Source: Rhodospirillales bacterium (GTDB lineage: Bacteria; Pseudomonadota; Alphaproteobacteria; Micavibrionales; UBA1664). From it: DNA of 64,000 nucleotides. Positions 1-64,000 of the stretch are shown here, piece by piece. The position numbers and the translations under genes are program-made. The notes beneath the pieces are model-generated. The model worked only from the letters and a program-made list of their open reading frames with translations. It ran no database searches and was not told the origin of the DNA. The stretch covers positions 849,656 through 913,655 of the forward strand of contig CP060260.1 of assembly GCA_023898805.1 (NCBI GenBank), in the 5' to 3' direction. Numbering within the stretch: the stretch's first letter is position 1; every line of letters begins with the position of its first letter.

Positions 1-1095
1 CCCTAAACCGCCGATCATGCCGACCAATCCACCGACCGAGCCGACATGTTGCGGATAATAGACAGGGATGTGCTTGTAAACCGCTGCCTTGCCAAGAGAC
101 ATAAAAAAGCCGAGCACAAAAATAAGGGCAATAAAAGCCGGCAACGTCATGCGTAACGAGAACTCGACAGGGCCGCGTATTCCCTCAACAATATAATGCG
201 TAGAAGGATAGGAAAGCAGGAACGTACACAGAACTGACACGGCAAATGTCAGGTACATGACCGAACGCGCGCCATACTTGTCGGACAGCCAGCCGCCGAC
301 CACACGGAACAGACTTGCCGGAATGGAGTACGCAGCCGCGATCATGCCTGCTGTTTTGATATCAAGACCATACGCACCAACAAGATAGCGCGGCAACCAG
401 AGTGCTAGCGCGACAAAGGCACCAAATACAAAAAAGTAGTACAGTGAAAAACGCCAGACTTGGAGATTTTTAAGCGGCTCCATTTGAAGCCATGCGCCTT
501 TGGCTTTTATATTGTTCCTCCTGCGCTCAATCAGTGCAGGATCATCACTGGTGCCAAACCAAAAAACGATTGCCGTCACAACCAGCGCCGCTGCCCAGAC
601 ATTGGCAACCATTTCCCACCCGTAAGCCACCATGACGAAGGGCGCAATAAACTTTGTAACTGCCGCACCCACGTTTCCTGCCCCAAAAATTCCAAGTGCC
701 GTGCCTTGTTTTTTTGTTTCATAGAACTTCGAGACATAGGCGATACCGACAGCAAAAGAGCCGCCGGCAATACCAACGCCAAGGGCGGCCAGCAGGAATT
801 CCGGATAAGTGCCTGCAAATGTCAGAAGCCACGTGGCGACTGCCGCAGCCAACATGACAGCGACAAAAATGATCCGGCCACCATATTGATCCGTCCATAT
901 GCCAAGAAAGATGCGGATAAGAGAACCCGTTAAAATCGGGGTCCCCGCCAAAAGCCCGAACTGCGCATCGGACAATCCAAGATTTTCTTTGATCTTGAGG
1001 CCAATGATGGAAAAGATGGTCCAAACAGCAAAACAGACGGTAAAAGAAAAGGCACTGAACACAAGCGCTCTAAGCGATTGACTGTTTTGCTGCAT
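1..1095 (-). CDS. narK: Nitrate/nitrite transporter, NarK/NNP-family MFS (3' end runs off the window)
   Basis: My own reverse translation from the ATG (cat at 1093-1095) gives MQQNSQSLRALVFSAFSFTVCFAVWTIFSIIGLKIKENLGLSDAQ..., a multi-TM protein. It contains the NNP-type glycine motif LGIFGAGNVGAAV. It is absent from the ORF track because it is open at the window edge. Confidence 0.8.
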   Translation of the reverse strand, partial: MQQNSQSLRALVFSAFSFTVCFAVWTIFSIIGLKIKENLGLSDAQFGLLAGTPILTGSLIRIFLGIWTDQYGGRIIFVAVMLAAAVATWLLTFAGTYPEFLLAALGVGIAGGSFAVGIAYVSKFYETKKQGTALGIFGAGNVGAAVTKFIAPFVMVAYGWEMVANVWAAALVVTAIVFWFGTSDDPALIERRRNNIKAKGAWLQMEPLKNLQVWRFSLYYFFVFGAFVALALWLPRYLVGAYGLDIKTAGMIAAAYSIPASLFRVVGGWLSDKYGARSVMYLTFAVSVLCTFLLSYPSTHYIVEGIRGPVEFSLRMTLPAFIALIFVLGFFMSLGKAAVYKHIPVYYPQHVGSVGGLVGMIGGLG

Positions 1096-1162
1096 AAAAA
1101 TTCTCCGAAAAAATGATTCGCTAAATGCCCCTCTTTCCTGACACCTGTTAAATCGATACAGT

Positions 1163-1176
1163 TTGATTCAAATCAA
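1163..1176. promoter_or_regulatory. FNR/CRP-type box TTGATtcaaATCAA in the divergent narK-fnr intergenic region
   Basis: Perfect TTGAT-N4-ATCAA palindrome read directly. Its centre is about 74 nt upstream of the narK ATG and about 28 nt upstream of the regulator ATG. Confidence 0.7.
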
Positions 1177-1197
1177 GATGTTGGAAATTTTGTAAAA

Positions 1198-1977
1198 ATG
1201 CCTCTCAAGTCACCGAACATTGCCGCGACGCTCAGAATGCCAAAAACAGGTGGCCATTCCGGGTTGTTCGATGGCCTCAACGAAACGAGCCTCCAGATGG
1301 TGCTTGGAAATTCCGTCCTGCAAACATACGAAAGCGGGTGTACCATCTTCCAGCAGGGCGATATGCCAACGCATGTCTATGTCGTGATCGAGGGTACATT
1401 GCGCACACTACGCAACGGCGAGGACGGTGACGAAGCAACCATCCGCATGCTGCGCCCGGGCGAAACATGCATGGAGGCCGTCATCTTCATGGGGGGGCCA
1501 TCGCCCATATCCGTGCAAGCGATAGAGGATTCAAAAGTGCTGCTTGTCCCCGCAAGCTTTATAAAAAGCCACGCGCTGCGCGACGGGCAGTTTGCCACGA
1601 ACCTTCTGCAAATCGTGACACATCACTATAAAAACGCGATGCATCAGATTGACGCTATGCAGATCAAATCACCCCTCCAGCGCATCGGCTATTTCTTTTT
1701 AGAGAAGTTTCTTGAGGCAGGAAAACCGGATGGCCTGACCCTGCCATTCAAAAAAACCATCATCGCCAATTACCTCGGCATGACGCCGGAAACGTTCTCT
1801 CGCGCGCTCAACAAAATCCGCGACATCGGCGTTGATATCGATGGTGAAAAAATCCATCTCAGCGACGCCTTCGTACTCTGCCAGTTCTGCGATGCCGACA
1901 TGGCGCATCTTTGCCCGAGACACGAAACAGCCGAATGCCCCGTGTGCCCGCTACACACAAACCGTCACAAGGCGTAG
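1198..1977 (+). CDS. Crp/Fnr-family transcriptional regulator with a C-terminal cysteine cluster
   Basis: 259 aa with a cNMP-binding-like beta-roll (IFQQGDMPTHVYVVIEGTLR) and an HTH carrying the FNR-type E--SR recognition motif (PETFSRALNKI). The last 35 aa hold five Cys (CQFCDADMAHLCPRHETAECPVCP). There is no N-terminal Cys cluster. Confidence 0.85.
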   Translation: MPLKSPNIAATLRMPKTGGHSGLFDGLNETSLQMVLGNSVLQTYESGCTIFQQGDMPTHVYVVIEGTLRTLRNGEDGDEATIRMLRPGETCMEAVIFMGGPSPISVQAIEDSKVLLVPASFIKSHALRDGQFATNLLQIVTHHYKNAMHQIDAMQIKSPLQRIGYFFLEKFLEAGKPDGLTLPFKKTIIANYLGMTPETFSRALNKIRDIGVDIDGEKIHLSDAFVLCQFCDADMAHLCPRHETAECPVCPLHTNRHKA

Positions 1978-3197
1978 GTTTCGATCACGGAACCAGCTTC
2001 AAGGCTTTTGAGCTCTTCGGGAATAACGGCCCATGCATTCATTTTCAGAAACGGACTGACCTTGAAAGATTCCTGACCATCAAGTAACGTCACGCGTTGT
2101 TGCCCATTAACATCGGCAGAAACATGCGCCTTCAAAAAATGACGTAAATCATTTTTCTTCCGAAACGACGCATCAAGCACGGCACAAGCCTTACCTTCAT
2201 CAACAACACCAAGACATGCATCTAAAAATGGCTGCACGAAAAACCGTAACCCCACAGCCGCTGATGTCGGATTCCCGGGCAATCCAAAATAAAGAGTGCC
2301 GTTTGGAAATTGCGCGAACAATACAGGCTTGCCAGGCTTGATAGCCACCTTGTGAAAAAGGATTTTTGCGCCCATGTCTTCCAGTGCCTTTTTCACAAAA
2401 TCAAAATCACCTGCCGAAACAGCTCCGCTTGAAATGATGATTTCACAACCCGCATCCAGCGCACTGGATACCGTGCGCGAATACAGCGCGGGATCGTCCC
2501 CAATGGCATGGAAGGAAACGCAATCAAGCCCCATATCCGCAAGCTTGCAAAGCGCATAAGGCAAATTGGAGTTATAGATTTTTCCTGCCTCCAGCGCACC
2601 GGAACCAGCTTCTTGCAACTCCCGCCCCGTGGCTATGAAACAAACCTTTGGCTTTTCATTTACCAAAACCTTGCCGCAACCCACAGCCGCCAATGCCATC
2701 ACATGCTCTGGCGTAAGCTTCGTACCTTTTCGGACAACGACATCACCCGCCTTGAAATCCTGCCCTCGGCGACGGATATGATCTCCCACCTTCGGTGCTT
2801 GCTGGAACGTGACGTTATTGCCGTTTCTTGCCGCCTGTTCGACAGGAACAACCGCCTCCGCCCAATCAGGGAGCATCGCTCCCGTCATGATGGCCATACA
2901 TGTCTTACTCTGAAGAAGCTGCTTTTGCGACGCATCCCCGGCCGCGATGGTTTGCGCTACATCTAAAGTAACCGGCAGCCCCTCAAAATCTGCCATTCGT
3001 ACGGCAAAACCATCCATCGCACTGTTGTCAAAAGGCTGGATATCGACACCCGCTCTCACATCTTCGGCCAGGACACGACCGCAAGCCCCGATAATGGGCA
3101 CGTCACAGCTCGACAATGGTTTGGCTGATTTTTTAAGTATTTCAAGGGCTTCAAGATAGGAAATCATCGGAACATCTTTTTTAAGAACATAAGGCAA
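1965..3197 (-). CDS. moeA: Molybdopterin molybdenumtransferase MoeA
   Basis: 410 aa with MoeA-like domain order, including DNSAMDGFAV and a GLPGNPTSA-type motif. The track start at 3197 is TTG, and ATG at 3167 (MISYLEALEIL) is an alternative start. Confidence 0.85.
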   Translation of the reverse strand: MPYVLKKDVPMISYLEALEILKKSAKPLSSCDVPIIGACGRVLAEDVRAGVDIQPFDNSAMDGFAVRMADFEGLPVTLDVAQTIAAGDASQKQLLQSKTCMAIMTGAMLPDWAEAVVPVEQAARNGNNVTFQQAPKVGDHIRRRGQDFKAGDVVVRKGTKLTPEHVMALAAVGCGKVLVNEKPKVCFIATGRELQEAGSGALEAGKIYNSNLPYALCKLADMGLDCVSFHAIGDDPALYSRTVSSALDAGCEIIISSGAVSAGDFDFVKKALEDMGAKILFHKVAIKPGKPVLFAQFPNGTLYFGLPGNPTSAAVGLRFFVQPFLDACLGVVDEGKACAVLDASFRKKNDLRHFLKAHVSADVNGQQRVTLLDGQESFKVSPFLKMNAWAVIPEELKSLEAGSVIETYAL

Positions 3198-3226
3198 GCC
3201 TTATCACGATAACTTTTTCAGCTCTA

Positions 3227-3240
3227 TTGATCTGAATCAA
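3227..3240. promoter_or_regulatory. FNR/CRP-type box TTGATctgaATCAA between moeA and the porin gene
   Basis: Perfect TTGAT-N4-ATCAA palindrome read directly, centred about 70 nt upstream of the porin ATG. Confidence 0.7.
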
Positions 3241-3302
3241 TTTGAGGGATGCCTTTACCGAGGAAACTCCCCCCAGGTTAATTCAGAGCAAAGGCATATT
3301 TC

Positions 3303-4523
3303 ATGAAAAATAAAATTCTTCTTCTAACCGCAGCTTTCTTAGCCATACCGTCCACACTGCACGCCGAAGATGCAAAAACAGGCATCACCCCTTTCGGGCA
3401 AGTACGCCTTCGCTATGAGAACGTCGATCAGGACGGACTGACCAAAGACGCGGACGCCCTGACAGCCCGCATCAACGCAGGCCTCAAAACCGATAAGATC
3501 CATGACTTTCAGGGTCTGGTTGAGCTACAGGCTATTCAACACCTCTCTCAGGACAACTTTAACGACGGCGTCAACGGCAAAGCCACATACCCCACGGTAT
3601 CCGACCCGCAGAACGCCGAAATCAACCAGCTCTGGCTCGCATGGTCTGGCCTCCCAGGCGTTGAAGCTAAAGTAGGCCGTCAGGCCGTCAACTGGGATAA
3701 CCAGCGCTTTGTAGGCTCCGTTGATTGGCGCCAGAATGACCAGACGCTGGACTCCGCCCTGCTGTCTTATACGGGGATCGAAAAACTGACCCTGCAATAC
3801 GGCTATCTCTGGAACATCAACCGCATCACGGGCGGTGACCACACATTGGGCGACATTGAATCAAACAGCCACATCGCCCGCGCCAGCTACGCTCTTGCCC
3901 CGTGGCTCACGGCAACCGCCTACGGCCTATCTCTTGACTTCGACAACTGGGCTACAAAATCATCCCGCACCTATGGCCTGCGTTTGACCGGCGATGTGCC
4001 CGTCACGGAAGGCTGGACTGGTTTTTACGAACTCGAAGCCGCAAAACAGAACGATGCGCACAACAACACCGCCAATTATAGCGAAGGGTACTTCCTCGTA
4101 TCCCCGGGCATCAAAGGTTATGGCCTGAATATCCAGCCGGGCTACGAGAAACTGGGCGGTAACGGCACGTCATCCTTCCAGACACCGCTGGCCACACTGC
4201 ACAAATTCAACGGCTGGGCCGATAAATTTCTGGATACACCCGCAAACGGTCTTGAAGACACGTTTATAAACGTATCCTACACCCTGCCTGAAAGCGTAGC
4301 ACCGCTAAACGGTATTGTCCTAAGCGCCGCATGGCATGACTATAATGCCGACCGCACGAGCACGGATTACGGCACGGAAGCCGATTTCTCGGTAAAAAAA
4401 TCCTTCAAAGGGCCTGATTATACCAAAGGGATCGACGTGATACTCAAGTACGCCGACTACAACGCCGATGGCCTGTACACCGACACGCAAAAAGCGTGGG
4501 CACAGGTCGATGTCAAATTCTAG
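3303..4523 (+). CDS. Outer-membrane beta-barrel porin (alginate-export/OprO-like putative anion porin)
   Basis: 406 aa with a signal peptide (MKNKILLLTAAFLAIPSTLHA). It shows alternating beta-strand patterning rich in Y/G/N/D and a C-terminal aromatic residue (VDVKF). The family-level call is tentative. Confidence 0.65.
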   Translation: MKNKILLLTAAFLAIPSTLHAEDAKTGITPFGQVRLRYENVDQDGLTKDADALTARINAGLKTDKIHDFQGLVELQAIQHLSQDNFNDGVNGKATYPTVSDPQNAEINQLWLAWSGLPGVEAKVGRQAVNWDNQRFVGSVDWRQNDQTLDSALLSYTGIEKLTLQYGYLWNINRITGGDHTLGDIESNSHIARASYALAPWLTATAYGLSLDFDNWATKSSRTYGLRLTGDVPVTEGWTGFYELEAAKQNDAHNNTANYSEGYFLVSPGIKGYGLNIQPGYEKLGGNGTSSFQTPLATLHKFNGWADKFLDTPANGLEDTFINVSYTLPESVAPLNGIVLSAAWHDYNADRTSTDYGTEADFSVKKSFKGPDYTKGIDVILKYADYNADGLYTDTQKAWAQVDVKF

Positions 4524-4532
4524 GAGGACGAC

Positions 4533-4709
4533 ATGACCCAGAACGCAAAAAAAGATGAACCACAAAACCCTATGGCCATCTGGTGGAAAACTCTGGAGCA
4601 AACACAACAGATGATGCAAGACAACACGCGCAAGACGATGCTGCAAATCCTCGAAAACCAGAAGCGCATGGCCATGCTCTATTTCGGATCATCACAAAAA
4701 GAAGACTAA
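4533..4709 (+). CDS. Small hypothetical protein (58 aa), below the ORF-track length cutoff
   Basis: An AGGAGG Shine-Dalgarno (4522-4527) lies 5 nt before the ATG. The translation is MTQNAKKDEPQNPMAIWWKTLEQTQQMMQDNTRKTMLQILENQKRMAMLYFGSSQKED. A strong terminator follows directly. Confidence 0.45.
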   Translation: MTQNAKKDEPQNPMAIWWKTLEQTQQMMQDNTRKTMLQILENQKRMAMLYFGSSQKED

Positions 4710-4724
4710 AAGGGATTGATATCG

Positions 4725-4754
4725 AAAAGCCCCTCGTATGAGGGGCTTTTTTTG
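4725..4754 (+). terminator. Rho-independent terminator after the porin/small-ORF unit
   Basis: aaaagcccctc-gtat-gaggggctttt forms an 11-bp stem followed by a T-run. Confidence 0.8.
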
Positions 4755-4764
4755 TTGGCATTTT

Positions 4765-4778
4765 TTGACCCACATCAA
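4765..4778. promoter_or_regulatory. FNR-like box TTGACccacATCAA upstream of nrdD
   Basis: One mismatch to TTGAT-N4-ATCAA. It lies about 120 nt upstream of the nrdD ATG. Confidence 0.55.
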
Positions 4779-4784
4779 AAATAA

Positions 4785-4832
4785 ACACAATATCTAGTGC
4801 AGCATTACAAGTGTCACCACATCATCTTGTGG
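4785..4832. promoter_or_regulatory. Tandem NrdR boxes upstream of nrdDG
   Basis: Box 1, acacaatatctagtgc (4785-4800), matches the published NrdR consensus acaCwAtATaTwGtgt at 14 of 16 positions. Box 2, ccacatcatcttgtgg (4817-4832), matches at 11 of 16. The centres are 32 bp apart. Confidence 0.6.
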
Positions 4833-4892
4833 TTTCTTGCGGGTTTCCCCTCAACAAAAAAAACCAGTGTTTTCAAAAGATTGGAGCATTCC

Positions 4893-6878
4893 ATGCCTAC
4901 CGTACCGTCCGCCCTTCGCAAAGAATCATCCCCTGATAACCTCGCCACGCTCTTCACCGGCACCAAGGTGGATAGCAGCGCGGCCGTAGGCGAATACATC
5001 ACAGGAACGGACTGGCGAATCAACGCGAACGCCAACACGGGTTATTCCAACGCAGGCATGATCAACAACGTGGCAGGCAAGGTGATTGCCAATTTCTGGC
5101 TCGACTCGGTTTACAGCGCGGAAGAAGGTCTCGCCCACCGGCAGGCCGATATCCACATCCACGATCTCGATTGCCTGACGGGGTATTGCGCAGGTTGGTC
5201 ACTCCGCGCCCTTCTCAATGAAGGTTTCAATGGCGTAGGCGGGCGCGTGTCTTCCCGCCCGCCCCGCCATTTCCGCGAGGCGCTCGGGCAGATGAGCAAC
5301 TTTTTAGGCATCCTGCAATCCGAATGGGCAGGGGCGCAGGCATTCTCAAGCTTCGATACCTATCTCGCGCCTTACGTATTTCTGGATAACCTGTCTTTCA
5401 AGGATGTCAAAAAGGCCATCCGCCAGTTTGTTTACAATCTCAACGTGCCCGCGCGCTGGGGACAGTCGCCGTTTACGAACATCACGCTTGATATCACGGT
5501 GCCGGAGGATCTTCAAAACCAGTTCCCCGGCTGCCGAGACCAGCATTTGTTCAAAGGTATCAACAACACCGAAATGCTGGGCCGCGCACAATCGCGCGAC
5601 ATGGGCATCCGCTCCCTTGAAGATCTATGCTTCAAACATTTTGCGCCCGAGATGGAGATGATCAACATCGCCTACTACGAAGTGATGACGGAAGGGGATT
5701 CGACCGGCCAGCCCTTCACCTTTCCCATCCCGACCGTCAACATCACCGAGGATTTTAACTGGGATAGCAAGGTCGCCCAAGCCATTTTTGAAAACACGGC
5801 CAAAGTCGGCTCATCTTACTTCCAGAATTTTGTTGGCAGCCAATGGATGCGCAACGAAAAGGGCGAACGCGTCCGCAACCCCGAGGCATATTCCCCGGGT
5901 GCCGTGCGTTCCATGTGCTGCCGCCTTCAGCTTGATTTGCGCGAACTTTTGCGCCGTGGCAACGGGCTGTTTGGCTCCGCCGAAATGACAGGCTCACTCG
6001 GCGTTGTCACCATCAACATGGCAAGGCTTGGCCACCGTTTCAAAGGTGACAGGGAAGGCATGATGCGCGAGCTCGACAGGCTCATGGATATCTCGCGCTC
6101 CACGCTGGAAAAGAAACGCGGCTTCGTGCAAACCATGTACGATCGCGGCCTTTACCCCTACACCGCACGTTATTTGCCGTTCCTGCGCAACCACTTCAGC
6201 ACAATCGGCATCAACGGTATGAACGAAATGATCCGCAATTTCACAGGCGACGCTTACGACATCACCGATGATAGAGGCATTGATTTCGCGCTCGCCATTC
6301 TCGACCACATGCGCAATAAAATGCGTCAGTATCAGGAAGAAACAGGCAATCTCTACAACCTTGAGGCCACACCGGCGGAAGGCACGACTTACCGTTTTGC
6401 GAAGGAAGATAAAAGGCGTTTTCCTGACATCCTCCAGTCCGGCTCGGGCGAGAATATCTATTACACAAACTCGTCACAAATCCCCGTCGATCATACGGAT
6501 GACCCGTTCGAGGCGCTGGAGCTGCAAAACAAACTGCAATGCAAATATACGGGCGGCACGGTTCTGCATTTATATATGAGCGAAAAACTCTCCTGCGCAG
6601 ATGCCTGCCGTAGTTTTGTCAAAAAAGTCATTGAAAATTATCAGCTTCCATACATCACGGTCACACCGGTATTTTCGACCTGCGAAACACACGGCTACCT
6701 CAAGGGTGAACAACCTGAATGCCCGCACTGCCAGAAAAAGACCAATGTCTGGACGCGCGTCATGGGGTATTTCCGTCCCGTGGCCAGCTTCAACACCGGC
6801 AAAAAAGGCGAGCACGCCCAACGTAAACATTTCTGCGAGGATCGCATCCAATCCGCCGACCTGTTTTCGATGCAATGA
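4893..6878 (+). CDS. nrdD: Anaerobic ribonucleoside-triphosphate reductase (class III)
   Basis: The C-terminus has a Cys cluster (...CETHGYLKGEQPECPHC...) and the glycyl-radical motif TRVMGYFRPV. The start was moved to ATG 4893, which has GGAG 6 nt upstream. The track start at 4797 would overlap the NrdR boxes. Confidence 0.9.
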   Translation: MPTVPSALRKESSPDNLATLFTGTKVDSSAAVGEYITGTDWRINANANTGYSNAGMINNVAGKVIANFWLDSVYSAEEGLAHRQADIHIHDLDCLTGYCAGWSLRALLNEGFNGVGGRVSSRPPRHFREALGQMSNFLGILQSEWAGAQAFSSFDTYLAPYVFLDNLSFKDVKKAIRQFVYNLNVPARWGQSPFTNITLDITVPEDLQNQFPGCRDQHLFKGINNTEMLGRAQSRDMGIRSLEDLCFKHFAPEMEMINIAYYEVMTEGDSTGQPFTFPIPTVNITEDFNWDSKVAQAIFENTAKVGSSYFQNFVGSQWMRNEKGERVRNPEAYSPGAVRSMCCRLQLDLRELLRRGNGLFGSAEMTGSLGVVTINMARLGHRFKGDREGMMRELDRLMDISRSTLEKKRGFVQTMYDRGLYPYTARYLPFLRNHFSTIGINGMNEMIRNFTGDAYDITDDRGIDFALAILDHMRNKMRQYQEETGNLYNLEATPAEGTTYRFAKEDKRRFPDILQSGSGENIYYTNSSQIPVDHTDDPFEALELQNKLQCKYTGGTVLHLYMSEKLSCADACRSFVKKVIENYQLPYITVTPVFSTCETHGYLKGEQPECPHCQKKTNVWTRVMGYFRPVASFNTGKKGEHAQRKHFCEDRIQSADLFSMQ

Positions 6879-7591
6879 GCACGGTTCTACGCCATAAACC
6901 ACAAGGCATTACGTTGCCCGTTTACAACGTAACGCCATTTACCATGCTGGATTACCCTGGCAAAACCGCCTGCATTATTTGGTTTTCCGGTTGCAACATG
7001 CGCTGCCCGTATTGCCACAATCCGCAAATCGTCAAAGGCAAAGGCCGCGGTGATATTGCACAGGTCATGGATTTTTTAAGGCGGCGTCAGGGCCTTCTTG
7101 ATGGCGTTGTGCTCTCGGGCGGTGAATGTACGCTTTATCCTGACATGCCCGCGCTTGTGCGCGATATCAAGGCACTGGGCTACGCCGTCAAAATCGATAC
7201 CAACGGCACGCGCCCCGATGTGCTCCTGCCTTTATTGGATGCGAAGCTAATTGATTACATCGCGCTTGATTACAAAGCTCCACGTGCAAAATTCCATGCC
7301 ACAACGGGCATGAACCAGTTTGAGGTATTCTCAAAAACGCTTTCTTATCTCTGCCACGACGGTGTACCTTTTGAAGTCCGCACAACTATCCACTCTGATT
7401 TCCTGAACGAGAGTGACATCAACGCAATCATGGATGACCTCGCGGCACGCAAGTACCACGGTACCTACTATATCCAGAATTTCACTGGCACGGGCAGTCC
7501 CACATTAGCACCGCTTACAGCCCACAAACCGCTAGACTGGTCGGTCATCCATCCTAGAAACACCTTCAAACTGGAATTCAGAAATTTTTAG
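6875..7591 (+). CDS. nrdG: Anaerobic RNR activating protein (radical SAM)
   Basis: Carries the CNMRCPYCHN radical-SAM motif. Its ATG overlaps the nrdD stop (ATGA). Confidence 0.9.
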   Translation: MSTVLRHKPQGITLPVYNVTPFTMLDYPGKTACIIWFSGCNMRCPYCHNPQIVKGKGRGDIAQVMDFLRRRQGLLDGVVLSGGECTLYPDMPALVRDIKALGYAVKIDTNGTRPDVLLPLLDAKLIDYIALDYKAPRAKFHATTGMNQFEVFSKTLSYLCHDGVPFEVRTTIHSDFLNESDINAIMDDLAARKYHGTYYIQNFTGTGSPTLAPLTAHKPLDWSVIHPRNTFKLEFRNF

Positions 7592-7778
7592 CCTGCCCAG
7601 TTAACGTTTTCAGGATGGTCTTCGGCTCAAGATCAACAATATCGGCGATTTCCATCAGCTCTATAACGTCCAGGCGGCGTTCGCCGCCCTCCACTTTCGC
7701 CACAAAAGATTGAGGTTTGCCGATTCTTACAGCCAGTTCTTGCTGGGTCATCCAAGGTGAGGCAAAGGCTAGCGCCAT
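7578..7778 (-). pseudogene. XRE-family HTH regulator fragment (N-terminal helix missing)
   Basis: TQQELAVRIGKPQSFVAKVEGGERRLDVIELMEIADIV is the helix 2-5 part of an XRE HTH. Only about 9 unrelated codons precede it. It overlaps the recombinase remnant in antisense. Confidence 0.5.
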
Positions 7779-8796
7779 GCTTCAGGCCTGCATCCTGCGC
7801 AAAATGGCACGAGAAGGCGATGCCGAAATCCAAGACCTCGCCCCGCAGGATCAGGAAATCCTGGCGGAGTTTTTGAGCAAGATTTTAACCTACAAAGATG
7901 GCCGGACGGTTGGCGGTAAATCATTTTCGCGGGGTGCCTTGTACGCACTACTCTCAAACCCGATATATATCGGGCAGATCCGGCATAAGAACAAAACTTA
8001 TGATGGGCAGCACGAAGGCATTATTCCTCAGGATCTGTGGGCGGCAGTGCAGCAAAAGCTGAATGAACAGGCATCGATTTATAAAGGGCAGAAAATCTCC
8101 AGAGAGGTCAATTTACTCAAAGGCATTCTGTTCGATGCGCAAGGAACTCCTTATACGCCCGGATACACCGCCAAAGGCAAAAAGCAATACCGGTATTATG
8201 TCAGCCAGAATCTGATCCAGATGCGGGATCACCCGGATGGTTTACTGGGGAGACTTCCAGCACATGAAATTGAAGCAACAGTTGAAAGTGTCTTGCGGCA
8301 CAGTTTATGCAGCCGGTCCGGTGTCGTGGAATTGCTGGGGATCTGTCTGGATCGTGATATTGAAAGCGTTCAGAAGATTGTTGAAGGGCAAGCACTGCTC
8401 CAGATGCCTCGCTTTGTTCAAGGAATTACCCAGCGTATTACCGTTCAAGCCGAGAGCCTTGAGATCGAGGTGAATGTTCAAGAACTCTGCGCCGCACTTT
8501 CTCAAACCACCGAAACAAAAATCAGCTCACCAAAAGAAACCGCCCTTATCGTTGGCGCCTACAATACGCGGCGGGCTAAGAAGGGCGCACTCGTCATAGA
8601 ACCGGAAAAGCCTGATCGGGATATTTTTGATCTGCCGCCTGACCAGATTAAGAAACTGGTGCAGGGATTTATCTGGCGGGATGAGCATTTCCAAGGTCTT
8701 ACCATACGACAAATCGCCGAACGTGAAGGTCTCTCAGACTCTCATGTCGGCAAGCAGATCTTCGCCACATTCGAACTTGGCCAAATGGCCGCCTGA
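7717..8796 (+). pseudogene. Large serine recombinase remnant lacking the N-terminal resolvase catalytic domain
   Basis: The recombinase domain is present (GGKSFSRGALYALLSNPIYIGQIRHKNKTYDGQHEGIIPQDLW, LLKGILFDAQGTPYTPGYTAKGKKQYRYYVSQ). No Ser-containing resolvase domain lies upstream. It sits next to the tRNA 3' end. Confidence 0.65.
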
Positions 8797-8958
8797 TAAA
8801 TCCGTCGAACAGAAAATTGGCTATCAGAGAAAACCGAGGAGAATGCCCCGGTTTTTTTAATTCTCAGTGCTCGGCAGAAGCTAAGCCGCTCGAAAAGAGC
8901 GCGGAACTGCGGGATATTTGGGGAGTATTTCTCACCGTTCGGCAAACCGGTGACTAGA

Positions 8959-9033
8959 TGGCTGGGGCGCCAGGATTCGAACCTGGGAATGGCGGTACCA
9001 AAAACCGCTGCCTTACCGCTTGGCGACGCCCCA
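8959..9033 (-). tRNA. tRNA-Gln (anticodon UUG)
   Basis: The reverse complement is TGGGGCGTCGCCAAGCGGTAAGGCAGCGGTTTTTGGTACCGCCATTCCCAGGTTCGAATCCTGGCGCCCCAGCCA. It has a 7-bp acceptor stem with U1:A72 and an anticodon arm GCGGT/TTTTGGT/ACCGC. A T-arm GGTTCGAATCC and an encoded CCA are also present. Confidence 0.9.
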
Positions 9034-9276
9034 CCGGGGAAAACGGGGCAGACAATACCGGCCCCATGCGCCTTGCGCAAGCCGAAATATGAGCAGGCCA
9101 CGGCGCGCAAGCACTCTGGCAGAACCAAAGGGCAGGGCCGGCCAAGCCCTGTGGATAAATGCGGCGCTTTTTTGTGGCGCTATTTTACAAAATATGCAAA
9201 AACCCTTGGACCAGCCACGCAAGAAAATCGGACGTAACGACGTAACGACGTGATGACCACGAACGAGGGAAACACC

Positions 9277-11157
9277 ATGCGCCCCACGAACGCCGCGCCT
9301 GCGGCCAAGCCGGAATCGACACCCCGCGCCGCGACGGCCGCATCGCCGACACCGGCGGCCAACGCGCGACCCTTCCCGGTTTCCAACGCCAACATGGCCG
9401 CGACCGATCAGGTGCGCGCCGCGCTCGACACGCTGGGCATCAAACTGATCAAGTCCGAGGCCGAACGCGACGTCCTGAAAAAACTGGTCGAGGAAACCCG
9501 TTCGACCCAGACCCGGCTTGAACGCGAATTGCTGGAAAACCGCAAGGAGCTGGCGGAAACCCGCCGCAAGATGGAGGACCAGCGTCAGGATTCCGAACTC
9601 ACCCGCAACCGCCACGAGCGGCTGGAGGAAAAACTGCGCGAGGCGCAGGCAAACAATCTGAAGATCGCCCGCAAGATCGAGGCCGACGACCAAAAACGCG
9701 CCCGTATCCAGCGACGTATGGAGCGCCTTGAACGCGTGGCGCAGGAAGCGCAATCCGCACTGCAATCCCGCGCCATGGTGCTGCTGACCGATCAAAGCCT
9801 GGCGGAACAATCCGGCCTGCCGCGCATCGCCGCGTCCGGTGAAGTTTTGCCCGTCGCCGCGCCTGCGCGCACCGCGCACGCATCATCGTTGATTGGTTCC
9901 GGCACCGTCATCGATGCCGGAGAAACGGAAGAACTGCCGTGGTGGAAAAAACCGCTGAACCTGAACGCGTCCGCAGCGCTTGGCGCGCTGGTCTTCGCAC
10001 TCGGCCTTGGCTGGGTCATCTCGTACAACGTGAACGCGAGCCAGACCGCCGTCGCGGTGATGGCCGACGGCAGCCTTGCGCGCATCGACCTTAAAACCGG
10101 CACGCTGCAACCTTTGCAACTTAAACTCAAAACACTCGATCAATCGACCGCCGCACCCGTCGCGCGCGTCAGCACTGATGGTGCACCCTTGCCCGCATCG
10201 GCCAAACCCGACGATTCCGCCGTATCTGCCACCGCACCGGCCGCCGCGCCCGAACGCGATCCAAGCCTGACCGGCGCCCTCAAGGAGCTGGAGGACAAGG
10301 CCTATGCCGGCCAGCCCGAGGCCGAACACGATCTGGCCGCGATCTACACTGCCGGCTCCGGCGTGAAACAGGATTACACACGCGCCGCTTATTGGTTCCG
10401 TCAGGCGGCGGATGCCGGCATCGCCAACGCCGCGTACAATCTCGGCGTCCTCAACCATCAGGGTCTGGGTGTCGACAAGAACATCGACCGCGCACTCGAT
10501 TGGTACCGCATCGCCGCGCTCGAAGGCCACCCCGAGGCGCAATACAACCTCGGCATCGCCTATATCGAAGGCATCGGCACCAAATACAACCCGCAGCTTG
10601 CCGCCGGCTTCTTCCAGAAAGCCGCGCTCTCCGGCATTAACGAGGCCGCGTACAATCTCGGCCTGATCCTTGAAAACGGCCTGTTGGCCGAACCGAAACC
10701 GAATCAGGCGCTGATCTGGTATCGCGTCGGCGCGCAGGGCGGATCAACCGAGGCGCGCAACGCCCTCGACCAACTGGCCAGCCGTCTGGGCCTTTCGCCT
10801 GACAAGGCGGGCTTTTTGCCCGACGGCACCTCGCTTGCCAAACTGGTGCATAAACCTGAAAGCGCCCAACCCGGCAGCAATTCCGACGCGACGGCCGAAC
10901 TAGCGCGCCTGATGCCGGATCTGGCCGAGATGATTCCCGATACCGACCAGTTGATTACCGCGCAGGTACAAGAACAGCTGACCCGCCGCGACATCTATGA
11001 CGGGCCGGAGGACGGCGCCGCCAGCCCCAAGACCGCCGATGCGATCAAATCCTATGAACGTCGCAACGACATCAAGGTGGATGGAAAGGCCAACGCCGAT
11101 TTACTGATGAAAATGCTGCGTCAAAGCGTCGTCGAGGATTCGGCCAAAGCGAAATAA
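9277..11157 (+). CDS. PodJ-like architecture: coiled-coil, one TM segment, Sel1 repeats and a C-terminal peptidoglycan-binding domain
   Basis: The N-terminal part is charged heptad-rich (RLERELLENRKELAETRRKMEDQRQ...). A TM segment follows (ALGALVFALGLGWVISY). At least 4 Sel1 repeats are present (A.YNLG....G.GV..N...A..WY..AA). The C-terminus is PG_binding_1-like (DGPEDGAASPKTADAIKSYERRNDIKVDGKA). The start is uncertain: GTG 9250, ATG 9253 or ATG 9277, and the last has GAGGGA upstream. Confidence 0.7.
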   Translation: MRPTNAAPAAKPESTPRAATAASPTPAANARPFPVSNANMAATDQVRAALDTLGIKLIKSEAERDVLKKLVEETRSTQTRLERELLENRKELAETRRKMEDQRQDSELTRNRHERLEEKLREAQANNLKIARKIEADDQKRARIQRRMERLERVAQEAQSALQSRAMVLLTDQSLAEQSGLPRIAASGEVLPVAAPARTAHASSLIGSGTVIDAGETEELPWWKKPLNLNASAALGALVFALGLGWVISYNVNASQTAVAVMADGSLARIDLKTGTLQPLQLKLKTLDQSTAAPVARVSTDGAPLPASAKPDDSAVSATAPAAAPERDPSLTGALKELEDKAYAGQPEAEHDLAAIYTAGSGVKQDYTRAAYWFRQAADAGIANAAYNLGVLNHQGLGVDKNIDRALDWYRIAALEGHPEAQYNLGIAYIEGIGTKYNPQLAAGFFQKAALSGINEAAYNLGLILENGLLAEPKPNQALIWYRVGAQGGSTEARNALDQLASRLGLSPDKAGFLPDGTSLAKLVHKPESAQPGSNSDATAELARLMPDLAEMIPDTDQLITAQVQEQLTRRDIYDGPEDGAASPKTADAIKSYERRNDIKVDGKANADLLMKMLRQSVVEDSAKAK

Positions 11158-11163
11158 AACCCG

Positions 11164-12000
11164 CTATAAAGTCCGTCCGGCGCGCACCCACCACTCCGGA
11201 TACGCCGCCGCGATCACCGCGGCCGCGCGCGCGGCCATGTCCCCATCATCGAAAACGCCGAAACACGCACTACCCGATCCGGTCATGCGCGCCGCCGCCG
11301 CACCTTGCGCTTGCAATGCGTCCAGCACCGTACCGATGACGGGGGCAATGCCGCGCGCCGCCGGTTCAAGGTCGTTGCGCCAATCTGCCGGATTCAGATC
11401 GTTTTCCGGGACGATTGAAACCGCACCTTCGTATGCGGCGAACACCGCCCCGGTCGCCAGTACGATTCCGGGCCAGACCACCACGACGTCAAGTGGCGCA
11501 ACCGTTACCGGCTCGACGATCTCGCCGATGCCGGTGACACGCGCGGCGCGGTTCATCAGACAAAACGGAAGTTCGGCCCCGATCTCAAGACCCACCCGGG
11601 CAAGTACGGCGTCATCGAACGGTTTCCCCCAATGCGCATTCACCACCCGCATCGCCGCCGCCGCATCCGCGGAACCGGCGCCAAGCCCCGCCCCGGCAGG
11701 GCAATTCTTGCCCAGTATCATGGCCAATGCGGCCGCACGTCCAGCCATACGCTCCAGCGCGCGGACCGCGCGGGCGACCAGATTATCCTCACCACCCGGC
11801 GCGTGTACGGCAAAAAGACCTTCGACGGTAAGCGTGAATTCTGGCGCGGGCACCACATCCAGCGTATCGCCCAACGTGGTCGGCACGATCAGGGAACGCA
11901 GCGTATGATACCCGTCTTCCCGCCGCCCAGTAACGGCAAGGGAAAGGTTCAACTTCGCAGGCGCGGAAAACCGGGATTTCATCAACGCCTTGTTTACCAT
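11164..12000 (-). CDS. ispE: 4-diphosphocytidyl-2-C-methyl-D-erythritol kinase
   Basis: The N-terminus has APAKLNLSLAVTGRREDGYH and there is a GHMP-kinase motif (PAGAGLGAGSADAAA). The start could be 12018, 12000 or 11982. Confidence 0.85.
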   Translation of the reverse strand: MVNKALMKSRFSAPAKLNLSLAVTGRREDGYHTLRSLIVPTTLGDTLDVVPAPEFTLTVEGLFAVHAPGGEDNLVARAVRALERMAGRAAALAMILGKNCPAGAGLGAGSADAAAAMRVVNAHWGKPFDDAVLARVGLEIGAELPFCLMNRAARVTGIGEIVEPVTVAPLDVVVVWPGIVLATGAVFAAYEGAVSIVPENDLNPADWRNDLEPAARGIAPVIGTVLDALQAQGAAAARMTGSGSACFGVFDDGDMAARAAAVIAAAYPEWWVRAGRTL

Positions 12001-12020
12001 TGCCCGGTAAAATAACAAGC

Positions 12021-12323
12021 ATGACGCTCGACACGCTGATCGCCCGCTTTCAGGACAAACTTAAAACCCATCCCGATTTCCGGGCCACGGTGAAATTCGA
12101 TCTTGGTGCCGATGGCATCCTTCTGGTCGACTCGACCAGCCGCCCCGGCAAGGTGGCGGCCCAGGACGGCGAGGCGCAATTGACCCTGACCCTCGCCAAG
12201 GACTTGCTGCTGGGTTTTATGGCCGGAACCAAGGATCCGAACGTAGCTTATCTGACCGGTAAGCTGAAGGTCAAAGGCCCGATGGGCCTTGCGATGAAAC
12301 TCAACGCGCTTTTGGAAGATTGA
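12021..12323 (+). CDS. SCP2 sterol-carrier-like domain protein
   Basis: About 100 aa ending GKLKVKGPMGLAMKLNALL, a typical SCP2 C-terminus. Confidence 0.7.
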   Translation: MTLDTLIARFQDKLKTHPDFRATVKFDLGADGILLVDSTSRPGKVAAQDGEAQLTLTLAKDLLLGFMAGTKDPNVAYLTGKLKVKGPMGLAMKLNALLED

Positions 12324-13032
12324 AAAAGCGCGGATGCACCGCCAGCGCGTAAAACAATGCGGCCAGCACCGCCGCGGCGCCGAACCAGAAAAACGCATAT
12401 TGCCTATGCGGAACGTCCATCCCTTCAAGCGGCTGAACCCGGCGTAGCGCCGGATCTTCGGAAAGGCTCGATGTTTCCATGAAAAACACCAATCGCGCCG
12501 GATACTCAACGCCGTTGGCCGCAGCGATCGCATCGATATCCAACTTTCGCCACGACTGCTGATCGCCCGCGACCGGCGTTTCGGACACGGATTCACCGGC
12601 ACGCAGCGCACCGGTAAGCGTGGCCATGCCGAACGGCGCCTGCGCCGACAGCATCACCGGCGCCATCGTTTCCGGCACCCAGCCGCGTATGGCCAGAATT
12701 GTGATTTTTTGATTGGCTAGCATGAAGGGCGTCGCGATCCAGTAACCGGACATGCCGCTATGCACCCGCGGGCCGATCTTGATATTCGCGTTCTGTTTCC
12801 ATACCCCGCGCAGATACCCGCGACGCAGGTCGTTGGCCGGATCATCGACCGCATCCATCAGCGAGATTTTGCTGGCATTCACGTTTTGCTGCGCGGCCTG
12901 CGCGGCGGCCAGACCATGCTCTTGTGCGATCAGGTCGATCTGCACGAAGCCAAGATGGACAAAATACGCGACCACAAGGCCGACCACCAGCGCCGCCGTC
13001 CAGAACCCCGTATTCGTTCGCCTTAAAACCAT
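12301..13032 (-). CDS. SURF1-family cytochrome oxidase assembly protein
   Basis: N- and C-terminal TM segments flank a periplasmic domain containing ILAIRGWVPE and HRQYAFFWFGAAAVL motifs. Confidence 0.75.
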   Translation of the reverse strand: MVLRRTNTGFWTAALVVGLVVAYFVHLGFVQIDLIAQEHGLAAAQAAQQNVNASKISLMDAVDDPANDLRRGYLRGVWKQNANIKIGPRVHSGMSGYWIATPFMLANQKITILAIRGWVPETMAPVMLSAQAPFGMATLTGALRAGESVSETPVAGDQQSWRKLDIDAIAAANGVEYPARLVFFMETSSLSEDPALRRVQPLEGMDVPHRQYAFFWFGAAAVLAALFYALAVHPRFFNLPKAR

Positions 13033-13132
13033 AATCTAAACCGTTCTCCTGCGTTCTGGGTCGCACCCATCGCTTATTTTTAGGTGATGCGCCCCGGCCT
13101 GACCAGACTTGAATTTCAGCATGTCCTGCGCC

Positions 13133-13840
13133 TCATCGCAGTTCATAAGGCAAAAGCATCCCGTGCCCGAACGCCGCGCCCTTTTTCATGAATCCGCCCA
13201 TAGCCGGCGCGATTTCACCGTAAATCGCCACGCCCGCACCGGTCACGCGGGCCCATTTCTGATTCCCGTAATCGAAATGCCACCATTGATAAGGATCCTG
13301 AACAAAGCCTGCCTGCGTCATCGCGATGGTCAGGGTCCGCAAGTGCGGCTGGTTCCTGTGGTCGTAATCCATGCCCTGCCCGGGATCCCAGCCCAAATAG
13401 GGTGACCCCATGCCCAGCTCGGCGTTTTCATGCGTATCGATCAACGTGACGTCGAGCGCGCCACCCGTCGTATGTGGCGGGATCAAACCCTCGTCGCTGC
13501 CCTGAACGACGCGCAAATCGGCCAGCGCCTCGTTTTCTTCCTTCGTGCGTTCCGGGTCCTGCTCGGCCAGCGTTTTCCAGCACGCGGCATACAGCCGGTC
13601 CTGCACCGCACGCGGCCGCCATGCGTCGAAGACCTTGAGCCGTAAACCTTGCGCGTCCAACACGTCATGCTGGATCTGCTCCAGCTTCGCGGCCACGCTT
13701 ACGCGCGCCCATAATTGCGGATTGGCGGTATATCCCTTGCGAAATGCCATCGGCTCAAGCGCGATCGGATACTGCGCCAGATCGACCATCGGCTCGTCGC
13801 ATTCCTGAATCGGGATTGATGAATAATCCGGGACTCTCAT
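13133..13840 (-). CDS. D-alanyl-D-alanine dipeptidase (VanX/DdpX-like, M15D)
   Basis: Contains LKVFDAWRPRAVQ, HTTGGALDVTLID and WWHFDYG motifs (Zn ligands H/D/H). Confidence 0.8.
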   Translation of the reverse strand: MRVPDYSSIPIQECDEPMVDLAQYPIALEPMAFRKGYTANPQLWARVSVAAKLEQIQHDVLDAQGLRLKVFDAWRPRAVQDRLYAACWKTLAEQDPERTKEENEALADLRVVQGSDEGLIPPHTTGGALDVTLIDTHENAELGMGSPYLGWDPGQGMDYDHRNQPHLRTLTIAMTQAGFVQDPYQWWHFDYGNQKWARVTGAGVAIYGEIAPAMGGFMKKGAAFGHGMLLPYELR

Positions 13841-13895
13841 CGCATTTCCTTTGATAAAGACGATCGGAAATCTTGTCCAACGTCACCCGGCGTAT

Positions 13896-14660
13896 TCATG
13901 CAAATCTTTCCACAGCCAGCGGGCCAAAGCTTTGCGTGGTCGGCATGATCTCGATCGCGTTGACGTTGACATGCGGCGGCAGTGTCGCGGCCCAGACCAC
14001 GCTTTCGGCGATGTCTTCGGCCACAAGTGGCGTGGTGTTTGCGTATACCTTGGCCGCCTTGTCGGTATCGCCTTTGAACCGAGCAAGGCTGAAACGCGTT
14101 TCCACCATTCCCGGTTCGATATTGGTGACGCGCACGCCGGTGCCCGGCAGGTCGGCGCGCAAATTGAACGAGAACTGACGCACGAACGCCTTGCACGCGC
14201 CATAGACATTGCCCCCGGGATAGGCATAACTGCCCGCTATCGACCCGATATTGATGATATGCCCGCGCTTGCGCGCCACCATCCGCGGCAGCAAAAGCCG
14301 CGTTACGCGGATCAACGAACGCACGTTCATGTCGACCATCGCGTCCCAATCGGCAAGATCGGCGTTCTGCGCTGCATCAAGGCCGAGCGCCCCGCCCGCG
14401 TTGTTGATCAAAAGATCGACCTCGCGAAAATGGTCCGGAATGGAATCGATGCCGCGTTCGATCCCTGTTTGGTCGGTCATGTCGAAAACGGTGCCGTAAA
14501 CCTCGCCCTCGATCGAATCGACCAACGCCGCAACCTTGTCCGCGTCGCGCCCGTGCACGACCAGACGCGATCCCAGCGCCGCGAAACGCTGCGCAAAAGC
14601 CTGCCCGAAATCGCCGGTCGCACCGGTAATCATCACGCATTCAGGGATGTACGAATTCAT
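13896..14660 (-). CDS. Short-chain dehydrogenase/reductase (YdfG-like)
   Basis: Contains an ITGATGDFG Rossmann motif, NNAG, and a Y..CK catalytic motif (YGACKAFV). Confidence 0.85.
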   Translation of the reverse strand: MNSYIPECVMITGATGDFGQAFAQRFAALGSRLVVHGRDADKVAALVDSIEGEVYGTVFDMTDQTGIERGIDSIPDHFREVDLLINNAGGALGLDAAQNADLADWDAMVDMNVRSLIRVTRLLLPRMVARKRGHIINIGSIAGSYAYPGGNVYGACKAFVRQFSFNLRADLPGTGVRVTNIEPGMVETRFSLARFKGDTDKAAKVYANTTPLVAEDIAESVVWAATLPPHVNVNAIEIMPTTQSFGPLAVERFA

Positions 14661-14698
14661 GGGCCCTCCATCGTCGCCTGAAGCCTAAAGATTTCATC

Positions 14699-14740
14699 CA
14701 AAAAAGAAAAGCCGCCCGGAGCGCATGCGCCGGACGGCCT
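14699..14740 (-). terminator. Rho-independent terminator after the OMP gene
   Basis: The minus strand reads ggccgtccggcgcatgcgctccgggcggc followed by ttttctttttt. Confidence 0.7.
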
Positions 14741-14771
14741 GAAAACCAGTCTGTAAAACCGATCAGCCTGA

Positions 14772-15404
14772 TCAATTAAAGCTGTACTTCAACCCGGCCA
14801 TGAGCGCGTGGTTGTGGTACGTGCCCTTGTTGCCATAGCCCATATTGACTTTTTCGGTCGAGAAGTAACGGTATTCGCCGAACAGCGAAAGATCGCTTTC
14901 CAACGCGTAATCCGCACCCAGAATGCCCTGATACGCGAAGGCGTTGTCCTTGCCGTCCGAAATGATCGTACCCGCGGTGCTGTAATTGTCGGTTTTGACA
15001 TGCGCGATACCGATACCGGCGCCGATATAAGGCGTGACTGGCGTGGCGGTCGGGATGTCGTAATAAGCGTTCGCCATCACCGCGGTCGCGGTCACCTTGC
15101 CACCCGGCGACGCAAAAGGCCCGGTATTGTCCGAAAGGCCGTCCACCTTGTTGGAACGATAGGAAAGCTCGATTTCCGTACGTACGTTGTTGCCGTAATC
15201 GTAGCCAACCGCACCGGACAGGCCGTAGCCCTCTTTCAGGTTCGATTTGCTCGCCCCTGTGATTTTCTGGTCCTGCGTATGGTTCCAGCCGGCGGAACCG
15301 GAAATGTACAGACCTTGCTGCCAGCCATCCTGCGCCCGTGCGGCGGGAAGAACGGCGGCGAAACCGGCAACGCCAGCGACCAATGCCAGAAGATATTTTT
15401 TCAT
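14772..15404 (-). CDS. Small outer-membrane beta-barrel protein (OmpA-beta-barrel/OmpW-like)
   Basis: Has a signal peptide (MKKYLLALVAGVAGFAAVLPAARA), alternating aromatic beta-strand patterning and a C-terminal YSF. Confidence 0.75.
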   Translation of the reverse strand: MKKYLLALVAGVAGFAAVLPAARAQDGWQQGLYISGSAGWNHTQDQKITGASKSNLKEGYGLSGAVGYDYGNNVRTEIELSYRSNKVDGLSDNTGPFASPGGKVTATAVMANAYYDIPTATPVTPYIGAGIGIAHVKTDNYSTAGTIISDGKDNAFAYQGILGADYALESDLSLFGEYRYFSTEKVNMGYGNKGTYHNHALMAGLKYSFN

Positions 15405-15576
15405 TTCGTTGACCCCTTTTAAGATAATTGACCGGCGAAATTATAGCCCCGCGAACAGACATGAAACCAGAACTTTTTTAGCCCTGGCAAGCGACACGCC
15501 CCCTTGCGCGCCTGTTGCGCCCGCGCGGCGGATACGCTAAAACCCGCCTGACCCCAACAATTCCAAAGGTTTTACG

Positions 15577-17223
15577 ATGCCCGCCTATCAATACGTCTTT
15601 GTCATGAGCCACATGACCAAAACCTTCCCCGGTGCCCAGAAACCGGTGATCAAGGATATGACACTCAGCTTCCTGCCGGGGGTCAAGATCGGCGTGCTCG
15701 GCCCCAACGGATCGGGAAAATCGACCCTGCTCAAGATCATGGCCGGGATCGACAAGGACATCGCGGGCGAAGCCTGGGTCGCCGAAGGCGCCAAAATCGG
15801 CTACCTCGCGCAGGAACCGGAACTCGACGCGACCCGCTCGGTCCTCGACAACGTCATGGACGGCGCGCACGAAATTCGTGAACTTTTGCGCCAGTACAAC
15901 GACATTTCCCTGAAATTCGGCGAAGTCAGCGACGACGACGAAATGATGAAATTGACCGAGGAAATGGGCGCGTTGCAGGAAAAAATCGACGCCGCGAACG
16001 GATGGGAACTGGAACGCACCGCCGAAACCGCGATGCGCGCGCTCAACTGTCCGCCCAAGGACGCGGACATCACCAAACTTTCGGGCGGCGAAAAACGCCG
16101 CGTCGCGCTGGCCCGCCTGCTGCTTGAGGCGCCGGACCTGCTGCTGCTCGACGAACCGACCAACCACCTTGACGCGGAATCGGTGCAATGGCTGCAAAAA
16201 CACCTGCTCGATTACAAGGGCACGGTGATCATGGTCACCCACGACCGCTATTTCCTCGACAACGTCACCGGCTGGATTCTCGAACTCGACCGCTCGTCGG
16301 GCATCCCGTACGAGGGCAATTATTCCACCTATCTCGACAAAAAGGCCAAACGTCTGGAACAGGAAAGCGCCGAGGCCGCGTCCCGTGCCCGCACGCTCAA
16401 CCGCGAACTCGAGTGGATCCGCGCCGGCGTCAAGGCGCGTCAGGCCAAATCCAAGGCCCGTATCGCCGCCTATAACCGGATGCTGGAGGAATCGGAGGCC
16501 GAAACCGTCAGCAGACAGCAGATCCCGATTCCCACCCCGCCGCGCCTTGGTGATCTGGTGGTGGAAGCAAAGAACATCAAGAAAGCCTATAACGGCCGCA
16601 CCCTGATCAACGACCTGTCCTTCGCCCTGCCGCCGGGCGGCATCGTCGGCGTGATCGGCCCCAACGGCGCGGGCAAGACAACGCTTTTCCGCATGATCAC
16701 CGGATCCGAAAAGCCGGATTCCGGCGCCTTTACCGTGGGTGAAACAGTCAAGCTCGGCTATGTCGACCAATCGCGCGACTCGCTCAACCCGAAAAACAAC
16801 GTCTGGCAGGAAATTTCCGGCGAGCACGAGGTTCTTAAACTCGGCAAGATCGAGGTCAATTCCCGCGCCTACGTCGCCTCATTCAACTTCCGCGGGCCCG
16901 ACCAGCAAAAGAACGTCGGCAAGCTTTCGGGCGGCGAACGCAACCGCGTCCACATGGCCAAGATGCTCCAGACCGGCGCGAATTTGCTGCTGCTCGACGA
17001 ACCGACCAACGACCTCGACACCGAAACCCTGGCCGCGCTGGAGGAAGCGTTGGAAAACTTCGCCGGTTGCGCGGTGATCATTTCCCACGACCGCTGGTTC
17101 CTCGACCGTCTGGCCACGCATATTCTGGCGTTCGAGGGCGACGGCCATGTCGAATGGTTTGAAGGCAATTTCGAAGCGTACGAAGTCGACAAGGAACGCC
17201 GCCTCGGCAAAAAGGCGGCATGA
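15577..17223 (+). CDS. ettA: ABC-F translational throttle ATPase EttA
   Basis: 548 aa with two ABC cassettes (GPNGSGKST, GPNGAGKTT, LSGGE, LLLDEPTN). The N-terminus is EttA-like (YVFVMSHMTKTFP). Confidence 0.9.
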   Translation: MPAYQYVFVMSHMTKTFPGAQKPVIKDMTLSFLPGVKIGVLGPNGSGKSTLLKIMAGIDKDIAGEAWVAEGAKIGYLAQEPELDATRSVLDNVMDGAHEIRELLRQYNDISLKFGEVSDDDEMMKLTEEMGALQEKIDAANGWELERTAETAMRALNCPPKDADITKLSGGEKRRVALARLLLEAPDLLLLDEPTNHLDAESVQWLQKHLLDYKGTVIMVTHDRYFLDNVTGWILELDRSSGIPYEGNYSTYLDKKAKRLEQESAEAASRARTLNRELEWIRAGVKARQAKSKARIAAYNRMLEESEAETVSRQQIPIPTPPRLGDLVVEAKNIKKAYNGRTLINDLSFALPPGGIVGVIGPNGAGKTTLFRMITGSEKPDSGAFTVGETVKLGYVDQSRDSLNPKNNVWQEISGEHEVLKLGKIEVNSRAYVASFNFRGPDQQKNVGKLSGGERNRVHMAKMLQTGANLLLLDEPTNDLDTETLAALEEALENFAGCAVIISHDRWFLDRLATHILAFEGDGHVEWFEGNFEAYEVDKERRLGKKAA

Positions 17224-17227
17224 CGCC

Positions 17228-17617
17228 ATGACGGCGGCCCTTGCCCCTGAACTGATCGTTAGCGATTTCGACGCCAGTCTGGAATTCTACCAAGCCGCCG
17301 GATTCACGGTTGCATGGGCGAGGCCGGATGAAAGATTCGCCTATCTTACGCTTGGCGATGCCGCGCTGATGATTGAGGAAGGAACAAGCGCGGATTATGT
17401 GCGCGGACCGTTGGAAAAACCTTATGGTCGCGGCATCAACTTCCAGATCATCGTGCCCGACGTTGAAAAACTGCGCGAAGTTTTCGTAAACGCCACCATC
17501 CTGCGCGACTTGATGGATAAAACATATCGTACAGGCGCTACGACCCGATCCTTCCGCGAGCTGATGGTTTCGGATCCGGACGGTTATGTCCTGCGTTTCC
17601 AGCAACCTCTGGCGTAA
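17228..17617 (+). CDS. VOC/glyoxalase-bleomycin-resistance family protein
   Basis: The start was moved to ATG 17228 (MTAALAPELIVSDFDASLEFY). Has a beta-alpha-beta-beta-beta pattern ending DPDGYVLRF. Confidence 0.7.
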   Translation: MTAALAPELIVSDFDASLEFYQAAGFTVAWARPDERFAYLTLGDAALMIEEGTSADYVRGPLEKPYGRGINFQIIVPDVEKLREVFVNATILRDLMDKTYRTGATTRSFRELMVSDPDGYVLRFQQPLA

Positions 17618-17660
17618 TACAACGGATTGAAATAACCGTTGCCCGCGTTAGGGTAACGCT

Positions 17661-18449
17661 ATGCGTTTGATACTCGTCGCCATTGCCTGTCTGGTTTTAT
17701 ATACCCAGACCGCCCACGCGGATGAAAAAAAGCCCATAAACGCCACGTACGGGCTTTATGCCGGGGGCGTACGCATGATCGGCCTTACGGCGCTTTACGA
17801 ACTTGGGCCTGATTCCTATCACCTTGCCGCCGATGCCCGCACCGTCGGCATTTTTGCCAAACTTCTGCCGTGGTGGGGAAAATTCGACACCGTCGGCGGC
17901 AGCGGTTTTGAACCCGCCGAACACGATTATTCCGTAAGCTGGCAGGACAAGGTGGAACGCGCGGTTTTTCGCTATGACCCACCGGGCAGTTTCAAGGGCA
18001 TGACCCTGACCAAAAAGGGCAAAACCGAGGAACCGGCGGTCGATCCCGACATCACGGCAGGTACGCGCGACCTGCTTTCCACCCTGATGCTGGCGGTGGA
18101 TGGCTATGCCAGAACCCAAAGCTGCGCGCGCGACGTTCTGGCCTTCGACAACGCCCGGTCCTTCATCGTCCGCTTTCGCGATGCGGGCGACACGGTCATG
18201 AACAACCCCCGGCTTTCCAGCTATACCGGCCCGGCGCACGGCTGTTCGGTCGAAATCGTCCCGCAAAAGGGCAAATGGCCCAAAAAACCGCGCGGCTGGC
18301 TGATCATCCAGCAACAGGCCAAGGCGGGCGGGCGGTTGCCGGTGGTTTGGCTGGCCACCCCGGCCCCCGGTCTGCCGGTTATTCCGGTGCGTGTTGACAT
18401 CCACACGAAATACGGCGATGTGATTGCGCATCTTTCCGGGTTGCAATAG
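17661..18449 (+). CDS. Exported protein, DUF3108-like
   Basis: Has a signal peptide (MRLILVAIACLVLYTQTAHA) and a beta-rich sequence. The family call is tentative. Confidence 0.45.
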   Translation: MRLILVAIACLVLYTQTAHADEKKPINATYGLYAGGVRMIGLTALYELGPDSYHLAADARTVGIFAKLLPWWGKFDTVGGSGFEPAEHDYSVSWQDKVERAVFRYDPPGSFKGMTLTKKGKTEEPAVDPDITAGTRDLLSTLMLAVDGYARTQSCARDVLAFDNARSFIVRFRDAGDTVMNNPRLSSYTGPAHGCSVEIVPQKGKWPKKPRGWLIIQQQAKAGGRLPVVWLATPAPGLPVIPVRVDIHTKYGDVIAHLSGLQ

Positions 18450-18491
18450 GGCGTAACGGCCTGTGACTGGACGCCGGAAAACGGCTTTTGA

Positions 18492-19898
18492 ATGATGGGG
18501 CCCATGAGTGACGAACCGCTGAACAAATCGCGCGATAGCCGCGACCTCTCCTGCATTATCCTTGCGGCGGGCAAGGGCACGCGCATGAAATCGGACCGGC
18601 CCAAGGTGATGCACGCGTTGGCGGGCTGGCCGCTGATCCGCCATGTGGTCGCGACATGCGAATCCCTCGGGGCAGGTAAAATCGTAACCGTGATCGCCCC
18701 GCCCGATACAAATCCCGGCATGGACGACGTCGCCGCCTGCGTGGCCCCGCACCCAACCGCGATTCAAAAAGCCCAAATGGGCACCGGCGACGCCGCGCGC
18801 GCAGCCCTGCCCGCACTGAAAGGCGCGAAAGGTCATGTACTGATTCTTCTGGGCGACGTGCCGCTGGTCACGCCGGAAACCCTGCGCGCCCTGTGGACGG
18901 CCGGTCAAAAAACCGGGCTGGCCGTGCTGGCGATGCGTATGCAAAACCCGCCCGCCTATGGCCGCCTGATCCTCGATGCGGACGACTGCGTCACAGCGAT
19001 TGTCGAGGAACGCGACTGCACCCCCGAACAGCGCGCCATCGAACTGGTCAACGCGGGCGCGTTCTGCGTTGCCGCCGATCGGCTTGAATCCTGGCTTGCG
19101 GCGCTTGAAACCGACAACGACCAGGGCGAATACTACCTGACCGACATCGTCGCCATCGCCGCGCGGCAGAGCGTGCGCTGCGCATACGTCACCGGCGCAC
19201 CGGACGAACTGATGGGCATCAATTCCCGCGCGCAACTGGCCGACGCCGAACATGAGATACAGTCCCTGCTCCGCGCCCGCGCGATGGCCGGCGGCGCGAC
19301 CCTGATCGATCCGCTGACGGTCTGGTTCGCGGCGGACACGCGTATCGGCCGCGACGTTACGATCGAACCGGGTGTGTTTTTCGGTCCCGGCGTAAGCATC
19401 GCCGACAATGTGACGATCCACGCTTTCACCCATATCGAAGGCGCGACCATCGGCGCGAACGCGGCGATCGGGCCGTTCGCGCGCATTCGTCCCAAATCCT
19501 CGGTCGGCGAAAAGGCCACGATCGGCAATTTCGTCGAAGTCAACCGCGCCCATGTCAAACCCGGCGCGAAATCCAAGCATGTCAGCTATCTGGGCGATGC
19601 GGTGATCGGCGAAAAGGCCAATATCGGCGCGGGCACGATCATCGCCAATTACGACGGCTTCGACAAACAGGAAACCGTGATCGGCGCGGGCGTGTTCATC
19701 GGTTCGAATTCGACGCTGGTGGCCCCCCTGACGGTCGGCGAGGGCGCATACGTCGCCGCCGGATCTGCGATCACCACCGACGTTCCGGCCCAGGCATTGG
19801 CCGTTGCCCGCGCGCGCAGCGTGGTGCGCGACGGATGGGCCACCGAATACCGCAGCAAAAAGGCGGAAACCCGAAAAGGAAAGAAAACCCATGCGTAA
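18492..19898 (+). CDS. glmU: Bifunctional UDP-GlcNAc pyrophosphorylase / GlcN-1-P acetyltransferase
   Basis: Has LAAGKGTRMKS at the N-terminus and hexapeptide left-handed beta-helix repeats at the C-terminus. Confidence 0.9.
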   Translation: MMGPMSDEPLNKSRDSRDLSCIILAAGKGTRMKSDRPKVMHALAGWPLIRHVVATCESLGAGKIVTVIAPPDTNPGMDDVAACVAPHPTAIQKAQMGTGDAARAALPALKGAKGHVLILLGDVPLVTPETLRALWTAGQKTGLAVLAMRMQNPPAYGRLILDADDCVTAIVEERDCTPEQRAIELVNAGAFCVAADRLESWLAALETDNDQGEYYLTDIVAIAARQSVRCAYVTGAPDELMGINSRAQLADAEHEIQSLLRARAMAGGATLIDPLTVWFAADTRIGRDVTIEPGVFFGPGVSIADNVTIHAFTHIEGATIGANAAIGPFARIRPKSSVGEKATIGNFVEVNRAHVKPGAKSKHVSYLGDAVIGEKANIGAGTIIANYDGFDKQETVIGAGVFIGSNSTLVAPLTVGEGAYVAAGSAITTDVPAQALAVARARSVVRDGWATEYRSKKAETRKGKKTHA

Positions 19899-20265
19899 AT
19901 CACTCTTCAAAACGACCCGAAAGGTCATGCTGGCCTTGCTGCTGACCTTCGGCCTCGCCGCCCCGGCACTGGCCTGCGAATGCGCGGTGGGAATGCCCGA
20001 CCCGGTCACGACCAACCACGCCTATTCGCTGGCCGACGTCACGGTGCGCGGCATGAGCATGGCCAATCACCAAAGCGCGCTGGCGATCGACACGGTGCGC
20101 CGTGGCTTTTTGACCGCGCAATACATCCGCGCGAAATTTTCGACCGGCGATTGCGGCGTCGTTCCGCAGTATCAGCGCAAGATGACCGTGCTGCTCAAGG
20201 CCGAGGACGACGGTTCCTACAGCATTGCGGGCCAGTGCGAAACCCGCGCCGCGCTCGCGCACTGA
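19891..20265 (+). CDS. Small exported protein whose predicted mature N-terminus is Cys-x-Cys (TIMP/NTR-like?)
   Basis: ATG 19891 overlaps the glmU stop (ATGCGTAA). The signal peptide ends ...LAAPALA|CECAVGMPDPVTTNHAYSLADVTVRG. Later Cys residues are available for disulfides. Confidence 0.55.
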   Translation: MRKSLFKTTRKVMLALLLTFGLAAPALACECAVGMPDPVTTNHAYSLADVTVRGMSMANHQSALAIDTVRRGFLTAQYIRAKFSTGDCGVVPQYQRKMTVLLKAEDDGSYSIAGQCETRAALAH

Positions 20266-20287
20266 TCATCGGGAAGGCAGGCTTTTC

Positions 20288-22114
20288 ATGTGTGGCATTG
20301 TTGGCATCCTTGGCGAAAAACAGGTAACTCCGCTTTTGGTCGAGGGTCTGCGCCGCCTCGAATATCGGGGTTACGACTCGGCGGGCATCGCGACGCTGAC
20401 CGACGGGCATATCGAACGCCGCCGCGCCGAAGGCAAACTTTCCAACCTTGAAACCCTGCTCGCGGCGGAACCGCTGGCCGGAATCGTGGGGATCGGCCAT
20501 ACGCGCTGGGCCACCCATGGCGGACCGTCCACTCGCAACGCCCACCCGCACGCGACCGACAAGGTCGCGGTGGTCCACAACGGCATCATCGAAAACTACC
20601 GCGAACTCAAGGCCGAACTGGAATCGCACCAGATCCGTTTTGAAACCGACACGGATACCGAGGTCGTGGCGCAACTGATCACCCATTACATGAATCAGGG
20701 TATGAGCGCGCAGGACGCGACGGACAAAGCGCTCGACCGGCTCGAAGGCGCTTATGCTCTCGCCATGATTTTTGCCGGCGAGCATGACCTGATGATCGGC
20801 GCGCGTCAGGGCACGCCATTGGCCGTCGGCTTCGGCGATGGCGAAATGTTCCTCGCTTCCGATTCCTACGCCTTGGCGCCGCTGACCAACCGCATCTGCT
20901 TTTTGGAAGACGGCGACCGCGTGATCATCACCCGTGCAGGCGCGCGCGTCTATGACCGTACGCGTGCGGACGTACGCCGCCAGATCCGTGTCACGGCCCA
21001 GTCCGGCGCGGCCACGGGCAAGGGTGATTACAAGCATTTCATGCTCAAGGAAATCTATGAGCAGCCGACTGTGATCGGCGACACGCTCAACTCCTTCATC
21101 AATCCGTCGACCGGCACGGTGGCGATGCCCGCGGGCGTGCTCGATATGGCTGACGCACCGCGCATCACCATGCTGGCCTGCGGCACGGCGTTTTATGCCT
21201 GCATGGTTGCCAAGTACTGGTTCGAGCAGATTGCCCGCATCCCGGTCGAAATCGACATCGCCTCGGAATTCCGTTACCGCGAGGCGCCGATGCCCAAGGG
21301 CGGCGGCGTGATCGTCGTCAGCCAGTCTGGCGAAACTCTCGATACGCTCGAAGCCATGCGCTATTGCCGCCGTCAGGGGCAAAAGGTGCTGTCCATCGTC
21401 AACACCATCGAAAGCACGATCGAACGCGAATCCGACACCGTGCTGCATACGCTGGCGGGACCTGAAATCGGCGTCGCCTCGACCAAGGCCTTCACCACCC
21501 AGTTGACCACGCTGGCCTGCATCGCGCTGGCCATCGCGGTCAAACGCGGCGCCATCGACCACGAACGTGAACGCGATTTGACCCGTGCTTTGCGCCATAT
21601 CCCGGCCTTGTGCGCGCGCATTCTCAACGCCGACGAGGCGATCGAAAAAGTCGCCAAGGATATCGCACTGGCCCGCGACGTGTTGTATCTGGGCCGGGGC
21701 GCGCTATACCCGCTGGCGCTTGAAGGCGCCCTCAAGCTCAAGGAAATCTCATATATCCACGCCGAAGGTTACGCTGCAGGTGAAATGAAGCACGGGCCGA
21801 TCGCGCTGATCGACGAACATGTGCCCGTGGTGGTGCTGGCGCCCTCCAACGACAACCTGTTTGAAAAGACCGCCTCGAACGTACAGGAAACTGTCGCGCG
21901 CGGTGGACAGGTCATGATGGTCAGCGATCGCGCGGGCATGGAAAAAATGTCCGGCGCCGTGCGCTGGCCGGTCGAGATGGAGGAGGTCCACCCCTTCACC
22001 GCCCCGGTTCTTTACGCGATCCCTGTGCAACTGCTGGCCTATCACGTGGCCATCGCCAAGGGCACGGACGTCGACCAACCGCGCAATCTGGCAAAATCCG
22101 TCACCGTTGAATAA
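20288..22114 (+). CDS. glmS: Glutamine--fructose-6-phosphate aminotransferase
   Basis: The start was moved to the MCGIVGILG N-terminal nucleophile. Two SIS domains follow and the C-terminus is KSVTVE. Confidence 0.95.
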   Translation: MCGIVGILGEKQVTPLLVEGLRRLEYRGYDSAGIATLTDGHIERRRAEGKLSNLETLLAAEPLAGIVGIGHTRWATHGGPSTRNAHPHATDKVAVVHNGIIENYRELKAELESHQIRFETDTDTEVVAQLITHYMNQGMSAQDATDKALDRLEGAYALAMIFAGEHDLMIGARQGTPLAVGFGDGEMFLASDSYALAPLTNRICFLEDGDRVIITRAGARVYDRTRADVRRQIRVTAQSGAATGKGDYKHFMLKEIYEQPTVIGDTLNSFINPSTGTVAMPAGVLDMADAPRITMLACGTAFYACMVAKYWFEQIARIPVEIDIASEFRYREAPMPKGGGVIVVSQSGETLDTLEAMRYCRRQGQKVLSIVNTIESTIERESDTVLHTLAGPEIGVASTKAFTTQLTTLACIALAIAVKRGAIDHERERDLTRALRHIPALCARILNADEAIEKVAKDIALARDVLYLGRGALYPLALEGALKLKEISYIHAEGYAAGEMKHGPIALIDEHVPVVVLAPSNDNLFEKTASNVQETVARGGQVMMVSDRAGMEKMSGAVRWPVEMEEVHPFTAPVLYAIPVQLLAYHVAIAKGTDVDQPRNLAKSVTVE

Positions 22115-22129
22115 AGAAAGACGCAGACT

Positions 22130-22426
22130 ATGGCTACGATCATCCCCATTCGTCATGTCGAAAGCGGCCTCGTCCGCGACGGACTTTACGGCTACAGCTG
22201 GACCTACCTGTTTTTCGGCTGGTTCGTGCCGTTGTTTCGCGGTGAATTGATGGTCGCGGCGTTGCACGCGCTTTTCACATTCCTCACCGTGGGCGTGTGG
22301 CAGGTGATCGCCAGCTTCATCTATAATCGTCAGTACATGACCCGCATGCTGACCCAGGGCTGGGTTCTGGCAGGAACCGAGGAGCAGAACGCGAAAGCCC
22401 GTGCGGCCCTTGGAATCGCTACCTGA
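22130..22426 (+). CDS. Small hypothetical membrane protein
   Basis: 98 aa with two hydrophobic segments (WTYLFFGWFVPLF, ALHALFTFLTVGVWQVIASFIY). Confidence 0.5.
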   Translation: MATIIPIRHVESGLVRDGLYGYSWTYLFFGWFVPLFRGELMVAALHALFTFLTVGVWQVIASFIYNRQYMTRMLTQGWVLAGTEEQNAKARAALGIAT

Positions 22427-22560
22427 CGTGCAAACACATACACCGGCACGTACACATACGCGCAATATTATTTCATTCCCGCAATAAGTTTATTGTTGAA
22501 ATTTTTCCCTAACTTTGGGAAAAATAAAGCACACAAAAAAACAATCAGGGATGGGATTTC

Positions 22561-23103
22561 ATGGTGGGAGCGCGCAGAACGCCGCCCGCGGTGTCCGCAC
22601 CGCCGCAAGACGGTCCCCAAGGCGGAACAAGAAACGGACTGGAAAGCCCGGTAAAAACGACGGATATCGACACGGATATGCCGTGGCCGCCTCCGGGCTG
22701 GCCGATGTTTTCCTGCATTGTCCATGACGGCGGCAAGGCCTACTACCCCGCACGCCCCGGGGCACCCGCGCCCGAAAACGATTTCCTGTGCTATCAGGTC
22801 GAAACCCGCGCCCCGGACCAGTATACGATTGAAATCATGGCCGGATCGGTGGGCACGCATGGCCTGCGGCTCAATCCAGTCATCGGCATCCGCCTGTCGG
22901 CCCGCCCCGATGGCGCCGAATGGTTCGACGACACCGCAGGCGACGCAATCATCGACATGCACGTGCGCGGCCAGCGCCTGATCCCGGAACGCGCCGCGAT
23001 CCTGCGCGTCATTCTGGCCACGACGTTCCTGATCAGCCGCATCGACCGCGGCATCGCCCCGAATCTGCGCCGTATCCTGCGCCTGTACCGCTTGGAAAAA
23101 TAA
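22561..23103 (+). CDS. Hypothetical protein
   Basis: Third-position GC is high in this frame. The antisense ORF 22468-22962 is Arg/Gly-rich shadow. The start may be ATG 22678 (MPWPPPGW). Confidence 0.5.
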   Translation: MVGARRTPPAVSAPPQDGPQGGTRNGLESPVKTTDIDTDMPWPPPGWPMFSCIVHDGGKAYYPARPGAPAPENDFLCYQVETRAPDQYTIEIMAGSVGTHGLRLNPVIGIRLSARPDGAEWFDDTAGDAIIDMHVRGQRLIPERAAILRVILATTFLISRIDRGIAPNLRRILRLYRLEK

Positions 23104-23129
23104 AAATCCCCGGCAAATCGGCCGGGGAT
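23101..23129 (-). terminator. Rho-independent terminator after the FYDLN-acid gene
   Basis: atccccggc-aaatcg-gccggggat forms a 9-bp stem, with a U-run on the minus strand (plus-strand taaaaa). Confidence 0.65.
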
Positions 23130-23159
23130 CGTGAAAATGCCGCTTAAAAAACGCAGGCC

Positions 23160-23564
23160 TTAATCCTTGTCGTCCACGTCGATGTCTTCGTCGATGTCTT
23201 CAAGATCCTCGTCGTCGTCATCGCCGGCATCACCGTCTTCAAGATCGTCGAGATCCAGATCACCTGCATCCTCGCCGTCTTCCTCGTCGCCGCCCTTGTT
23301 CTCGTCTTCCTCGACCTCGTCCAGGCTGACCGTGGTGCGGTGCTCGTCATCCTCCTCGACGGTGTCGGCGACATCGTCCTCCTGCTCCTGCGCGGCGCGG
23401 GCCTTGGCCTCGTCGATGACGTTGCGGCCGCGCCTTGTGCGGATCTTGACGATCCCCGTGAACTCGGCCCCGCATTTGGGACAAATGATGGGCGTCTTGT
23501 TGAAATCGTAAAAACGCGTGGCGCAACTCGCGCAGCTGCGTTTCAAACCTCTGATATCGGGCAC
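23160..23564 (-). CDS. FYDLN-acid family zinc-ribbon protein (TIGR02300-like)
   Basis: CASCATRFYDFNKTPIICPKCGAEF is followed by a long D/E-rich tail. The start was set to GTG 23564, which has GGAGGAG upstream. Confidence 0.75.
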   Translation of the reverse strand: MPDIRGLKRSCASCATRFYDFNKTPIICPKCGAEFTGIVKIRTRRGRNVIDEAKARAAQEQEDDVADTVEEDDEHRTTVSLDEVEEDENKGGDEEDGEDAGDLDLDDLEDGDAGDDDDEDLEDIDEDIDVDDKD

Positions 23565-23734
23565 GGCAAACTCCTCCGTCTGGTCGCTGTATGGGCGTGT
23601 CGTCCATTGCCATGGAAAAAGGGGGCCTGTCAATGCATGCCTCAACGCACGCGGCGACACACCTGTCTTTGCGCCTTTTCCCGGCGGCACGAATGCGGTA
23701 CCGTTACAAACGTCACTATCTTAGGGAAACATGC

Positions 23735-24874
23735 ATGACCTCCCCCGCTTTGCGCAAGGCCGTGATCTGCGGCTACAAACGCTCCCCCTTTACCTTTGCG
23801 TCCAAGGGCGCCTTGGCCCGTACCCGGCCTGACGACATGGCCGCCGCGGTTATCCGCGCGCTGGTCGCCGAAACCGGCATCGACCCCGCCGTGATTGAGG
23901 ACCTGATTTTGGGCAACGCCTTCCCGGAAGGCGAACAGGGTTTCAATCTGGGCCGCATCGTCGCGGTGGCGGCGGGTCTGCCGGTTTCGGTAGGCGGCAT
24001 CACGGTCAACCGCTGGTGCGGCTCGTCCATGTCGGCGATCCACTACGCCGCGGCGCAGATCGCCGCCGGACAGGGCGACGTCTTTGTCTGCGGCGGGGTC
24101 GAATCGATGACCCGCGTGCCGATGGGCGGCTTCAACCCGATGCCCAACCCGGCACTGAAGGACACCTACCCGCAAATCTATATGGGCATGGGTGAAACCG
24201 CGGAAAACCTTGCGAAAAAATACGGTATTCCCCGCGCGGAACAGGAGAAATTCGCGCTTTCAAGCCAGAAAAAGGCCGCCGCCGCTCGTGAATCCGGCAA
24301 ATTCCGCGATGAAATCGTACCCATCGCTGGGGTGGCGGAAGACGGCTGCATCCGCCCCGACACCACGCTTGAGGCGCTGGCCGGCCTTAAACCTGCCTTC
24401 GACGAAAAGGGCAGCGTCACCGCCGGGACCGCCTCTCCCCTGACCGACGGCGCCGCCGCCGTGCTGGTCGCCTCCGAGGATTACGCCAAGGCGCATAAGC
24501 TGCCCGTACTGGCCCGCATTCTGGCCTTCGCATCCACCGGGTGCGATGCCGAAATCATGGGCATCGGCCCGGTCCCGGCGACACAAAAGGCCCTTAAGCG
24601 CGCGGGCCTGACGATGAAGGACATCGACATCGTCGAACTGAACGAGGCCTTTGCCGCGCAAAGCCTGCCGGTCATCCGCGACCTTGGCATCGACGAAGGC
24701 AAACTCAACCTCGATGGCGGCGCGATCGCGCTCGGCCACCCGCTTGGCGCTTCCGGCGCGCGCATCACCGGAAAACTCGCAAGCCTTTTGCGGCGCGAGA
24801 AGAAGAAAATCGGCCTGGCCACCGCCTGCATCGGCGGCGGTCAGGGCGTCGCCACGATTATCGAGGCGGCATGA
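23735..24874 (+). CDS. fadA: Acetyl-CoA C-acyltransferase (3-ketoacyl-CoA thiolase)
   Basis: Has the active-site Cys region NRWCGSSM and the C-terminal thiolase motifs GHPLGASGAR and ACIGGGQG. Confidence 0.9.
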   Translation: MTSPALRKAVICGYKRSPFTFASKGALARTRPDDMAAAVIRALVAETGIDPAVIEDLILGNAFPEGEQGFNLGRIVAVAAGLPVSVGGITVNRWCGSSMSAIHYAAAQIAAGQGDVFVCGGVESMTRVPMGGFNPMPNPALKDTYPQIYMGMGETAENLAKKYGIPRAEQEKFALSSQKKAAAARESGKFRDEIVPIAGVAEDGCIRPDTTLEALAGLKPAFDEKGSVTAGTASPLTDGAAAVLVASEDYAKAHKLPVLARILAFASTGCDAEIMGIGPVPATQKALKRAGLTMKDIDIVELNEAFAAQSLPVIRDLGIDEGKLNLDGGAIALGHPLGASGARITGKLASLLRREKKKIGLATACIGGGQGVATIIEAA

Positions 24875-25626
24875 AATTCCGCCGCAAGGTCACCATCCGC
24901 CCGCTGGGACCGGCCGACGCCGCGAATTTCCTGCGCGTGCACCACGCCGCCGTGCACGCGACGGCCAGCCATGACTACCCACCCGAAGTGCTGGATGCAT
25001 GGTCCGGCCCGATCAGCGACGCGCGCATCGCGCGCTATAACAGCAGCGCGGACGAGGAAATCCGCATCGGCGCCTTCGACGGCACGACTTTGGCCGGCCT
25101 TGGCTGCATCGCCCCGCTGCAGGGCGAACTGCGCGCATGCTACGTCCACCCTGATTACGGGCGCATGGGCGTGGGCCGCAAACTGGTCGATGCACTGGAA
25201 CAGATCGCGACCGGCATGGGGCTGAACACCCTGACCCTCGATTCCAGCATCACCGCAGAACATTTTTATACCCAGCTTGGCTATGCCGTCGTTTCGCGCG
25301 GCTCGCACCGGCTGGAGGACGGCAGCTACATCGCCAGCATCAAGATGCAGAAATCGCTGACCTCGCTTGATGAAATGGACGCCATGCGCAAGAAAAACGC
25401 CCAGGCGAAAAAGGAACAGGCATGGGAAAGCTCGTGGGTGCGCCATTTCGCGATTGCGGCCCTGATCGTGCTGGTGCTGACCATCTACCTACCGACCCTA
25501 AGGGTCAATCATGTCTTCTGGCATGCGGTCATCCCGGCGGGCGGCTATCTGCTTTCCGTGATCGCCATGCGCGAACTCAAAGAAAAATGGCTTAAAAACC
25601 TTCCCAGGGATTCGAAAAGAAAATGA
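24871..25626 (+). CDS. GNAT N-acetyltransferase fused to a C-terminal two-TM segment
   Basis: Has the GNAT motif A (YVHPDYGRMGVGRKLVDAL) followed by the hydrophobic segments FAIAALIVLVLTIYL and AVIPAGGYLLSVIAM. ATGA overlaps occur at both ends. Confidence 0.75.
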   Translation: MKFRRKVTIRPLGPADAANFLRVHHAAVHATASHDYPPEVLDAWSGPISDARIARYNSSADEEIRIGAFDGTTLAGLGCIAPLQGELRACYVHPDYGRMGVGRKLVDALEQIATGMGLNTLTLDSSITAEHFYTQLGYAVVSRGSHRLEDGSYIASIKMQKSLTSLDEMDAMRKKNAQAKKEQAWESSWVRHFAIAALIVLVLTIYLPTLRVNHVFWHAVIPAGGYLLSVIAMRELKEKWLKNLPRDSKRK

Positions 25627-27983
25627 CCAGCATCGACAAGGTCGCCGTTATCGGTTCCGGCGTCATGGGATCGGGCATCGCCGCCCAGATCGCGAACGCG
25701 GGCGTCGAGGTGCTGCTGCTCGACATTGTCCCGAAAGACGCGGGCGCGCATGACCGTTCAAGGTTCGCGCAAGGCGCAATCGAAAAAATGCTCAAGGCCG
25801 ATCCCGCGCCGCTGATGCATCCGCGCAACGTGAAACTGATCACGCCCGGAAATCTGGAAGACGACATCGAAAAAATCGCCCAGTGCGACTGGATCGTCGA
25901 AGTGGTGCTGGAGGATCTGGCGGTCAAACACGCGACCTATGAAAAAATCGAAAAACACCGCCGCAAGGGATCGATCGTTTCCTCCAACACCTCGACCATT
26001 CCGCTTGCCAAGCTGGTCGAAGGCCAACCCGAATCCTTCGCCGCCGACTTCCTGATCACGCACTTTTTCAATCCCGTGCGCTATATGCGCCTGCTTGAAA
26101 TCGTGATCGGACCCAAGACGCGGCCCGACGCGGTCGCGGCCTTGCGCGAATTCTGCGACATCCGCCTTGGCAAGGGTGTGGTGGAATGCAAGGACACCCC
26201 CGGCTTTATCGTCAACCGCATCCTGACCTTCTGGATGCAGGCGGGCGTCAACGCCGCGATCGACCGCAACGTGCCCATCGAGGTGGTGGACGCCATCATG
26301 GGCAAACCCATCGGCGTGCCCAAGACCGGCATTTTCGGCCTGATCGATCTGGTCGGCGTGGATTTGATGCCGCATCTTGCGAAATCCCTGCTCTCCACCC
26401 TGCCCGATGGCGACGAATACCGCAAAATCTACCGCGACATTCCGCTGGTGCGTGAAATGATCGCGGGCGGCTACACCGGCCGCAAGGGCAAGGGCGGTTT
26501 TTACCGCCTTGACGAAAAGCGCAACAAACTGGCCATCCGGCTCGACGCGTCGCCATTCGACCCTGAAAAATCCTACCGCCCCGCCGACAGGCCGAAACTG
26601 GAATCCGCCGATGCGGGCAAGGGCGGCCTGCGCGCCGTGGTCCAGCACCCCGATATCGGCGGCGTTTACGCCTGGGACGTGCTTTCGCAAACGCTCGCCT
26701 ATGCTGCGGGCCTCGTACCCCAGATCGCGGACAGCGTCGCCGCGGTGGACGAGGCGATGCGCCTTGGCACCAACTGGAAATTCGGCCCGTTTGAAATGAT
26801 CGACGCGCTCGGCCCAAAATGGTTCGCCGACAGGCTGAAATCCGAAGGCCGTCCGGTGCCGCCCCTGCTGGAAAAAATCGGCGACAATTCTTTTTACAAA
26901 ACCGAAGGCGGCCAGCTGCAATATTTCGGCGTCGACGGCAAATATCGCAAACTGGAACGTGCGCAGGGCGTACTGCTTCTGGCCGACTTCAAGCGCGCGG
27001 GCAAACCGCTGTTCAAAAACGCGTCGGCCGCGCTTTGGGACGTGGGCGAAGGCGTGGTGTGCCTTGAATTCACCTCGAAAATGAATGCGATCGACGACCA
27101 GATCCATGCCGCGATCCATACCGCCTGCGACCTGATCGAAGGATCGGATGGCGCGTACAAGGCGTTGGTCGTCTATAATGAAGGTTCCGCCTTCTCGGCG
27201 GGGGCCAATCTGGGCCTCGCGCTGTTCGCGATCAACGTCGCTCTCTGGCCGCAGATCGAGGAACTGGTCGGCGGCGGACAGGAAGCGTACAAACGCTTGA
27301 AATACGCGCCCTTCCCGGTCGTGGCCGCGCCCTCCGGCCTTGCCCTTGGCGGCGGCTGCGAAATCCTGCTGGCATCCGACCACGTACAGGCGCACGCCGA
27401 ACTTTATTGTGGTCTGGTCGAAGTCGGCGTCGGCCTGATTCCCGGTTGGGGTGGCTGCAAGGAAATGCTCCAAAGATATTACCGGCGCAGCCTCAAACCC
27501 GGCGCCGCCAAGGGGCCGATCCCGCACGTCAAACAGGCCTTTGAAACCATTGGCCTCGCCCGCATCGCCAAATCGGCCGATGACGCGCGCGACGTCGGTT
27601 ACCTGAAAGATACCGACGCGATCACCATGAACCGCGACCGCCTGTTGTTCGATGCCCGCGCCAAAGCCGCCGAACTGGCGCGGGATTACGCCGCGCCCCA
27701 GCCCATGGCGGTGCCCCTGCCGGGCCCGTCGGGGAAATTCGCGCTCGACCTCGCGCTTTCCGACCTGCGCAAATCGGGCAAGGCCACGCCCTACGACATG
27801 GTCGTCAGCGATGCGCTGGCCACGGTGCTGACGGGCGGCCCCGACGCCGACCCGACCAAACCGGTGGAGGAAGACGCGCTGCTGCGCCTTGAATACGAGA
27901 ATTTCATGCAGCTTGTGCGCAAGGACGGCACCCTCGCCCGCATCGAGCACATGCTCGACAAGGGCAAGCCCCTGCGCAACTAG
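25623..27983 (+). CDS. Fused 3-hydroxyacyl-CoA dehydrogenase / enoyl-CoA hydratase (dehydrogenase domain N-terminal)
   Basis: Has VAVIGSGVMGSGIA Rossmann and 3HCDH motifs N-terminally. The C-terminal half is crotonase-like (FSAGANL, GGGCEILLA). Confidence 0.9.
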   Translation: MTSIDKVAVIGSGVMGSGIAAQIANAGVEVLLLDIVPKDAGAHDRSRFAQGAIEKMLKADPAPLMHPRNVKLITPGNLEDDIEKIAQCDWIVEVVLEDLAVKHATYEKIEKHRRKGSIVSSNTSTIPLAKLVEGQPESFAADFLITHFFNPVRYMRLLEIVIGPKTRPDAVAALREFCDIRLGKGVVECKDTPGFIVNRILTFWMQAGVNAAIDRNVPIEVVDAIMGKPIGVPKTGIFGLIDLVGVDLMPHLAKSLLSTLPDGDEYRKIYRDIPLVREMIAGGYTGRKGKGGFYRLDEKRNKLAIRLDASPFDPEKSYRPADRPKLESADAGKGGLRAVVQHPDIGGVYAWDVLSQTLAYAAGLVPQIADSVAAVDEAMRLGTNWKFGPFEMIDALGPKWFADRLKSEGRPVPPLLEKIGDNSFYKTEGGQLQYFGVDGKYRKLERAQGVLLLADFKRAGKPLFKNASAALWDVGEGVVCLEFTSKMNAIDDQIHAAIHTACDLIEGSDGAYKALVVYNEGSAFSAGANLGLALFAINVALWPQIEELVGGGQEAYKRLKYAPFPVVAAPSGLALGGGCEILLASDHVQAHAELYCGLVEVGVGLIPGWGGCKEMLQRYYRRSLKPGAAKGPIPHVKQAFETIGLARIAKSADDARDVGYLKDTDAITMNRDRLLFDARAKAAELARDYAAPQPMAVPLPGPSGKFALDLALSDLRKSGKATPYDMVVSDALATVLTGGPDADPTKPVEEDALLRLEYENFMQLVRKDGTLARIEHMLDKGKPLRN

Positions 27984-28042
27984 GTAACAGTAAATTGGGT
28001 CGCCGGGGTTGAATTCAAGACACGGCATGCCAATATGGGACC

Positions 28043-29503
28043 ATGCTTCGGAACCTGAAATTCGCGCTTTTTTTCCTCGCCCTTTCGCTGTGCGCCGCAT
28101 CCGCCGCGCCTGTATGGGCGCAAGCCACCGGCACGCCACCGGCAAAGGCCAGCGTCACCGTTTCGCAGGACGATCTTAAAAAACTGATCACCACGCTGGA
28201 AAGCGACACCGCGCGCACCGAATTCATCCAGAATTTGAAGGCCCTTGAAAAAACGCAAGCCCAGCCCGGGGATATGGACGAAGGGCAAGAAACCATTGCC
28301 CCGTTGACCAAGACTCTGGGCGTCGACAACTTTACAAACAAACTGATCGACCGGTATCAGAATTTCCTTGCGCGCAACAACCTCAAGGGCTCGACCGTCG
28401 GACGGATCGGCCTCTCGCTGCTGACCGCGCTTTTGGGGGTCGGATTGGTCTTTTTCTTCCGGCGCGGCGCGACCAAGGCCTTGTACTGGACCGACCGCGC
28501 GGTCAAATGGCTGGACATGCCGGCGGCGCGCCTGCGTTTTTACGCGCGCGTTCTGCGCTTTGTCGTCACCATCGGCCTGCTGGGGCTGATGCTTTACAGC
28601 CTGATGCTGATCTGGGGAGTTGAATCCGATTACAACCCGTTTGAAAGCGAATGGTTCCGTCACAGTATCGGCATGATCATCAACGTTGGCTTCGTCATCG
28701 CGCTGGCCACCATCGTCTGGGAAATCCTCAACGCCATCCTGCATTTGACCTTCGTACGCCTGGATGGCGCGAATTCCAGCCGCGTTTCCACCATCCTGCC
28801 GATCGTGCGCAACATTGCTTTCATGGCGTTCGCGCTTGTCTTTTTCCTGATGCTGCTTTCCGAAATCGGCATCAATATCCTGCCCTTGCTGGCCGGCGCA
28901 GGCATCGTCGGCGTTGCCATCGGCTTCGGCGCACAGACGATGGTCAAGGATTTCCTCTCCGGTTTCACCCTGATCCTCGAAGACGTGATGCGCGTGGGCG
29001 ATGTCGTCAGTATAGGCGGCCATAGCGGCGTGATCGAAAAAATTACGCTACGCAAGATCCAGCTGCGCGATTACGACGGCGCCGTCTATACCGTGCCCTA
29101 CAGCGCGATTACGACCGTGACCAACCGCACCAAGGATTTCGGCATGTACGTGTTTGAAATGGGCGTAGCCTATAAGGAGGATACGGACCGCGTGGTCGAG
29201 GTGATGCGCACGGTATCCGCAGAATTGCGGGCCGACCCGGCCTTTCGTGACCGGATTCTCGACGATCTGGAAATCGCGGGCGTCGACCGCTTTGCCGATT
29301 CCTCGGTCGTCATCAAGGCGCGCATCAAGACCCTGCCGATCCAGCAATGGAACATCGGGCGCGAATTCAACCGCCGCATGAAAAAAGCCTTCGATCAGGC
29401 GGGGATCGAGATACCGTTCCCGCAACAGGTCACCTGGAACATGAATCCGCCGGTGACGGTGGTGCAGGAACGCCGTATCCACGAAGATAAAGCCAAATCC
29501 TGA
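28043..29503 (+). CDS. Mechanosensitive ion channel family protein (MscS-like)
   Basis: Has a signal/TM N-terminus, multiple TM segments and an MscS beta-domain motif (VGDVVSIGGHSGVIEKITLRKIQLRDYDGAVYTVPYS). Confidence 0.85.
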   Translation: MLRNLKFALFFLALSLCAASAAPVWAQATGTPPAKASVTVSQDDLKKLITTLESDTARTEFIQNLKALEKTQAQPGDMDEGQETIAPLTKTLGVDNFTNKLIDRYQNFLARNNLKGSTVGRIGLSLLTALLGVGLVFFFRRGATKALYWTDRAVKWLDMPAARLRFYARVLRFVVTIGLLGLMLYSLMLIWGVESDYNPFESEWFRHSIGMIINVGFVIALATIVWEILNAILHLTFVRLDGANSSRVSTILPIVRNIAFMAFALVFFLMLLSEIGINILPLLAGAGIVGVAIGFGAQTMVKDFLSGFTLILEDVMRVGDVVSIGGHSGVIEKITLRKIQLRDYDGAVYTVPYSAITTVTNRTKDFGMYVFEMGVAYKEDTDRVVEVMRTVSAELRADPAFRDRILDDLEIAGVDRFADSSVVIKARIKTLPIQQWNIGREFNRRMKKAFDQAGIEIPFPQQVTWNMNPPVTVVQERRIHEDKAKS

Positions 29504-29505
29504 CT

Positions 29506-30444
29506 TTAGCGTTTGCGGAATTCGCCCCGGCCGCTGGCCCAGTGCGCAGCGTGGGAATCGATCCAGCCGCGCGCGCCTTCGTCGCGGTTGAGCCACGCAT
29601 CCCACCACGCATGCGCCGCGATGCAGATCATGTCCTGATGCGCCTCGATCCCGTCATAGGCTTCAAGCTGCCCGCGCGACCCGTTGAACACCATGTGGTC
29701 CCCACCCTCCAGCACGAACAGATACTGGTCGACGTCGCCCGCACCCGTGAACACCTCGACCCGCCGCTCCATGCCGAACCCTTCGACCGGGCTTAAATCC
29801 TCGGTCCCGGTGATGTGCAAAAGCGGCCGCTTGATCGACTGGTATACGTTTTCCCCGCCAAGCTGGTGCCGGAACGCAGGCACGGGACTGTATAATACAC
29901 CTGCCAGAAACCGCCCGTCGCTGAGGTCTTCGGGCACCTCGCGCCCCGCCAGTTGGCCGCAGATCACCTGCGTGGTCAGCGCGCCGAAAGAATGGCCGGA
30001 CATACCCAGCCGCGAAAAATCCATGCGCCCGCGGTAAAAATCATCCCGCGCATTCATCTCCATCAGCCGGTCGAGCGCGAACGGCACGTCCAGATAACGG
30101 TTGCGGACCGTTTCCCACGGGATATGCGCGTTGCGGATATTGTCCCATGGATGTCCCGGCATCCCGCGCCACAGACTGTCGTCCGTGCCGTCGTGCTGGA
30201 TATGGATGTGCAAAAACCCGTGACTGGCCAGATACCGGCCCAGATACCCCGCCCCGTCGCGCGTGCCGCCCAGCCCATGCGACCAAATTACGACCGGATA
30301 AGGCCCGGAATCGAGCGTTTCAGGCCGGTAGATTTTATAAGGCACCGTGCGCCCGCGCGCGGCGTCAACCCATTCGCCCTTGTCGATGCGCACATCCAGC
30401 GGGCCGCGCGCGGCCTCGGTTTCAATTGTCCAGTGAACGGCCAT
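29506..30444 (-). CDS. Alpha/beta hydrolase (PAF-acetylhydrolase/dienelactone-hydrolase-like)
   Basis: Has the nucleophile elbow GHSFGA, with VIWSHGLGG upstream. Confidence 0.7.
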   Translation of the reverse strand: MAVHWTIETEAARGPLDVRIDKGEWVDAARGRTVPYKIYRPETLDSGPYPVVIWSHGLGGTRDGAGYLGRYLASHGFLHIHIQHDGTDDSLWRGMPGHPWDNIRNAHIPWETVRNRYLDVPFALDRLMEMNARDDFYRGRMDFSRLGMSGHSFGALTTQVICGQLAGREVPEDLSDGRFLAGVLYSPVPAFRHQLGGENVYQSIKRPLLHITGTEDLSPVEGFGMERRVEVFTGAGDVDQYLFVLEGGDHMVFNGSRGQLEAYDGIEAHQDMICIAAHAWWDAWLNRDEGARGWIDSHAAHWASGRGEFRKR

Positions 30445-30941
30445 TATTTCTTGCGGAACTGGTCAAGGCTCACCACCTCGCCCGATTTCTGCGCGGCGTC
30501 CTTGTCCGCCTTTTCGCCTTTTTCGGCCTTGGGCTTTTTGCCTTTTGGCTTGTCGCCGTCGCCTTCCGCGCCTTCCAGCGGCTGGAACTGCAACGCGAAA
30601 TTAACCGATGGATCGGCAAAGATGGTGATCGCGGGCAGCGGGATTTCCAGCCGCTCCGGCACGTTGTTGAACGACAGCGTCACCCGCATCATCTCGTCGT
30701 CGACCTCAAGATCGTAAAACTGGTACTGCAGCACGATGGTCATTTCGCCGGGATAGCGTTCGCTCAGGTAATCCGGAATCTTCACCCCATCATGCTCGGT
30801 CAGGAAGGTGATGTAAAAATGGTGGTCGCCCGAAAGCCCGTCGCGGATGACCTCGCGTACCGCCTCGCGTACCACGCCGCGCAGCGCCCGTTCGACCATC
30901 CGGTCGTAGCGCAGGATTTCGTCGTCTTTCTTGGAAGCCAT
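30444..30941 (-). CDS. sspB: ClpXP adaptor SspB (alpha-proteobacterial type)
   Basis: Has an SspB-like core (HFYITFLTEHDGVKIPDYLSERYPGEMTIVLQYQF) and a flexible Lys/Glu-rich tail ending in a ClpX-binding-like LDQFRKK. Confidence 0.75.
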   Translation of the reverse strand: MASKKDDEILRYDRMVERALRGVVREAVREVIRDGLSGDHHFYITFLTEHDGVKIPDYLSERYPGEMTIVLQYQFYDLEVDDEMMRVTLSFNNVPERLEIPLPAITIFADPSVNFALQFQPLEGAEGDGDKPKGKKPKAEKGEKADKDAAQKSGEVVSLDQFRKK

Positions 30942-31091
30942 CTGTTTCGTCTTTTTGCTGTGCGAATCTTTTTCCTAACCTACCAAACAACGCCCGCGCG
31001 TCAAACCGCTTGCGCACGGACGTCTTCAAAAAATGCTTATGAAAACGCTTTATACCTTGTCGGAACGCGGGCCATCCCCTAGCTTGAGGCC

Positions 31092-31622
31092 ATGTTCCTT
31101 TGGCCTTCCATCGCCGTCTGCATCCTGTTTTTTTTCGGTTTTCTGCTCGTCGCATGGCTGTGCGCGATCGACCTGAAACTTCGCCTTCTGCCCGACGAAC
31201 TGGTGTTCGCGCTGGCGGTGTGCGGCGTTCTTTTCCGCTGGGCCGCCTGGCCTTATGTCGGCCCGTGGTGGGACGCGGCGGCGGGTGCGGCGGCGGGTGC
31301 GGGCGCGCTAGGCCTGATCCGGCTGGTGGCGAACCGCATCTACGGCTTTGAAACGATGGGACTGGGCGACATCAAGCTGATCGGCGCGGCGGGTATCTGG
31401 CTTGGCCTCGAAGGCGCGATCGAGGCGCTGTGCGCGGGCGCGATGATGGGTCTGCTGCACGGCATCGCCCTGCTGGTCTGGCAACGATGCCGCAACGGCA
31501 AATCCGACTCTTTCCGCGAAATGACCATTCCCGCAGGGCCCGGCTTCTGCGCGGGCGCGGTGCTGGTCGCCGTCATCCGCTTCGCCCCCGCCCTGCCCCT
31601 GTTCGCGACGGGGGCGGGATGA
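31092..31622 (+). CDS. A24-family prepilin peptidase (CpaA-like)
   Basis: 176 aa, polytopic, with conserved Asp contexts (IDLKLRLLPDE, MGLGDIKLIGAAG). Confidence 0.75.
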   Translation: MFLWPSIAVCILFFFGFLLVAWLCAIDLKLRLLPDELVFALAVCGVLFRWAAWPYVGPWWDAAAGAAAGAGALGLIRLVANRIYGFETMGLGDIKLIGAAGIWLGLEGAIEALCAGAMMGLLHGIALLVWQRCRNGKSDSFREMTIPAGPGFCAGAVLVAVIRFAPALPLFATGAG

Positions 31623-32809
31623 CCGGGGCGAACGGGCCGCTTAAGAACATCAGGGTGGTCGACCTGACCCGCGTGCTGGCGGGGCCTGTCTGCACCCAGA
31701 TGCTTGGCGACCTCGGCGCCGACGTAATCAAGATCGAACGCCCGCCGGAAGGCGACGACACCCGCGCCTGGGGGCCGCCTTTTCTTAAAGACGGCGAAGG
31801 ACGGGAAACGGACGAAAGCGCCTATTATCTTTCCGCCAACCGCAACAAACGCTCGGTGGTGCTGGACCTTGCGCGCGAACAGGACCGCGAAAAACTGCAC
31901 GCCCTGCTGCGCGATGCCGACGTGCTGGTTGAAAACTTCAAGGTCGGAAGTCTTGCGCGCCTTGGCTTTGGCTATGAACAGCTTAAAACCCGCTATCCCC
32001 GGCTGGTTTATGCCTCGATCACGGGCTTCGGCCAGACGGGGCCATGGGCGCAGGAACCCGGCTATGACTTCATCATTCAGGGCCTGTCCGGGTTTATGAG
32101 CGTCACCGGCGAACCCTCAGGTGGGCCGGTCAAGGCGGGGGTTGCGATCATCGACTACGTCACGGGCCTCAATACCGTGATCGGTATTCTGGCCGCCTTG
32201 CGCGCGCGCGATGAAACCGGGCGCGGCCAGCATGTCGATCTGGCGCTGCTTGATTCCGCCCTCGCGATGCTCACCAATATCGCGCAATACGCGCTGACCA
32301 GCGGACAAAACCCGCCGCGCGTCGGCAACGCGCACACGACGATCGTGCCCTACAACGCCTTTCAGGCGGCGGACGGCTGGGTCATTCTGGCGGTAGGCAA
32401 CGACCATCAGTTCGCACATTTTTGTGAATTCGCGGGCCGCCCCGAACTCGCGCGCGATCAACGCTTTGCGACCAACGAACAGCGCGTCATCCACCGCGAG
32501 ACCCTGACTCCGATGATCGCGCAGATAATCGCCGCGCACCCGGTCAAACACTGGATGGAAGGCCTGATCGCGCGCGGCGTGCCCTGCGGGCCGGTCAATT
32601 CGATGCTTGATGCGCTCCACCTGCCGCAATTACACGCGCGCGACATGATCGTGCATATGGACCACCCTGCCGCGCCTGCGCCCATTGCGCTGGTCGGCAA
32701 TCCGGTCAAACTTTCGGAAACCCCCGTCGCCTACCGCCGCGCGCCGCCGGTCATGGGTGCGGATCAGGACGGGGTTTTCAGCAACGGCGCGAAATCGGAA
32801 ACGAACTGA
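31619..32809 (+). CDS. CaiB/BaiF family III CoA-transferase
   Basis: The start was moved to ATG 31619, which forms an ATGA overlap with the peptidase stop. Contains LKNIRVVDLTRVLAGP and DVLVENF motifs. Confidence 0.85.
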   Translation: MTGANGPLKNIRVVDLTRVLAGPVCTQMLGDLGADVIKIERPPEGDDTRAWGPPFLKDGEGRETDESAYYLSANRNKRSVVLDLAREQDREKLHALLRDADVLVENFKVGSLARLGFGYEQLKTRYPRLVYASITGFGQTGPWAQEPGYDFIIQGLSGFMSVTGEPSGGPVKAGVAIIDYVTGLNTVIGILAALRARDETGRGQHVDLALLDSALAMLTNIAQYALTSGQNPPRVGNAHTTIVPYNAFQAADGWVILAVGNDHQFAHFCEFAGRPELARDQRFATNEQRVIHRETLTPMIAQIIAAHPVKHWMEGLIARGVPCGPVNSMLDALHLPQLHARDMIVHMDHPAAPAPIALVGNPVKLSETPVAYRRAPPVMGADQDGVFSNGAKSETN

Positions 32810-33531
32810 TACCCGGCGACACAAAACGCCAGCGCGAAACTGGCGTACAGGACCGATTTTTGCACGCGCGGCGAAAGCCCGCCCAACCGGTTGAGCATCA
32901 ACCCCCCGGTATAACCGCCGACCAGTGCGCCCGCGGACCACGGCACCCAGATTGCCGCGACCAGATTGCCGTGCAGCCAGTGCGTCACGACCGCCGAGAT
33001 GACCAAAAGAAACTCGACGAACCGCGCCTGTATCTTGACGAAGGCGATATCCGCATCGTCCGGGAATTTCAGCCGCAACAACGCCAGCAACAAGACCCCG
33101 ATGCCCGCGCCGAACAACCCCGCATAAATCCCGATCAAGAACGCGGCGGCATGAAAGGTTTTTTCGCTGATAAAAGGCGCAAGCCGCGGCGCCCAAACCG
33201 CCAGCATGATCGACACGACAACGGCGGGGAACAGCCATATCTGGCTTAACTGCGCGATCGCCGACGCGCCGATGACGGTGCCAACCAGTGCCAGCGTGGA
33301 AATTTTCAAATTCTGGCGATAGGCGATCTGCGAATGCGTCGATACGGTCGAACCGATGCTGCGGAAAAAACTGCCGGTTTTCGCGTTGCCGACGATGACG
33401 CCGAACCCGGCCTGCGGGAATAAGGCCTGCATCAGCGGAATGGTGAAAAACATCGTCCCGCCGAAAACCACCGCTGCGATTCCCAAAACGAACCCCGCCG
33501 GCACCAACAGCCAGGATTCAATTTCCCACAA
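32764..33531 (-). CDS. TauE/SafE-family anion exporter
   Basis: 255 aa with about 8 TM segments and Gly-rich helices typical of TauE. It overlaps the convergent CoA-transferase gene by 46 nt. Confidence 0.7.
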   Translation of the reverse strand: MWEIESWLLVPAGFVLGIAAVVFGGTMFFTIPLMQALFPQAGFGVIVGNAKTGSFFRSIGSTVSTHSQIAYRQNLKISTLALVGTVIGASAIAQLSQIWLFPAVVVSIMLAVWAPRLAPFISEKTFHAAAFLIGIYAGLFGAGIGVLLLALLRLKFPDDADIAFVKIQARFVEFLLVISAVVTHWLHGNLVAAIWVPWSAGALVGGYTGGLMLNRLGGLSPRVQKSVLYASFALAFCVAGYQFVSDFAPLLKTPS

Positions 33532-34819
33532 TCGACCCTCCGGCGAATTTCACGCGCCCGCCGACGATGGTGTATTCTGCCTTTCCGGTCAGTTTTTTGC
33601 CGTCGAAAACGCAGTTTTTGCCTTTGGAAAAACTTTCGCGCGCATCGACAACCCAACTTTTCTTGGTATCGAATATCGCGATGTCCGCATCCGCGCCGAC
33701 GGAAAGCGTGCCTTTTTCGATGCGCAGGATCTTCGCGGGCTCCACCGTCATCTTGGATATGCCCTTGGCCAGCGAAATATGCCCGGCCCGGACCAGATAG
33801 CTATGCATCACCGCGAAACTGGTTTCCAACCCCGTCGACCCGAACGCGGCATGAACGAACGGCTCCAGCTTGTCCGGCTCGATATGCGGCGCGTGGTCCG
33901 TGGTGAACGCGTCTACCGTATCGTCCTTGATGCCGGCGATGACAGCGGCGATATGCTCGGCCGAACGCAGCGGCGGATACATTTTCGCGTTGGTGTTGTA
34001 GCCAAGGCATTCTTCGTCGCTCAGCGCGAAATGCTGGACCGAGACTTCGGCGGTGACGTTGCGCCGCTCGGATTTTTTTGTGGCGCGGATCGCGGCAATG
34101 GCGCCTTCCGACGAATTGTGCAGAAGATGCAGCCGCGCGCCACACAGATTGGCCAGCAAGATGTTTTTGACGACGGCCAGGTCCTCCGACGCGGCAGACG
34201 TCCCCGGCAGGCCAAGCTGCGTCGAAACCCAACCTTCGTGCATCACGCCACCGGCGGTCAGGGATTCGGTTTCGCAATGGCTCATCAACAATATGTCGCA
34301 GGTCTTGGTGTATTCCAGCGCGCGGCGCAGGATGTTTTCATCCTGCACGTCCACCCCGTCGTCGGTGACGGCGACTGCGCCGGATTTCTTCAACTCGTTG
34401 ATCTCGGCCAGCATCGAGCCCTGTTGCCCGCGCGTAATCGCGCCGGTCGGGTAGACATTGACCAGATCGACCTCCCGCGCGCGCTTGAGCACGAATTCGA
34501 TCACCGTCTGGTTGTCGGCGACCGGCGTCGTGTTGGGCATGGCGACGACCGAGGTCACCCCGCCCGCCAGCGCCGCGCGGGATGCCGTTTCGATCGTCTC
34601 GCGGTCCTCGCGCCCCGGCTCGCGCATATGCACCTGCAGGTCGATCAGGCCCGGTGTGACGGTAAGCCCCTTGGCATCGATGACCGTACCGGCCCCGGAT
34701 TTGAGGTTCTTGCCCACGCCCGCGATTTTCCCGTCGCGCACCAGAATATCGGCCGGACCGTCCAGCCCGTTCGCAGGATCGACGACATGGCCGCCGCGGA
34801 TCAGAAGATCGCCGCTCAT
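33518..34819 (-). CDS. pyrC: Dihydroorotase-like protein with a variant metal motif (possible non-catalytic PyrC')
   Basis: Amidohydrolase motifs are present (SHCE, LHLLHNSS, TTDHAPH). The canonical D-H-x-H is D-L-Q-V-H (GLIDLQVHMREPG). Its ATG overlaps the pyrB stop (ATGA). Confidence 0.8.
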   Translation of the reverse strand: MSGDLLIRGGHVVDPANGLDGPADILVRDGKIAGVGKNLKSGAGTVIDAKGLTVTPGLIDLQVHMREPGREDRETIETASRAALAGGVTSVVAMPNTTPVADNQTVIEFVLKRAREVDLVNVYPTGAITRGQQGSMLAEINELKKSGAVAVTDDGVDVQDENILRRALEYTKTCDILLMSHCETESLTAGGVMHEGWVSTQLGLPGTSAASEDLAVVKNILLANLCGARLHLLHNSSEGAIAAIRATKKSERRNVTAEVSVQHFALSDEECLGYNTNAKMYPPLRSAEHIAAVIAGIKDDTVDAFTTDHAPHIEPDKLEPFVHAAFGSTGLETSFAVMHSYLVRAGHISLAKGISKMTVEPAKILRIEKGTLSVGADADIAIFDTKKSWVVDARESFSKGKNCVFDGKKLTGKAEYTIVGGRVKFAGGSIVGN

Positions 34820-35820
34820 CGCAAATGCGCCTCCTTCACGCGGCCGTCCATGCGGTTGGCCAAAAGCCACAAAAGCGCCTTGCGCACGGCCATGCCGTTT
34901 TCGACCTGTTGTAAAATATGGGACCGGTTATCAAGCGTGACCAGCGCGGAATGCACGTCGATGTCGCGGCGCACCGGCCCGGCGTGCATCAGCATCGCTT
35001 TCGGTTTCGCCAGATCGAGCCGCACCTTGCTGATGCCGTACATTTTGGAATATTCGCGCAAAGTGGGGATGAACCCGGCCGCGCCGCGCTCCTCCTGCAC
35101 CCGCAGGGCATAAACCACGTCGGCGCCTTCCAGCGCGTCTTCCAGCGAGTGAAAAACCTTGAGCCCGAAATTCTCGATTCCCGCCGGAACGAAGGTTTGC
35201 GGCGCGGCGATGCGGATATCGCCCTTGAGCTTCTTTATGATGCGGATCAACGAACCAGCGACGCGCGAATGCATCACGTCGCCGACGATGGTGATCGTCT
35301 TGCCCGAAAGCGATTTCGCCTTGAAGCGGTCAAGCATGGTCAAGGCGTCGAGAAGCCCCTGCGTCGGATGTTCGTGCCAGCCGTCGCCCGCGTTGATGAT
35401 CGACGCGCCGACATGCCGCGCCAGCACCTGCGCCACGCCCGATTCCTTGGTGCGCACGACGATGACCTTAAGATTATAGGAATCCAGCGTTTCGACGGTA
35501 TCAAGGAAGCTTTCCCCCTTGTTGGTCGAGGAGGACGAGCCGACATTGCTGGTGTCCATCGAAAGCTGCTTGGCCGAAAGGTCGAAACTCGACATCGTGC
35601 GGGTCGAACTCTCGAAAAAGGCGTTCACCATCGAACAGCCTTTGTTGAACGCGAATTTATACGTTTCATGCGCGCGAAACGCGCGCGCGAGGTCAAGGAT
35701 CAGGTCGATATCGGCTTGCGAAAGCTGGTCGATGGAATAAAGGTCGAAAAAACTGACATCCCGCCCGTCGCGGGCAGCGAGGAGGTCTTTTTCGATCCGG
35801 TCCGTCATGAGGGGGGACAT
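34816..35820 (-). CDS. pyrB: Aspartate carbamoyltransferase catalytic chain
   Basis: Contains STRTMSSF, HPTQ and HAGPVRRDID-type motifs. Confidence 0.9.
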   Translation of the reverse strand: MSPLMTDRIEKDLLAARDGRDVSFFDLYSIDQLSQADIDLILDLARAFRAHETYKFAFNKGCSMVNAFFESSTRTMSSFDLSAKQLSMDTSNVGSSSSTNKGESFLDTVETLDSYNLKVIVVRTKESGVAQVLARHVGASIINAGDGWHEHPTQGLLDALTMLDRFKAKSLSGKTITIVGDVMHSRVAGSLIRIIKKLKGDIRIAAPQTFVPAGIENFGLKVFHSLEDALEGADVVYALRVQEERGAAGFIPTLREYSKMYGISKVRLDLAKPKAMLMHAGPVRRDIDVHSALVTLDNRSHILQQVENGMAVRKALLWLLANRMDGRVKEAHLR

Positions 35821-35867
35821 TACGGCATAACGCGGGGGAAATCAAACCCCGGCGTCGGACCTGGTTT

Positions 35868-37112
35868 CTAGGCCGGCCTGACCAGCGCGTGTTTCTTCTT
35901 GCCGGACGAAATTTTGATCGACCCGTCCGCGCCCAGATGGTCGAGCGTGCATTTGAACGCGTCGCTTTCCACCGGGTTGTCGTTGACATAGGCGCCGCCG
36001 CCCTGGATCAGGCGCCGTGCCTCGCCGTTCGAGGCTGCGAACCCGACCTGCTTGAGCAGGTCGATCAGCGTGATCCCCGCCTCCAGCTGCGCGCGGGCGA
36101 TGGTCACGCTCGGCAAATCCGCGCCCGCCGCATTGTCCTCGAAGGTCCGGCGGGCGGTTTCCTCCGCGGCTTGCGCGGCCTCGCGCCCGTGGCACAGGGC
36201 GCAGGCTTCGGTCGCAAGGATTTTCTTGGCCTCGTTGATTTCGGTCCCGCCCAACGCCTCCAGCCGCGCGATCTCGTCCAGCGGCAGAAACGTGAACAAT
36301 TTCAAAAACCGGCCCACATCGGCATCCGCCGTATTGCGCCAGAATTGCCAGTAATCGTAAACCGGCAACATCGCGGCGTTCAGCCACACCGCCCCGGCGG
36401 CGGTTTTGCCCATCTTCTTGCCGTCCGCGGTGGTCAAAAGCGGCGTGGTCAGGGCATACAGCGCATATCCGTGCATCCGCCGCCCCAGTTCGACACCGTT
36501 GACGATGTTCCCCCACTGGTCGGCCCCGCCCATCTGCAAAATCGTGCCGTGCCGTTTGCACAATTCGACGAAGTCATAGCTTTGCAGGATCATGTAGTTG
36601 AATTCGATAAACGACAAAGGCTGCTCGCGCTCCAGCCGCAACTTGACCGAATCCATGGTCAGCATCCGGTTGATCGAAAAATGCCGGCCCACGTCGCGCA
36701 GGAAATCGATGTAATTCAGGGTCGCCAGCCATGAATCGTTATTCGCCATCATCGCCTGATCGGTGCCGTAATCGATGAAATTGGCGAAGACCTTCTGGAT
36801 GCCCGCGATATTGTCGTTGATCGTCTGCACAGACAAAAGCTTGCGCGCCTCGTCCTTGCCCGACGGATCGCCGACCCGCGTCGTCCCGCCGCCCATCAGC
36901 GTGATCGGCCGGTGGCCGCAACGCTGGAACCACGCCAGCATCATGATCTGCACCAGATTGCCGACATGCAATGAAGGCGCGGTAGCATCGAAACCGATAT
37001 AGGCGGATTGCGTTCCTTCCAGAAGGCGGTGATCCAGCCCGTTGAAATCGCTGCACTGGTGGATAAAGCCGCGCGCGTGCATGACGTTGAGGAATTCGGA
37101 TTTATAGGCCAT
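35868..37112 (-). CDS. tyrS: Tyrosine--tRNA ligase
   Basis: Has a HIGH-like SLHVGN, a KMSKS-like KMGKT and a C-terminal S4 domain. The start is at MAYKSEF. Confidence 0.9.
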
Positions 37113-37171
37113 GGCCCGCCCTTTTTTCAAAAATGCATGACTTTGCCCTACGGATAGCAGAAAATCGCGCT

Positions 37172-38251
37172 ATGGCAAAGACGCAGCGCGTTCTGGGATT
37201 GATGAGCGGCACGTCGATGGACGGCATCGACGCCGCACTGCTGCACACCGACGGCATCGCGGCGGGCGAGGTGCTGGCCCGCGCCTTCACCCCCTACCCC
37301 GAAACCGTCCGCGCGGCGATCCGCGCCGTGCTGGGCAGGCCCCCGGAAAACGAGGCCGCCGCGATAGCCCAAACCCTCGTGACCGACTGGCATATAAACG
37401 CAGTCCGCGATTTCGGGCATGCCGGACAAATCGACCTGATTGCCTTTCACGGCCAGACCGTGTTCCACGACCCCGCCAACGCCCGCACATGGCAGATCGG
37501 CGACGGCCCGCGCCTTGCCGCCGCCACGGGCCTTCCGGTCATGTACGATTTTCGTTCGAACGACATGCGCCACGGGGGTCAGGGCGCACCGCTTCTGCCG
37601 CTGTACCACCGCGCGCTGGTGCGCAAGGCGGAGCTGGAGGAACCGGCCGCCGTCCTCAACCTAGGCGGCGTCGCCAACATCACCTGGATTGATGGCGAGG
37701 CGATTTACGCCTGCGACACCGGCCCGGCCAGCGCCCTGATCGACGACTGGATGCGGCGCGCGACCGGGGAATCGATGGACCGGAACGGCGAAACGGCCCT
37801 CAAGGGCGCGCCCGATCGCGCCCGCATCCAGAAATGGCTGGAAAACCCTTATTTCGCGCGCACCCTGCCCAAATCCCTCGACCGCGACGCCTTTGCATCC
37901 TGCCGCGTTGATGACCTTTCGCCCGAGGACGGCGCGGCCACGCTCGCCGCCTTCACGGTGGCCGGGGTTTTCGCGGCGCTCGACCGCCTGCCCGGCCCGA
38001 CCCGGCGGTTGCTCGTCTGCGGCGGCGGACGACACAACGCGGCCATCATGCGCGGCCTCGAAACCCGTCTGCCGGTGACCGACGCCGATACGCTGGGTTG
38101 GTCCGGCGATTTCATCGAGGCCGAAGGCTTCGCCTACCTCGCCGCCCGCGCCCGCGCGGGCCTGCCGCTGACCCTGCCCACCACCACCGGGTGCCTGCAA
38201 CCCGTTAGTGGCGGAATCCTCGTCGAACCTGATACCATAGCCGCCTCATGA
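37172..38251 (+). CDS. anmK: Anhydro-N-acetylmuramic acid kinase
   Basis: Has the N-terminal GLMSGTSMDGIDAAL motif and is of AnmK-like length. Confidence 0.85.
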   Translation: MAKTQRVLGLMSGTSMDGIDAALLHTDGIAAGEVLARAFTPYPETVRAAIRAVLGRPPENEAAAIAQTLVTDWHINAVRDFGHAGQIDLIAFHGQTVFHDPANARTWQIGDGPRLAAATGLPVMYDFRSNDMRHGGQGAPLLPLYHRALVRKAELEEPAAVLNLGGVANITWIDGEAIYACDTGPASALIDDWMRRATGESMDRNGETALKGAPDRARIQKWLENPYFARTLPKSLDRDAFASCRVDDLSPEDGAATLAAFTVAGVFAALDRLPGPTRRLLVCGGGRHNAAIMRGLETRLPVTDADTLGWSGDFIEAEGFAYLAARARAGLPLTLPTTTGCLQPVSGGILVEPDTIAAS

Positions 38252-40881
38252 CCCTGCCGACCGACGACCGCTTCGTCTACCAGACCAACCTGCTGAATAC
38301 GGCGGGCGGCATCGACATCGACGTCGTCCCGGCATGGACCGATTATACCGGCGCGGGCGTCAGCATCGCCTTGATTGACGATGGCTTCGACCTTGCCCAC
38401 CCTGACCTCGCGGGCCGGTTCGACCTTGCGGCCAGTTACGATTTCGCCGGGTCCGACCCGCTGCCGCAGGCGGAAACCGGCGACGACCACGGCACCGCCA
38501 TTGCCGGTATCGCGGCCGCCGCGCGCAACGGCGTGGGCATTGTCGGCGTCGCCTATGACGCGACGCTCGTGGGCCTGCGCGTCAGCTTTACCGCCGACGA
38601 TTCCACCGACCAGTTCACCGCCGCGATGACGCACATGGTGGATAACGACATCGCCAGCAATTCCTGGGGCTATGCCGGGGCCTTTGCCGACAATTACGCC
38701 GATGGGTGGCTGGACGGCCAGCGCGCGGCGATCGAGGACGCCGCCTTCAACGGGCGCGGCGGGTTGGGCACCGTCATCCTGTTCGCCGCCGGAAACGGCG
38801 GCAACAGCGCGGACCGCGTTGATTACCACAGTGTCACCGCCGACCCGCACGTCATCGCTGTGGGCGCGATGACCGCCACCGGCGCCGCCGCGTCTTTCAG
38901 CAACCCCGGCGCGGCACTGCTCGTTTCCGCCCCCGGGCAAAGCATCCCGACCGACGACGTATCCGGCGCGGGCGGCTATTTCCCGGGCGATTACGTCAGC
39001 CTTTCCGGCACCTCCGCCGCGACGCCGGAGGTTTCGGGAATCGTCGCCCTGATGCTGGAGGCGAACCCGAATCTCGGCTACCGCGACGTGCAGGAAATCC
39101 TCGCCTATTCCGCCCGCGCGACCGGCGCGGTCAGCGACTGGCAGACCAACGGCGCAGACAACTGGAACGGCACCGGCCTTCATTTTTCGCACAGCGTCGG
39201 CTTCGGACTGGTCGATGCCCTTGCCGCCGTACGCCTTGCCGAAACATGGACCACGACACATACGGAGGCCAATCTTCGTACCATCGACCAGACGTACACC
39301 GGCCCGGCCGTGCCGATCCCGGACGGAACGGGCCGCATTGATTCAACCATCACAATTTCCGGCGATTTGATTCTCGATCATGTGCAGGTAAGCGTCGACA
39401 TCACCCACGCCGCCGCCGCGCAACTTGACATCGCCTTGATCTCGCCCTCAGGCACGCGCTCGATATTGATGAGCGCGGCGCCCGTGACCGGCGCAATGTC
39501 GGAATTCACCTTTACCACCGTCGCCGACTGGGGCGAGCATGCCACGGGCGTTTGGACGCTGGAGGTCGCGGACCACACCGCCGGCACGGCGGGAATCCTG
39601 AACGGCTGGTCGATTAATCTTCAGGGCGATGCCGCAACCAACAATAATCTATATGTTTATACTGACGAAAACACCAACCCGATTGCGGTAACCGATTCCA
39701 ACGGCGGCACCGACACGATCAACGCGGCCGCGATCTCGCACGCGCTGACGCTCGACCTTGCCGCGCGCACCGGCATCGAAAACCTCGACACCGGCGACGG
39801 CAACGACACGGTATACGGCTCCGCGCTCGACAACGTCATCGACACCGGGCGCGGCAACGACACGATCTACGCTTCGGTGGGTTCGGACACCATCGACGGC
39901 GGCGCGGGAACAGACACGTACATCACCGAATCCGTATTCAACCACAATGTCGCGGTCGATGCGGACGGCACCGTCACCCTGACCAGTCTTGATACCGGCA
40001 TCGCCACCCATCTTTTAAACATCGAAAACTTTGTTTTCGCGGGTGTTTCCTACGACCTGCCCTCTCTGGCCGCCGCCTCGCGCAGCGGCGATCTGGTCGA
40101 CGTCATCTATTTCATCCACGGCGCGGCGGGCATCGCGGGAATGCATTCCGATACGCTTGGCCACACCGCCTACGAGGCCGGAACGCTGGGCGTCGGCGGC
40201 ACCGGCACCGTGCTGCTGGCCGACCGCGAGGGCAACCACCTGACCCTGACCAACAATGCGGGACAGGATCTTTCGGGCCTTTCCATGCGCATGGACGACG
40301 GTCTGGCGGTGACGTTGCACGGATTTATCGAAGTCACCGTAATCGCCGACGGCACCAGCGCGACCAGCGTCGATATCGGCGGCGGACAGCAGGGGTTCAT
40401 CCAGACCGGCGCGGGCGGCGACACGGTCAATTTTCTGGGCTTTCTGATCGACCCGCACATCCCCGCGCAGGATCGCACCCTGACCGCCAACACCAATGAC
40501 GGAAACGACCGCGTCACCGTCACCGATCGTTCGGGTTATATCGCCTATGACATCGACCTTGGTTCGGGCGACGACACGTTCACCGCCATCGGCACGCCCG
40601 GCGGCACGGTCCACGGCGGCGACGGTGCCGATACCTTTGCCTTTGGCGCGGGCGCGCAAAATGCGGTGATCGACGATTTCAACCCGCTGCTCGACCATCT
40701 CGACCTTTCAGCCCTGACCGCCGCGCATCAAGGCGCGATAGACGGTTTCCTGACCCTGACCACCAGCCAGAACGCGACCACGGTATCGGTCGGCGGCACG
40801 AACGTCGCGACGCTTGCGGGCACGGTCCTCGACCAGACCTTGCAGCATTACCTCGACACCGGCGTGGTCATTGTCGATTGA
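38248..40881 (+). CDS. Secreted subtilisin-like (S8) protease with proprotein-convertase P-domain and RTX-type Ca-binding repeats
   Basis: The catalytic triad contexts are IALIDDGFD, DDHGTAIAGIAAA and GTSAATPEVSGIVALM. The P-domain includes GVWTLEVADHTAGTAGILNGWSINLQG. GxGNDT/GGxGxD repeats follow, ending GGDGADTFAFG. There is no N-terminal signal peptide. Confidence 0.85.
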   Translation: MTLPTDDRFVYQTNLLNTAGGIDIDVVPAWTDYTGAGVSIALIDDGFDLAHPDLAGRFDLAASYDFAGSDPLPQAETGDDHGTAIAGIAAAARNGVGIVGVAYDATLVGLRVSFTADDSTDQFTAAMTHMVDNDIASNSWGYAGAFADNYADGWLDGQRAAIEDAAFNGRGGLGTVILFAAGNGGNSADRVDYHSVTADPHVIAVGAMTATGAAASFSNPGAALLVSAPGQSIPTDDVSGAGGYFPGDYVSLSGTSAATPEVSGIVALMLEANPNLGYRDVQEILAYSARATGAVSDWQTNGADNWNGTGLHFSHSVGFGLVDALAAVRLAETWTTTHTEANLRTIDQTYTGPAVPIPDGTGRIDSTITISGDLILDHVQVSVDITHAAAAQLDIALISPSGTRSILMSAAPVTGAMSEFTFTTVADWGEHATGVWTLEVADHTAGTAGILNGWSINLQGDAATNNNLYVYTDENTNPIAVTDSNGGTDTINAAAISHALTLDLAARTGIENLDTGDGNDTVYGSALDNVIDTGRGNDTIYASVGSDTIDGGAGTDTYITESVFNHNVAVDADGTVTLTSLDTGIATHLLNIENFVFAGVSYDLPSLAAASRSGDLVDVIYFIHGAAGIAGMHSDTLGHTAYEAGTLGVGGTGTVLLADREGNHLTLTNNAGQDLSGLSMRMDDGLAVTLHGFIEVTVIADGTSATSVDIGGGQQGFIQTGAGGDTVNFLGFLIDPHIPAQDRTLTANTNDGNDRVTVTDRSGYIAYDIDLGSGDDTFTAIGTPGGTVHGGDGADTFAFGAGAQNAVIDDFNPLLDHLDLSALTAAHQGAIDGFLTLTTSQNATTVSVGGTNVATLAGTVLDQTLQHYLDTGVVIVD

Positions 40882-41067
40882 GATGGATTTTACCAATCCC
40901 TCATGAAAAACCTTGACGCATCCCCTCTTGCACTGCTTCTCCAAGGCTGAACGGATGCCCAGAATGCGTACGTCTGAGATTATGGATGCTTTAGAGTATG
41001 ATTTTTACGTGAGCGATAGGTTAAATTCATACAGAGTCGCGCCACGCTTTATGCAGGTAATCAAAAA

Positions 41068-41790
41068 ATGGGGCTATTCCAGAAATTAGCAGCAGAGATC
41101 GACAAGAACTATGCGGTACTTGGCCATCAAAGTTGCTGGACGTTTTTGTATACGCCTCAAGAAACCTTCCGCACCAATCAAAAACTCGCTTTCATCGGCT
41201 TAAATCCCGGAGGCGCCGCCGATCAAAATTATAAAAATTTAATTTCCTGCGAGGATGGAAACGCATATCTCGTATCTGACTGGGAGAACGGATACCCACC
41301 AAGAAACAGCCCCCTACAATTACAGATCCAAGCACTTTACAAAGGAATTGCCAGCCATCGCCCACAAGAAGATTACGAAAAAATGATGAATGATTCGCTG
41401 GCCATGAATTTCATTCCCTATAGATCTCAAAGCTTTGCAAAACTCAAAAACAAGAACGAAACACTAAAATTTTGCCAAGGACTTTTGGAGGAAAGCTTAG
41501 AATACACTCAGCCGCAAGTAACAATCACCATGGATAAACTTGCATACGCTGCCGTGATAAAGGCGTTTAAAAAACTTTATCCAGACACCGAGATACAAAC
41601 CGAGCACGAACAAATAGGTTGGGGAAAAGTCGAATATGAAATCACCACGCTTTTGGATGCTCAGAAAAGACTTATAGTCAGGATACCGCACCTTTCTCGC
41701 TACAAAATCTTTAACTGTGAGAAATGCAAACCACAGATAAAAAGAATTACAAAAATCATCTCGGACAGCATCTCCAGAAACTGTCGCTAA
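41068..41790 (+). CDS. Orphan low-GC gene, candidate uracil-DNA-glycosylase-superfamily fold
   Basis: 240 aa. The motif order is AFIGLNPGG (aa 41-49), AMNFIPYRS (aa 112-120), VTITMDKLA, then RIPHLSRY (aa 205-212). This parallels the UDG-superfamily GxNPG ... NxxxxR ... HPS layout. Assigned by eye only. Confidence 0.4.
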   Translation: MGLFQKLAAEIDKNYAVLGHQSCWTFLYTPQETFRTNQKLAFIGLNPGGAADQNYKNLISCEDGNAYLVSDWENGYPPRNSPLQLQIQALYKGIASHRPQEDYEKMMNDSLAMNFIPYRSQSFAKLKNKNETLKFCQGLLEESLEYTQPQVTITMDKLAYAAVIKAFKKLYPDTEIQTEHEQIGWGKVEYEITTLLDAQKRLIVRIPHLSRYKIFNCEKCKPQIKRITKIISDSISRNCR

Positions 41791-41842
41791 AATTCGAATA
41801 AACTGAAAAGCTATGTCCAATGATTAGGGCCCGGACCCTACA

Positions 41843-42289
41843 TTACGCCTTGCGGCTCCAGCCGCTCGCATCCTGCTGCCAATACGACAATTCATGCCCG
41901 GCATCCTTGTAGCCGCGCCACAGACTGCGCGCGCCCTCGACCTGCGCCGCGTCATTCCCGTCCAGCATGAGGCAGCAAAGCGTGTACGCCTCAATTTCAT
42001 CCGGCGTACACCCTACGCCGAGGATCAGGGTTTTTGCGCCGTTGGGGTTGTCGTTCTCGGTGCTCAGCCATACCGGCTGACGATCCGCCGCCCCGTCCGC
42101 CGCAGAACCGTGTGGCAGGAACGCATCGGCCTTGAAAGTCCAAAGCGCGTTGTTCATCGCCTCGACCCGTGCGGCGTCCGGCAGGCGCACAACCACGCGC
42201 TGTCCGGCCTGCCACGCCTTGAACGCGAGCAGGGGTAGGGCATCCTCCTCCCGGCTGCGTTGCAGATGGTAAAAACGGATCTCGGTCAC
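41843..42289 (-). CDS. holC: DNA polymerase III subunit chi
   Basis: The GTG start at 42289 (VTEIRFYHL) lies 13 nt after the pepA stop, in the classical pepA-holC arrangement. The product is about 148 aa. Confidence 0.8.
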   Translation of the reverse strand: MTEIRFYHLQRSREEDALPLLAFKAWQAGQRVVVRLPDAARVEAMNNALWTFKADAFLPHGSAADGAADRQPVWLSTENDNPNGAKTLILGVGCTPDEIEAYTLCCLMLDGNDAAQVEGARSLWRGYKDAGHELSYWQQDASGWSRKA

Positions 42290-42302
42290 GCGCTTGATCC
42301 CC

Positions 42303-43763
42303 TTACGCGTCCTGCGCCCACTGCGAAAGCAGCCGCACGCCGAACCCCGTGGCTCCGCGCGGGCACAAAGGTGCGTCGGCACGCGCGACCATAACCGGCG
42401 CCATGTCCACATGCGCCCATTTGACGCCTTTTTCGACGAAACGCTGCAAAAACGCCGCGGCGGTGCATGACCCGCCGTAACGCGTTGCCGCCGCGTTTTT
42501 CATGTCCGCGATGTTGGAATCCATAGCCCGGTCGAATGCCTTATCCAGCGGCATGCGCCATACACGGTCGCCGGTCTGGTGCGAAGCCGCCTCCAGCGCG
42601 TCGCGCATCACATCGTCGTTGGAAAACAGGCCCGCGAACTCCTCGCCCAGCGCGACCATCGCGGCCCCGGTCAGGGTCGCAATATCGACCATGGCGCGCG
42701 GCTTGTACGTCTTTTGTACGTGCCACATCGCATCGCACAGCACCAGCCGCCCCTCGGCATCGGTGTTCGTAACCTCGATCGTCTGGCCGGACAGGCTTTT
42801 CAGGATGTCGGAAGGCCTGTACCCGTCGTCCGAGATCATGTTTTCGGCCAGCGCCAGCGCCGCGACCACATGCACCTTGGCGCGCGATGCAGCCAGCGCC
42901 AGCATCGCCCCGGCGACCGCCGCCGCGCCCGCCATGTCGCATTTCATTTCCAGCATCCCGTCGCTGGGTTTGATCGAATACCCGCCCGTGTCGAAGGTGA
43001 TGCCCTTGCCGACCAGCGCTACCGGCGCGCCTTTGACGCCAGCGCCCTTATATTCCATGACCACAAGGCGCGGCTTGTGCGCGCTTGCGCGGCCAACGGC
43101 CAGCATCGCGCCGAACCCTTTTTTCGCCAGCTGCTTTTCGTCCAGAACCGTGACCTTGACGCCCAGCGGCCGCAATTTGCCCACGACCCGCCGCGCAAAA
43201 CTTTCGGGATAGATGACATTGGCCGGTTCGTTGACAAGGTCGCGCGCGAAATGCACCGCCGCCGCGCTCTTGGCCATCGGAGCGTACGCCCGCTGTGCAA
43301 CCGCCCCGGCACCGAATGTGACGCTGTCGGGTAGATGCTGGTCCTTGTTTTTGGTCTGGTAGGCCCGGAATTCATACCCCCGCAGCGCCGCCCCCGATGC
43401 CAGCGCCGCGATCTCGTCGGCCCCGGTTGCCCCGGCCTGCGAAAAATCGACGAAGATATCCCGCACCGGCAATTGCATCGCCGCGCCCAAAATCCTGCCG
43501 CCCGCGATTTCCAGCGCCAGCGCCGTGCGCGCCTTGCGCGGGCCAAGACCGCAAAGCCCGACCCGCCCGGTCTTCGCCCCGGGCACTACCGCGGTGACGA
43601 TCGCGCCGCCCTCGCCCTTGAAATCCGGGTTGGCCTTAAGAATCGCGCGGATCGCCGCCGCGTGCGGGCCGGCGGCCTTGCGTGCCTCCCCCTCGCATAC
43701 CGCGATCAGGTAAAGGTCCGTGTCTTTGGCAGGTTTAGGTGAAAAGCCGATCTTCATATCCAT
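42303..43763 (-). CDS. pepA: Leucyl aminopeptidase (M17)
   Basis: Contains the M17 motifs VGKGITFDTGG and NTDAEGRLVL. Confidence 0.9.
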   Translation of the reverse strand: MDMKIGFSPKPAKDTDLYLIAVCEGEARKAAGPHAAAIRAILKANPDFKGEGGAIVTAVVPGAKTGRVGLCGLGPRKARTALALEIAGGRILGAAMQLPVRDIFVDFSQAGATGADEIAALASGAALRGYEFRAYQTKNKDQHLPDSVTFGAGAVAQRAYAPMAKSAAAVHFARDLVNEPANVIYPESFARRVVGKLRPLGVKVTVLDEKQLAKKGFGAMLAVGRASAHKPRLVVMEYKGAGVKGAPVALVGKGITFDTGGYSIKPSDGMLEMKCDMAGAAAVAGAMLALAASRAKVHVVAALALAENMISDDGYRPSDILKSLSGQTIEVTNTDAEGRLVLCDAMWHVQKTYKPRAMVDIATLTGAAMVALGEEFAGLFSNDDVMRDALEAASHQTGDRVWRMPLDKAFDRAMDSNIADMKNAAATRYGGSCTAAAFLQRFVEKGVKWAHVDMAPVMVARADAPLCPRGATGFGVRLLSQWAQDA

Positions 43764-43818
43764 CCCTCAAGCGTGTATGGTCCCGTGCGAAAGGATATAA
43801 CCCTGACGGGCGGGGTCA

Positions 43819-44988
43819 ATGTTTCAGATTTACGACCGCTATATATTGCGCCAGTTGATGCTTGCGACGCTGATCGTCGCGGGCGGACTGTCCATGATCA
43901 TCCTGCTTACCCAGTCGCTCAAGCTGATCGAACTGGTGTTGGAATCGAACGCCTCGGCCCAATCCTTCCTGATCATGATGGCTCTGTCCCTGCCGCGCTT
44001 TTTTGAATCCGTGCTGCCGGCCGCGGTGCTGATCGCAACTCTGTTCGTCTTTCACCGCCTTGCGATGGACTCGGAACTGGTGGTGCTGCGCGCGGCGGGC
44101 ACGTCCCCCCTGCGGCTGGCCAGACCGGTGTTGACGGGCACAGGCCTGCTCATCGCGGGGTTGCTTGTCCTTTCCCTCTGGGTTTCGCCGATCGGCATTG
44201 CCAAGGTTCAAAACCTGCGTAAGGAAATCCGGGCCCAGTACGCGCACCTGATGTTCCGCGAGGGGATCTTCAACACCGTTGGCCCCAACCTGACCGCCTA
44301 TGTCAACAAGCGCGCGCCCGATGGCCGCCTGGTCGGCCTGATGGTCCATGACACCCGCACGGTGGCGAATGGCGGTCCGGCGGTGACCATCGTCGCGCGA
44401 TCTGGCAACATCGTCACTGAAAAAAAAGGACAAAAGATCATCGTCTACGATGGCTCGCGTCAGGAGCTCAATCCGCGCACCGACAAATTTTCTCGGCTCG
44501 ACTTCTCGCAATATACCCTCGACATGCCAGATGAAACCGGCACCATCGACGAGCGTTGGCGCGAACCCGATGAGCGTACGCTTGGCCAGTTGATCGGCCC
44601 GGTTTCGCTGGCGGATTCCTCGCCCGACGACAGGCTTCAGTTCCGGGCCGAGTTGAACCGCCGCTTTTCTACTCCGGTTTTGATGCTTGCCTTCGCGCTC
44701 ATGAGCGCCACCGCCCTGTTGCTCGGCCCTTTTCGCCGCGGCGGACAGATGCCATTGATCGGCGCCGCCGCCGTGTTCGCGCTGACTTTGCAGGGGGCTT
44801 ATCTAGTCTGCTTTTCGCTGGCCAAGAAAACCTTGCTTGGCTGCGTGTTGATGTACGTCGTGGCGGGCTTGCCGGTGCTGATCGCCCTGTTTTTCCTGAC
44901 CCCGCCCGGAGAACGCATCATCGCGCAAGCCGCGCGGCTTTGGCACCGTCTGCTGCATCATGACCTGCCGCGCCGGAGGGATGTATGA
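43819..44988 (+). CDS. lptF: LPS export ABC permease LptF
   Basis: YjgP/YjgQ family with a typical N-terminus (IYDRYILRQLM). It is paired with lptG. Confidence 0.85.
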   Translation: MFQIYDRYILRQLMLATLIVAGGLSMIILLTQSLKLIELVLESNASAQSFLIMMALSLPRFFESVLPAAVLIATLFVFHRLAMDSELVVLRAAGTSPLRLARPVLTGTGLLIAGLLVLSLWVSPIGIAKVQNLRKEIRAQYAHLMFREGIFNTVGPNLTAYVNKRAPDGRLVGLMVHDTRTVANGGPAVTIVARSGNIVTEKKGQKIIVYDGSRQELNPRTDKFSRLDFSQYTLDMPDETGTIDERWREPDERTLGQLIGPVSLADSSPDDRLQFRAELNRRFSTPVLMLAFALMSATALLLGPFRRGGQMPLIGAAAVFALTLQGAYLVCFSLAKKTLLGCVLMYVVAGLPVLIALFFLTPPGERIIAQAARLWHRLLHHDLPRRRDV

Positions 44989-46088
44989 AGATTCTGGGCA
45001 CCAACCGCCTGCTTTCACGCTACCTGACGATGATCTTTTTGCGCATGTTCGCGCTGATGCTCGGCGGGTTGCTGGCGATCGTCTATCTTTTCGACACGCT
45101 TGAACTGCTGCGTCGCGCCGATGGGCGCGGCGATGTCGGCCTCGGCCTGCTGATGAAGATGGGCCTTTATAAATTGCCGGAAGTCGGCCAGATGCTGCTG
45201 CCCTTCGCGATATTGTTCGCGGCGATGGCATCGTTCTGGTGGCTTGCCCGCAGGCATGAGCTGACCGCCATGCGCGCGGCAGGATATTCGGCATGGCAGT
45301 TCGTGGCCCCCCTGGTGACCGCGGCGATGGCGATCGGGTTCATCCACATCATGCTGATCCACCCGCTGACCGCCCGCGCGATCCAGCATTATCAAGGCCT
45401 TGAAGCCGAGTATCTGGGCCAGCACCGTAAACTGGTCACCGTTTCGCAACAGGGTCTGTGGTTGCGCGAGGCGGATTCAGGCGGCGAGGTTATCATTCAC
45501 GCCGACAGCGTGGCCTTGGGCGACTGGACGCTCAAAGGCGTAACGGCGCTGTTTTACGACGAAGTGGGCGACTTCACCCGCCGCCTTGACGCGCAATCGG
45601 CCCTCCTCCAGCCCGGTCGCTGGGTCTTCCACAACGCCACGATCCGCGAAACGGGCACTCCTGCCCAGTTCTACCCAGCCTATACATTGGCCACCGAACT
45701 GACTCTGGCGGACATTCAGGAAAGCTTTTCCGACCCCGACACCATCTCGTTCTGGCAATTGCCGGCCTTCATTCACACACTTAAGGACACCGGCCTAGAA
45801 ACCGCGCCAATGGAGGTTTATTACCAATCCCTGCTGGCCCAGCCGTTGTTGCTGGCCGCGATGATCCTGCTGGCCGCCACCGTCTCGTTGCGCCCGCCAC
45901 GTTTCCAGCGCGCCTTGTTCATGGTCCTAACCGGCATGACGTCGGGGTTCGTCGTTTTTTTCATGTCGTCATTCCTGCGCGCATTGGGCGGTTCGCACCA
46001 GCTTCCGGTCGTGCTGGCGGCATGGTCGACGGGGGTGATCGTCCTGCTAGGTTCCGTAACATGGCTCCTGAATACGGAAGACGGGTAA
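44985..46088 (+). CDS. lptG: LPS export ABC permease LptG
   Basis: YjgP/YjgQ family. Its start overlaps the lptF stop. Confidence 0.85.
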   Translation: MKILGTNRLLSRYLTMIFLRMFALMLGGLLAIVYLFDTLELLRRADGRGDVGLGLLMKMGLYKLPEVGQMLLPFAILFAAMASFWWLARRHELTAMRAAGYSAWQFVAPLVTAAMAIGFIHIMLIHPLTARAIQHYQGLEAEYLGQHRKLVTVSQQGLWLREADSGGEVIIHADSVALGDWTLKGVTALFYDEVGDFTRRLDAQSALLQPGRWVFHNATIRETGTPAQFYPAYTLATELTLADIQESFSDPDTISFWQLPAFIHTLKDTGLETAPMEVYYQSLLAQPLLLAAMILLAATVSLRPPRFQRALFMVLTGMTSGFVVFFMSSFLRALGGSHQLPVVLAAWSTGVIVLLGSVTWLLNTEDG

Positions 46089-46156
46089 AAACCATGGAAT
46101 GCGTCGACATCCCCCGTTGACGCACCTTGTGGAATTGTTAATCTGAAGCTGGATCA

Positions 46157-46195
46157 TTTTAAGGGCCTGTTAAGGCCCTTTCTGTAATTTTTATA
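46157..46195 (+). terminator. Probable terminator after lptG
   Basis: aagggcc-tgttaa-ggccctt forms a 7-bp stem followed by tctgtaattttt. Confidence 0.5.
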
Positions 46196-46233
46196 CGGAA
46201 TATGAATTCCGTAACCACTTGGGGGAATCAACC

Positions 46234-46995
46234 ATGAATACCAAAACCGCACGCGCCCGGCTGGCCAAGATCGCTTTCACCGGCACTGCCGCGCTGCTGC
46301 TTGCGGCCTGTGCGTCGATGCCGCACCCCGCCACCGCCGACCCATCCGCGGTCAGCGACCCGCTGGAACCGGTCAACCGCGTCACGATGTCTTTCAACCG
46401 CGTGCTCGACAAGGTGGTCTTTAATCCACTCGACACCGTTTACCGCACGCTGGTGCCGCAAATCGGCCGCGATGCCGTGCACAACGTGCTTGCCAACCTT
46501 AAAAGCCCGGTTTACCTCGCGAACGAGCTGCTGCAGGGCGACTTGAAAGGCGCCGGCACCGTGGTTCAGCGCTTTATGATCAACACCTTCGTCGGCGGTG
46601 GCGGCCTTGTGGACGTCGCGGCCAAGACCGGCATGCCCGGCGAACCGGAAGATTTTGGACAAACCCTCGCCGTATGGGGCGTTGGCAACGGTCCTTATAT
46701 CGTCTGGCCGATTCTCGGGCCCTCGACGCTGCGCGACTCGGCCGGCTTCGTTGGCGACATCGCGATGGACCCGATCTACTGGTACGCTCGCAACACCGAT
46801 AAACCGGGCCTGCAATGGACTCGTGCCGGCCTGACGCTGGTTGACGCCAAGGACCGCACCCGCGACGTGATGGACGATGTCTATCGCAATTCCGGTGACC
46901 CTTACGCGGTGCTGAAAAGCATTTATATCCAGCGTCGAAACGCGATGATCGACAAATCGGGTTCGAAAAGCGCGCCGTTGCCGACGATCGAATGA
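46234..46995 (+). CDS. mlaA: MlaA/VacJ-family outer-membrane lipoprotein
   Basis: Has a lipobox (LLLAACAS) and VacJ motifs (DPLEPVNR, GWGVGNGPYIVWPILGPSTLRD). Confidence 0.85.
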   Translation: MNTKTARARLAKIAFTGTAALLLAACASMPHPATADPSAVSDPLEPVNRVTMSFNRVLDKVVFNPLDTVYRTLVPQIGRDAVHNVLANLKSPVYLANELLQGDLKGAGTVVQRFMINTFVGGGGLVDVAAKTGMPGEPEDFGQTLAVWGVGNGPYIVWPILGPSTLRDSAGFVGDIAMDPIYWYARNTDKPGLQWTRAGLTLVDAKDRTRDVMDDVYRNSGDPYAVLKSIYIQRRNAMIDKSGSKSAPLPTIE

Positions 46996-47190
46996 CGGCG
47001 ACATAAGGCGGCGGGCATAACTTACGGGGAATCCGCCCCGTAATGTGACGCCCCGTAATGTGTGACCCTTTGCCGCTTGATCGCTGCCACGATTGCCTTA
47101 TAAATGACCGTACTGTTCATAGGGCCGCCCTAAAGCGGCCCTAATGACGTGTTGCGATAGGATTGCCGAACCAAAGACTGGACGACACCG

Positions 47191-47901
47191 ATGAAAACGC
47201 CCGTGATAAAAATACAAGCACGCCTGCCCATGCGACTGCTCACGCTGGTCTTGCCGTTCCTGGCCGCCGCCGCAACGGTTTCTCTGCCCGCGGCATCGTC
47301 CGTGGCTGCACCGCTTTTTGTCCCGGCCCAGGGCCTTCACGTCCAGCCGGTGGCCCAAGACCCCGGCGCGGCGGCGCAGGCCTTGATCCAGAAACTGGGC
47401 GACACCGCGACCAGCGCCCTGTCGGACCAATCGTTGAACGATACCGGCCGCATGTCCTTGTTCCGCAAGATTCTGGCCGCGCATTTCGATACGCCGCTGG
47501 TCGCCCGTTTTGCTGCCGGACGCTACTGGCGCGCCGCGACCCCGCAGCAACAAAGCGAGTACGTCAAACTTTATCAACAGATGATTCTCAACGTCTATTC
47601 GGCGCGGTTCAAAAACTACTCCGGCCAGAAATTCACGGTCACCGGTGACCGGGCGGACGGCGCGTCCGGCGACATCATCGTTACCTCGCAAGTCACAGGC
47701 AAGGGCAGCCCGATCACGGTTGACTGGCGCGTACGCAATACCGGCGGCGCCGACAAGATCATCGACGTGATGGTGGAAGGGGTCAGCATGGCGATCACCC
47801 AACGCAATGACTTCGCAAGCGTGATCCAGCAAGGCGGCGGCCAATTTACGGCGCTGATCGACTATCTGCGCGACGGCGGCACCAGCGACGTTAAGGATTG
47901 A
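47191..47901 (+). CDS. MlaC/Ttg2D-family periplasmic phospholipid-binding protein
   Basis: Has a signal peptide and the Ttg2D-like motif LVARFAAGRYWRAATPQQQSEYVKLYQQMILNVYSARF. Confidence 0.75.
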   Translation: MKTPVIKIQARLPMRLLTLVLPFLAAAATVSLPAASSVAAPLFVPAQGLHVQPVAQDPGAAAQALIQKLGDTATSALSDQSLNDTGRMSLFRKILAAHFDTPLVARFAAGRYWRAATPQQQSEYVKLYQQMILNVYSARFKNYSGQKFTVTGDRADGASGDIIVTSQVTGKGSPITVDWRVRNTGGADKIIDVMVEGVSMAITQRNDFASVIQQGGGQFTALIDYLRDGGTSDVKD

Positions 47902-48057
47902 TCCGCCTTCACCGCTCCAAAATCCGGTTTTGTTAAGCTTTTTGAAGCGAAAAACTTGCGTTTTTAAGGCGTTTTGCCTATATAATTTTACCATTCCATA
48001 TTAGGAAAACTTTAAGCGCCAACATGTATAACAAAAAGGCGTAGCAAGGGGTGTGAA

Positions 48058-50394
48058 ATGGCTGATTTAAGCGCAATGGATCTGGACAACGCCGAACAGG
48101 TGGCCGAACCGGTGGCGACAGCCGCAACGGGCGCTTCCGGGGACGATTCTATCATGTCGCCGGAAACTGAAGCGGCGGTCGGCGAAATGTTCGCCGCACT
48201 TCGCAGTCAACATGAAAAACTGGCCGTCGACAGGAAACTGGCCGATGCGTTTGAAAAGCGCTTCACCGAAAACGGGGGCTGGCGCTCGATCACCGACGGC
48301 GCCGCCGAAAATCCGGAAGCCGCCCGCAAATTCGCCGAATTCTACGCCGCCCGCGCCCGCAGCGAATACGAGGCGCAACCGAAAAAACGCGCGTTTGATG
48401 CGTATGCCCTGACCAAAAACGGCGTAAACGCGAGCCTTTTGAACGCCGCCTTCGACCCGGCGCAGCGCCGCGGCAAGGCCTATGCCGCCTTTGCCGAATT
48501 CAAAACCGCCAATCCCGAACTTTTTGCGGCTGCGGACGCCGCTGCGCCCGCGCTGAAAGGCGAACCCAGTAAAAAATACGTCGAACCCAAAGATCGCCTG
48601 ATCGACGGCTATACCGAACATTTCACCGCCCACTGGAACGCGATGACCGGCGAGGAAACCGCCGACCCCGCCCGCGTGCGCGATTTCGCCCGTTACTACG
48701 CGGAACAGATTGTTCAAGACTATGACAGATACGACCGAAAATTACCCGGCACCAAAAGCTTCTACGACCATGCACTGGCCGAAGACGGCGTAAAACCGGA
48801 AATCCTGAACCGCGCCTTCAATCCGGAAACGGGCAAGGGCGCCGCCATCAAACAATACGAAGCCTTCAAGGCCACGCCCACCGCGCCGGCCGCCGCAAGC
48901 GAAATCGAGGAAGCGGCCGCCACGCTCGAAAATCCGGACGCGGCTGACGACCAGCCCGCTAACAAGAGCAAGAACGCCGACACACTGGAAGCAGACCAAA
49001 ATCCGGACGCCGACAGCGTGGAAAAACCCGATGCACAGGCCGCCAAAGCCGAAGAAAACACCCCGGCACAAGACCCGGCGCAGAATGATGAGGGGGCGGA
49101 TTCCCACCTTGCCGGTCTTGCGATGGAGCCATTCCGCGAAAACAAGGCTGGCAACTTGCTGTTTCAACCCTTCCTCGCTTATCCGCGCATCGGCGATCGA
49201 CCGGATGTGGCCATGGCGGGATCGGATTGGCAGGCTCTTAGCCCGCATACGGCCCGTTTGATCGCGCAATATTACGGTGGCATCGATCAGGACGCCGCGT
49301 TTCTTGCCGCGCTTGACGAACTTGCCGAACAACTGCCCCCGGAAAAGCTGGCCGATGGCGAAAACCCGGAAACGGATCCGGATAAAATCCGCGACCGGAG
49401 ACGCGCGCGCCTGCTTGAGCAGGAAACACTCGGAATCCCCGGCCCCGATGGAAAAATAGCCAGAATGAACGGGCAGGACGCGATTTTCGCCCTGTTCATG
49501 CGCCATTCCGCGCTCGCCGGTCATTTCGATGCCACTCAATACGGCCGCCCCAACGCACCTGAATACGGCGGCATTCATCGAAAAATCCTGGATGGGCCGC
49601 CAATACAACAGCGTGGTTCACGGTGCATGGGACGATCAGCAGACCCACGGCGCGGATTTGTGTTTCCGCGACAGTCAAAAACCGTCTACCGTGTTTCCGG
49701 CAAGGGCGTTCAGGCCAAATTACCGCCGGGTCGCAGATTCAACGGGTCCACAGCGCTGCATCTGGCTGGGATCGGCATCAACCTGCGTCTCGACAACGCA
49801 CCGCGCGGCGGTGGCACGCCTGATCTGAAATTCTGTATCACCCTGCCCAAGACCTTACTGCCGGCCGAATACCAATACCGCCGCGATCTGATTTTGCTCA
49901 GCACGCTGCACGAGGCCAGAAAGGCGCAGATCGACCCCGTTCTTTCGGAAAAAACCCGCATGGGCGCCCGCAAGGACATCACGCATATCAATTTCAACGA
50001 CCTCTCTGAAAAGGCCGTAAGGGAGTTGCAGGGCTTGGGCGTCAAGGTCTCCGATCTGGTCGATGCCTTCAACGCGGGCAATTTGAACGGCAAACCCGAT
50101 GCGGCGCTGGAAAACGTTGAAAGCCCCGCGCCGCAACAAGCCGCCGCTGTAAAACCGGAAACGGCTGCGGCAACACAGGAATCTCCCAAGCCGACCGCAA
50201 AGGATATTCTGGCCGGTGGCCATTCGAAATTGCAGTGCCGAAAGCCGCACCTTCGGCAACACCGCTGGGCGAAACGGCCCAAGGACCGGTCGAAGCACCT
50301 CAGGTGCCCCCGCTGCCGTCATCACCGAGGCGCAAAAACGCCGGAAACCCGCACCAACAGTACGTCCTTCATAACCGATCATCACGGCCATTAA
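48058..50394 (+). CDS. Large acidic repeat-containing hypothetical protein (possible secretion substrate; reading frame may be disrupted)
   Basis: AAGGGG lies upstream of the ATG and there is no signal peptide. It has two tandem homologous segments of about 70 aa and a D/E/P/A-rich linker. Local frame anomalies occur near 49.56-49.70 kb and at the C-terminus (see findings). Confidence 0.55.
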   Translation: MADLSAMDLDNAEQVAEPVATAATGASGDDSIMSPETEAAVGEMFAALRSQHEKLAVDRKLADAFEKRFTENGGWRSITDGAAENPEAARKFAEFYAARARSEYEAQPKKRAFDAYALTKNGVNASLLNAAFDPAQRRGKAYAAFAEFKTANPELFAAADAAAPALKGEPSKKYVEPKDRLIDGYTEHFTAHWNAMTGEETADPARVRDFARYYAEQIVQDYDRYDRKLPGTKSFYDHALAEDGVKPEILNRAFNPETGKGAAIKQYEAFKATPTAPAAASEIEEAAATLENPDAADDQPANKSKNADTLEADQNPDADSVEKPDAQAAKAEENTPAQDPAQNDEGADSHLAGLAMEPFRENKAGNLLFQPFLAYPRIGDRPDVAMAGSDWQALSPHTARLIAQYYGGIDQDAAFLAALDELAEQLPPEKLADGENPETDPDKIRDRRRARLLEQETLGIPGPDGKIARMNGQDAIFALFMRHSALAGHFDATQYGRPNAPEYGGIHRKILDGPPIQQRGSRCMGRSADPRRGFVFPRQSKTVYRVSGKGVQAKLPPGRRFNGSTALHLAGIGINLRLDNAPRGGGTPDLKFCITLPKTLLPAEYQYRRDLILLSTLHEARKAQIDPVLSEKTRMGARKDITHINFNDLSEKAVRELQGLGVKVSDLVDAFNAGNLNGKPDAALENVESPAPQQAAAVKPETAAATQESPKPTAKDILAGGHSKLQCRKPHLRQHRWAKRPKDRSKHLRCPRCRHHRGAKTPETRTNSTSFITDHHGH

Positions 50395-50424
50395 AAAACC
50401 GCGCTTTATGGCGCGGTTTTTTTA
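50393..50424. terminator. Bidirectional rho-independent terminator between convergent genes
   Basis: aaaaa-accgcgc-tttatg-gcgcggt-ttttttt. A perfect 7-bp stem is flanked by an A-run and a T-run. Confidence 0.8.
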
Positions 50425-50442
50425 TGTAGTTTTCCGACTGGT

Positions 50443-53317
50443 TTACGTCATACCACCAGAAGAAGGCGCGTTTACATCGCCATGGAGTCTTCTAATTTCG
50501 TTTTCCTTCTCCTTGATATCCCTACGCCTTGCATTAGTGGCCCTGAAATTCTTTTCCGTACCCTCAAGCGCGCTATGCCCCTGAGTCATGACCGCATAAC
50601 CGGCCAAGGCCATGCCCTGCATATTGCCGATATCGACCGGCCGGTCGCCTGTGAAGGACGACCCGCCGCCCAGCCAGCGCAGCATCTTGTCCGGAATCGC
50701 ATCGATCAGCTTAAAACAGGAATTGGCCAACATATAGACCAGATAAACGAACAACACGGTATAGGTAATAATCCCAAACCCGCTGACATTTCTGATATCC
50801 AATCCGCAAGGCGCATTTCCGGTCCCAGGAAGCGTACATGTAGCATCCGGGTTATAGGCGAATATCGCATATTTGAAGGTCGCGGCTAGAAAATTCACCC
50901 CGGCATTGAACACCAAAGTCCCCACGATCAACCCCATGATGATCAAAAGCGGACGCAACAAAACACCAAACAGCGTCAACCAGTTGGCAAAGGCCGTCTG
51001 GCCCGGCAGCCCTCGCCGTCGATCCGTAAATGCGAAAGCGCGAACAGGGGCATCGACACAACGGCCTCTGCCACTTCGATCACCCAGTTGACGGCCGAGA
51101 AAAAGAAATACATGAACGGCATCATCGGCAGCAGGTAAAACAGGACGATGCCAACCGCTAATCCAACCGTAATGATAAACCACAGCACAGGCGCAACTGC
51201 ATCCAATATTGCACCGATAAAGTTGAGTGCTTTGACAAGCTTACCCGCCCTGGAATCGCACCGAAAAATCTGTCTATGAAATTACTGCCTGCTTTGGCCG
51301 CTATATAATATTTAATCATGGATCCGGCATGCGAAAGAATGCTGCCACCCGCATCAATCAAACGGCTCATGGGGTCGTTTCCGGATGTCGTCGCGCTTGC
51401 CGCGGACTTGTTATCGACAAGTTCCAGAAAACCATCGCCAAACTGCCAGCGCGCCAACCAGAGAATAGGATCAGTAATACTTGCGCCTCTCGAACTGAAG
51501 TCCTGATTATAGGCTGGCGCCGCGCCCAAGGCGTTCGTCGGCTGTGTGGTAATATAGCTCGGCACCTTCGAAATCACGACCTCGGCATTGGCAAGGGCGG
51601 TCCGCGCAGCAGCATCTTGATCCGTATTGGTCGGCCCCCCACACCCGGTAGTTGCAAGGAATCGTCCCAATGCGATACCAGCACCGATGGTTTTGATTTG
51701 CCATCCGGCCCAGTAACGGGAGCGGGAACCGCATTGCTGACCGCATCAAGAACCGCCTGGGTCATACGCGCGGTCTGAATGTAGTAAATTCCCGCCGTTC
51801 CCCAACCGCGTGTCTTGGCGTCGTTCTGCATCGACGTGACCTGGGTCGTCGCCGACATCATGGCGGTCCGTATATTCGCAGGCACGCTGTTCATACTCGT
51901 TTGTGCCGCATTGATGGCGTTAGCGACCTGCTGTGCAAGAGCAGAAGCCTGAACATTGCTTGCGCGGAATAATCCGTACCCGATGGGGCCCACGGCACGG
52001 TTTTTCAGAAATTTTGGTGGACGGATCTTTAAATGCATCGGCCATCTGCTTCATCGCGGTAAGATAGGTTACCTGCGCCTGTTGCACGGTATTAGCCGCA
52101 TTAGTCATGTCCGTATTTGTTGCATCGCTGCTGCCTGTATCACCCTTGATCGACATTTCGATCGAACCGCAAGTGCTGTTGGCTGGCGACGGGCCTTTGC
52201 CAGAGGGCAGCGGAAGATCGACAGCCGACCAGACATAGGTGATTTTCGCGGCACCGGCATCGCGTCCAAACTTGATATCGGCATCTGTAAACGTCGCTAG
52301 CTGCGAGGTTTTTCCATTATCGACCAGAATGGTCACCACGTCCGTACCGCTTGCCGGGAAAACATCGGTGGGGCTGTTCCAGTGCCCAGCGCGGTTATAC
52401 GCGGCACGACAGGTTTCAAACATGAATATGCCGGTGCCAAGTGTCGACGCGGTCGGTGCCCCGACATTGCCCGCGACCGGCGTCGGCGCGTTGAACGCTT
52501 CCGTATATTTAACCCAAGCATTGGTCGCAAGGCCCGATCCGAATTTCGCGATATACATGGTCATGTATTGCCCGGCGTTGAGCCCGTCGCCCAACGGCAC
52601 CAGAAGCCCAAGCGCCAGCACCAGCCGGATCGGCGCCCACAACCCGTTGAAGCGTTTGCCGAAGGGCTGCCCGGTCTGCGCCGATTCCCCGACCACCGTG
52701 ATCACGTAATACAGGACCACGATCACCGCGATGATCATCATCGCCGTGCTGTAAAACCCTAAAATGGCATGGAACCCGGGCTGCGTGATTGTTGCCACGC
52801 CCGAACCAAAAATATCGCTGACGCCGAACACGCTGCGCAGGAATTCAAAAATAATATCGGTATTGGGATTGGGCGTGCTAAAAAACGTGCCGCTGGGCGT
52901 ACCGGCCGCGTGCGCGGCAGAGCCGAACGCGGCATACAGCACGATCAAAATGGTCTGCAGCACGATCATCGCCATCGCCACCAGCACCGCGCCGAAGATC
53001 AGGATCTGGTCAATATTCTCGCGCTTCACCACCAGCCCGTTCGCAGCGGTGGCGATCACATCGCGCACGCCGAACCGGCCGATATTGGCGGGGTTGAGCA
53101 TCGGATGCCCGGCAGGCAACAGCCGCGCCGAACGATAGACGAGCGCGAGCACATAGGCGAAATGCCCGAATTTTTGACCCAGCGCGCGAATGCGCGGAAA
53201 AATTTCCGGCATATGCGTATACCGGAACAAGGCACCCTTATCGACATGAGGCATATGCGCGGTATTTTTATCCGCGTGATTATCCGACTTGAACAACCCG
53301 AAAAGGGCCATGCACAC
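50443..53317 (-). pseudogene. dotA: DotA/TraY-family type IVB secretion membrane protein, fragmented by multiple frameshifts
   Basis: Five consecutive minus-strand ORFs in different frames tile one protein of about 950 aa: 51920-53317, 51574-52038, 51158-51670, 50976-51206 and 50443-51183. It carries a DotA/TraY-like core (GESAQTGQPFGKRFNGLWAPIRLVLALGLLVPL) and polytopic C-terminal segments. Confidence 0.7.
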
Positions 53318-53495
53318 ACCCCGTCTTGTCAGCGCACAGCGGCATTGGTGCCGCAGGCGGGACTTCCCCGCCTATTATTATTTAAAATTTTACCTAATTT
53401 TAGGTTAACGCGCCACAGGAATCTGTACCGTAAAACGACATAAAATCGTTGCGAATCTGGTACTTGCGACCATTATAAACAAGTTGGAACGGCTT

Positions 53496-54845
53496 TTACT
53501 GTGCCAGCCGCCCCTGCGTGCCCTGCACGACCCAGCGCCCACCGATACTGGCGATTCCAGTAACCTGACCCAGCCCAGGCACATCGTCGCCGACGCCAAC
53601 CTCGCGCATATCGCCGCCGCGCGCCAGCACGGCATGGCCGGGGCGCGCACCGCGCAGCGACCAGCCACCGCTGCCGCCCGACGAATTGCCGCCCGTCGAA
53701 ACCGGTTGCGCACGCCTTGCGGGGCTATAGGGACGGTCCCAGCTGGATACGGAACTGGACGTCGAAGTCGCCCTTGGCTTGGTTTTTTTGCTGCTGCCCG
53801 AAGCGGCGCTGCGCTTTTTCGGGGCCGCGGATGCCGCAGACGCCATCACGTCGGAATCATTGCTGCGCGCTGCCACGGCGCGAGGACGCGATTGAGAAAG
53901 ATCGTCGATGCGTGTTTCCAGCCGCTCCAGTGTCGTCTGGATGGCGCTCAGCTTGCTGTCGTCGGCGGGGGCGGCGGCGGCGATTTTGTCCATCGCATCG
54001 GTCAGCTTGGAATCCATCTGGTCAAGCCGCGTCTCGATCGCGTTGACCCGTCCGGCCAATGCCGTCGTATCTCCCGCACTCGCCCCTCCGGCGCCTGTAT
54101 CCTCAAGCGCGGGCGCGGCAGCGGTTTGGATCTGCGGCTGTGCCGTATCCGGCGCTGGCAACTGCGTCGGAGTAACCGAGGTCTGCGACACCGTTTGCGG
54201 CTGGTTCGGAAACTGCCCGACCACCGATCCCGGCTGTGGCGTCGCGATCGGCGCGGGCATCGGCACCGCGCCGGCATTGTCGTCCGCACCTTGCGTTGGC
54301 TGGGCTACGATCTTGGCGAACGGGTCGTCAGCGGCGGTTTGAGCATTGGCGGCGGTCTGCGGCGCGTTGCCGGTATTGCCAAGCGCCGCGTAATTATCTG
54401 GATTATCAAGAAGCCCGGCCCCCTGCGCGGCGTTTTGCGTGCCTGCGGGCGCGATGGCTTCCTGCGCTGCGGCGGCGCTGTCGGCCGTGTTGGCGCCCGA
54501 AGCCTCCTGCACCGTGGGGGCGGGCGCGTTGCCAGCCATGATCTGCGGTAAAACCTTGGAGGCGATCAATCCACCTGCCACCAGAACCATGGCCCCGACA
54601 ACGCCGATATTGAACCAGTTGGTTTTTTTGGCAGGTAAGGGCGCGGGCTCCCCCTCGCCGAACACATCGGCATCCAGTTCGTCCGACACGTCGTGAAAAT
54701 CCGCGTCATCGATCGAATCCGCACCCGGATCCATCCCGTGCGCGGCCTCCTCCGGCGCTTCGTCATAGACGTCGAAATCTTCGAGTTCGTCACCATGGTG
54801 GCCGTCTTGATGCATGTCGGGATCGTTGATCTGGTTCATAAACAT
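53496..54845 (-). CDS. dotF: DotF/IcmG (TraP)-like type IVB secretion protein
   Basis: Has an acidic N-terminus, one TM (WFNIGVVGAMVLVAGGLIA), a Q/A/P-rich linker and a coiled coil. The C-terminal domain WSLRGARPGHAVLARGGDMREVGVGDDVPGLGQVTGI resembles the DotF C-terminus as I recall it. Confidence 0.6.
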   Translation of the reverse strand: MFMNQINDPDMHQDGHHGDELEDFDVYDEAPEEAAHGMDPGADSIDDADFHDVSDELDADVFGEGEPAPLPAKKTNWFNIGVVGAMVLVAGGLIASKVLPQIMAGNAPAPTVQEASGANTADSAAAAQEAIAPAGTQNAAQGAGLLDNPDNYAALGNTGNAPQTAANAQTAADDPFAKIVAQPTQGADDNAGAVPMPAPIATPQPGSVVGQFPNQPQTVSQTSVTPTQLPAPDTAQPQIQTAAAPALEDTGAGGASAGDTTALAGRVNAIETRLDQMDSKLTDAMDKIAAAAPADDSKLSAIQTTLERLETRIDDLSQSRPRAVAARSNDSDVMASAASAAPKKRSAASGSSKKTKPRATSTSSSVSSWDRPYSPARRAQPVSTGGNSSGGSGGWSLRGARPGHAVLARGGDMREVGVGDDVPGLGQVTGIASIGGRWVVQGTQGRLAQ

Positions 54846-54941
54846 ACGCCTAACAGGGCGGGCCGACGCGTTCAATGGTTTTTACCGTTCCGCGCGCGGT
54901 TATGCGCGCGAAGAACATGTCGAACGGGTTATTGCCCCATC

Positions 54942-56291
54942 TTATTGCCCCGAATCCTTGACCACGGGCTCAAGGAACAAAACACCGATCGGCGTACCGG
55001 CATTGACCTTGATCATCACCTTGGTCCTGTTTCCTTCGTTATCCAGTTCTTCCGAAAGTTTCGAGGTGCCGGCGGCCAACCCGGCAGCCACTTGCTCGCG
55101 CGTGTTCAGCTTGGGCTGCGACACCGTCGTCGTATCCGCCGTCACCACCACGGTCTGCTCATTCTGGGCGATGGCGTTGCCCATGCCTTCGATGAACCGG
55201 GCCGCAGCGGGCAAAAGCACGCGCCGCCAGTAACGCCGGTCGACTTCGCTGGCCAACGCCGGCAACGTGGTTTTCGGATCAATCGCGACCGCATTGACGG
55301 ATTGCGAGATGCCGTTGACCACGACGGTATTGAAATCGAGGATCAGATAATCCTCCGTATCCTTGAAGGAGCCAAGAATCCGCGCACCGGCCAAAGGCCC
55401 GCTGGACAGCCGCGCAAGCACCGGCCCCGGCGCATCCGTATTGGCCTCGGTCAGCGTCTGGGCATAAACGATTGTACCTGCCGGAATCAGGATTTCCTTG
55501 ACCACCGGCGCATTCTGGGCCGTGCTGGCACCGCCCGTACTTGAAGACGCCTTCTGTGCCTTCTGCTCAAGGTAATCAGCGGACGTAACCTGCATGATCT
55601 GCGGCGGCAGGATTTTGTGCTTGTCCAGGATCTGCTGCATCTGCTGGGTCATCGCGTTGGCCAGCGCATCGACCGCCTGCGGATCCGGCCCCGACGGCAT
55701 CACCTGCTGCTGCGCACCGTTGCCGCCCTGCCCGTTGCCACCCACCAATTGCGGCGAGGTGGGTTCAAGCGTGGGATCAGGCCCGGATTGCTGCGACCCC
55801 GACCGCCACCCGGCCAACGGATCGTCCATCGACGCCGGTGGCGTACCGGACCCGTCCTGAAGCGAATTATCTGTATTGTCCGACACCGGGATCGGCATGG
55901 TGCTTTGCCCGGTCTGCACTGCCTGATCCAGACGTTGCTGGTTGACCTCGTTGATTGCGTCGCGATAGGCCTCGGTCGTGTCGTTGCCCGGCGCCTCGTG
56001 CTCCTTCAGCGCTGTGCCCACGCGCGACTGGTCGTCTTGCTTGCCGCCCATGCCGAAAATCACGAAGGCCGCGACCACCGCGACGACACCGACCCCGATG
56101 ACGCCCAGCTTGATGATCGGGTTGTTGCGCCACATTTCGCCCAGCGTCCCGCCCTTCTGGCCATGTCCAGGCGCGTCGAATTCGTTGAAGCCGTCATCGC
56201 CGGACGAAAGGTCTTCCTCGTGGCTGAAATCGTCGTGCGAAGGCTCCTGCGGAACCCCTGCTTCAGGATCAAAGGTAACGTTGTCTGTCAT
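54942..56291 (-). CDS. dotG: DotG/IcmE (TraO)-like protein with VirB10/TrbI-type C-terminal domain
   Basis: Has an N-terminal TM (IIKLGVIGVGVVAVVAAFVIF). The C-terminus is TrbI-like (ILIPAGTIVYAQTLTEANTDAPGPVLARLSSGPLAGARILG ... VNAGTPIGVLF). Its ATG overlaps the dotH stop. Confidence 0.75.
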   Translation of the reverse strand: MTDNVTFDPEAGVPQEPSHDDFSHEEDLSSGDDGFNEFDAPGHGQKGGTLGEMWRNNPIIKLGVIGVGVVAVVAAFVIFGMGGKQDDQSRVGTALKEHEAPGNDTTEAYRDAINEVNQQRLDQAVQTGQSTMPIPVSDNTDNSLQDGSGTPPASMDDPLAGWRSGSQQSGPDPTLEPTSPQLVGGNGQGGNGAQQQVMPSGPDPQAVDALANAMTQQMQQILDKHKILPPQIMQVTSADYLEQKAQKASSSTGGASTAQNAPVVKEILIPAGTIVYAQTLTEANTDAPGPVLARLSSGPLAGARILGSFKDTEDYLILDFNTVVVNGISQSVNAVAIDPKTTLPALASEVDRRYWRRVLLPAAARFIEGMGNAIAQNEQTVVVTADTTTVSQPKLNTREQVAAGLAAGTSKLSEELDNEGNRTKVMIKVNAGTPIGVLFLEPVVKDSGQ

Positions 56292-57475
56292 TGTGCTGCC
56301 TTGTTTTCCTCGACCTGCGCACGCACCAGCTTGCCGTGATCCGAAAGCAGGAGCACCGGTGAATTGTTGACCACATAAACCGTCATGCCGTCTGCGGACT
56401 TGACCGATGCGCTCCAGCCCGGCGACAGAAGCGTCAAAGGCGTGCGCAGATACGTCGTCCCGTTCGACCGGAAGACCGATGTCCGCCCGTCGACGCCGTT
56501 GACCGTCAGTTTTTCGGTGCCACCCGGCGGCACCCCGTCAAGAATCTGGGTCAGCGCCTTGTCCGACCCAGCCTCGATGGTAAGGCCCGGATCGATGATC
56601 GGCGGCGTGGCGTTGGGACCGTATTCGGGGATACGGGCGTCGAAGCGGTACTGCACGACGTCAAGCTGGGTCTCCAGCGTAAATGTGACCGGGGTTTTCA
56701 AACCGACCAACTGCACCGACATGTTGCCGACCTCGGCCGCGCCCATCGGCGAAACACGGATCAGATGCCCCCCGTCGCCCGGCGAGATGACCTCGAAATT
56801 TCCACCCCAGCTGACGTCCTGCACCGGCCAAGGCTGACCGGTGATATCCATCATGGTGATCGACGTGACGTGACCGGGGCTCAGCTTGATGACCGGCGGC
56901 GTGACGCCGGGATCAAGGGAAACGGTCTGTACCGTGACCTCAGGCTTGGGCATGCCGCCGATCCGGGATTCCGACACATCGCGCGTAACCTTGTATTTGT
57001 CCAGCAGCGCGCGGATCTGGTCCGGCGTCATCGGCATCATACCGTTGAGCGCAGCATCGAAGGCTTGCTCGCGCGCCTTTTGTTCAAGTTCGGCGCGCTT
57101 CGCCTCGACATCCTCGGCGCTCAGCGTATTCAGGTTGTAATACTGGTCCGCGGGCTGGTCCGCGCCCGGCTGCTGGAATCCGCCCGGCGTCGGGGCCGGC
57201 GTGGCATTGGCGGACGCGGGCGCCTCGGCCTGCTGGGCACGGCGGAATTCGGCCAACGGGTCCTGCACATCGGTGGGCGGCGCATCGCTGCTGGGCGGCA
57301 GGATCGCGGATCCCGTGGCGTCCGGAGCATTGGCCGCCGGTGACGCGGCGGCAGGCGTCTTTGCATCCGAAGATGCGACGGGAGAGGCGGCAACAGGAGC
57401 GGCGTCCTGCGCCGACGCAGGCCCGGCGACAACAGACAAAAAACCGAAAAGGAGTACCGGCAAAAGCCGTTTCAT
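56288..57475 (-). CDS. dotH: DotH/IcmK (TraN)-like outer-membrane core component
   Basis: The start was set at the signal peptide MKRLLPVLLFGFLSVVAGPASA. The C-terminal region is IcmK-like (SPGHVTSITMMDITGQPWPVQDVSWGGNFEV ... LLSPGW). Confidence 0.8.
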   Translation of the reverse strand: MKRLLPVLLFGFLSVVAGPASAQDAAPVAASPVASSDAKTPAAASPAANAPDATGSAILPPSSDAPPTDVQDPLAEFRRAQQAEAPASANATPAPTPGGFQQPGADQPADQYYNLNTLSAEDVEAKRAELEQKAREQAFDAALNGMMPMTPDQIRALLDKYKVTRDVSESRIGGMPKPEVTVQTVSLDPGVTPPVIKLSPGHVTSITMMDITGQPWPVQDVSWGGNFEVISPGDGGHLIRVSPMGAAEVGNMSVQLVGLKTPVTFTLETQLDVVQYRFDARIPEYGPNATPPIIDPGLTIEAGSDKALTQILDGVPPGGTEKLTVNGVDGRTSVFRSNGTTYLRTPLTLLSPGWSASVKSADGMTVYVVNNSPVLLLSDHGKLVRAQVEENKAAQ

Positions 57476-57623
57476 GACACGCACACCGCCACCATAATAA
57501 GAGTCGCCCGATTTTTCGTGGGCTTTTTCTAAATTATCACCAGAAGACAACGCGGTTTTGGCGCGGCTGTCAAGAATTCCGGAAAACATCTCTCCCGCGC
57601 CCCTCGCGTTTTGAGTCACGCTT

Positions 57624-64000: not shown

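Follow-up and report, generated by a model that had tools for sequence, protein, structure and literature searches.

The analysed window is a 64,000-nt stretch of a 61%-GC "Rhodospirillales bacterium" MAG (largest contig 1.94 Mb). Its first part (1..8964, no strand assigned) belongs to a genomic island of 26,015 bp, of which it makes up the rightmost 8,964 bp; the island was delimited by its composition and by two located attachment sites, attL and attR. The remaining part of the island (window-equivalent positions −17,051..0) lies to the left of the window and was found in contigs L021 and L022. The island contigs are 100% identical in at least four independent assemblies.

The cargo genes were assigned by Pfam and NCBIfam matches. 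At the left edge lies narK1 (1..1095, minus strand), encoding a nitrate/nitrite MFS transporter of the NarK family (TIGR00886). The window holds its N-terminal 365 codons, the rest running off the left end; the full gene in L001 and L021 encodes 431 aa. The adjacent gene (1198..1977, plus strand; NCBI start 1237) encodes a Crp/Fnr-family regulator (PF00027 and PF13545) with a Cys-rich C-terminal motif (CQFCx7Cx8CxxC), whose best NCBIfam matches (FtrB, FixK and Fnr) are all below the cut-off. It is followed by moeA (1965..3197, minus strand), encoding a molybdopterin molybdotransferase (MoeA_N, MoCF_biosynth and MoeA_C domains), and by a gene for an outer-membrane porin of the Alginate_exp family (3303..4523, plus strand; PF13372 at 30 bits), 51.5% identical to a porin adjoining the att junction in L012. 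The class III anaerobic ribonucleotide reductase pair is complete: nrdD (4893..6878, plus strand; 661-aa gene call, with the longest ORF beginning at GTG 4797; PF13597 at 578.6 bits) is overlapped by the downstream gene nrdG (6875..7591, plus strand), encoding the radical-SAM activase of NrdD (PF04055 and PF13353). The list of genes given by a previous reading of the sequence alone (NarK, Crp/Fnr, MoeA, porin, NrdDG) was thus confirmed by domain matches.

Only narK1 of the nar cluster reaches into the window. The core cargo, located mostly outside it, comprises the nar operon and a complete molybdenum-cofactor (Moco) pathway (moaA, moaCB, moaD, moaE, mobA, moeA and moeB). The NarGHJI proteins were recognized by the families Nitr_red_alph_N/Molybdopterin, Nitr_red_bet_C, Nitrate_red_del and Nitrate_red_gam, and two MFS genes accompany them. 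In total, the cargo consists of narK1K2GHJI, ppiC, nnrS, genes for two Crp/Fnr regulators and a porin, nrdDG and the Moco genes. Among the island genes called in L001, L017 and L021, no capsid, portal, tail or lysis domains and no relaxase, type IV secretion or coupling-protein Pfam families were found; a prophage and an integrative conjugative element were rejected on these grounds.

Downstream of nrdG, the element backbone begins with the 3′ remnant of an XRE-family HTH gene (7578..7756, minus strand), which overlaps nrdG by 14 bp and is cut at 7750–7756 (the intact form encodes 94 aa). Contigs L001 and L017 match the window without a difference as far as 7750/7756, after which they carry on into the full XRE gene. 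The following filler of about 116–121 bp (7757..7872, plus strand) is derived from a phage DUF5681 gene (72.6–73.5% identity to its counterparts in L014 and L019); it is not present in L017 and marks the site of a backbone deletion. Next to it are the C-terminal 307 codons of a gene encoding a large serine recombinase (LSR) (7873..8796, plus strand), whose first ~191 codons have been replaced. Pfam analysis of this fragment detected the PF07508 Recombinase domain (E = 2.7e-10) and did not find the PF00239 N-terminal Resolvase domain with the serine nucleophile, which is present in homologues P0020–P0139 and in the allele carried by L009 and L017; the conserved LSR motif is YTRKSTEE. No Zn-ribbon Pfam family was found in the fragment or in the precomputed domains of the homologues. 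A 91%-identical relative (L012) matches the phrog_95 "integrase" (4e-91).

The recombinase ORF ends 163 bp from the 3′ end of an intact tRNA-Gln(UUG) gene (8959..9033, minus strand; ARAGORN; Rfam 58.7 bits), the target of integration. Since this gene is on the minus strand, it points with its 3′ end (8959) towards the low-GC side. The first host gene (9277..11157, plus strand; Pfam), encoding a Sel1-repeat/peptidoglycan-binding protein and referred to as sel1, belongs to the conserved right flank.

Compositional analysis revealed a sharp discontinuity in GC, GC3 and tetranucleotide usage at 8959–8964. The GC content is 51% in 1..8964 versus 61% in the remainder of the window (in 1-kb windows, 0.496–0.559 across 1..9000 and mostly 0.58–0.69 across 9001..64000), and 51.6% for the whole island versus 60.9% for the host. 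Windows of 200 bp place the step between 8800 and 9000, and its position is exactly the 3′ end of the tRNA gene. Comparison of 22 island genes with 40 host genes gave a gene GC of 0.515 versus 0.616 and a GC3 of 0.554 versus 0.751 (Mann-Whitney p = 3.5e-10), while the tetranucleotide L1 distance was 0.40 between host and island (minimum 0.29) and 0.16 within the host (maximum 0.215). The difference is far beyond chance. The sequence-only reading had described an AT-richer block ending at the tRNA-Gln 3′ end, for which it had proposed a GC and codon-usage comparison, and both the block and its boundary were borne out. The left end of the island shows no GC step within the 1.5 kb visible there, because the BMT5-like and AlkB-like genes directly beyond attL are also of low GC content (0.49); further foreign DNA may therefore be present beyond attL.

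The att core ATGGCTG (8958..8964, no strand), found in attL and attR as well as in the P-O-P′ junctions of both L012 and L110, covers the final 6 nt (CAGCCA) of tRNA-Gln, i.e. its CCA end. In contigs from the same organism, attL was located 17.05 kb beyond the left edge of the window, in the intergenic region between moeB and the BMT5-like gene, where a host arm ending in CAGACTA is followed by the core and the inner arm. The attL repeat (GACTA-ATGGCTG; −17,062..−17,051) and the attR repeat (GACTAGATGGCTG; 8952..8964) form a 12/13-bp imperfect direct repeat around the 7-bp core. The inner arm of attL matches the post-core sequence of L012 (27/30 and 28/36 nt) better than any other site on either strand of 82.5 kb (score 55, compared to 25.2 ± 2.1 for shuffles). 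The element-side attR arm (P arm; 8797..8957, plus strand), ending in ...CCGGTGACTAG, is kept downstream of the recombinase genes in L012, L014, L016 and L019. The LSR locus of L012 is homologous to the window (85% DNA identity) through 8964 and not beyond, which defines the right boundary. Its P-O-P′ junction, apparently part of a tandem array, contains the dyad GTGACT-N16-AGTCAC, and that of L110 the dyad TTATGTA-N14-TACATAA; both are centred on CT|GT of the shared core, and ATGGCTG forms the middle of the L012 dyad. The crossover dinucleotide is probably the TG at 8963–8964.

These results modify the earlier view of the integration site. The left end and the att repeat were correctly placed outside the window, and a search for a direct repeat, as had been suggested, did identify attL and attR; however, the repeat is short and is not the expected duplicated tRNA 3′ segment, since the integrase is a large serine recombinase. 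Similarly, the "classical integration geometry" holds for the position of a recombinase 163 bp from the tRNA 3′ end (a fragment with PF07508 only), but the enzyme is of the phage LSR type and not a tyrosine integrase. The term "remnant" is appropriate for this genome, although not for its population. Contigs L009 and L017, which originate from two other metagenome assemblies of the same organism and are 99.8–100% identical to the window in the overlap, have the gene order nrdG-XRE-Mrr-like-ParB′-DUF2924-LSR-163 bp-tRNA-Gln-sel1. The LSR fragment of the window is 99.8–100% identical to their intact gene and 85% identical in DNA to that of L012. The backbone differs among three assemblies of the same organism. 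The loss of the catalytic domain is specific to this genome, an intact integrase allele being present in the same population.

The same locus was then compared in relatives. Orthologues of sel1 (65–68% identity) with the same synteny are present in L105–L110 and L150; the same tRNA-Gln precedes sel1, and the order tRNA-Gln-sel1-ispE-SURF1-SDR-ettA is kept. No nar, nrd or moa genes were found at the orthologous loci, and no cargo gene was found at the tRNA-Gln-sel1 site of L106, L107, L108, L110 and L150, all of them distant relatives. L110 also retains the left flank, namely the BMT5-like gene (63.6% aa identity) and intergenic DNA up to GACTAATGGCT; between the same pair of repeats it carries another insert, of 7.5 kb. 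A truly empty attB was not observed within this species, the best comparison being with L110, a relative whose site is occupied by that other insert. Taken with the composition and the att sites, the absence of the island from this conserved locus well supports the horizontal acquisition that had been proposed from the sequence, and one of a fairly ordinary kind. The closest nar-moa blocks share only 74–77% DNA identity with that of the island.

The reading that we favour, with a probability of roughly 0.87, is that an integrative island of 26 kb, of which positions 1..8964 are the tRNA-proximal end, was inserted at the CCA end of tRNA-Gln by its own LSR, carries a nitrate-respiration module and later underwent backbone deletions. 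The island would have entered by site-specific recombination catalysed by this LSR, the product of the last gene of the element, preceded by the DUF2924 gene. The predicted partners are attP (…GGTGACTAG-ATGGCTG-TGTGCGCAGTCAC…) and an attB overlapping the tRNA-Gln CCA end; as they share an identical 7-bp core, the tRNA stays intact. The nitrate/nitrite transporters, NarGHJI, every step of bis-MGD synthesis, NnrS, two Crp/Fnr regulators, the porin and NrdDG would together constitute a self-contained module for anaerobic nitrate respiration. Deletions removed 3.2 kb of the backbone (the XRE N-terminus, the genes for the Mrr-like nuclease, ParB and DUF2924, and the catalytic half of the LSR), in place of which a scrap of the phage DUF5681 gene remained. 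Having lost these parts, the island would no longer be able to excise by itself, while both att sites survive in this genome. Its acquisition may have given a small-genome alphaproteobacterium a complete kit for life on nitrate without oxygen.

It seems improbable that the locus is instead a composite, in which the LSR module and the nar-moa-nrd block reached the same tRNA-Gln hot spot in separate events, forming a tandem array whose internal junction was later lost, so that the LSR did not carry the cargo in one event. Such a history is consistent with the arrays with internal P-O-P′ junctions in L110 and apparently L012, with the variable backbone of the three assemblies and with the DUF5681 filler, which shows that this backbone was once larger and has been rearranged. 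However, neither the 26 kb nor the most intact allele (L017) showed an internal att-like site, and nrdG and the XRE gene overlap, so that a junction would have no space between them. The closest LSR relative has an attP arm of the same type as the attL inner arm. In a diverged nar-moa block (L185, 74% DNA identity), ParB/MTase-DUF5681 backbone genes again lie alongside.

The low GC content of the genes past attL, and the fact that the nearest named homologues of NarI are from other Alphaproteobacteria, might suggest that the block is ancestral chromosome of atypical composition, the foreign part being only a small prophage remnant (7751..8964). This is very unlikely, given that relatives with both flanks conserved lack all 22 cargo genes, that attL is found at the opposite end of the block from the recombinase, and that GC3 and tetranucleotide usage are strongly unlike those of 55 kb of host DNA. 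A chimera of assembly or binning, in which a tRNA sequence common to both would have joined a 51%-GC contig of another organism to the 61%-GC genome, is hardly credible. The source is indeed a MAG, and two Logan contigs, built from short reads, are interrupted at the tRNA gene or within it (L011 starts at 8959, L010 at 8988); nevertheless, independent NCBI, ENA and Logan assemblies support the junctions, attR being spanned in the 1.94-Mb contig, JACKIY010000001.1, ENA k141_101565 and Logan SRR23493592_737, and attL, at 100% identity, in four assemblies. The left host flank is also orthologous to that of L110.

The distribution of related recombinases is in line with insertion by the island's own LSR. 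Two 81%-identical LSRs (L016 and L019) adjoin other tRNA-Gln genes, with the same arm. A DUF2924 gene lies directly upstream of the LSR gene in 77/80 loci, and of the 65 loci with enough flank, 39 have a minus-strand tRNA gene 163–659 bp downstream of the LSR stop and none a plus-strand one. The related elements carry terminase, ParB/MTase and DUF5681 genes, and no capsid genes were found within 10 kb. We tentatively suggest, while considering it rather doubtful, that the remnant is a member of a large clade, apparently little described, of LSRs with a DUF2924 partner, which occur in Alphaproteobacteria and Acidobacteriota and systematically target the CCA-proximal 3′ ends of tRNA (Ser, Gln, Arg, Tyr, Met, Thr, Lys and Ala) and tmRNA genes via a core of only ~7 bp, and whose terminase-bearing, capsid-less elements would resemble phage satellites, form tandem arrays and be able to carry whole metabolic modules. 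If so, an element of this clade would have delivered a plug-and-play kit for nitrate respiration, Moco synthesis and anaerobic ribonucleotide reduction to a bacterium with a largest contig of 1.9 Mb.

The island resembles P4-type tyrosine-integrase islands in its insertion at a tRNA 3′ end that leaves the tRNA intact, its tRNA-proximal integrase, deviant GC content, adaptive cargo and flanking repeats. It differs from them in that the integrase is an LSR whose gene reads towards the tRNA, and in the ~7-bp shared core (within the 12/13-bp imperfect repeat), compared to the 20–80-bp duplicated tRNA segment of the P4-type islands. The closest LSR of a cultivated phage is that of Acidithiobacillus caldus AcaML1 (51% identity over the N-terminal 70% of the query), whose target gene, srrA, we take to be a tmRNA gene with a tRNA-like 3′ end. 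The reported attB of AcaML1 is in srrA, with 10-bp direct repeats (PMC3826726). AcaML1 is a complete 59-kb temperate phage, whereas the island lacks virion genes, targets tRNA-Gln and carries 22 metabolic or regulatory genes. The same pair of a DUF2924 gene followed by an LSR gene occurs in a module of Wolbachia phage WO (PMC10299305). The WO recombinase shows 45% identity over the catalytic and Recombinase domains, and ParB/methyltransferase and terminase genes lie nearby in elements related to the island. WO phages are, however, full phages integrated in protein-coding or intergenic sites and are not known to use tRNA genes, and the cargo of the island is respiratory. The nitrate-respiration conjugative element (NCE) of Thermus thermophilus is transferred by conjugation together with a megaplasmid or a piece of the chromosome, and is not known to have a serine integrase, to target a tRNA gene or to bundle a Moco pathway with nrdDG in one 26-kb unit. 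What it has in common with the island is that it constitutes a transferable nar cluster, which converts an aerobe into a facultative nitrate respirer.

Analysis of the GC profile in 1-kb windows revealed values of 0.50-0.56 in 1..9000 and mostly of 0.58-0.69 over the remaining window, the step lying between 8800 and 9000 at 200-bp resolution. The lower GC content noted in the sequence-only reading was borne out. GC3 is 0.554 in 22 island genes versus 0.751 in 40 host genes (p = 3.5e-10), and island chunks differ from host chunks by a tetranucleotide distance of 0.40, versus 0.16 between host chunks. This difference in composition is no chance fluctuation. The sole tRNA gene of the window, tRNA-Gln(UUG) (8959..9033; Rfam score 58.7 bits), is a minus-strand gene, so that the low-GC DNA adjoins its 3′ end. 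Two other regions of the window deviate in composition: an isolated spot of 44.8% GC (41001..42000) amid 61%-GC surroundings, which contains a 240-aa ORF (41068..41790; GC3 0.45) with no Pfam match, and the region 48058..53317 (GC 0.54-0.59, somewhat below its neighbourhood), in which ORFs of 778, 246, 170 and 465 aa likewise have no Pfam match.

The right boundary of the island was defined by comparison with L012 (MAG UWPOB_MICAV1), a locus encoding a 91%-identical large serine recombinase (LSR). Its DNA is 85% identical to window 7873 to 8964, with no similarity beyond this last position, which lies 6 nt into tRNA-Gln. This arm (…AAACCGGTGACTAG-ATGGCTG) is also found in L016 and L019, whose LSRs are 81% identical, and is joined there to other tRNA-Gln genes. 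The left boundary lies in the intergenic region between moeB and a gene for a BMT5-like methyltransferase, and reads …AGCTTCAGACTA-ATGGCTG-TGTGCGCAGTCACGCTCGCACTATTCTCAGG… in window orientation. In attL, GACTA and the core ATGGCTG that follows it are a repeat of GACTAGATGGCTG in attR, and the inner arm matches the L012 sequence following the core (27/30 and 28/36 nt). Across both strands of 82.5 kb, the L012 arm matches this site better than any other (score 55, compared to 25.2 ± 2.1 for shuffled sequences). Since core, repeat and L012-type inner arm are all found beyond moeB, the island spans window-equivalent positions -17,051 to 8,964 (26,015 bp; 51.6% GC), negative coordinates denoting sequence left of the window that was read in contigs of the same organism. 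With an intact backbone its length would be about 29.1 kb.

The sequence-only reading had envisaged a direct repeat of the tRNA-Gln 3′ segment. No second copy of this segment (20-40 nt, up to 25% mismatches) was found within the window and the 18.7 kb preceding it, but a repeat of only 12-13 bp was recognized through homology to the L012 att arm, a length expected for a serine integrase. The junctions in L012 and in L110, an orthologous locus of a relative, carry attP-type arms on both sides of the core (P-O-P′) and show dyad symmetry centred on CT|GT. Such symmetry is consistent with the att sites of serine integrases and would place the crossover at the TG dinucleotide (8963-8964), the position we infer; the predicted attB and attP junctions are …AGCTTCAGACTAATGGCTGGGGCGCCAGG… and …CCGGTGACTAGATGGCTGTGTGCGCAGTCAC…, respectively. 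A scan of IMG/VR with the att arm gave no match.

The leftward reading of the locus reaches window-equivalent -18.5 kb. The genes just outside attL, for the BMT5-like methyltransferase and an AlkB-like dioxygenase (19295..20514 of contig L021; window-equivalent about -17,175..-18,394), have a GC content of only 49%, yet the BMT5-like gene is kept as a flank in L110. These genes may be natively low in GC or represent an older insertion, and further foreign DNA may be present farther left.

A JGI scan with the flanking Sel1 protein identified orthologous loci of 65-68% identity, which share the gene order tRNA-Gln(-), sel1, ispE, SURF1, SDR, ettA. No nar, moa or nrd genes are present at these loci, contrary to what would be seen if the same block occupied this tRNA in all relatives with no boundary. 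To the left of the tRNA, L107 contains esterase, SDR, DUF3833 and CFA-synthase genes, L150 contains RecQ and polysaccharide genes, and L110 (JGI Ga0209066_10000303) contains a 7.5-kb low-GC insert. In L110 the left flank is retained (BMT5-like protein 63.6% identical; intergenic DNA conserved up to GACTAATGGCT), and the other end of the insert consists of GACTAGATGGCTG followed by tRNA-Gln. The insert (within L110 1..8230) encodes a C-terminal LSR scrap and two giant proteins with EF-hand repeats (1046 and 1099 aa, in DNA of 44-49% GC), and has an internal P-O-P′ junction at 1034. The same attB thus holds different cargo in the relative, arranged as a tandem array. Scans of genome contigs with IspE and of JGI metagenomes with a host-specific 26-mer gave no match.

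The recombinase ORF of the window (7717..8796) encodes only the "Recombinase" domain of LSRs, and its stop codon lies 163 bp from the tRNA. The missing Resolvase domain is encoded in ENA contig L009, upstream of a region 99.99% identical to window 7872..21157. Contig L017, from a third sample, bridges L009 and another contig of the same organism (L001) at 100% identity and shows the intact order nrdG, XRE (94 aa), Mrr-like nuclease, truncated ParB, DUF2924, LSR, tRNA-Gln. Of this arrangement, 3,241 bp (L017 5048..8288) are missing from the window, replaced by about 116-121 bp (7751/7757..7872) with 73% identity to the DUF5681 gene of related elements. The sister assembly (JACKIY010000001.1) retains 252 bp of this DUF5681 filler, and a larger part of its recombinase gene is gone. 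The backbone alleles correspond to window 7751..8005, L008 8478..8735 and L017 5048..8288; thus, three decay states of the backbone exist within one organism, a snapshot of a mobile island becoming fixed in one population. Contig L002 (Logan SRR23493592_737) represents a further variant, in which nrdD has lost 386 bp internally (window 5767..6152) and another 1.16 kb, running from nrdG into the remnant of the recombinase, are missing (window 7139..8303). These deletions, with 2- and 5-bp microhomology at their junctions, suggest decay of nrdDG in some members of the population. The LSR belongs to a large family whose members are about 515 aa long. The 91%-identical relative matches integrase phrog_95, the DUF2924 protein matches phrog_11806, and further backbone neighbours match the phage families phrog_498 (ParB/methyltransferase), phrog_26239 and phrog_38 (terminase). 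The recombinase is a decayed phage-type serine integrase.

Two other explanations of the locus were considered. The abrupt change in composition could stem from an assembly chimera; this is very unlikely, because both island junctions are spanned by several independent assemblies. A sister assembly of the same organism exists (GCA_020638235.1), and contigs of several other samples (ENA and Logan assemblies) match the low-GC block at 100% identity and likewise match the host flank. The recombinase could also be part of a distinct prophage remnant, situated between the tRNA and the nar block. This interpretation was dropped, as L017 links nrdG to the intact LSR over only 3.2 kb and attL is located beyond moeB. 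The island reading of the sequence-only analysis was essentially right.

All genes named in that reading (narK, Crp/Fnr regulator, moeA, porin, nrdD, nrdG and the recombinase remnant) are present. The narK gene of the window is on the minus strand and continues past the left end, and the porin is of the Alginate_exp type. A leftward walk through NarI revealed ppiC, nnrS, a second Crp/Fnr gene, moaA, moaCB, moaD, moaE, mobA, a 112-aa ORF, tauE and moeB, at 45-56% GC throughout. The cargo thus includes a nitrate part (two NarK transporters, NarGHJI and a PpiC-type isomerase), a regulatory part (NnrS and two Crp/Fnr regulators), a cofactor part (MoaA, MoaC/MoaB, MoaD, MoaE, MoeB, MoeA and MobA, which, by the established pathway, make up the complete route to bis-MGD), and the porin with NrdDG. 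No virion or conjugation genes were found among the genes called on the island. The Crp/Fnr regulator encoded at 1198..1977 has a Cys-rich C-terminal tail (CQFCDADMAHLCPRHETAECPVCPLH), presumably resembling the C-terminal iron-sulphur site of Bacillus-type Fnr and not the N-terminal site of E. coli Fnr. Judged by gene content, the cargo would constitute a self-sufficient module with which a cell could grow anaerobically on nitrate. One 26-kb unit unites what anoxic life requires in transport, enzyme, regulation and the synthesis of cofactor and DNA precursors, so that a single integration might convert an aerobe to nitrate respiration. This is relevant to the denitrification potential read from MAGs of wastewater communities, since binning often loses islands of deviant composition.

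Diverged versions of the block with the same gene order (74-77% DNA identity, about 50% GC) were found in contigs with lower-GC flanks. In one of them, L185 (Logan SRR33128028_17433), the nar-moa block is 74% identical, and HTH, truncated DUF5681 and ParB/N6_N4-methyltransferase genes come after moeB (10973..12489); thus, the same cargo is again attached to the element backbone in another lineage. No attL-like sequences were detected beside the blocks in L185-L188. The nearest named homologues of NarI are from alphaproteobacterial MAGs which, together with the lower-GC flanks, indicates that the donor was probably another, lower-GC alphaproteobacterium. The only match in the plasmid database was 88 bp in nrdD, and no relative of the island was found there.

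In 77 of 80 genome loci encoding relatives of the LSR (L025-L104), DUF2924 is directly upstream. The downstream flank extends to 800 bp or more in 65 loci; among these, an opposite-strand tRNA gene lies 163-659 bp past the LSR stop codon in 39 (Ser 16, Gln 6, Arg 4, Tyr 4, Met 4, Thr 3, Lys 1, Ala 1), and a same-strand one in none. One small element, in Methylocella silvestris TVC, has a 25-nt tRNA-Gln 3′ repeat on its far side. In MAG UWPOB_MICAV1 (L012/L025 11722..19000; JAFLCW010000001.1), no tRNA directly follows the att core; a P′-type arm is present there, followed by genes for a porin, ribH, ribB, flavohaemoglobin, an Rrf2/NsrR-like regulator, nrdG and nrdD. Its NrdD shares 83% aa identity with that of the window, and the region has the appearance of another island of this family, its cargo relating to nitrosative stress and anaerobic life. 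In L014 (GCA_051715325.1), the core is followed by a degenerate 39-nt copy of the tRNA-Gln 3′ half (12284..12323) without a tRNA fold, and then by unrelated AT-rich genes; the L016 recombinase is identical to that of L014, yet L016 adjoins a proper tRNA-Gln. Related elements carry a terminase, and no capsid genes were seen in the flanks examined. They may live as phage satellites.

Among cultivated phages, Acidithiobacillus phage AcaML1 has the nearest integrase (51% over the N-terminal 70% of the query). AcaML1 reportedly uses srrA with 10-bp repeats (PMC3826726); with srrA taken here to be the tmRNA gene, this LSR clade has a precedent for the use of tRNA-like 3′ ends as targets. The DUF2924-recombinase pair has also been noted in Wolbachia phage WO (PMC10299305). 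A literature search found no description of such targeting as an LSR family trait, nor of the element or the clade, which is weak evidence in itself. With its very short cores and its conserved, predictable targets at tRNA ends, this serine integrase clade may be attractive for genome engineering in Alphaproteobacteria. The finding is a real tRNA-integrated genomic island, of a kind already known; less usual are the serine type of its integrase and the very short core, located at the CCA end.

Follow-up and report, generated by a model that had tools for sequence, protein, structure and literature searches.

The islet and its gene

The 64-kb window (the whole stretch of 64,000 nucleotides that was analysed) contains a short low-GC islet at 40882..41842, to which no strand is assigned and which is read here as a foreign insert between the stop codon of an S8/RTX protease gene and the stop codon of holC. 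The upstream flank, which ends at 40881, encodes an 877-aa protein with Peptidase_S8, P_proprotein and HemolysinCabind domains, and the downstream flank is holC (DNA_pol3_chi) at 41843-42289 on the minus strand, followed by pepA and lptF/lptG; both neighbours are as described in an earlier note on this DNA. The GC content of the islet (961 nt) is 42.2 %, which puts a measured value on a drop to about 40 % that the earlier note had estimated by eye. Other 961-nt windows of the 64 kb have a mean of 59.8 % (sd 4.4, minimum 48.1 %), and the islet (z = -4.0) is the lowest-GC stretch of that length in the window, about 18 GC points below the rest. When GC is followed in 300-nt windows, its fraction is 0.41-0.45 across 40950-41850 and 0.60-0.71 on either side. 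Third codon positions follow the same pattern, with a GC3 of 45 % in the islet gene vs 81 % in the S8/RTX gene, 77 % in holC and 80 % in pepA.

The sole long ORF that fits the islet is the one convincing ORF of 240 aa picked out earlier. It lies at 41068..41790 on the plus strand, starts with ATG and encodes a UDG-superfamily protein of an uncharacterized family, based on the ORF, an AF2 model and Foldseek. Its product is identical to the NCBI entry 'hypothetical protein H6865_03915, Rhodospirillales bacterium MAG', and four independent assemblies, which represent the same strain, have 0 differences across the gene and its flanks. The gene is preceded by an AT-rich spacer of 186 nt (40882..41067, plus strand), the presumed promoter region, in which there is a single weak sigma-70-like site (40974-41002) that is not above shuffled expectation; neither a Shine-Dalgarno-like sequence nor a strong promoter is evident at the gene. 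A 58-aa ORF at 40913-41089, which overlaps the gene start, is probably spurious: Pfam does not match it, and nothing related to it lies upstream of any homologue. The islet shows no meaningful repeat at its ends, direct or inverted, and no terminator-like site, recombinase, tRNA or match to Rfam, and within 10 kb of this copy there is no defence or mobility gene, the surroundings consisting of housekeeping genes.

A foreign origin of the islet gene is indicated by its composition (a GC z-score of -4, and a GC3 of 45 % vs about 80 % nearby) as well as by the fact that a family member is present in 0 of 80 related holC loci, 65 of which keep the pepA-holC synteny. It is further indicated by the closest relatives being at most 49 % identical metagenomic singletons. 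The horizontal acquisition that had been suspected from the sequence thus gains from this evidence and also, as detailed below, from a family-wide GC deficit and cassette-like mobility. Taken jointly, the UDG fold of the protein and the horizontal origin of its gene are very nearly certain.

Fold and predicted active site

Direct annotation of the protein by PADLOC, NCBIfam and PHROGs gave no match, and the Pfam UDG model (PF03167) reaches 18.4 bits (E=0.0024), which is under the gathering cutoff of 24.3; the same model is matched by 54 of 77 relatives at E<=0.01, the best at 7.2e-11. No solved structure in the PDB is related to the family by sequence, the only phmmer matches of the protein there, to inositol-monophosphatase, having been dismissed as chance. 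The AF2 model has a pLDDT of 95.3 and a pTM of 0.92, and its best 50 Foldseek matches in the PDB are all UDG-superfamily enzymes (SMUG1, family-4 UDG, TDG/MUG, UdgX and family-5 UDG) at a probability of 1.00, and the model of a second family member, P0031, has the same set of PDB matches. Structure prediction therefore bears out the UDG-like alpha/beta fold that had been proposed, and the proposed UDG-type motif order holds as well, with N46-P47, N114 and H208 being invariant or at least 94 % conserved in the 77 relatives and lying at canonical positions. Placement of the protein in the UDG superfamily is accordingly supported by both predicted fold and motif order. All four segments that had been singled out by eye are present as read. 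In the model, GLN46PGG comes after strand 40-44, N114 ends strand 111-114, and PH208LS follows strand 202-205.

Motif 1 (AFIGLNPGG, residues 41-49, 41188..41214, plus strand) forms the loop after beta-1, and its N46 is the predicted water-positioning catalytic Asn. N46 and P47 are invariant (77/77), and G44, L45, G48 and G49 are 90-97 % conserved. The motif aligns with GEAPG of the family-4 UDG 4zbx and with GLNPG of the Brig1 family; the third residue of motif 1 is Asp in UDG family 1 and Asn in family 2 (PMC5387724). Between motifs 1 and 3 lies a family-specific insertion (residues 50-111, 41215..41400, plus strand), recognized from its conservation and its helices in the model (66-69, 82-95 and 103-109). 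Within it, G64, A66, Y67, W72, L83, Q84 and Q86 are invariant or near-invariant among the 77 relatives, W72 corresponds in the alignment to W111 of Brig1, itself nearly invariant, and the insertion as a whole is predicted to shape the base-binding pocket. Motif 3 (AMNFIPYRS, residues 112-120, 41401..41427, plus strand) stands at the end of beta-2 and contains N114, which is predicted to read the Watson-Crick face of the flipped base, a role of the motif-3 Asn that is documented for UDGs (PMC9796141, PMC5387724). N114 is conserved in 94 % of the 77 relatives (the rest have His), P117 in 99 %, R119 in 97 % and S120 in 97 %; it aligns with N82 of 4zbx and with E147 of Brig1, the latter being essential (PMC11078745).

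The next segment, VTITMDKLA (residues 151-159, 41518..41544, plus strand), covers core strand beta-3 and the first residues of the helix after it (DSSP on the model: strand 151-154, helix 157-170), and aligns with the matching strand of 4zbx and the Brig1 family. An invariant W185-G186 pair (41620..41625, plus strand) forms the tip of a beta-hairpin in the model (175-182 / 189-196), with W185 found in 77/77 relatives and G186 in 96 %; this hairpin is not mentioned in classical descriptions of UDGs. Motif 2 (RIPHLSRY, residues 205-212, 41680..41703, plus strand) comes after the last core strand. P207-H208-L209-S210 is invariant in 77/77 relatives and R211 is 92 % conserved. H208 is the predicted leaving-group-stabilizing His, as documented for the motif-2 His of UDGs (PMC5387724, PMC9796141), and R211 (or L209) is predicted by analogy to plug the gap left by the flipped base. 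The Asn/Asn/His set that results is exactly that expected of an enzyme that repairs uracil-type lesions (SMUG1, UNG, family 4), which counts against a role in defence.

The ORF is intact and keeps every invariant and catalytic residue, but the protein deviates at two positions that are strongly conserved among the 77 relatives, E70 in the insertion (94 % of the family; Ser here) and W140 (Leu here). Such changes could mean altered or weakened function. Both are common to the window protein and its nearest relative, P0002, and for that reason are taken as a trait of the subclade, not as decay.

Relationship to characterized UDG families

SMUG1 (family 3) provides the best Foldseek match of the model (1oe5, E=1.4e-6, TM 0.45-0.54) and has in common with the family the pairing of a motif-1 Asn with a motif-2 His, the counterparts of which, N46 and H208, are invariant here; this is a mechanistic resemblance, not membership. 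That pairing is absent from UDG families 2, 4, 5 and 6 (PMC5387724). No sequence similarity to SMUG1 was found by phmmer or hmmsearch vs the PDB at E<=10, and identity to the family in structural alignments is 12-17 %. Several features also set the two apart. Motif 2 of SMUG1 is H-P-S-P-R-N and that of the family is P-H-L-S-R-Y/F; the insertion between motifs 1 and 3 is about 25 residues larger in the family and highly conserved; and the family has an extra beta-hairpin with the invariant W-G, as well as N- and C-terminal helices. SMUG1 as the closest family was downgraded, since the P0031 model ranks the family-4 UDG 4zbx above it, and proximity to SMUG1 is thus not robust. The likeness to Mug and SMUG1 that the earlier note had drawn therefore stands in part: its reading of motif 1 is correct and the motif is conserved, but fold comparison does not robustly single out SMUG1 or Mug as the nearest family.

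MUG/TDG (family 2) has a G-I-N-P-G-type motif 1 with the catalytic Asn, as the family does, and contributes many structures to the best fold matches of the model (E 2e-5 to 5e-4). No sequence similarity between the two was detected, and family 2 lacks the motif-2 His (PMC5387724) that is invariant here. The family-4 UDG 4zbx is the only PDB sequence with a profile match to the family (E=0.61), a match in which motif 1 and the N-x-x-x-x-R motif 3 are collinear, and family-4 UDGs (UDGa) have a motif-3 Asn and a motif-2 His, as does the window-protein family. In family 4 and UdgX, however, motif 1 is G-E-(A/G/Q)-P-G, without a catalytic Asn (PMC5387724), vs G-L-N-P-G here. An Fe-S cluster is present in the family-4 enzyme 4ZBY (PMC11078745); the alignment of the window-protein family has no conserved Cys column (maximum 39 %), and the UdgX-type KRRIH loop is absent from the family. 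UDG families 2, 3 and 4 are all at about the same distance from the window-protein family, and it is a distinct, so far uncharacterized family within the UDG superfamily.

Relationship to anti-phage glycosylases

Brig1 is an anti-phage alpha-glucosyl-5hmC DNA glycosylase that acts as a single-gene defence with a UDG fold (PMC11078745). Brig1 resembles the family in its UDG fold and in being encoded by a stand-alone gene of about 240-260 aa. The two also have in common G-L-N-P-G, an (N/E)-x-x-P-x-x-S motif and a Trp that is conserved in the insertion, and each has a sporadic distribution, frequently with defence or mobile genes nearby. Moreover, 4ZBY, the best structural match of Brig1 (PMC11078745), is also the best match of one family member (P0031). 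In a profile-profile comparison (hhalign), the family and the Brig1 family align over 123 collinear columns, motifs included, at E=8e-5 and a probability of 61 %. Nevertheless, pairwise identity is 11-15 %, BLASTP gives E=0.094 over a stretch of 10 residues, and no sequence is common to the match lists that sequence searches gave for the two families. The family is related to Brig1 only remotely. Differences extend to the active site, where the base-reading residue is Glu in Brig1 (E147, essential; PMC11078745) and N114 in the window-protein family (94 % Asn, 6 % His), and where Brig1 has L-P-S-G-Q, with no His, in place of the invariant P-H-L-S-R. In addition, Brig1 homologues are mostly actinobacterial (PMC11078745), whereas the window-protein family is mostly alphaproteobacterial.

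Brig2 is a UDG-like single-gene defence, encoded in integrons and directed against modified-thymidine phages (bioRxiv 10.1101/2025.10.29.685425). It has >500 PSI-BLAST homologues, among which Pseudomonadota dominate and 274 are from Bacillota, is <=20 % identical to Brig1, occurs close to mobile elements in A/T-rich DNA of recent acquisition, and is one of 11 distinct UDG-like clusters in integrons (bioRxiv 10.1101/2025.10.29.685425). The window-protein family occupies the same A/T-rich mobile setting, in that the gene has less GC than the flanking DNA at 23 of 26 loci and integrases, transposases or a plasmid occur among them, an ecological resemblance to Brig2, which was compared by description only. 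The many Bacillota homologues of Brig2 are not evident in the family. Brig3 was set aside as a relative, its fold being described as AAG-like, not UDG-like.

Distribution and mobility of the family

The gene had been called an orphan, a label that does not survive sensitive searching: the family has at least 584 clusters at 50 % identity among 1.84 billion representatives. The closest non-identical relative of the window protein is only 40-49 % identical. Named members are almost all from Alphaproteobacteria, with a few from Deltaproteobacteria and Cyanobacteria, and many carry the NCBI name 'uracil-DNA glycosylase family protein'. One member is fused to HTH_3. Other extensions in the family match nothing in Pfam and do not resemble the extensions of the Brig1 family, and the C-terminal extension of P0031 is folded with low confidence. 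An all-against-all ORF comparison of 20 loci yielded no conserved partner gene, only the gene itself being common, and small ORFs that lie upstream of or overlap the start were rejected as partners, since they are unrelated from locus to locus. Homologues therefore lack any conserved neighbour, including the conserved non-DNA-related context that would have spoken against a glycosylase-like role.

Several observations bear on how the gene spreads. Its GC content is below that of the flanks in 23 of 26 family loci, by a mean of 4.6 points, and integrases or transposases lie near it in several. A cassette of 760-805 bp that is 93-96 % identical recurs in Stappiaceae in three settings that are otherwise unrelated, a plasmid among them, and one copy of the gene is on a conjugative-type plasmid region. 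The family thus moves between genomes as a single-gene cassette of about 0.8 kb. A phage or plasmid origin is not supported, as there was no match in 50,697 phage genomes or in PHROGs and only 2 matches in 72,556 plasmids; a BFVD search returned generic UDG folds only. Faster evolution than the flanks was considered as a family trait and rejected, since it holds in one syntenic set (40-48 % identity for the gene vs 70-92 % for the flanks) and fails in others (98.7 % vs 75-96 % in another set).

The neighbourhoods of family members are mixed. The gene directly adjoins Hachiman (HamA/HamB, E to 1e-270) at one locus (L006) and IetA/IetS at a second (L012), has a type I R-M methyltransferase nearby at a third (L013) and McrBC with a transposase at a fourth (L032), and elsewhere HEPN, NACHT, HNH, PLD-nuclease or YhcG-nuclease genes are near a family member. 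A strong known defence system lies within 3-5 kb at about 4 of 31 loci, and when candidate nucleases and NTPases are added, about 9 of 31 loci are near defence-type genes, both being raw counts. Other relatives are found in metabolic operons (P0025 and P0128) or adjoin ribosomal-protein, secY, adk or enolase genes. Defence genes next to homologues, for which the earlier note had proposed to look, are present at the loci beside Hachiman, IetAS, type I R-M and McrBC, which strengthen the speculative suggestion of an anti-phage role, but not at those among housekeeping genes, including the window copy.

Possible functions

The explanation judged best, by analogy with Brig1 and Brig2 and at about an even chance of being right, is that the islet is a horizontally acquired cassette encoding an active monofunctional glycosylase that would be a stand-alone defence enzyme of the Brig1/Brig2 kind. 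That the protein is an active glycosylase is quite probable; that defence is the function for which it has been selected is evenly balanced. By analogy with solved UDGs, the enzyme would bind DNA and flip a pyrimidine from the double helix into a pocket formed by the motif-1 loop (G44-L-N46-P-G-G) and insertion residues Y67, W72, L83, Q84 and Q86. There, N114 would read the base at its N3/O4 face, implying that the base is of the uracil/thymine type and not cytosine, H208 would stabilize O2 of the departing base, and N46 would position the attacking water, with R211 or L209 filling the helix gap and an abasic site as the product. The substrate would then belong to the class of uracil-type or modified pyrimidines. 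In a defence role, the base removed would be a non-canonical pyrimidine (uracil, 5-hydroxymethyluracil or hypermodified thymine) in the DNA of an invading phage or plasmid, whose replication the abasic sites would block.

The chief alternative, though a somewhat unlikely one, is accessory base-excision repair, in which the gene would be a horizontally spread back-up glycosylase for uracil, 5-hydroxymethyluracil or deaminated bases that guards the host genome and functions like SMUG1, family-4 UDG or MUG, the defence neighbours merely reflecting variable genome regions. It agrees with the canonical residues of uracil-excising UDGs (motif-1 Asn, motif-3 Asn and motif-2 His), with repair enzymes being the best structural matches, with the NCBI name given to many relatives, and with the position of the window copy next to a replication gene, holC, and other housekeeping genes. 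Several relatives are, furthermore, in tight housekeeping or metabolic operons, and in Antarctobacter the gene is stably syntenic and 98.7 % conserved. However, repair does not readily account for a family so rare and sporadic, for the GC deficit and single-gene movement, or for the several genomes in which the gene directly adjoins Hachiman, Iet, R-M or McrBC; housekeeping glycosylases are near mobile elements in only 0.03-8 % of windows, vs 41 % for Brig2 (bioRxiv 10.1101/2025.10.29.685425, Table S8). The large conserved pocket insertion also suggests a substrate other than plain uracil.

Membership in the already named Brig2 family, with the same mechanism against modified-thymidine phages, is unlikely, even though the description of Brig2 as UDG-like, with >500 homologues led by Pseudomonadota and A/T-rich acquired regions near mobile elements, matches the window-protein family. 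Its low identity to Brig1 (<=20 %) is likewise consistent, and an Asn as the reader of the base (N114) suits a target of the uracil/thymine type. What tells against membership is that Brig2 has 274 Bacillota homologues vs the almost all-alphaproteobacterial named members here, and that it is just one of the 11 UDG-like integron clusters in the preprint. It is improbable that the gene instead serves the mobile cassette or element itself, through base removal from incoming element DNA, anti-restriction or non-catalytic DNA binding, or that it is a decaying neutral passenger. Movement of a cassette of about 0.8 kb, the copy on a conjugative-type plasmid region and the use of UDG-fold domains by phages as well, fused to DNA polymerases, speak for these possibilities, as do the E70S and W140L changes and the lack of an evident Shine-Dalgarno-like sequence or strong promoter. 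Yet the ORF is intact and retains its invariant and catalytic residues, P0002 has both changes too, phage matches are absent and plasmid matches are 2 in 72,556, and an active site so strongly conserved across the family points to a catalytic function maintained by selection.

The gene may be a founding example of a new group of stand-alone anti-phage glycosylases distinct from Brig1, Brig2 (compared by description only) and Brig3, a suggestion that is tentative and on the doubtful side. Such a group would combine a Brig1-like scaffold with a SMUG1-like Asn/Asn/His site, would excise uracil-type or hypermodified-thymine bases, and would have spread as a promoter-plus-gene cassette of about 0.8-1 kb without a recombinase of its own.

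Significance

The recognition of DNA glycosylases as single-gene anti-phage effectors is recent (Brig1 in 2024, Dag and Brig2 in 2025, Brig3 in 2026), and each new glycosylase defence family has exposed another modified base that bacteria recognize. Because the combination of catalytic residues is unlike that of Brig1, a different substrate is predicted here, namely uracil or modified thymine and not modified cytosine. Were the protein a defence enzyme, it would add a new specificity to glycosylase-based immunity and possibly provide a reagent for modified-base mapping; were it a repair enzyme, it would add one more family to the UDGs, marked by a motif 2 (PHLSR) and a pocket insertion of its own. 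As a mode of gene transfer, the movement of a bare single-gene cassette with no associated recombinase is of interest as well.

Family membership and predicted fold

Taken alone, the 240-aa product of the islet gene (here the window protein) gives a sub-threshold match to the Pfam UDG model (PF03167; E=0.0024, 18.4 bits, cutoff 24.3), no match in PADLOC, NCBIfam or PHROGs, and nothing relevant in a phmmer comparison with the PDB. NCBI lists an identical protein, from a Rhodospirillales MAG, under the name 'hypothetical protein H6865_03915', and the gene and its flanks show 0 nucleotide differences across four independent assemblies. The earlier note had regarded the gene as an orphan, a description that does not hold: a word-indexed search returned eight relatives, a profile of those eight returned 418, and an exhaustive phmmer search of 1.84 billion cluster representatives returned at least 584 at E<=1e-3, including 338 at E<=1e-10. 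With best non-identical matches at 40–43 % identity, and 49 % for the nearest relative (P0002), the window protein is a divergent representative of a family that is moderate in size and sparsely sampled. Many alphaproteobacterial members are named 'uracil-DNA glycosylase family protein' at NCBI.

The note's reading of the protein as a member of the UDG superfamily is supported both by remote homology, since 54 of the 77 aligned family members match Pfam UDG (best E=7e-11), and by predicted structure. An AlphaFold2 model of the window protein built on that 77-sequence alignment has a pLDDT of 95.3 and a pTM of 0.92, and its best 50 Foldseek matches in the PDB all belong to the superfamily (SMUG1, family-4 UDG, TDG/MUG, UdgX and family 5), each with probability 1.00, at modest TM-scores (0.40–0.54) and 10–18 % identity. 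A model of a second relative, P0031, recovers the same set, with the family-4 structures 4zbx/4zby rather than SMUG1 in first place; hence, the fold is secure, whereas assignment to a single classical family is not.

Some members are longer. P0262 carries an N-terminal Xre-type HTH_3 domain, P0030, P0031 and P0044 have a Pro-rich disordered linker followed by a C-terminal domain of ~80 aa with a low-confidence fold, and P0134 and P0145 have other types of extension without a Pfam match. A clear member also lies on plasmid pSYLB of Synechocystis sp. PCC 6714 (L027:9001-9630; record 21439-22068), with 30 % identity over 95 % of the query (E=3e-26); as the PLSDB table has no gene at this stretch, it may be an unannotated gene.

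Active site and predicted chemistry

All four motifs quoted in the earlier note are present, namely AFIGLNPGG (41-49), AMNFIPYRS (112-120), VTITMDKLA (151-159) and RIPHLSRY (205-212), and the UDG-like motif order that it proposed is borne out by the model. The GLN46PGG loop follows strand 40-44, at the position of UDG motif 1; strand 111-114 ends at N114, at the position of motif 3; and PH208LSR follows strand 202-205, at the position of motif 2. N46, N114 and H208 are 94–100 % conserved, N114 being the 94 % case, with His in the remainder of the 77 sequences. Invariant in that alignment are N46, P47, W72, L83, Q84, W185 and P207-H208-L209-S210, and the near-invariant columns include G44, G48, G49, G64, A66, Y67, Q86, P117, R119, S120 and R211. 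When the family profile is aligned with family-4 4zbx, GLNPG falls on GEAPG and N114 on N82. The window protein retains every invariant and catalytic residue, and departs from the family at E70 (Ser), W140 (Leu), W123 (Phe), F118 (Tyr), G23 (Cys) and R25 (Thr); the changes at E70 and W140 are shared with P0002 and so look like a subclade trait, not decay.

In classical UDGs, motif 1 has at its third position the residue that activates or positions water, which is Asp in family 1 and Asn in family 2. The motif-3 Asn touches N3/O4 of uracil, and the motif-2 His stabilizes O2 of the leaving base; families 4–6 are without the motif-1 Asp/Asn, and families 2 and 6 without the motif-2 His (PMC5387724, PMC9796141). 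The present family has all three residues, which among classical families is the SMUG1 combination. Features that set it apart from all classical families lie in the register of motif 2 (P-H-L-S-R-Y/F), in a highly conserved segment of ~60 residues between motifs 1 and 3, in a beta-hairpin with an invariant W-G, and in the absence of conserved cysteines and thus of an Fe-S cluster.

For the window protein, fold and conservation are established, catalysis and substrate predicted. It is most likely an active monofunctional DNA glycosylase that would flip a pyrimidine into the pocket that the motif-1 loop forms with the conserved insertion, with N114 reading the N3/O4 face of the flipped base, N46 positioning water, H208 stabilizing the leaving base, and R211 or L209 plugging the gap in the helix, an abasic site being the product. 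Asn at position 114 predicts a uracil- or thymine-type base instead of cytosine, and the large conserved insertion suggests an actual substrate bulkier than plain uracil.

The islet and mobility of the family gene

GC falls to 0.41–0.45 over 40950–41850 of the window against 0.60–0.71 on both sides, confirming the low-GC islet, and the only convincing ORF between the gene for an 877-aa S8/RTX protease (38248-40881, +) and holC (41843-42289, −) is indeed the family gene (41068-41790, +), present as one copy in the window. The 961-nt islet (40882-41842) has 42.2 % GC, compared with a mean of 59.8 % (sd 4.4) for all other same-size windows and 48.1 % for the next lowest (z=−4.0), and GC at third codon positions is 45 % in the family gene vs 77–81 % in three neighbouring genes. 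Deviations so far beyond chance are a signature of foreign DNA, and they support the horizontal origin suggested earlier. The islet is without a terminator-like site, meaningful flanking repeats, an Rfam match, a tRNA or a mobility gene; one weak promoter-like site (40974-41002) does not exceed shuffled expectation. A 58-aa ORF overlapping the start of the family gene is probably spurious, having no Pfam match and no counterpart at any homologous locus.

Among 80 loci with a holC relative (45–54 % identical), none has a family member at this site, and pepA–holC synteny is preserved in 65. The protease, an S8 subtilase with a P-domain and RTX (HemolysinCabind) repeats, likewise has no counterpart beside holC in any of the 80, so that the whole stretch beyond holC, and not the islet alone, may be lineage-specific.

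Of 26 loci across the family, 23 have a gene with lower GC than its flanks (mean −4.6 points, up to −15). In a comparison of 20 loci from different genomes, no gene other than the family's own was shared. The clearest evidence of single-gene cassette mobility comes from three replicons of Stappiaceae, i.e. Labrenzia sp. OB1 (L011:3930-4734), Stappia sp. BW2 (L012:7885-8657) and a Roseibium aggregatum plasmid (L028:8885-9689), which share a 760–805-bp segment at 93–96 % identity, consisting of the family gene with about 115 bp upstream and 60–100 bp downstream, and have nothing in common in the surrounding 12–18 kb. Two of these replicons have short repeats around it: a 12-nt inverted repeat in L011 (GGGCCGACATTC / GAATGTCGGCCC), and GGCCCAGAGC on both sides in L028. 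Plasmid copies of the gene number only two, and no phage copies were found.

Where the gene occupies a shared site, its divergence relative to its flanks is mixed. In three Rhodobacterales genomes (L003, L004 and L009, around 7000-9400), between a dihydropyrimidinase/hydantoinase-like gene and an ABC ATPase, the family proteins are 40–48 % identical and the flanking proteins 70–92 %, reflecting either allele replacement or fast evolution. This pattern does not recur at a second syntenic site (family gene 65 %, flanks 61–97 %) or a third (98.7 %, flanks 75–96 %).

Neighbourhoods and possible biological role

Four loci have strong known defence systems within 1–3 kb of the family gene. The Novosphingobium locus (L006) has Hachiman and the Stappia locus (L012) IetA/IetS; a Maricaulaceae MAG (L013) has a type I R-M methyltransferase, and L032 has McrBC together with a transposase. 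Candidate defence or mobile neighbours at further loci comprise HEPN with NOV_C; NACHT, integrase and T4SS genes on the R. aggregatum plasmid; HNH; a PLD nuclease alongside numerous Xre-type regulators; an integrase together with an overlapping YhcG-type nuclease; and an integrase block. Two loci have an operon-like arrangement in which an upstream gene, of 141 aa in L026 (9592-10017) and 238 aa in L033 (8288-9004), overlaps the family gene's start; the two are not related to one another, and neither matches Pfam.

Rare, sporadic, GC-poor, partnerless, cassette-mobile and repeatedly beside Hachiman, Iet, R-M and McrBC, the family resembles reported defence glycosylases in its ecology much more than housekeeping ones; mobile elements occur in 41 % of windows around the anti-phage glycosylase Brig2, compared with 0.03–8 % for Fpg, EndoIII, UNG, Tag, MutY and AlkA (bioRxiv 10.1101/2025.10.29.685425). 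The anti-phage role raised in the earlier note is strengthened as a possibility. Defence genes adjoin some relatives; several copies, the window's included, sit among housekeeping or metabolic genes, and the context of the window copy supports neither defence nor repair. Defence is given about an even chance of being the biological role and accessory DNA repair a distinctly smaller one, with element-serving or non-catalytic roles taking up what is left.

Comparison with anti-phage glycosylases

The Brig1 sequence used here comes from the supplement to PMC11078745 and was validated by the published residue numbers Y121, N145 and E147. Brig1 and the family both carry G-L-N-P-G and an (N/E)-x-x-P-x-x-S motif. 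BLASTP gives no significant match; the family profile matches the single Brig1 sequence at E=0.003 (probability 10 %), and a 39-member Brig1-family profile at E=8e-5 (probability 61 %) over 123 collinear columns, pairing N114 with E147 (essential in Brig1), P117 with P150, S120 with S153, and W72 with W111. The alignment does not reach motif 2, which in Brig1 reads L-P-S-G-Q and lacks a His, and searches with the two families return no hits in common. By these alignments, the family and Brig1 are remote cousins whose predicted chemistry differs. Some Brig1-family proteins (P0298, P0300) have a C-terminal DUF4268 fusion (E=6.6e-9), nothing like which occurs among the extensions of the present family.

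Brig2 is UDG-like, acts against phages with 5-(2-aminoethyl)uracil or 5-acetylaminomethyl-uracil DNA, has >500 homologues, and is located in A/T-rich mobile regions (bioRxiv 10.1101/2025.10.29.685425). Compared by description, not sequence, it is the best ecological and mechanistic analogue. Brig3 was also considered as a relative, and is ruled out by its AAG-like fold. A literature search found no paper pairing the GLNPG signature with a glycosylase. Unless it is the Brig2 family itself, this is a distinct, uncharacterized family of the UDG superfamily. After Brig1, Brig2 and Brig3, such a glycosylase would not astonish a specialist; the family is nonetheless a candidate that can be cleanly tested, differing from Brig1 in predicted substrate class and transferred in a single-gene mode.

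A lower-GC block elsewhere in the window

Positions 1-9033 form a broad block of lower GC (0.48–0.50 in 961-nt windows), with genes for a Crp-like regulator (1198-1977), MoeA (1965-3197, −), a porin-like protein (3303-4523), the anaerobic ribonucleotide reductase NrdD (4797-6878), its radical-SAM activase (6875-7591) and a Recombinase-domain protein (7717-8796). The block ends at a tRNA-Gln gene (8959-9033, −), and looks like a tRNA-associated genomic island.

Follow-up and report, generated by a model that had tools for sequence, protein, structure and literature searches.

Gene X, a clade-specific neighbour of dotA in Micavibrio-like genomes, and a chimeric patch that probably accounts for its broken reading frame

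The window is the whole 64-kb stretch of DNA that was analysed. Positions 48058-50394 on its plus strand hold an ORF of 778 aa, the product of which is identical to NCBI protein H6866_04495. The protein of this gene, which starts at 48058, is called X below. It lies downstream of mlaC and converges on a gene of the DotA/TraY family.

The intergenic region between mlaC and X (47902-48057, plus strand) is AT-rich. These 156 bp have about 49% GC, against about 60% locally, and they contain a Shine-Dalgarno sequence, AAGGGG, at 48046-48051. A preliminary description of the locus had remarked on a good Shine-Dalgarno sequence and an AT-rich upstream region, and both are there. The region also holds a conserved non-coding block, TTAGGRAAACNTTAA, at 48001-15. 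This motif is restricted to the upstream regions of X: it was found in 14 X-bearing loci and in no other locus compared. The X-bearing loci L012-L014, L017 and L072 lack it. Rfam searches and consensus folding of the conserved leader gave nothing convincing. At the other end of the gene, a bidirectional intrinsic terminator occupies the X/dotA intergenic region (50393-50422). It has a 13-bp stem, with an A tract on one side and a T tract on the other.

The DotA/TraY-family gene runs from 50443 to 53317 on the minus strand. Here it is split into four ORFs (50443-51183, 51158-51670, 51574-52038 and 51920-53317) by five deletions that are described below. The intact orthologue scores 263.5 bits on TIGR04346, where the cutoff is 100. 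On NF033886, the Legionella-type DotA equivalog, it reaches 207.5 bits against a cutoff of 500. By these profile scores the neighbouring gene is a DotA/TraY family member and not an equivalog, and X does converge on dotA, as had been proposed. The same proposal spoke of a T4BSS remnant, but dotA is not one: all related assemblies that contain the whole gene have it in one piece, at 915-957 aa, and it is broken here by the patch to be discussed.

X and dotA sit in a block of genes that is found around all eight members of the X family. It consists of AnmK, an S8 peptidase, HolC, PepA, LptF, LptG, MlaA, MlaC and X and, convergent with X, of DotA, a DotF-position protein, DotG (TrbI), DotH, DotI, YkuD and Icd. 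The core arrangement of mlaC, X and an opposing dotA is present in 8 of 8 family members, all in Micavibrio-like genomes. Only five T4BSS-type genes are visible within the window. The rest of it is housekeeping and contains no further T4BSS gene; its only tRNA and its only recombinase are about 39 kb away, and boundaries of a mobile element (integrase, tRNA or repeats) are absent around X. The suggestion that X is cargo borne on an element does not fit. The gene is chromosomal, has housekeeping flanks that are syntenic across the clade, and stays in place even between genomes in which X is down to 25-29% identity.

The deposited sequence of X contains frame anomalies far beyond chance. At 49565-49695, third codon positions are G or C (GC3) in 19/43 codons when the annotated frame 0 is read, and in 29/43 when frame +1 is read. 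The +1 translation between 49574 and 49676, FIEKSWMGRQYNSVVHGAWDDQQTHGADLCFRDSQK, matches the orthologue P0002 exactly. An out-of-frame reading had been suspected here, as one side of a compensated pair of frameshifts, and that is what is found: an out-of-frame join at 49573/49574, with the frame restored by a deletion at 49677. The last 60 or so codons had also looked out of frame. The stretch in question is the last 56 annotated codons, where the true reading is in frame +2 from 50226 and in frame +1 from 50307. The annotated ORF overruns the true stop codon, TAA at 50372-50374, and continues out of frame to 50394. There are four frame breaks in X and five in dotA.

Comparison DNA came from seven assemblies (NCBI, ENA, Logan): L001-L003 around P0002, and L004-L007 around P0003. 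The window equals L004 without differences at 42995-49573, with one mismatch further back to 38058, and again without differences from 52392 to 60371. From 49574 to about 52400 (the end is approximate) lies a haplotype-chimeric, indel-ridden patch, in which L001-type sequence is found inside an L004-type genome. Over this patch the window diverges by 20-45% from the L004 type and tracks the L001 type.

Against L001, L002 and L003, the patch has zero substitutions across about 2.8 kb, and ten one-base indels. Bases are deleted at 49677, 50226, 50307, 50393, 51010, 51248, 51635, 51963 and 52001; the sole insertion, of one base, is at 50382. At every one of these indels, L001, L002 and L003 mutually agree against the window. 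Seven of the ten shorten single-base runs that are 3-6 long in the window: A5 for A6, C4 for C5, A6 for A7, C3 for C4 (twice), C5 for C6 and T5 for T6. The other three lie outside runs of at least three. At the left junction, where GGCGGCA meets TTCATC (49573/49574), the haplotypes have no shared homology; it stands beside a 21-nt length difference, and one base is added. This junction is in itself the first frameshift of X. The frameshifted protein (P0001) occurs on one contig only, while the intact forms occur on 4 and 6 contigs (NCBI, ENA, Logan).

Assembly error very likely explains both the broken frame of X and the remnant-like appearance of dotA, with X an intact gene under selection. 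An indel-only spectrum, confinement to a foreign haplotype and a non-homologous junction all argue that the patch is uncorrected long-read consensus and not gene decay. The assembly would have switched, from 49574 to about 52400, from its own haplotype (L004 type) to that of a second, co-occurring strain (L001 type), with the two strains 20-45% apart at the nucleotide level across the patch. The L001-type sequence would then never have been corrected with short reads. The outcome would be an out-of-frame join plus ten single-base errors, mostly undercounts of short runs, that break both X and dotA.

The window's genome, a Micavibrio-like MAG, is very probably one of the HK-STAS hybrid assemblies of Nanopore and Illumina data, going by the adjacency of locus tags. 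Its tag, H6866, adjoins H6865, which is that of JACKIY (L001), and the neighbouring accessions JACKIP and JACKJB are HK-STAS-PROT. The HK-STAS genomes were produced from Nanopore reads of 86.7% accuracy, by way of a Flye draft, sorting into haplotypes, Illumina correction and bin-by-bin hybrid assembly (PMC8518188).

Hybrid and long-read metagenome assemblies are known for indel errors in single-base runs and for strain chimeras, which create spurious pseudogenes, and the damage here resembles these. It consists of indels only, mostly in single-base runs, it is confined to where strain divergence would defeat short-read correction, and the intact allele is present in short-read assemblies. What differs is that the patch goes beyond unpolished sequence: the haplotype changes as well, at a junction that lacks homology.

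Alternatively, the strain's X and dotA could be truly frameshifted, as part of a decaying secretion cluster. The breaks are after all in the deposited sequence, and they affect two adjacent genes. However, ten indels with zero substitutions over 2.8 kb are not the spectrum of decaying genes, and the damage ends exactly at the borders of the patch copied from the other strain, the left one being a non-homologous, out-of-frame join. In addition, the flanking DotF-position protein, DotG, DotH and DotI are identical to those of the intact L004, and the broken allele is confined to one hybrid assembly. Genuine pseudogenisation is therefore very improbable. Programmed frameshifting or phase variation was rejected because the indels are scattered over two genes and the intergenic terminator and coincide with the foreign-haplotype patch.

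The preliminary description had called X possibly frame-damaged. The breaks are indeed present in the sequence, but the damage is probably not the organism's own. The comparison with orthologues that it had recommended shows no such breaks in the independent assemblies: the frames of L001-L003 and L004-L007 are intact, and the orthologue frame is conserved end to end in P0002 and P0003. To describe X as a frame-damaged effector beside a decaying system would mislead, given that both apparent pseudogenes would stem from a single patch of faulty assembly. The interval 49574-52400 is best masked before pseudogenes are counted, or the integrity of the T4BSS is assessed, in this genome.

Four one-base edits in X, together with two in the intergenic region, yield the repaired protein of 772 aa. 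The true extent of the gene is thus 48058-50374 on the plus strand, and its product is identical to P0002 at 761 of 772 positions. In nature, X can be described from these sequences as an intact, soluble, strongly acidic and fast-evolving protein of 771-797 aa.

The repaired product has a net charge of -25 and an acidic N-terminus. It lacks a signal peptide, and hydropathy over 19 residues stays too low throughout to suggest a membrane segment. An earlier characterisation as a large acidic protein without a signal peptide thus stands. The X family as a whole is free of Sec and Tat signals and of anchors: the maximum 19-residue hydropathy is 0.8-1.8, the highest value being that of an Ala/Val-rich stretch.

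The N-terminal part of X is duplicated. Two helical units had been aligned by eye, and they are homologous, with 30% identity over 94 aa (E=2e-13). A profile built from both units sets the boundaries at residues about 57-157 for unit 1 (48226-48528, plus strand) and about 173-274 for unit 2 (48574-48879, plus strand). There is no tandem repeat at the DNA level here, which marks the duplication as old. The relatives P0005 and P0008 have a single such unit (E about 5e-6), and it is duplicated only in the window's lineage.

The units are followed by the linker that had been noted as rich in D, E, P, A and Q. It is an acidic, Ala/Asp/Glu/Pro-rich stretch that is predicted to be disordered, at residues about 276-350 (48883-49107, plus strand), with a net charge of -16. 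Next is the conserved C-terminal region, residues about 390-676 (49225-50085, plus strand), and distant homologues match X only here. It contains a YYGG motif and an alpha/beta domain with the motifs FRDS..Y..G, RRDL..LS.LHE and G(I/V).V..L...N. Invariant in the family are F535, D537, Y543, G547, F560, R576, D609, G635, G660 and N671. The protein closes with a Pro/Ala-rich tail (50086-50371, plus strand), which spans three reading frames in the window and has a basic, proline-rich end (...QKRRKPAPTVRPS). Such ends are found across the X family, for example QKRRKPAPTVRPS and PPRTRPTLRKRPGPALKV.

With eight sequences as input, AlphaFold models most of residues 500-675 at a pLDDT of 78-90, and the rest with low confidence. 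With two sequences, the pLDDT for X is 34. Searches of Pfam, NCBIfam, PDB sequences and profiles, and of PDB and BFVD using Foldseek, gave no significant match, the best Foldseek hit having E=0.03. Weak matches to nuclease folds (RuvC, Rai1/DXO, Sen34) were rejected, with poor TM-scores, only two invariant Asp and an incomplete catalytic set. No toxin or enzyme domain was detected by profile and fold searches, and neither did these searches reveal homology to a non-secreted housekeeping family. Homology searches and structure prediction, as had been advised, thus turned up relatives of the C-terminal domain, and no curated family or solved fold.

Among 5.8 billion proteins, only two other clusters resemble the ORF: P0002 (771 aa) and P0003 (797 aa). 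When 1.84 billion representatives were searched with a profile, P0004-P0009 were added, six relatives at 22-27% identity whose E values lie between 2e-24 and 2e-8. This brings the X family to eight sequence clusters in total among these representatives. P0010, an RTX-repeat protein with E=3e-5, was judged a low-complexity match and left out. The window's other large unannotated ORFs were also compared with X, and no paralogy was found.

P0004-P0009 share the architecture of X, with one N-terminal helical unit, an acidic and Pro/Ala-rich linker, a YYGGY(E/D)xDxxF motif, the alpha/beta domain, and a Pro/Ala-rich tail with a basic, proline-rich end. All relatives are acidic, with net charges of -13 to -36, and none has a signal peptide or a membrane segment. 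The start codon and overall architecture are kept, and the proteins are between 439 and 993 aa long. No other gene in the block evolves as fast as X, which is at 25-29% identity versus 47-79% in its neighbours. The family is uncharacterised and has no assigned fold, and its place at the 3' end of dotA is fixed within one branch of the Micavibrio-like predators.

Apart from the patch, X and dotA differ between strains in a natural way. The flanks of the two alleles (L001 and L004 type) are more than 99.5% identical. Between these flanks lies an island of about 3.2 kb (about 49535-52800 in the window), where nucleotide identity is 53-95%, mostly 53-77%. The island starts at about residue 493 of X, right where the C-terminal domain begins, and extends into dotA. 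It covers the C-terminal domain and tail of X, and DotA from about residue 200 to its C-terminus. Within it, dS is 0.8 to more than 2, or saturated, and dN/dS is 0.18-0.38 for X in the orthologue frame and 0.15-0.38 for most of dotA. Saturated dS combined with low dN/dS indicates that both natural alleles are functional, and the values for X point to purifying selection on the gene. The island itself is an import from a distant relative, as opposed to local diversification.

In Legionella, dotA is a recombination hotspot (PMC6761968). As there, a sharp intragenic dotA mosaic is seen between near-identical strains, and purifying selection is kept. The differences are that the tract here also replaces the C-terminal domain of the convergent X, and that the host is an alphaproteobacterial predator. 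A sharp recombination island spanning X and dotA is among the modest but real findings that remain once the frame breaks have been set aside.

The presence of X goes together with the number of dotA genes. A DotA-based scan, in which each species was represented by one genome, yielded 56 loci, most of them titled Micavibrio. Twenty loci that extend as far as mlaC are without X. They carry 3-4 dotA paralogues in tandem (a truncated contig shows two), and in all but one the dotA array abuts mlaC directly. X is present only in the branch with 1-2 dotA copies.

A link between X and the secretion system is plausible. X would act with the adjacent Dot/Icm-like machinery, either as a transported substrate or as a cytoplasmic partner of DotA. 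A role with these genes is favoured by the presence of X only at the 3' end of dotA, by its lack of an export signal, by a rate of evolution about twice that of its neighbours and by its variable length. It is also favoured by joint exchange, in which a single recombination tract takes in the C-terminal domain of X along with the variable segment of DotA.

It is possible, though on the doubtful side, that X is a candidate effector, a Dot/Icm-like substrate that the predator delivers into its prey. X has no Sec signal or membrane segment, and it is acidic and modular, with disordered linkers. It is restricted to one lineage, with its eight clusters, is the fastest-evolving protein of its block, varies more than twofold in length and always adjoins dotA. 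Its GC3 is 0.66, versus about 0.77-0.82 in neighbouring housekeeping genes. Against this, no toxin or enzyme domain was detected, there is no immunity-like gene next to X, and the dN/dS of X speaks of constraint and not of an arms race.

The C-terminus of X also counts against a substrate. In the Legionella-type signal, a block rich in Glu stands some 10-17 residues before the end, along with small polar residues. The tails of the X family are basic and proline-rich and have no such Glu-rich block, although Legionella is the yardstick here, and the signal of this divergent system may differ. The wider comparison is similarly mixed. Like Dot/Icm substrates of Legionella and Coxiella, X has no Sec signal, is modular with disordered regions, is lineage-restricted, evolves fast and lies beside a T4BSS gene. 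Unlike them, it has a basic, proline-rich C-terminus and no eukaryote-like or enzymatic domain, and its host preys on bacteria.

Somewhat more doubtful is that X has nothing to do with secretion, and is a clade-specific cytoplasmic protein that ended up by chance with the mla/lpt envelope genes on one side and dotA on the other. X shares its strand with lptF-lptG-mlaA-mlaC, the conserved element upstream of it is its own and is found nowhere near dot genes, and a bidirectional terminator separates it from dotA. However, the 20 related loci that extend to mlaC all keep mla/lpt and all lack X, so X is dispensable for those genes. Its rate and architecture are also unlike those of housekeeping proteins.

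Finally, X might serve DotA in the cytoplasm as a gatekeeper, adaptor, specificity factor or similar partner. Its C-terminal domain would contact the variable part of DotA, which would force the two to be exchanged jointly. The island spans exactly these parts, X is confined to loci whose dotA array has shrunk to 1-2 copies, and a short basic C-terminal peptide, conserved across the X family, resembles a docking motif. A known precedent is TraY-ExcA of the IncI plasmid R64, where a gene beside the 3' end of the DotA/TraY homologue encodes a partner and a variable TraY segment sets partner specificity. X has the same placement. But ExcA is small and membrane-bound, is encoded in the same orientation and acts in recipient cells, whereas X is a soluble protein of 770 aa, convergent with dotA and without sequence similarity to ExcA.

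On balance, a DotA partner is unlikely. The island represents a single recombination event, seen in one pair of alleles, and genes this close would be transferred together in any case. Phylogeny also confounds the correlation of X with dotA copy number, since all X-bearing genomes belong to one clade. The Legionella hotspot, moreover, exists without any such partner (PMC6761968).

In its broadest and most speculative form, a role for X with the Dot/Icm-like genes would look as follows. Micavibrio-like epibiotic predators would carry a chromosomal Dot/Icm-like machine, one that goes unmentioned in the literature searched. X would be either its clade-specific client or a specificity partner cognate to DotA. 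Strains would swap the C-terminal domain of X and the variable DotA segment together, as a single allelic cassette by which interactions with prey or kin are tuned. We consider this combination improbable. The 2011 Micavibrio genome paper reportedly describes no type IV secretion system. If X does turn out to be tied to the Dot/Icm-like genes, it would open a first way to learn the role of that machinery in a bacterium whose prey is other bacteria.

A chromosomal Dot/Icm-type cluster is common to Micavibrio-like genomes (window 50443-58453; loci L015-L070 of related genomes). Its genes encode DotI, DotH, DotG, a DotF-position protein and DotA. The position of the cluster in these genomes is fixed, with ykuD/icd on one side and mlaC/mlaA/lptGF on the other. 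According to the genome paper on M. aeruginosavorus from 2011, that organism has no type IV secretion system (PMC3189940). A search of the searchable literature found no paper that links Micavibrio to T4BSS genes.

In most Micavibrio-like genomes (loci L019-L070), DotA is present as three or four tandem paralogues of ~900-950 aa each. Examples of such arrays are L047:2581-13876 and L035:4230-15614. The paralogues share only 41-56% identity, which means that the array is old. The Dot/Icm systems described so far are not known to have multiple tandem dotA genes.

The region where X (48058..50374, + strand) converges on dotA also contains a natural recombination island of ~3.2 kb, at window 49535-52800. 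It separates two natural strains, L001 and L004, which are >99.5% identical outside of it. In X, the island spans the C-terminal domain and the tail; it then takes in the terminator and, in DotA, everything from residue ~200 to the C-terminus. Within it, DotA residues ~700-900 form a core that is better conserved between the two strains.

Upstream of X lies a conserved non-coding block (window 47985-48057; L008:9880-9990 and L009:9905-10005 in two related loci), with the pattern TATTAGGGAAAC.TTAAGCGC......TGTATAAAG. Across the subclade, this block is more conserved than the X protein itself. Neither the rest of the window nor the loci retrieved from related genomes contain a further copy. The block has no Rfam match, and its consensus hairpin is weak. 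Speculatively, the AGGGA motif and the GG-rich Shine-Dalgarno upstream of X, taken together, may be likened to CsrA-type sites.

Three other large ORFs have a GC3 similar to that of X, 0.65-0.67, compared to 0.77-0.82 in housekeeping genes. These are found at 17697-20015 (- strand, 772 aa), 25758-28145 (- strand, 795 aa) and 33356-35113 (+ strand, 585 aa), and none has a Pfam match. They were considered as paralogues of X and rejected, as no paralogy was found.

The window also encodes an S8 peptidase of 877 aa (38248-40881, + strand), which carries P-proprotein and RTX calcium-binding repeats. Most of the related loci that were examined keep it in this syntenic block, and it is in line with the arsenal of secreted hydrolases that has been described for Micavibrio. 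Finally, ~39 kb from X, a serine-recombinase-domain gene sits beside a tRNA-Gln (8959-9033). Together (7717-9033), these may be a small integrated element.
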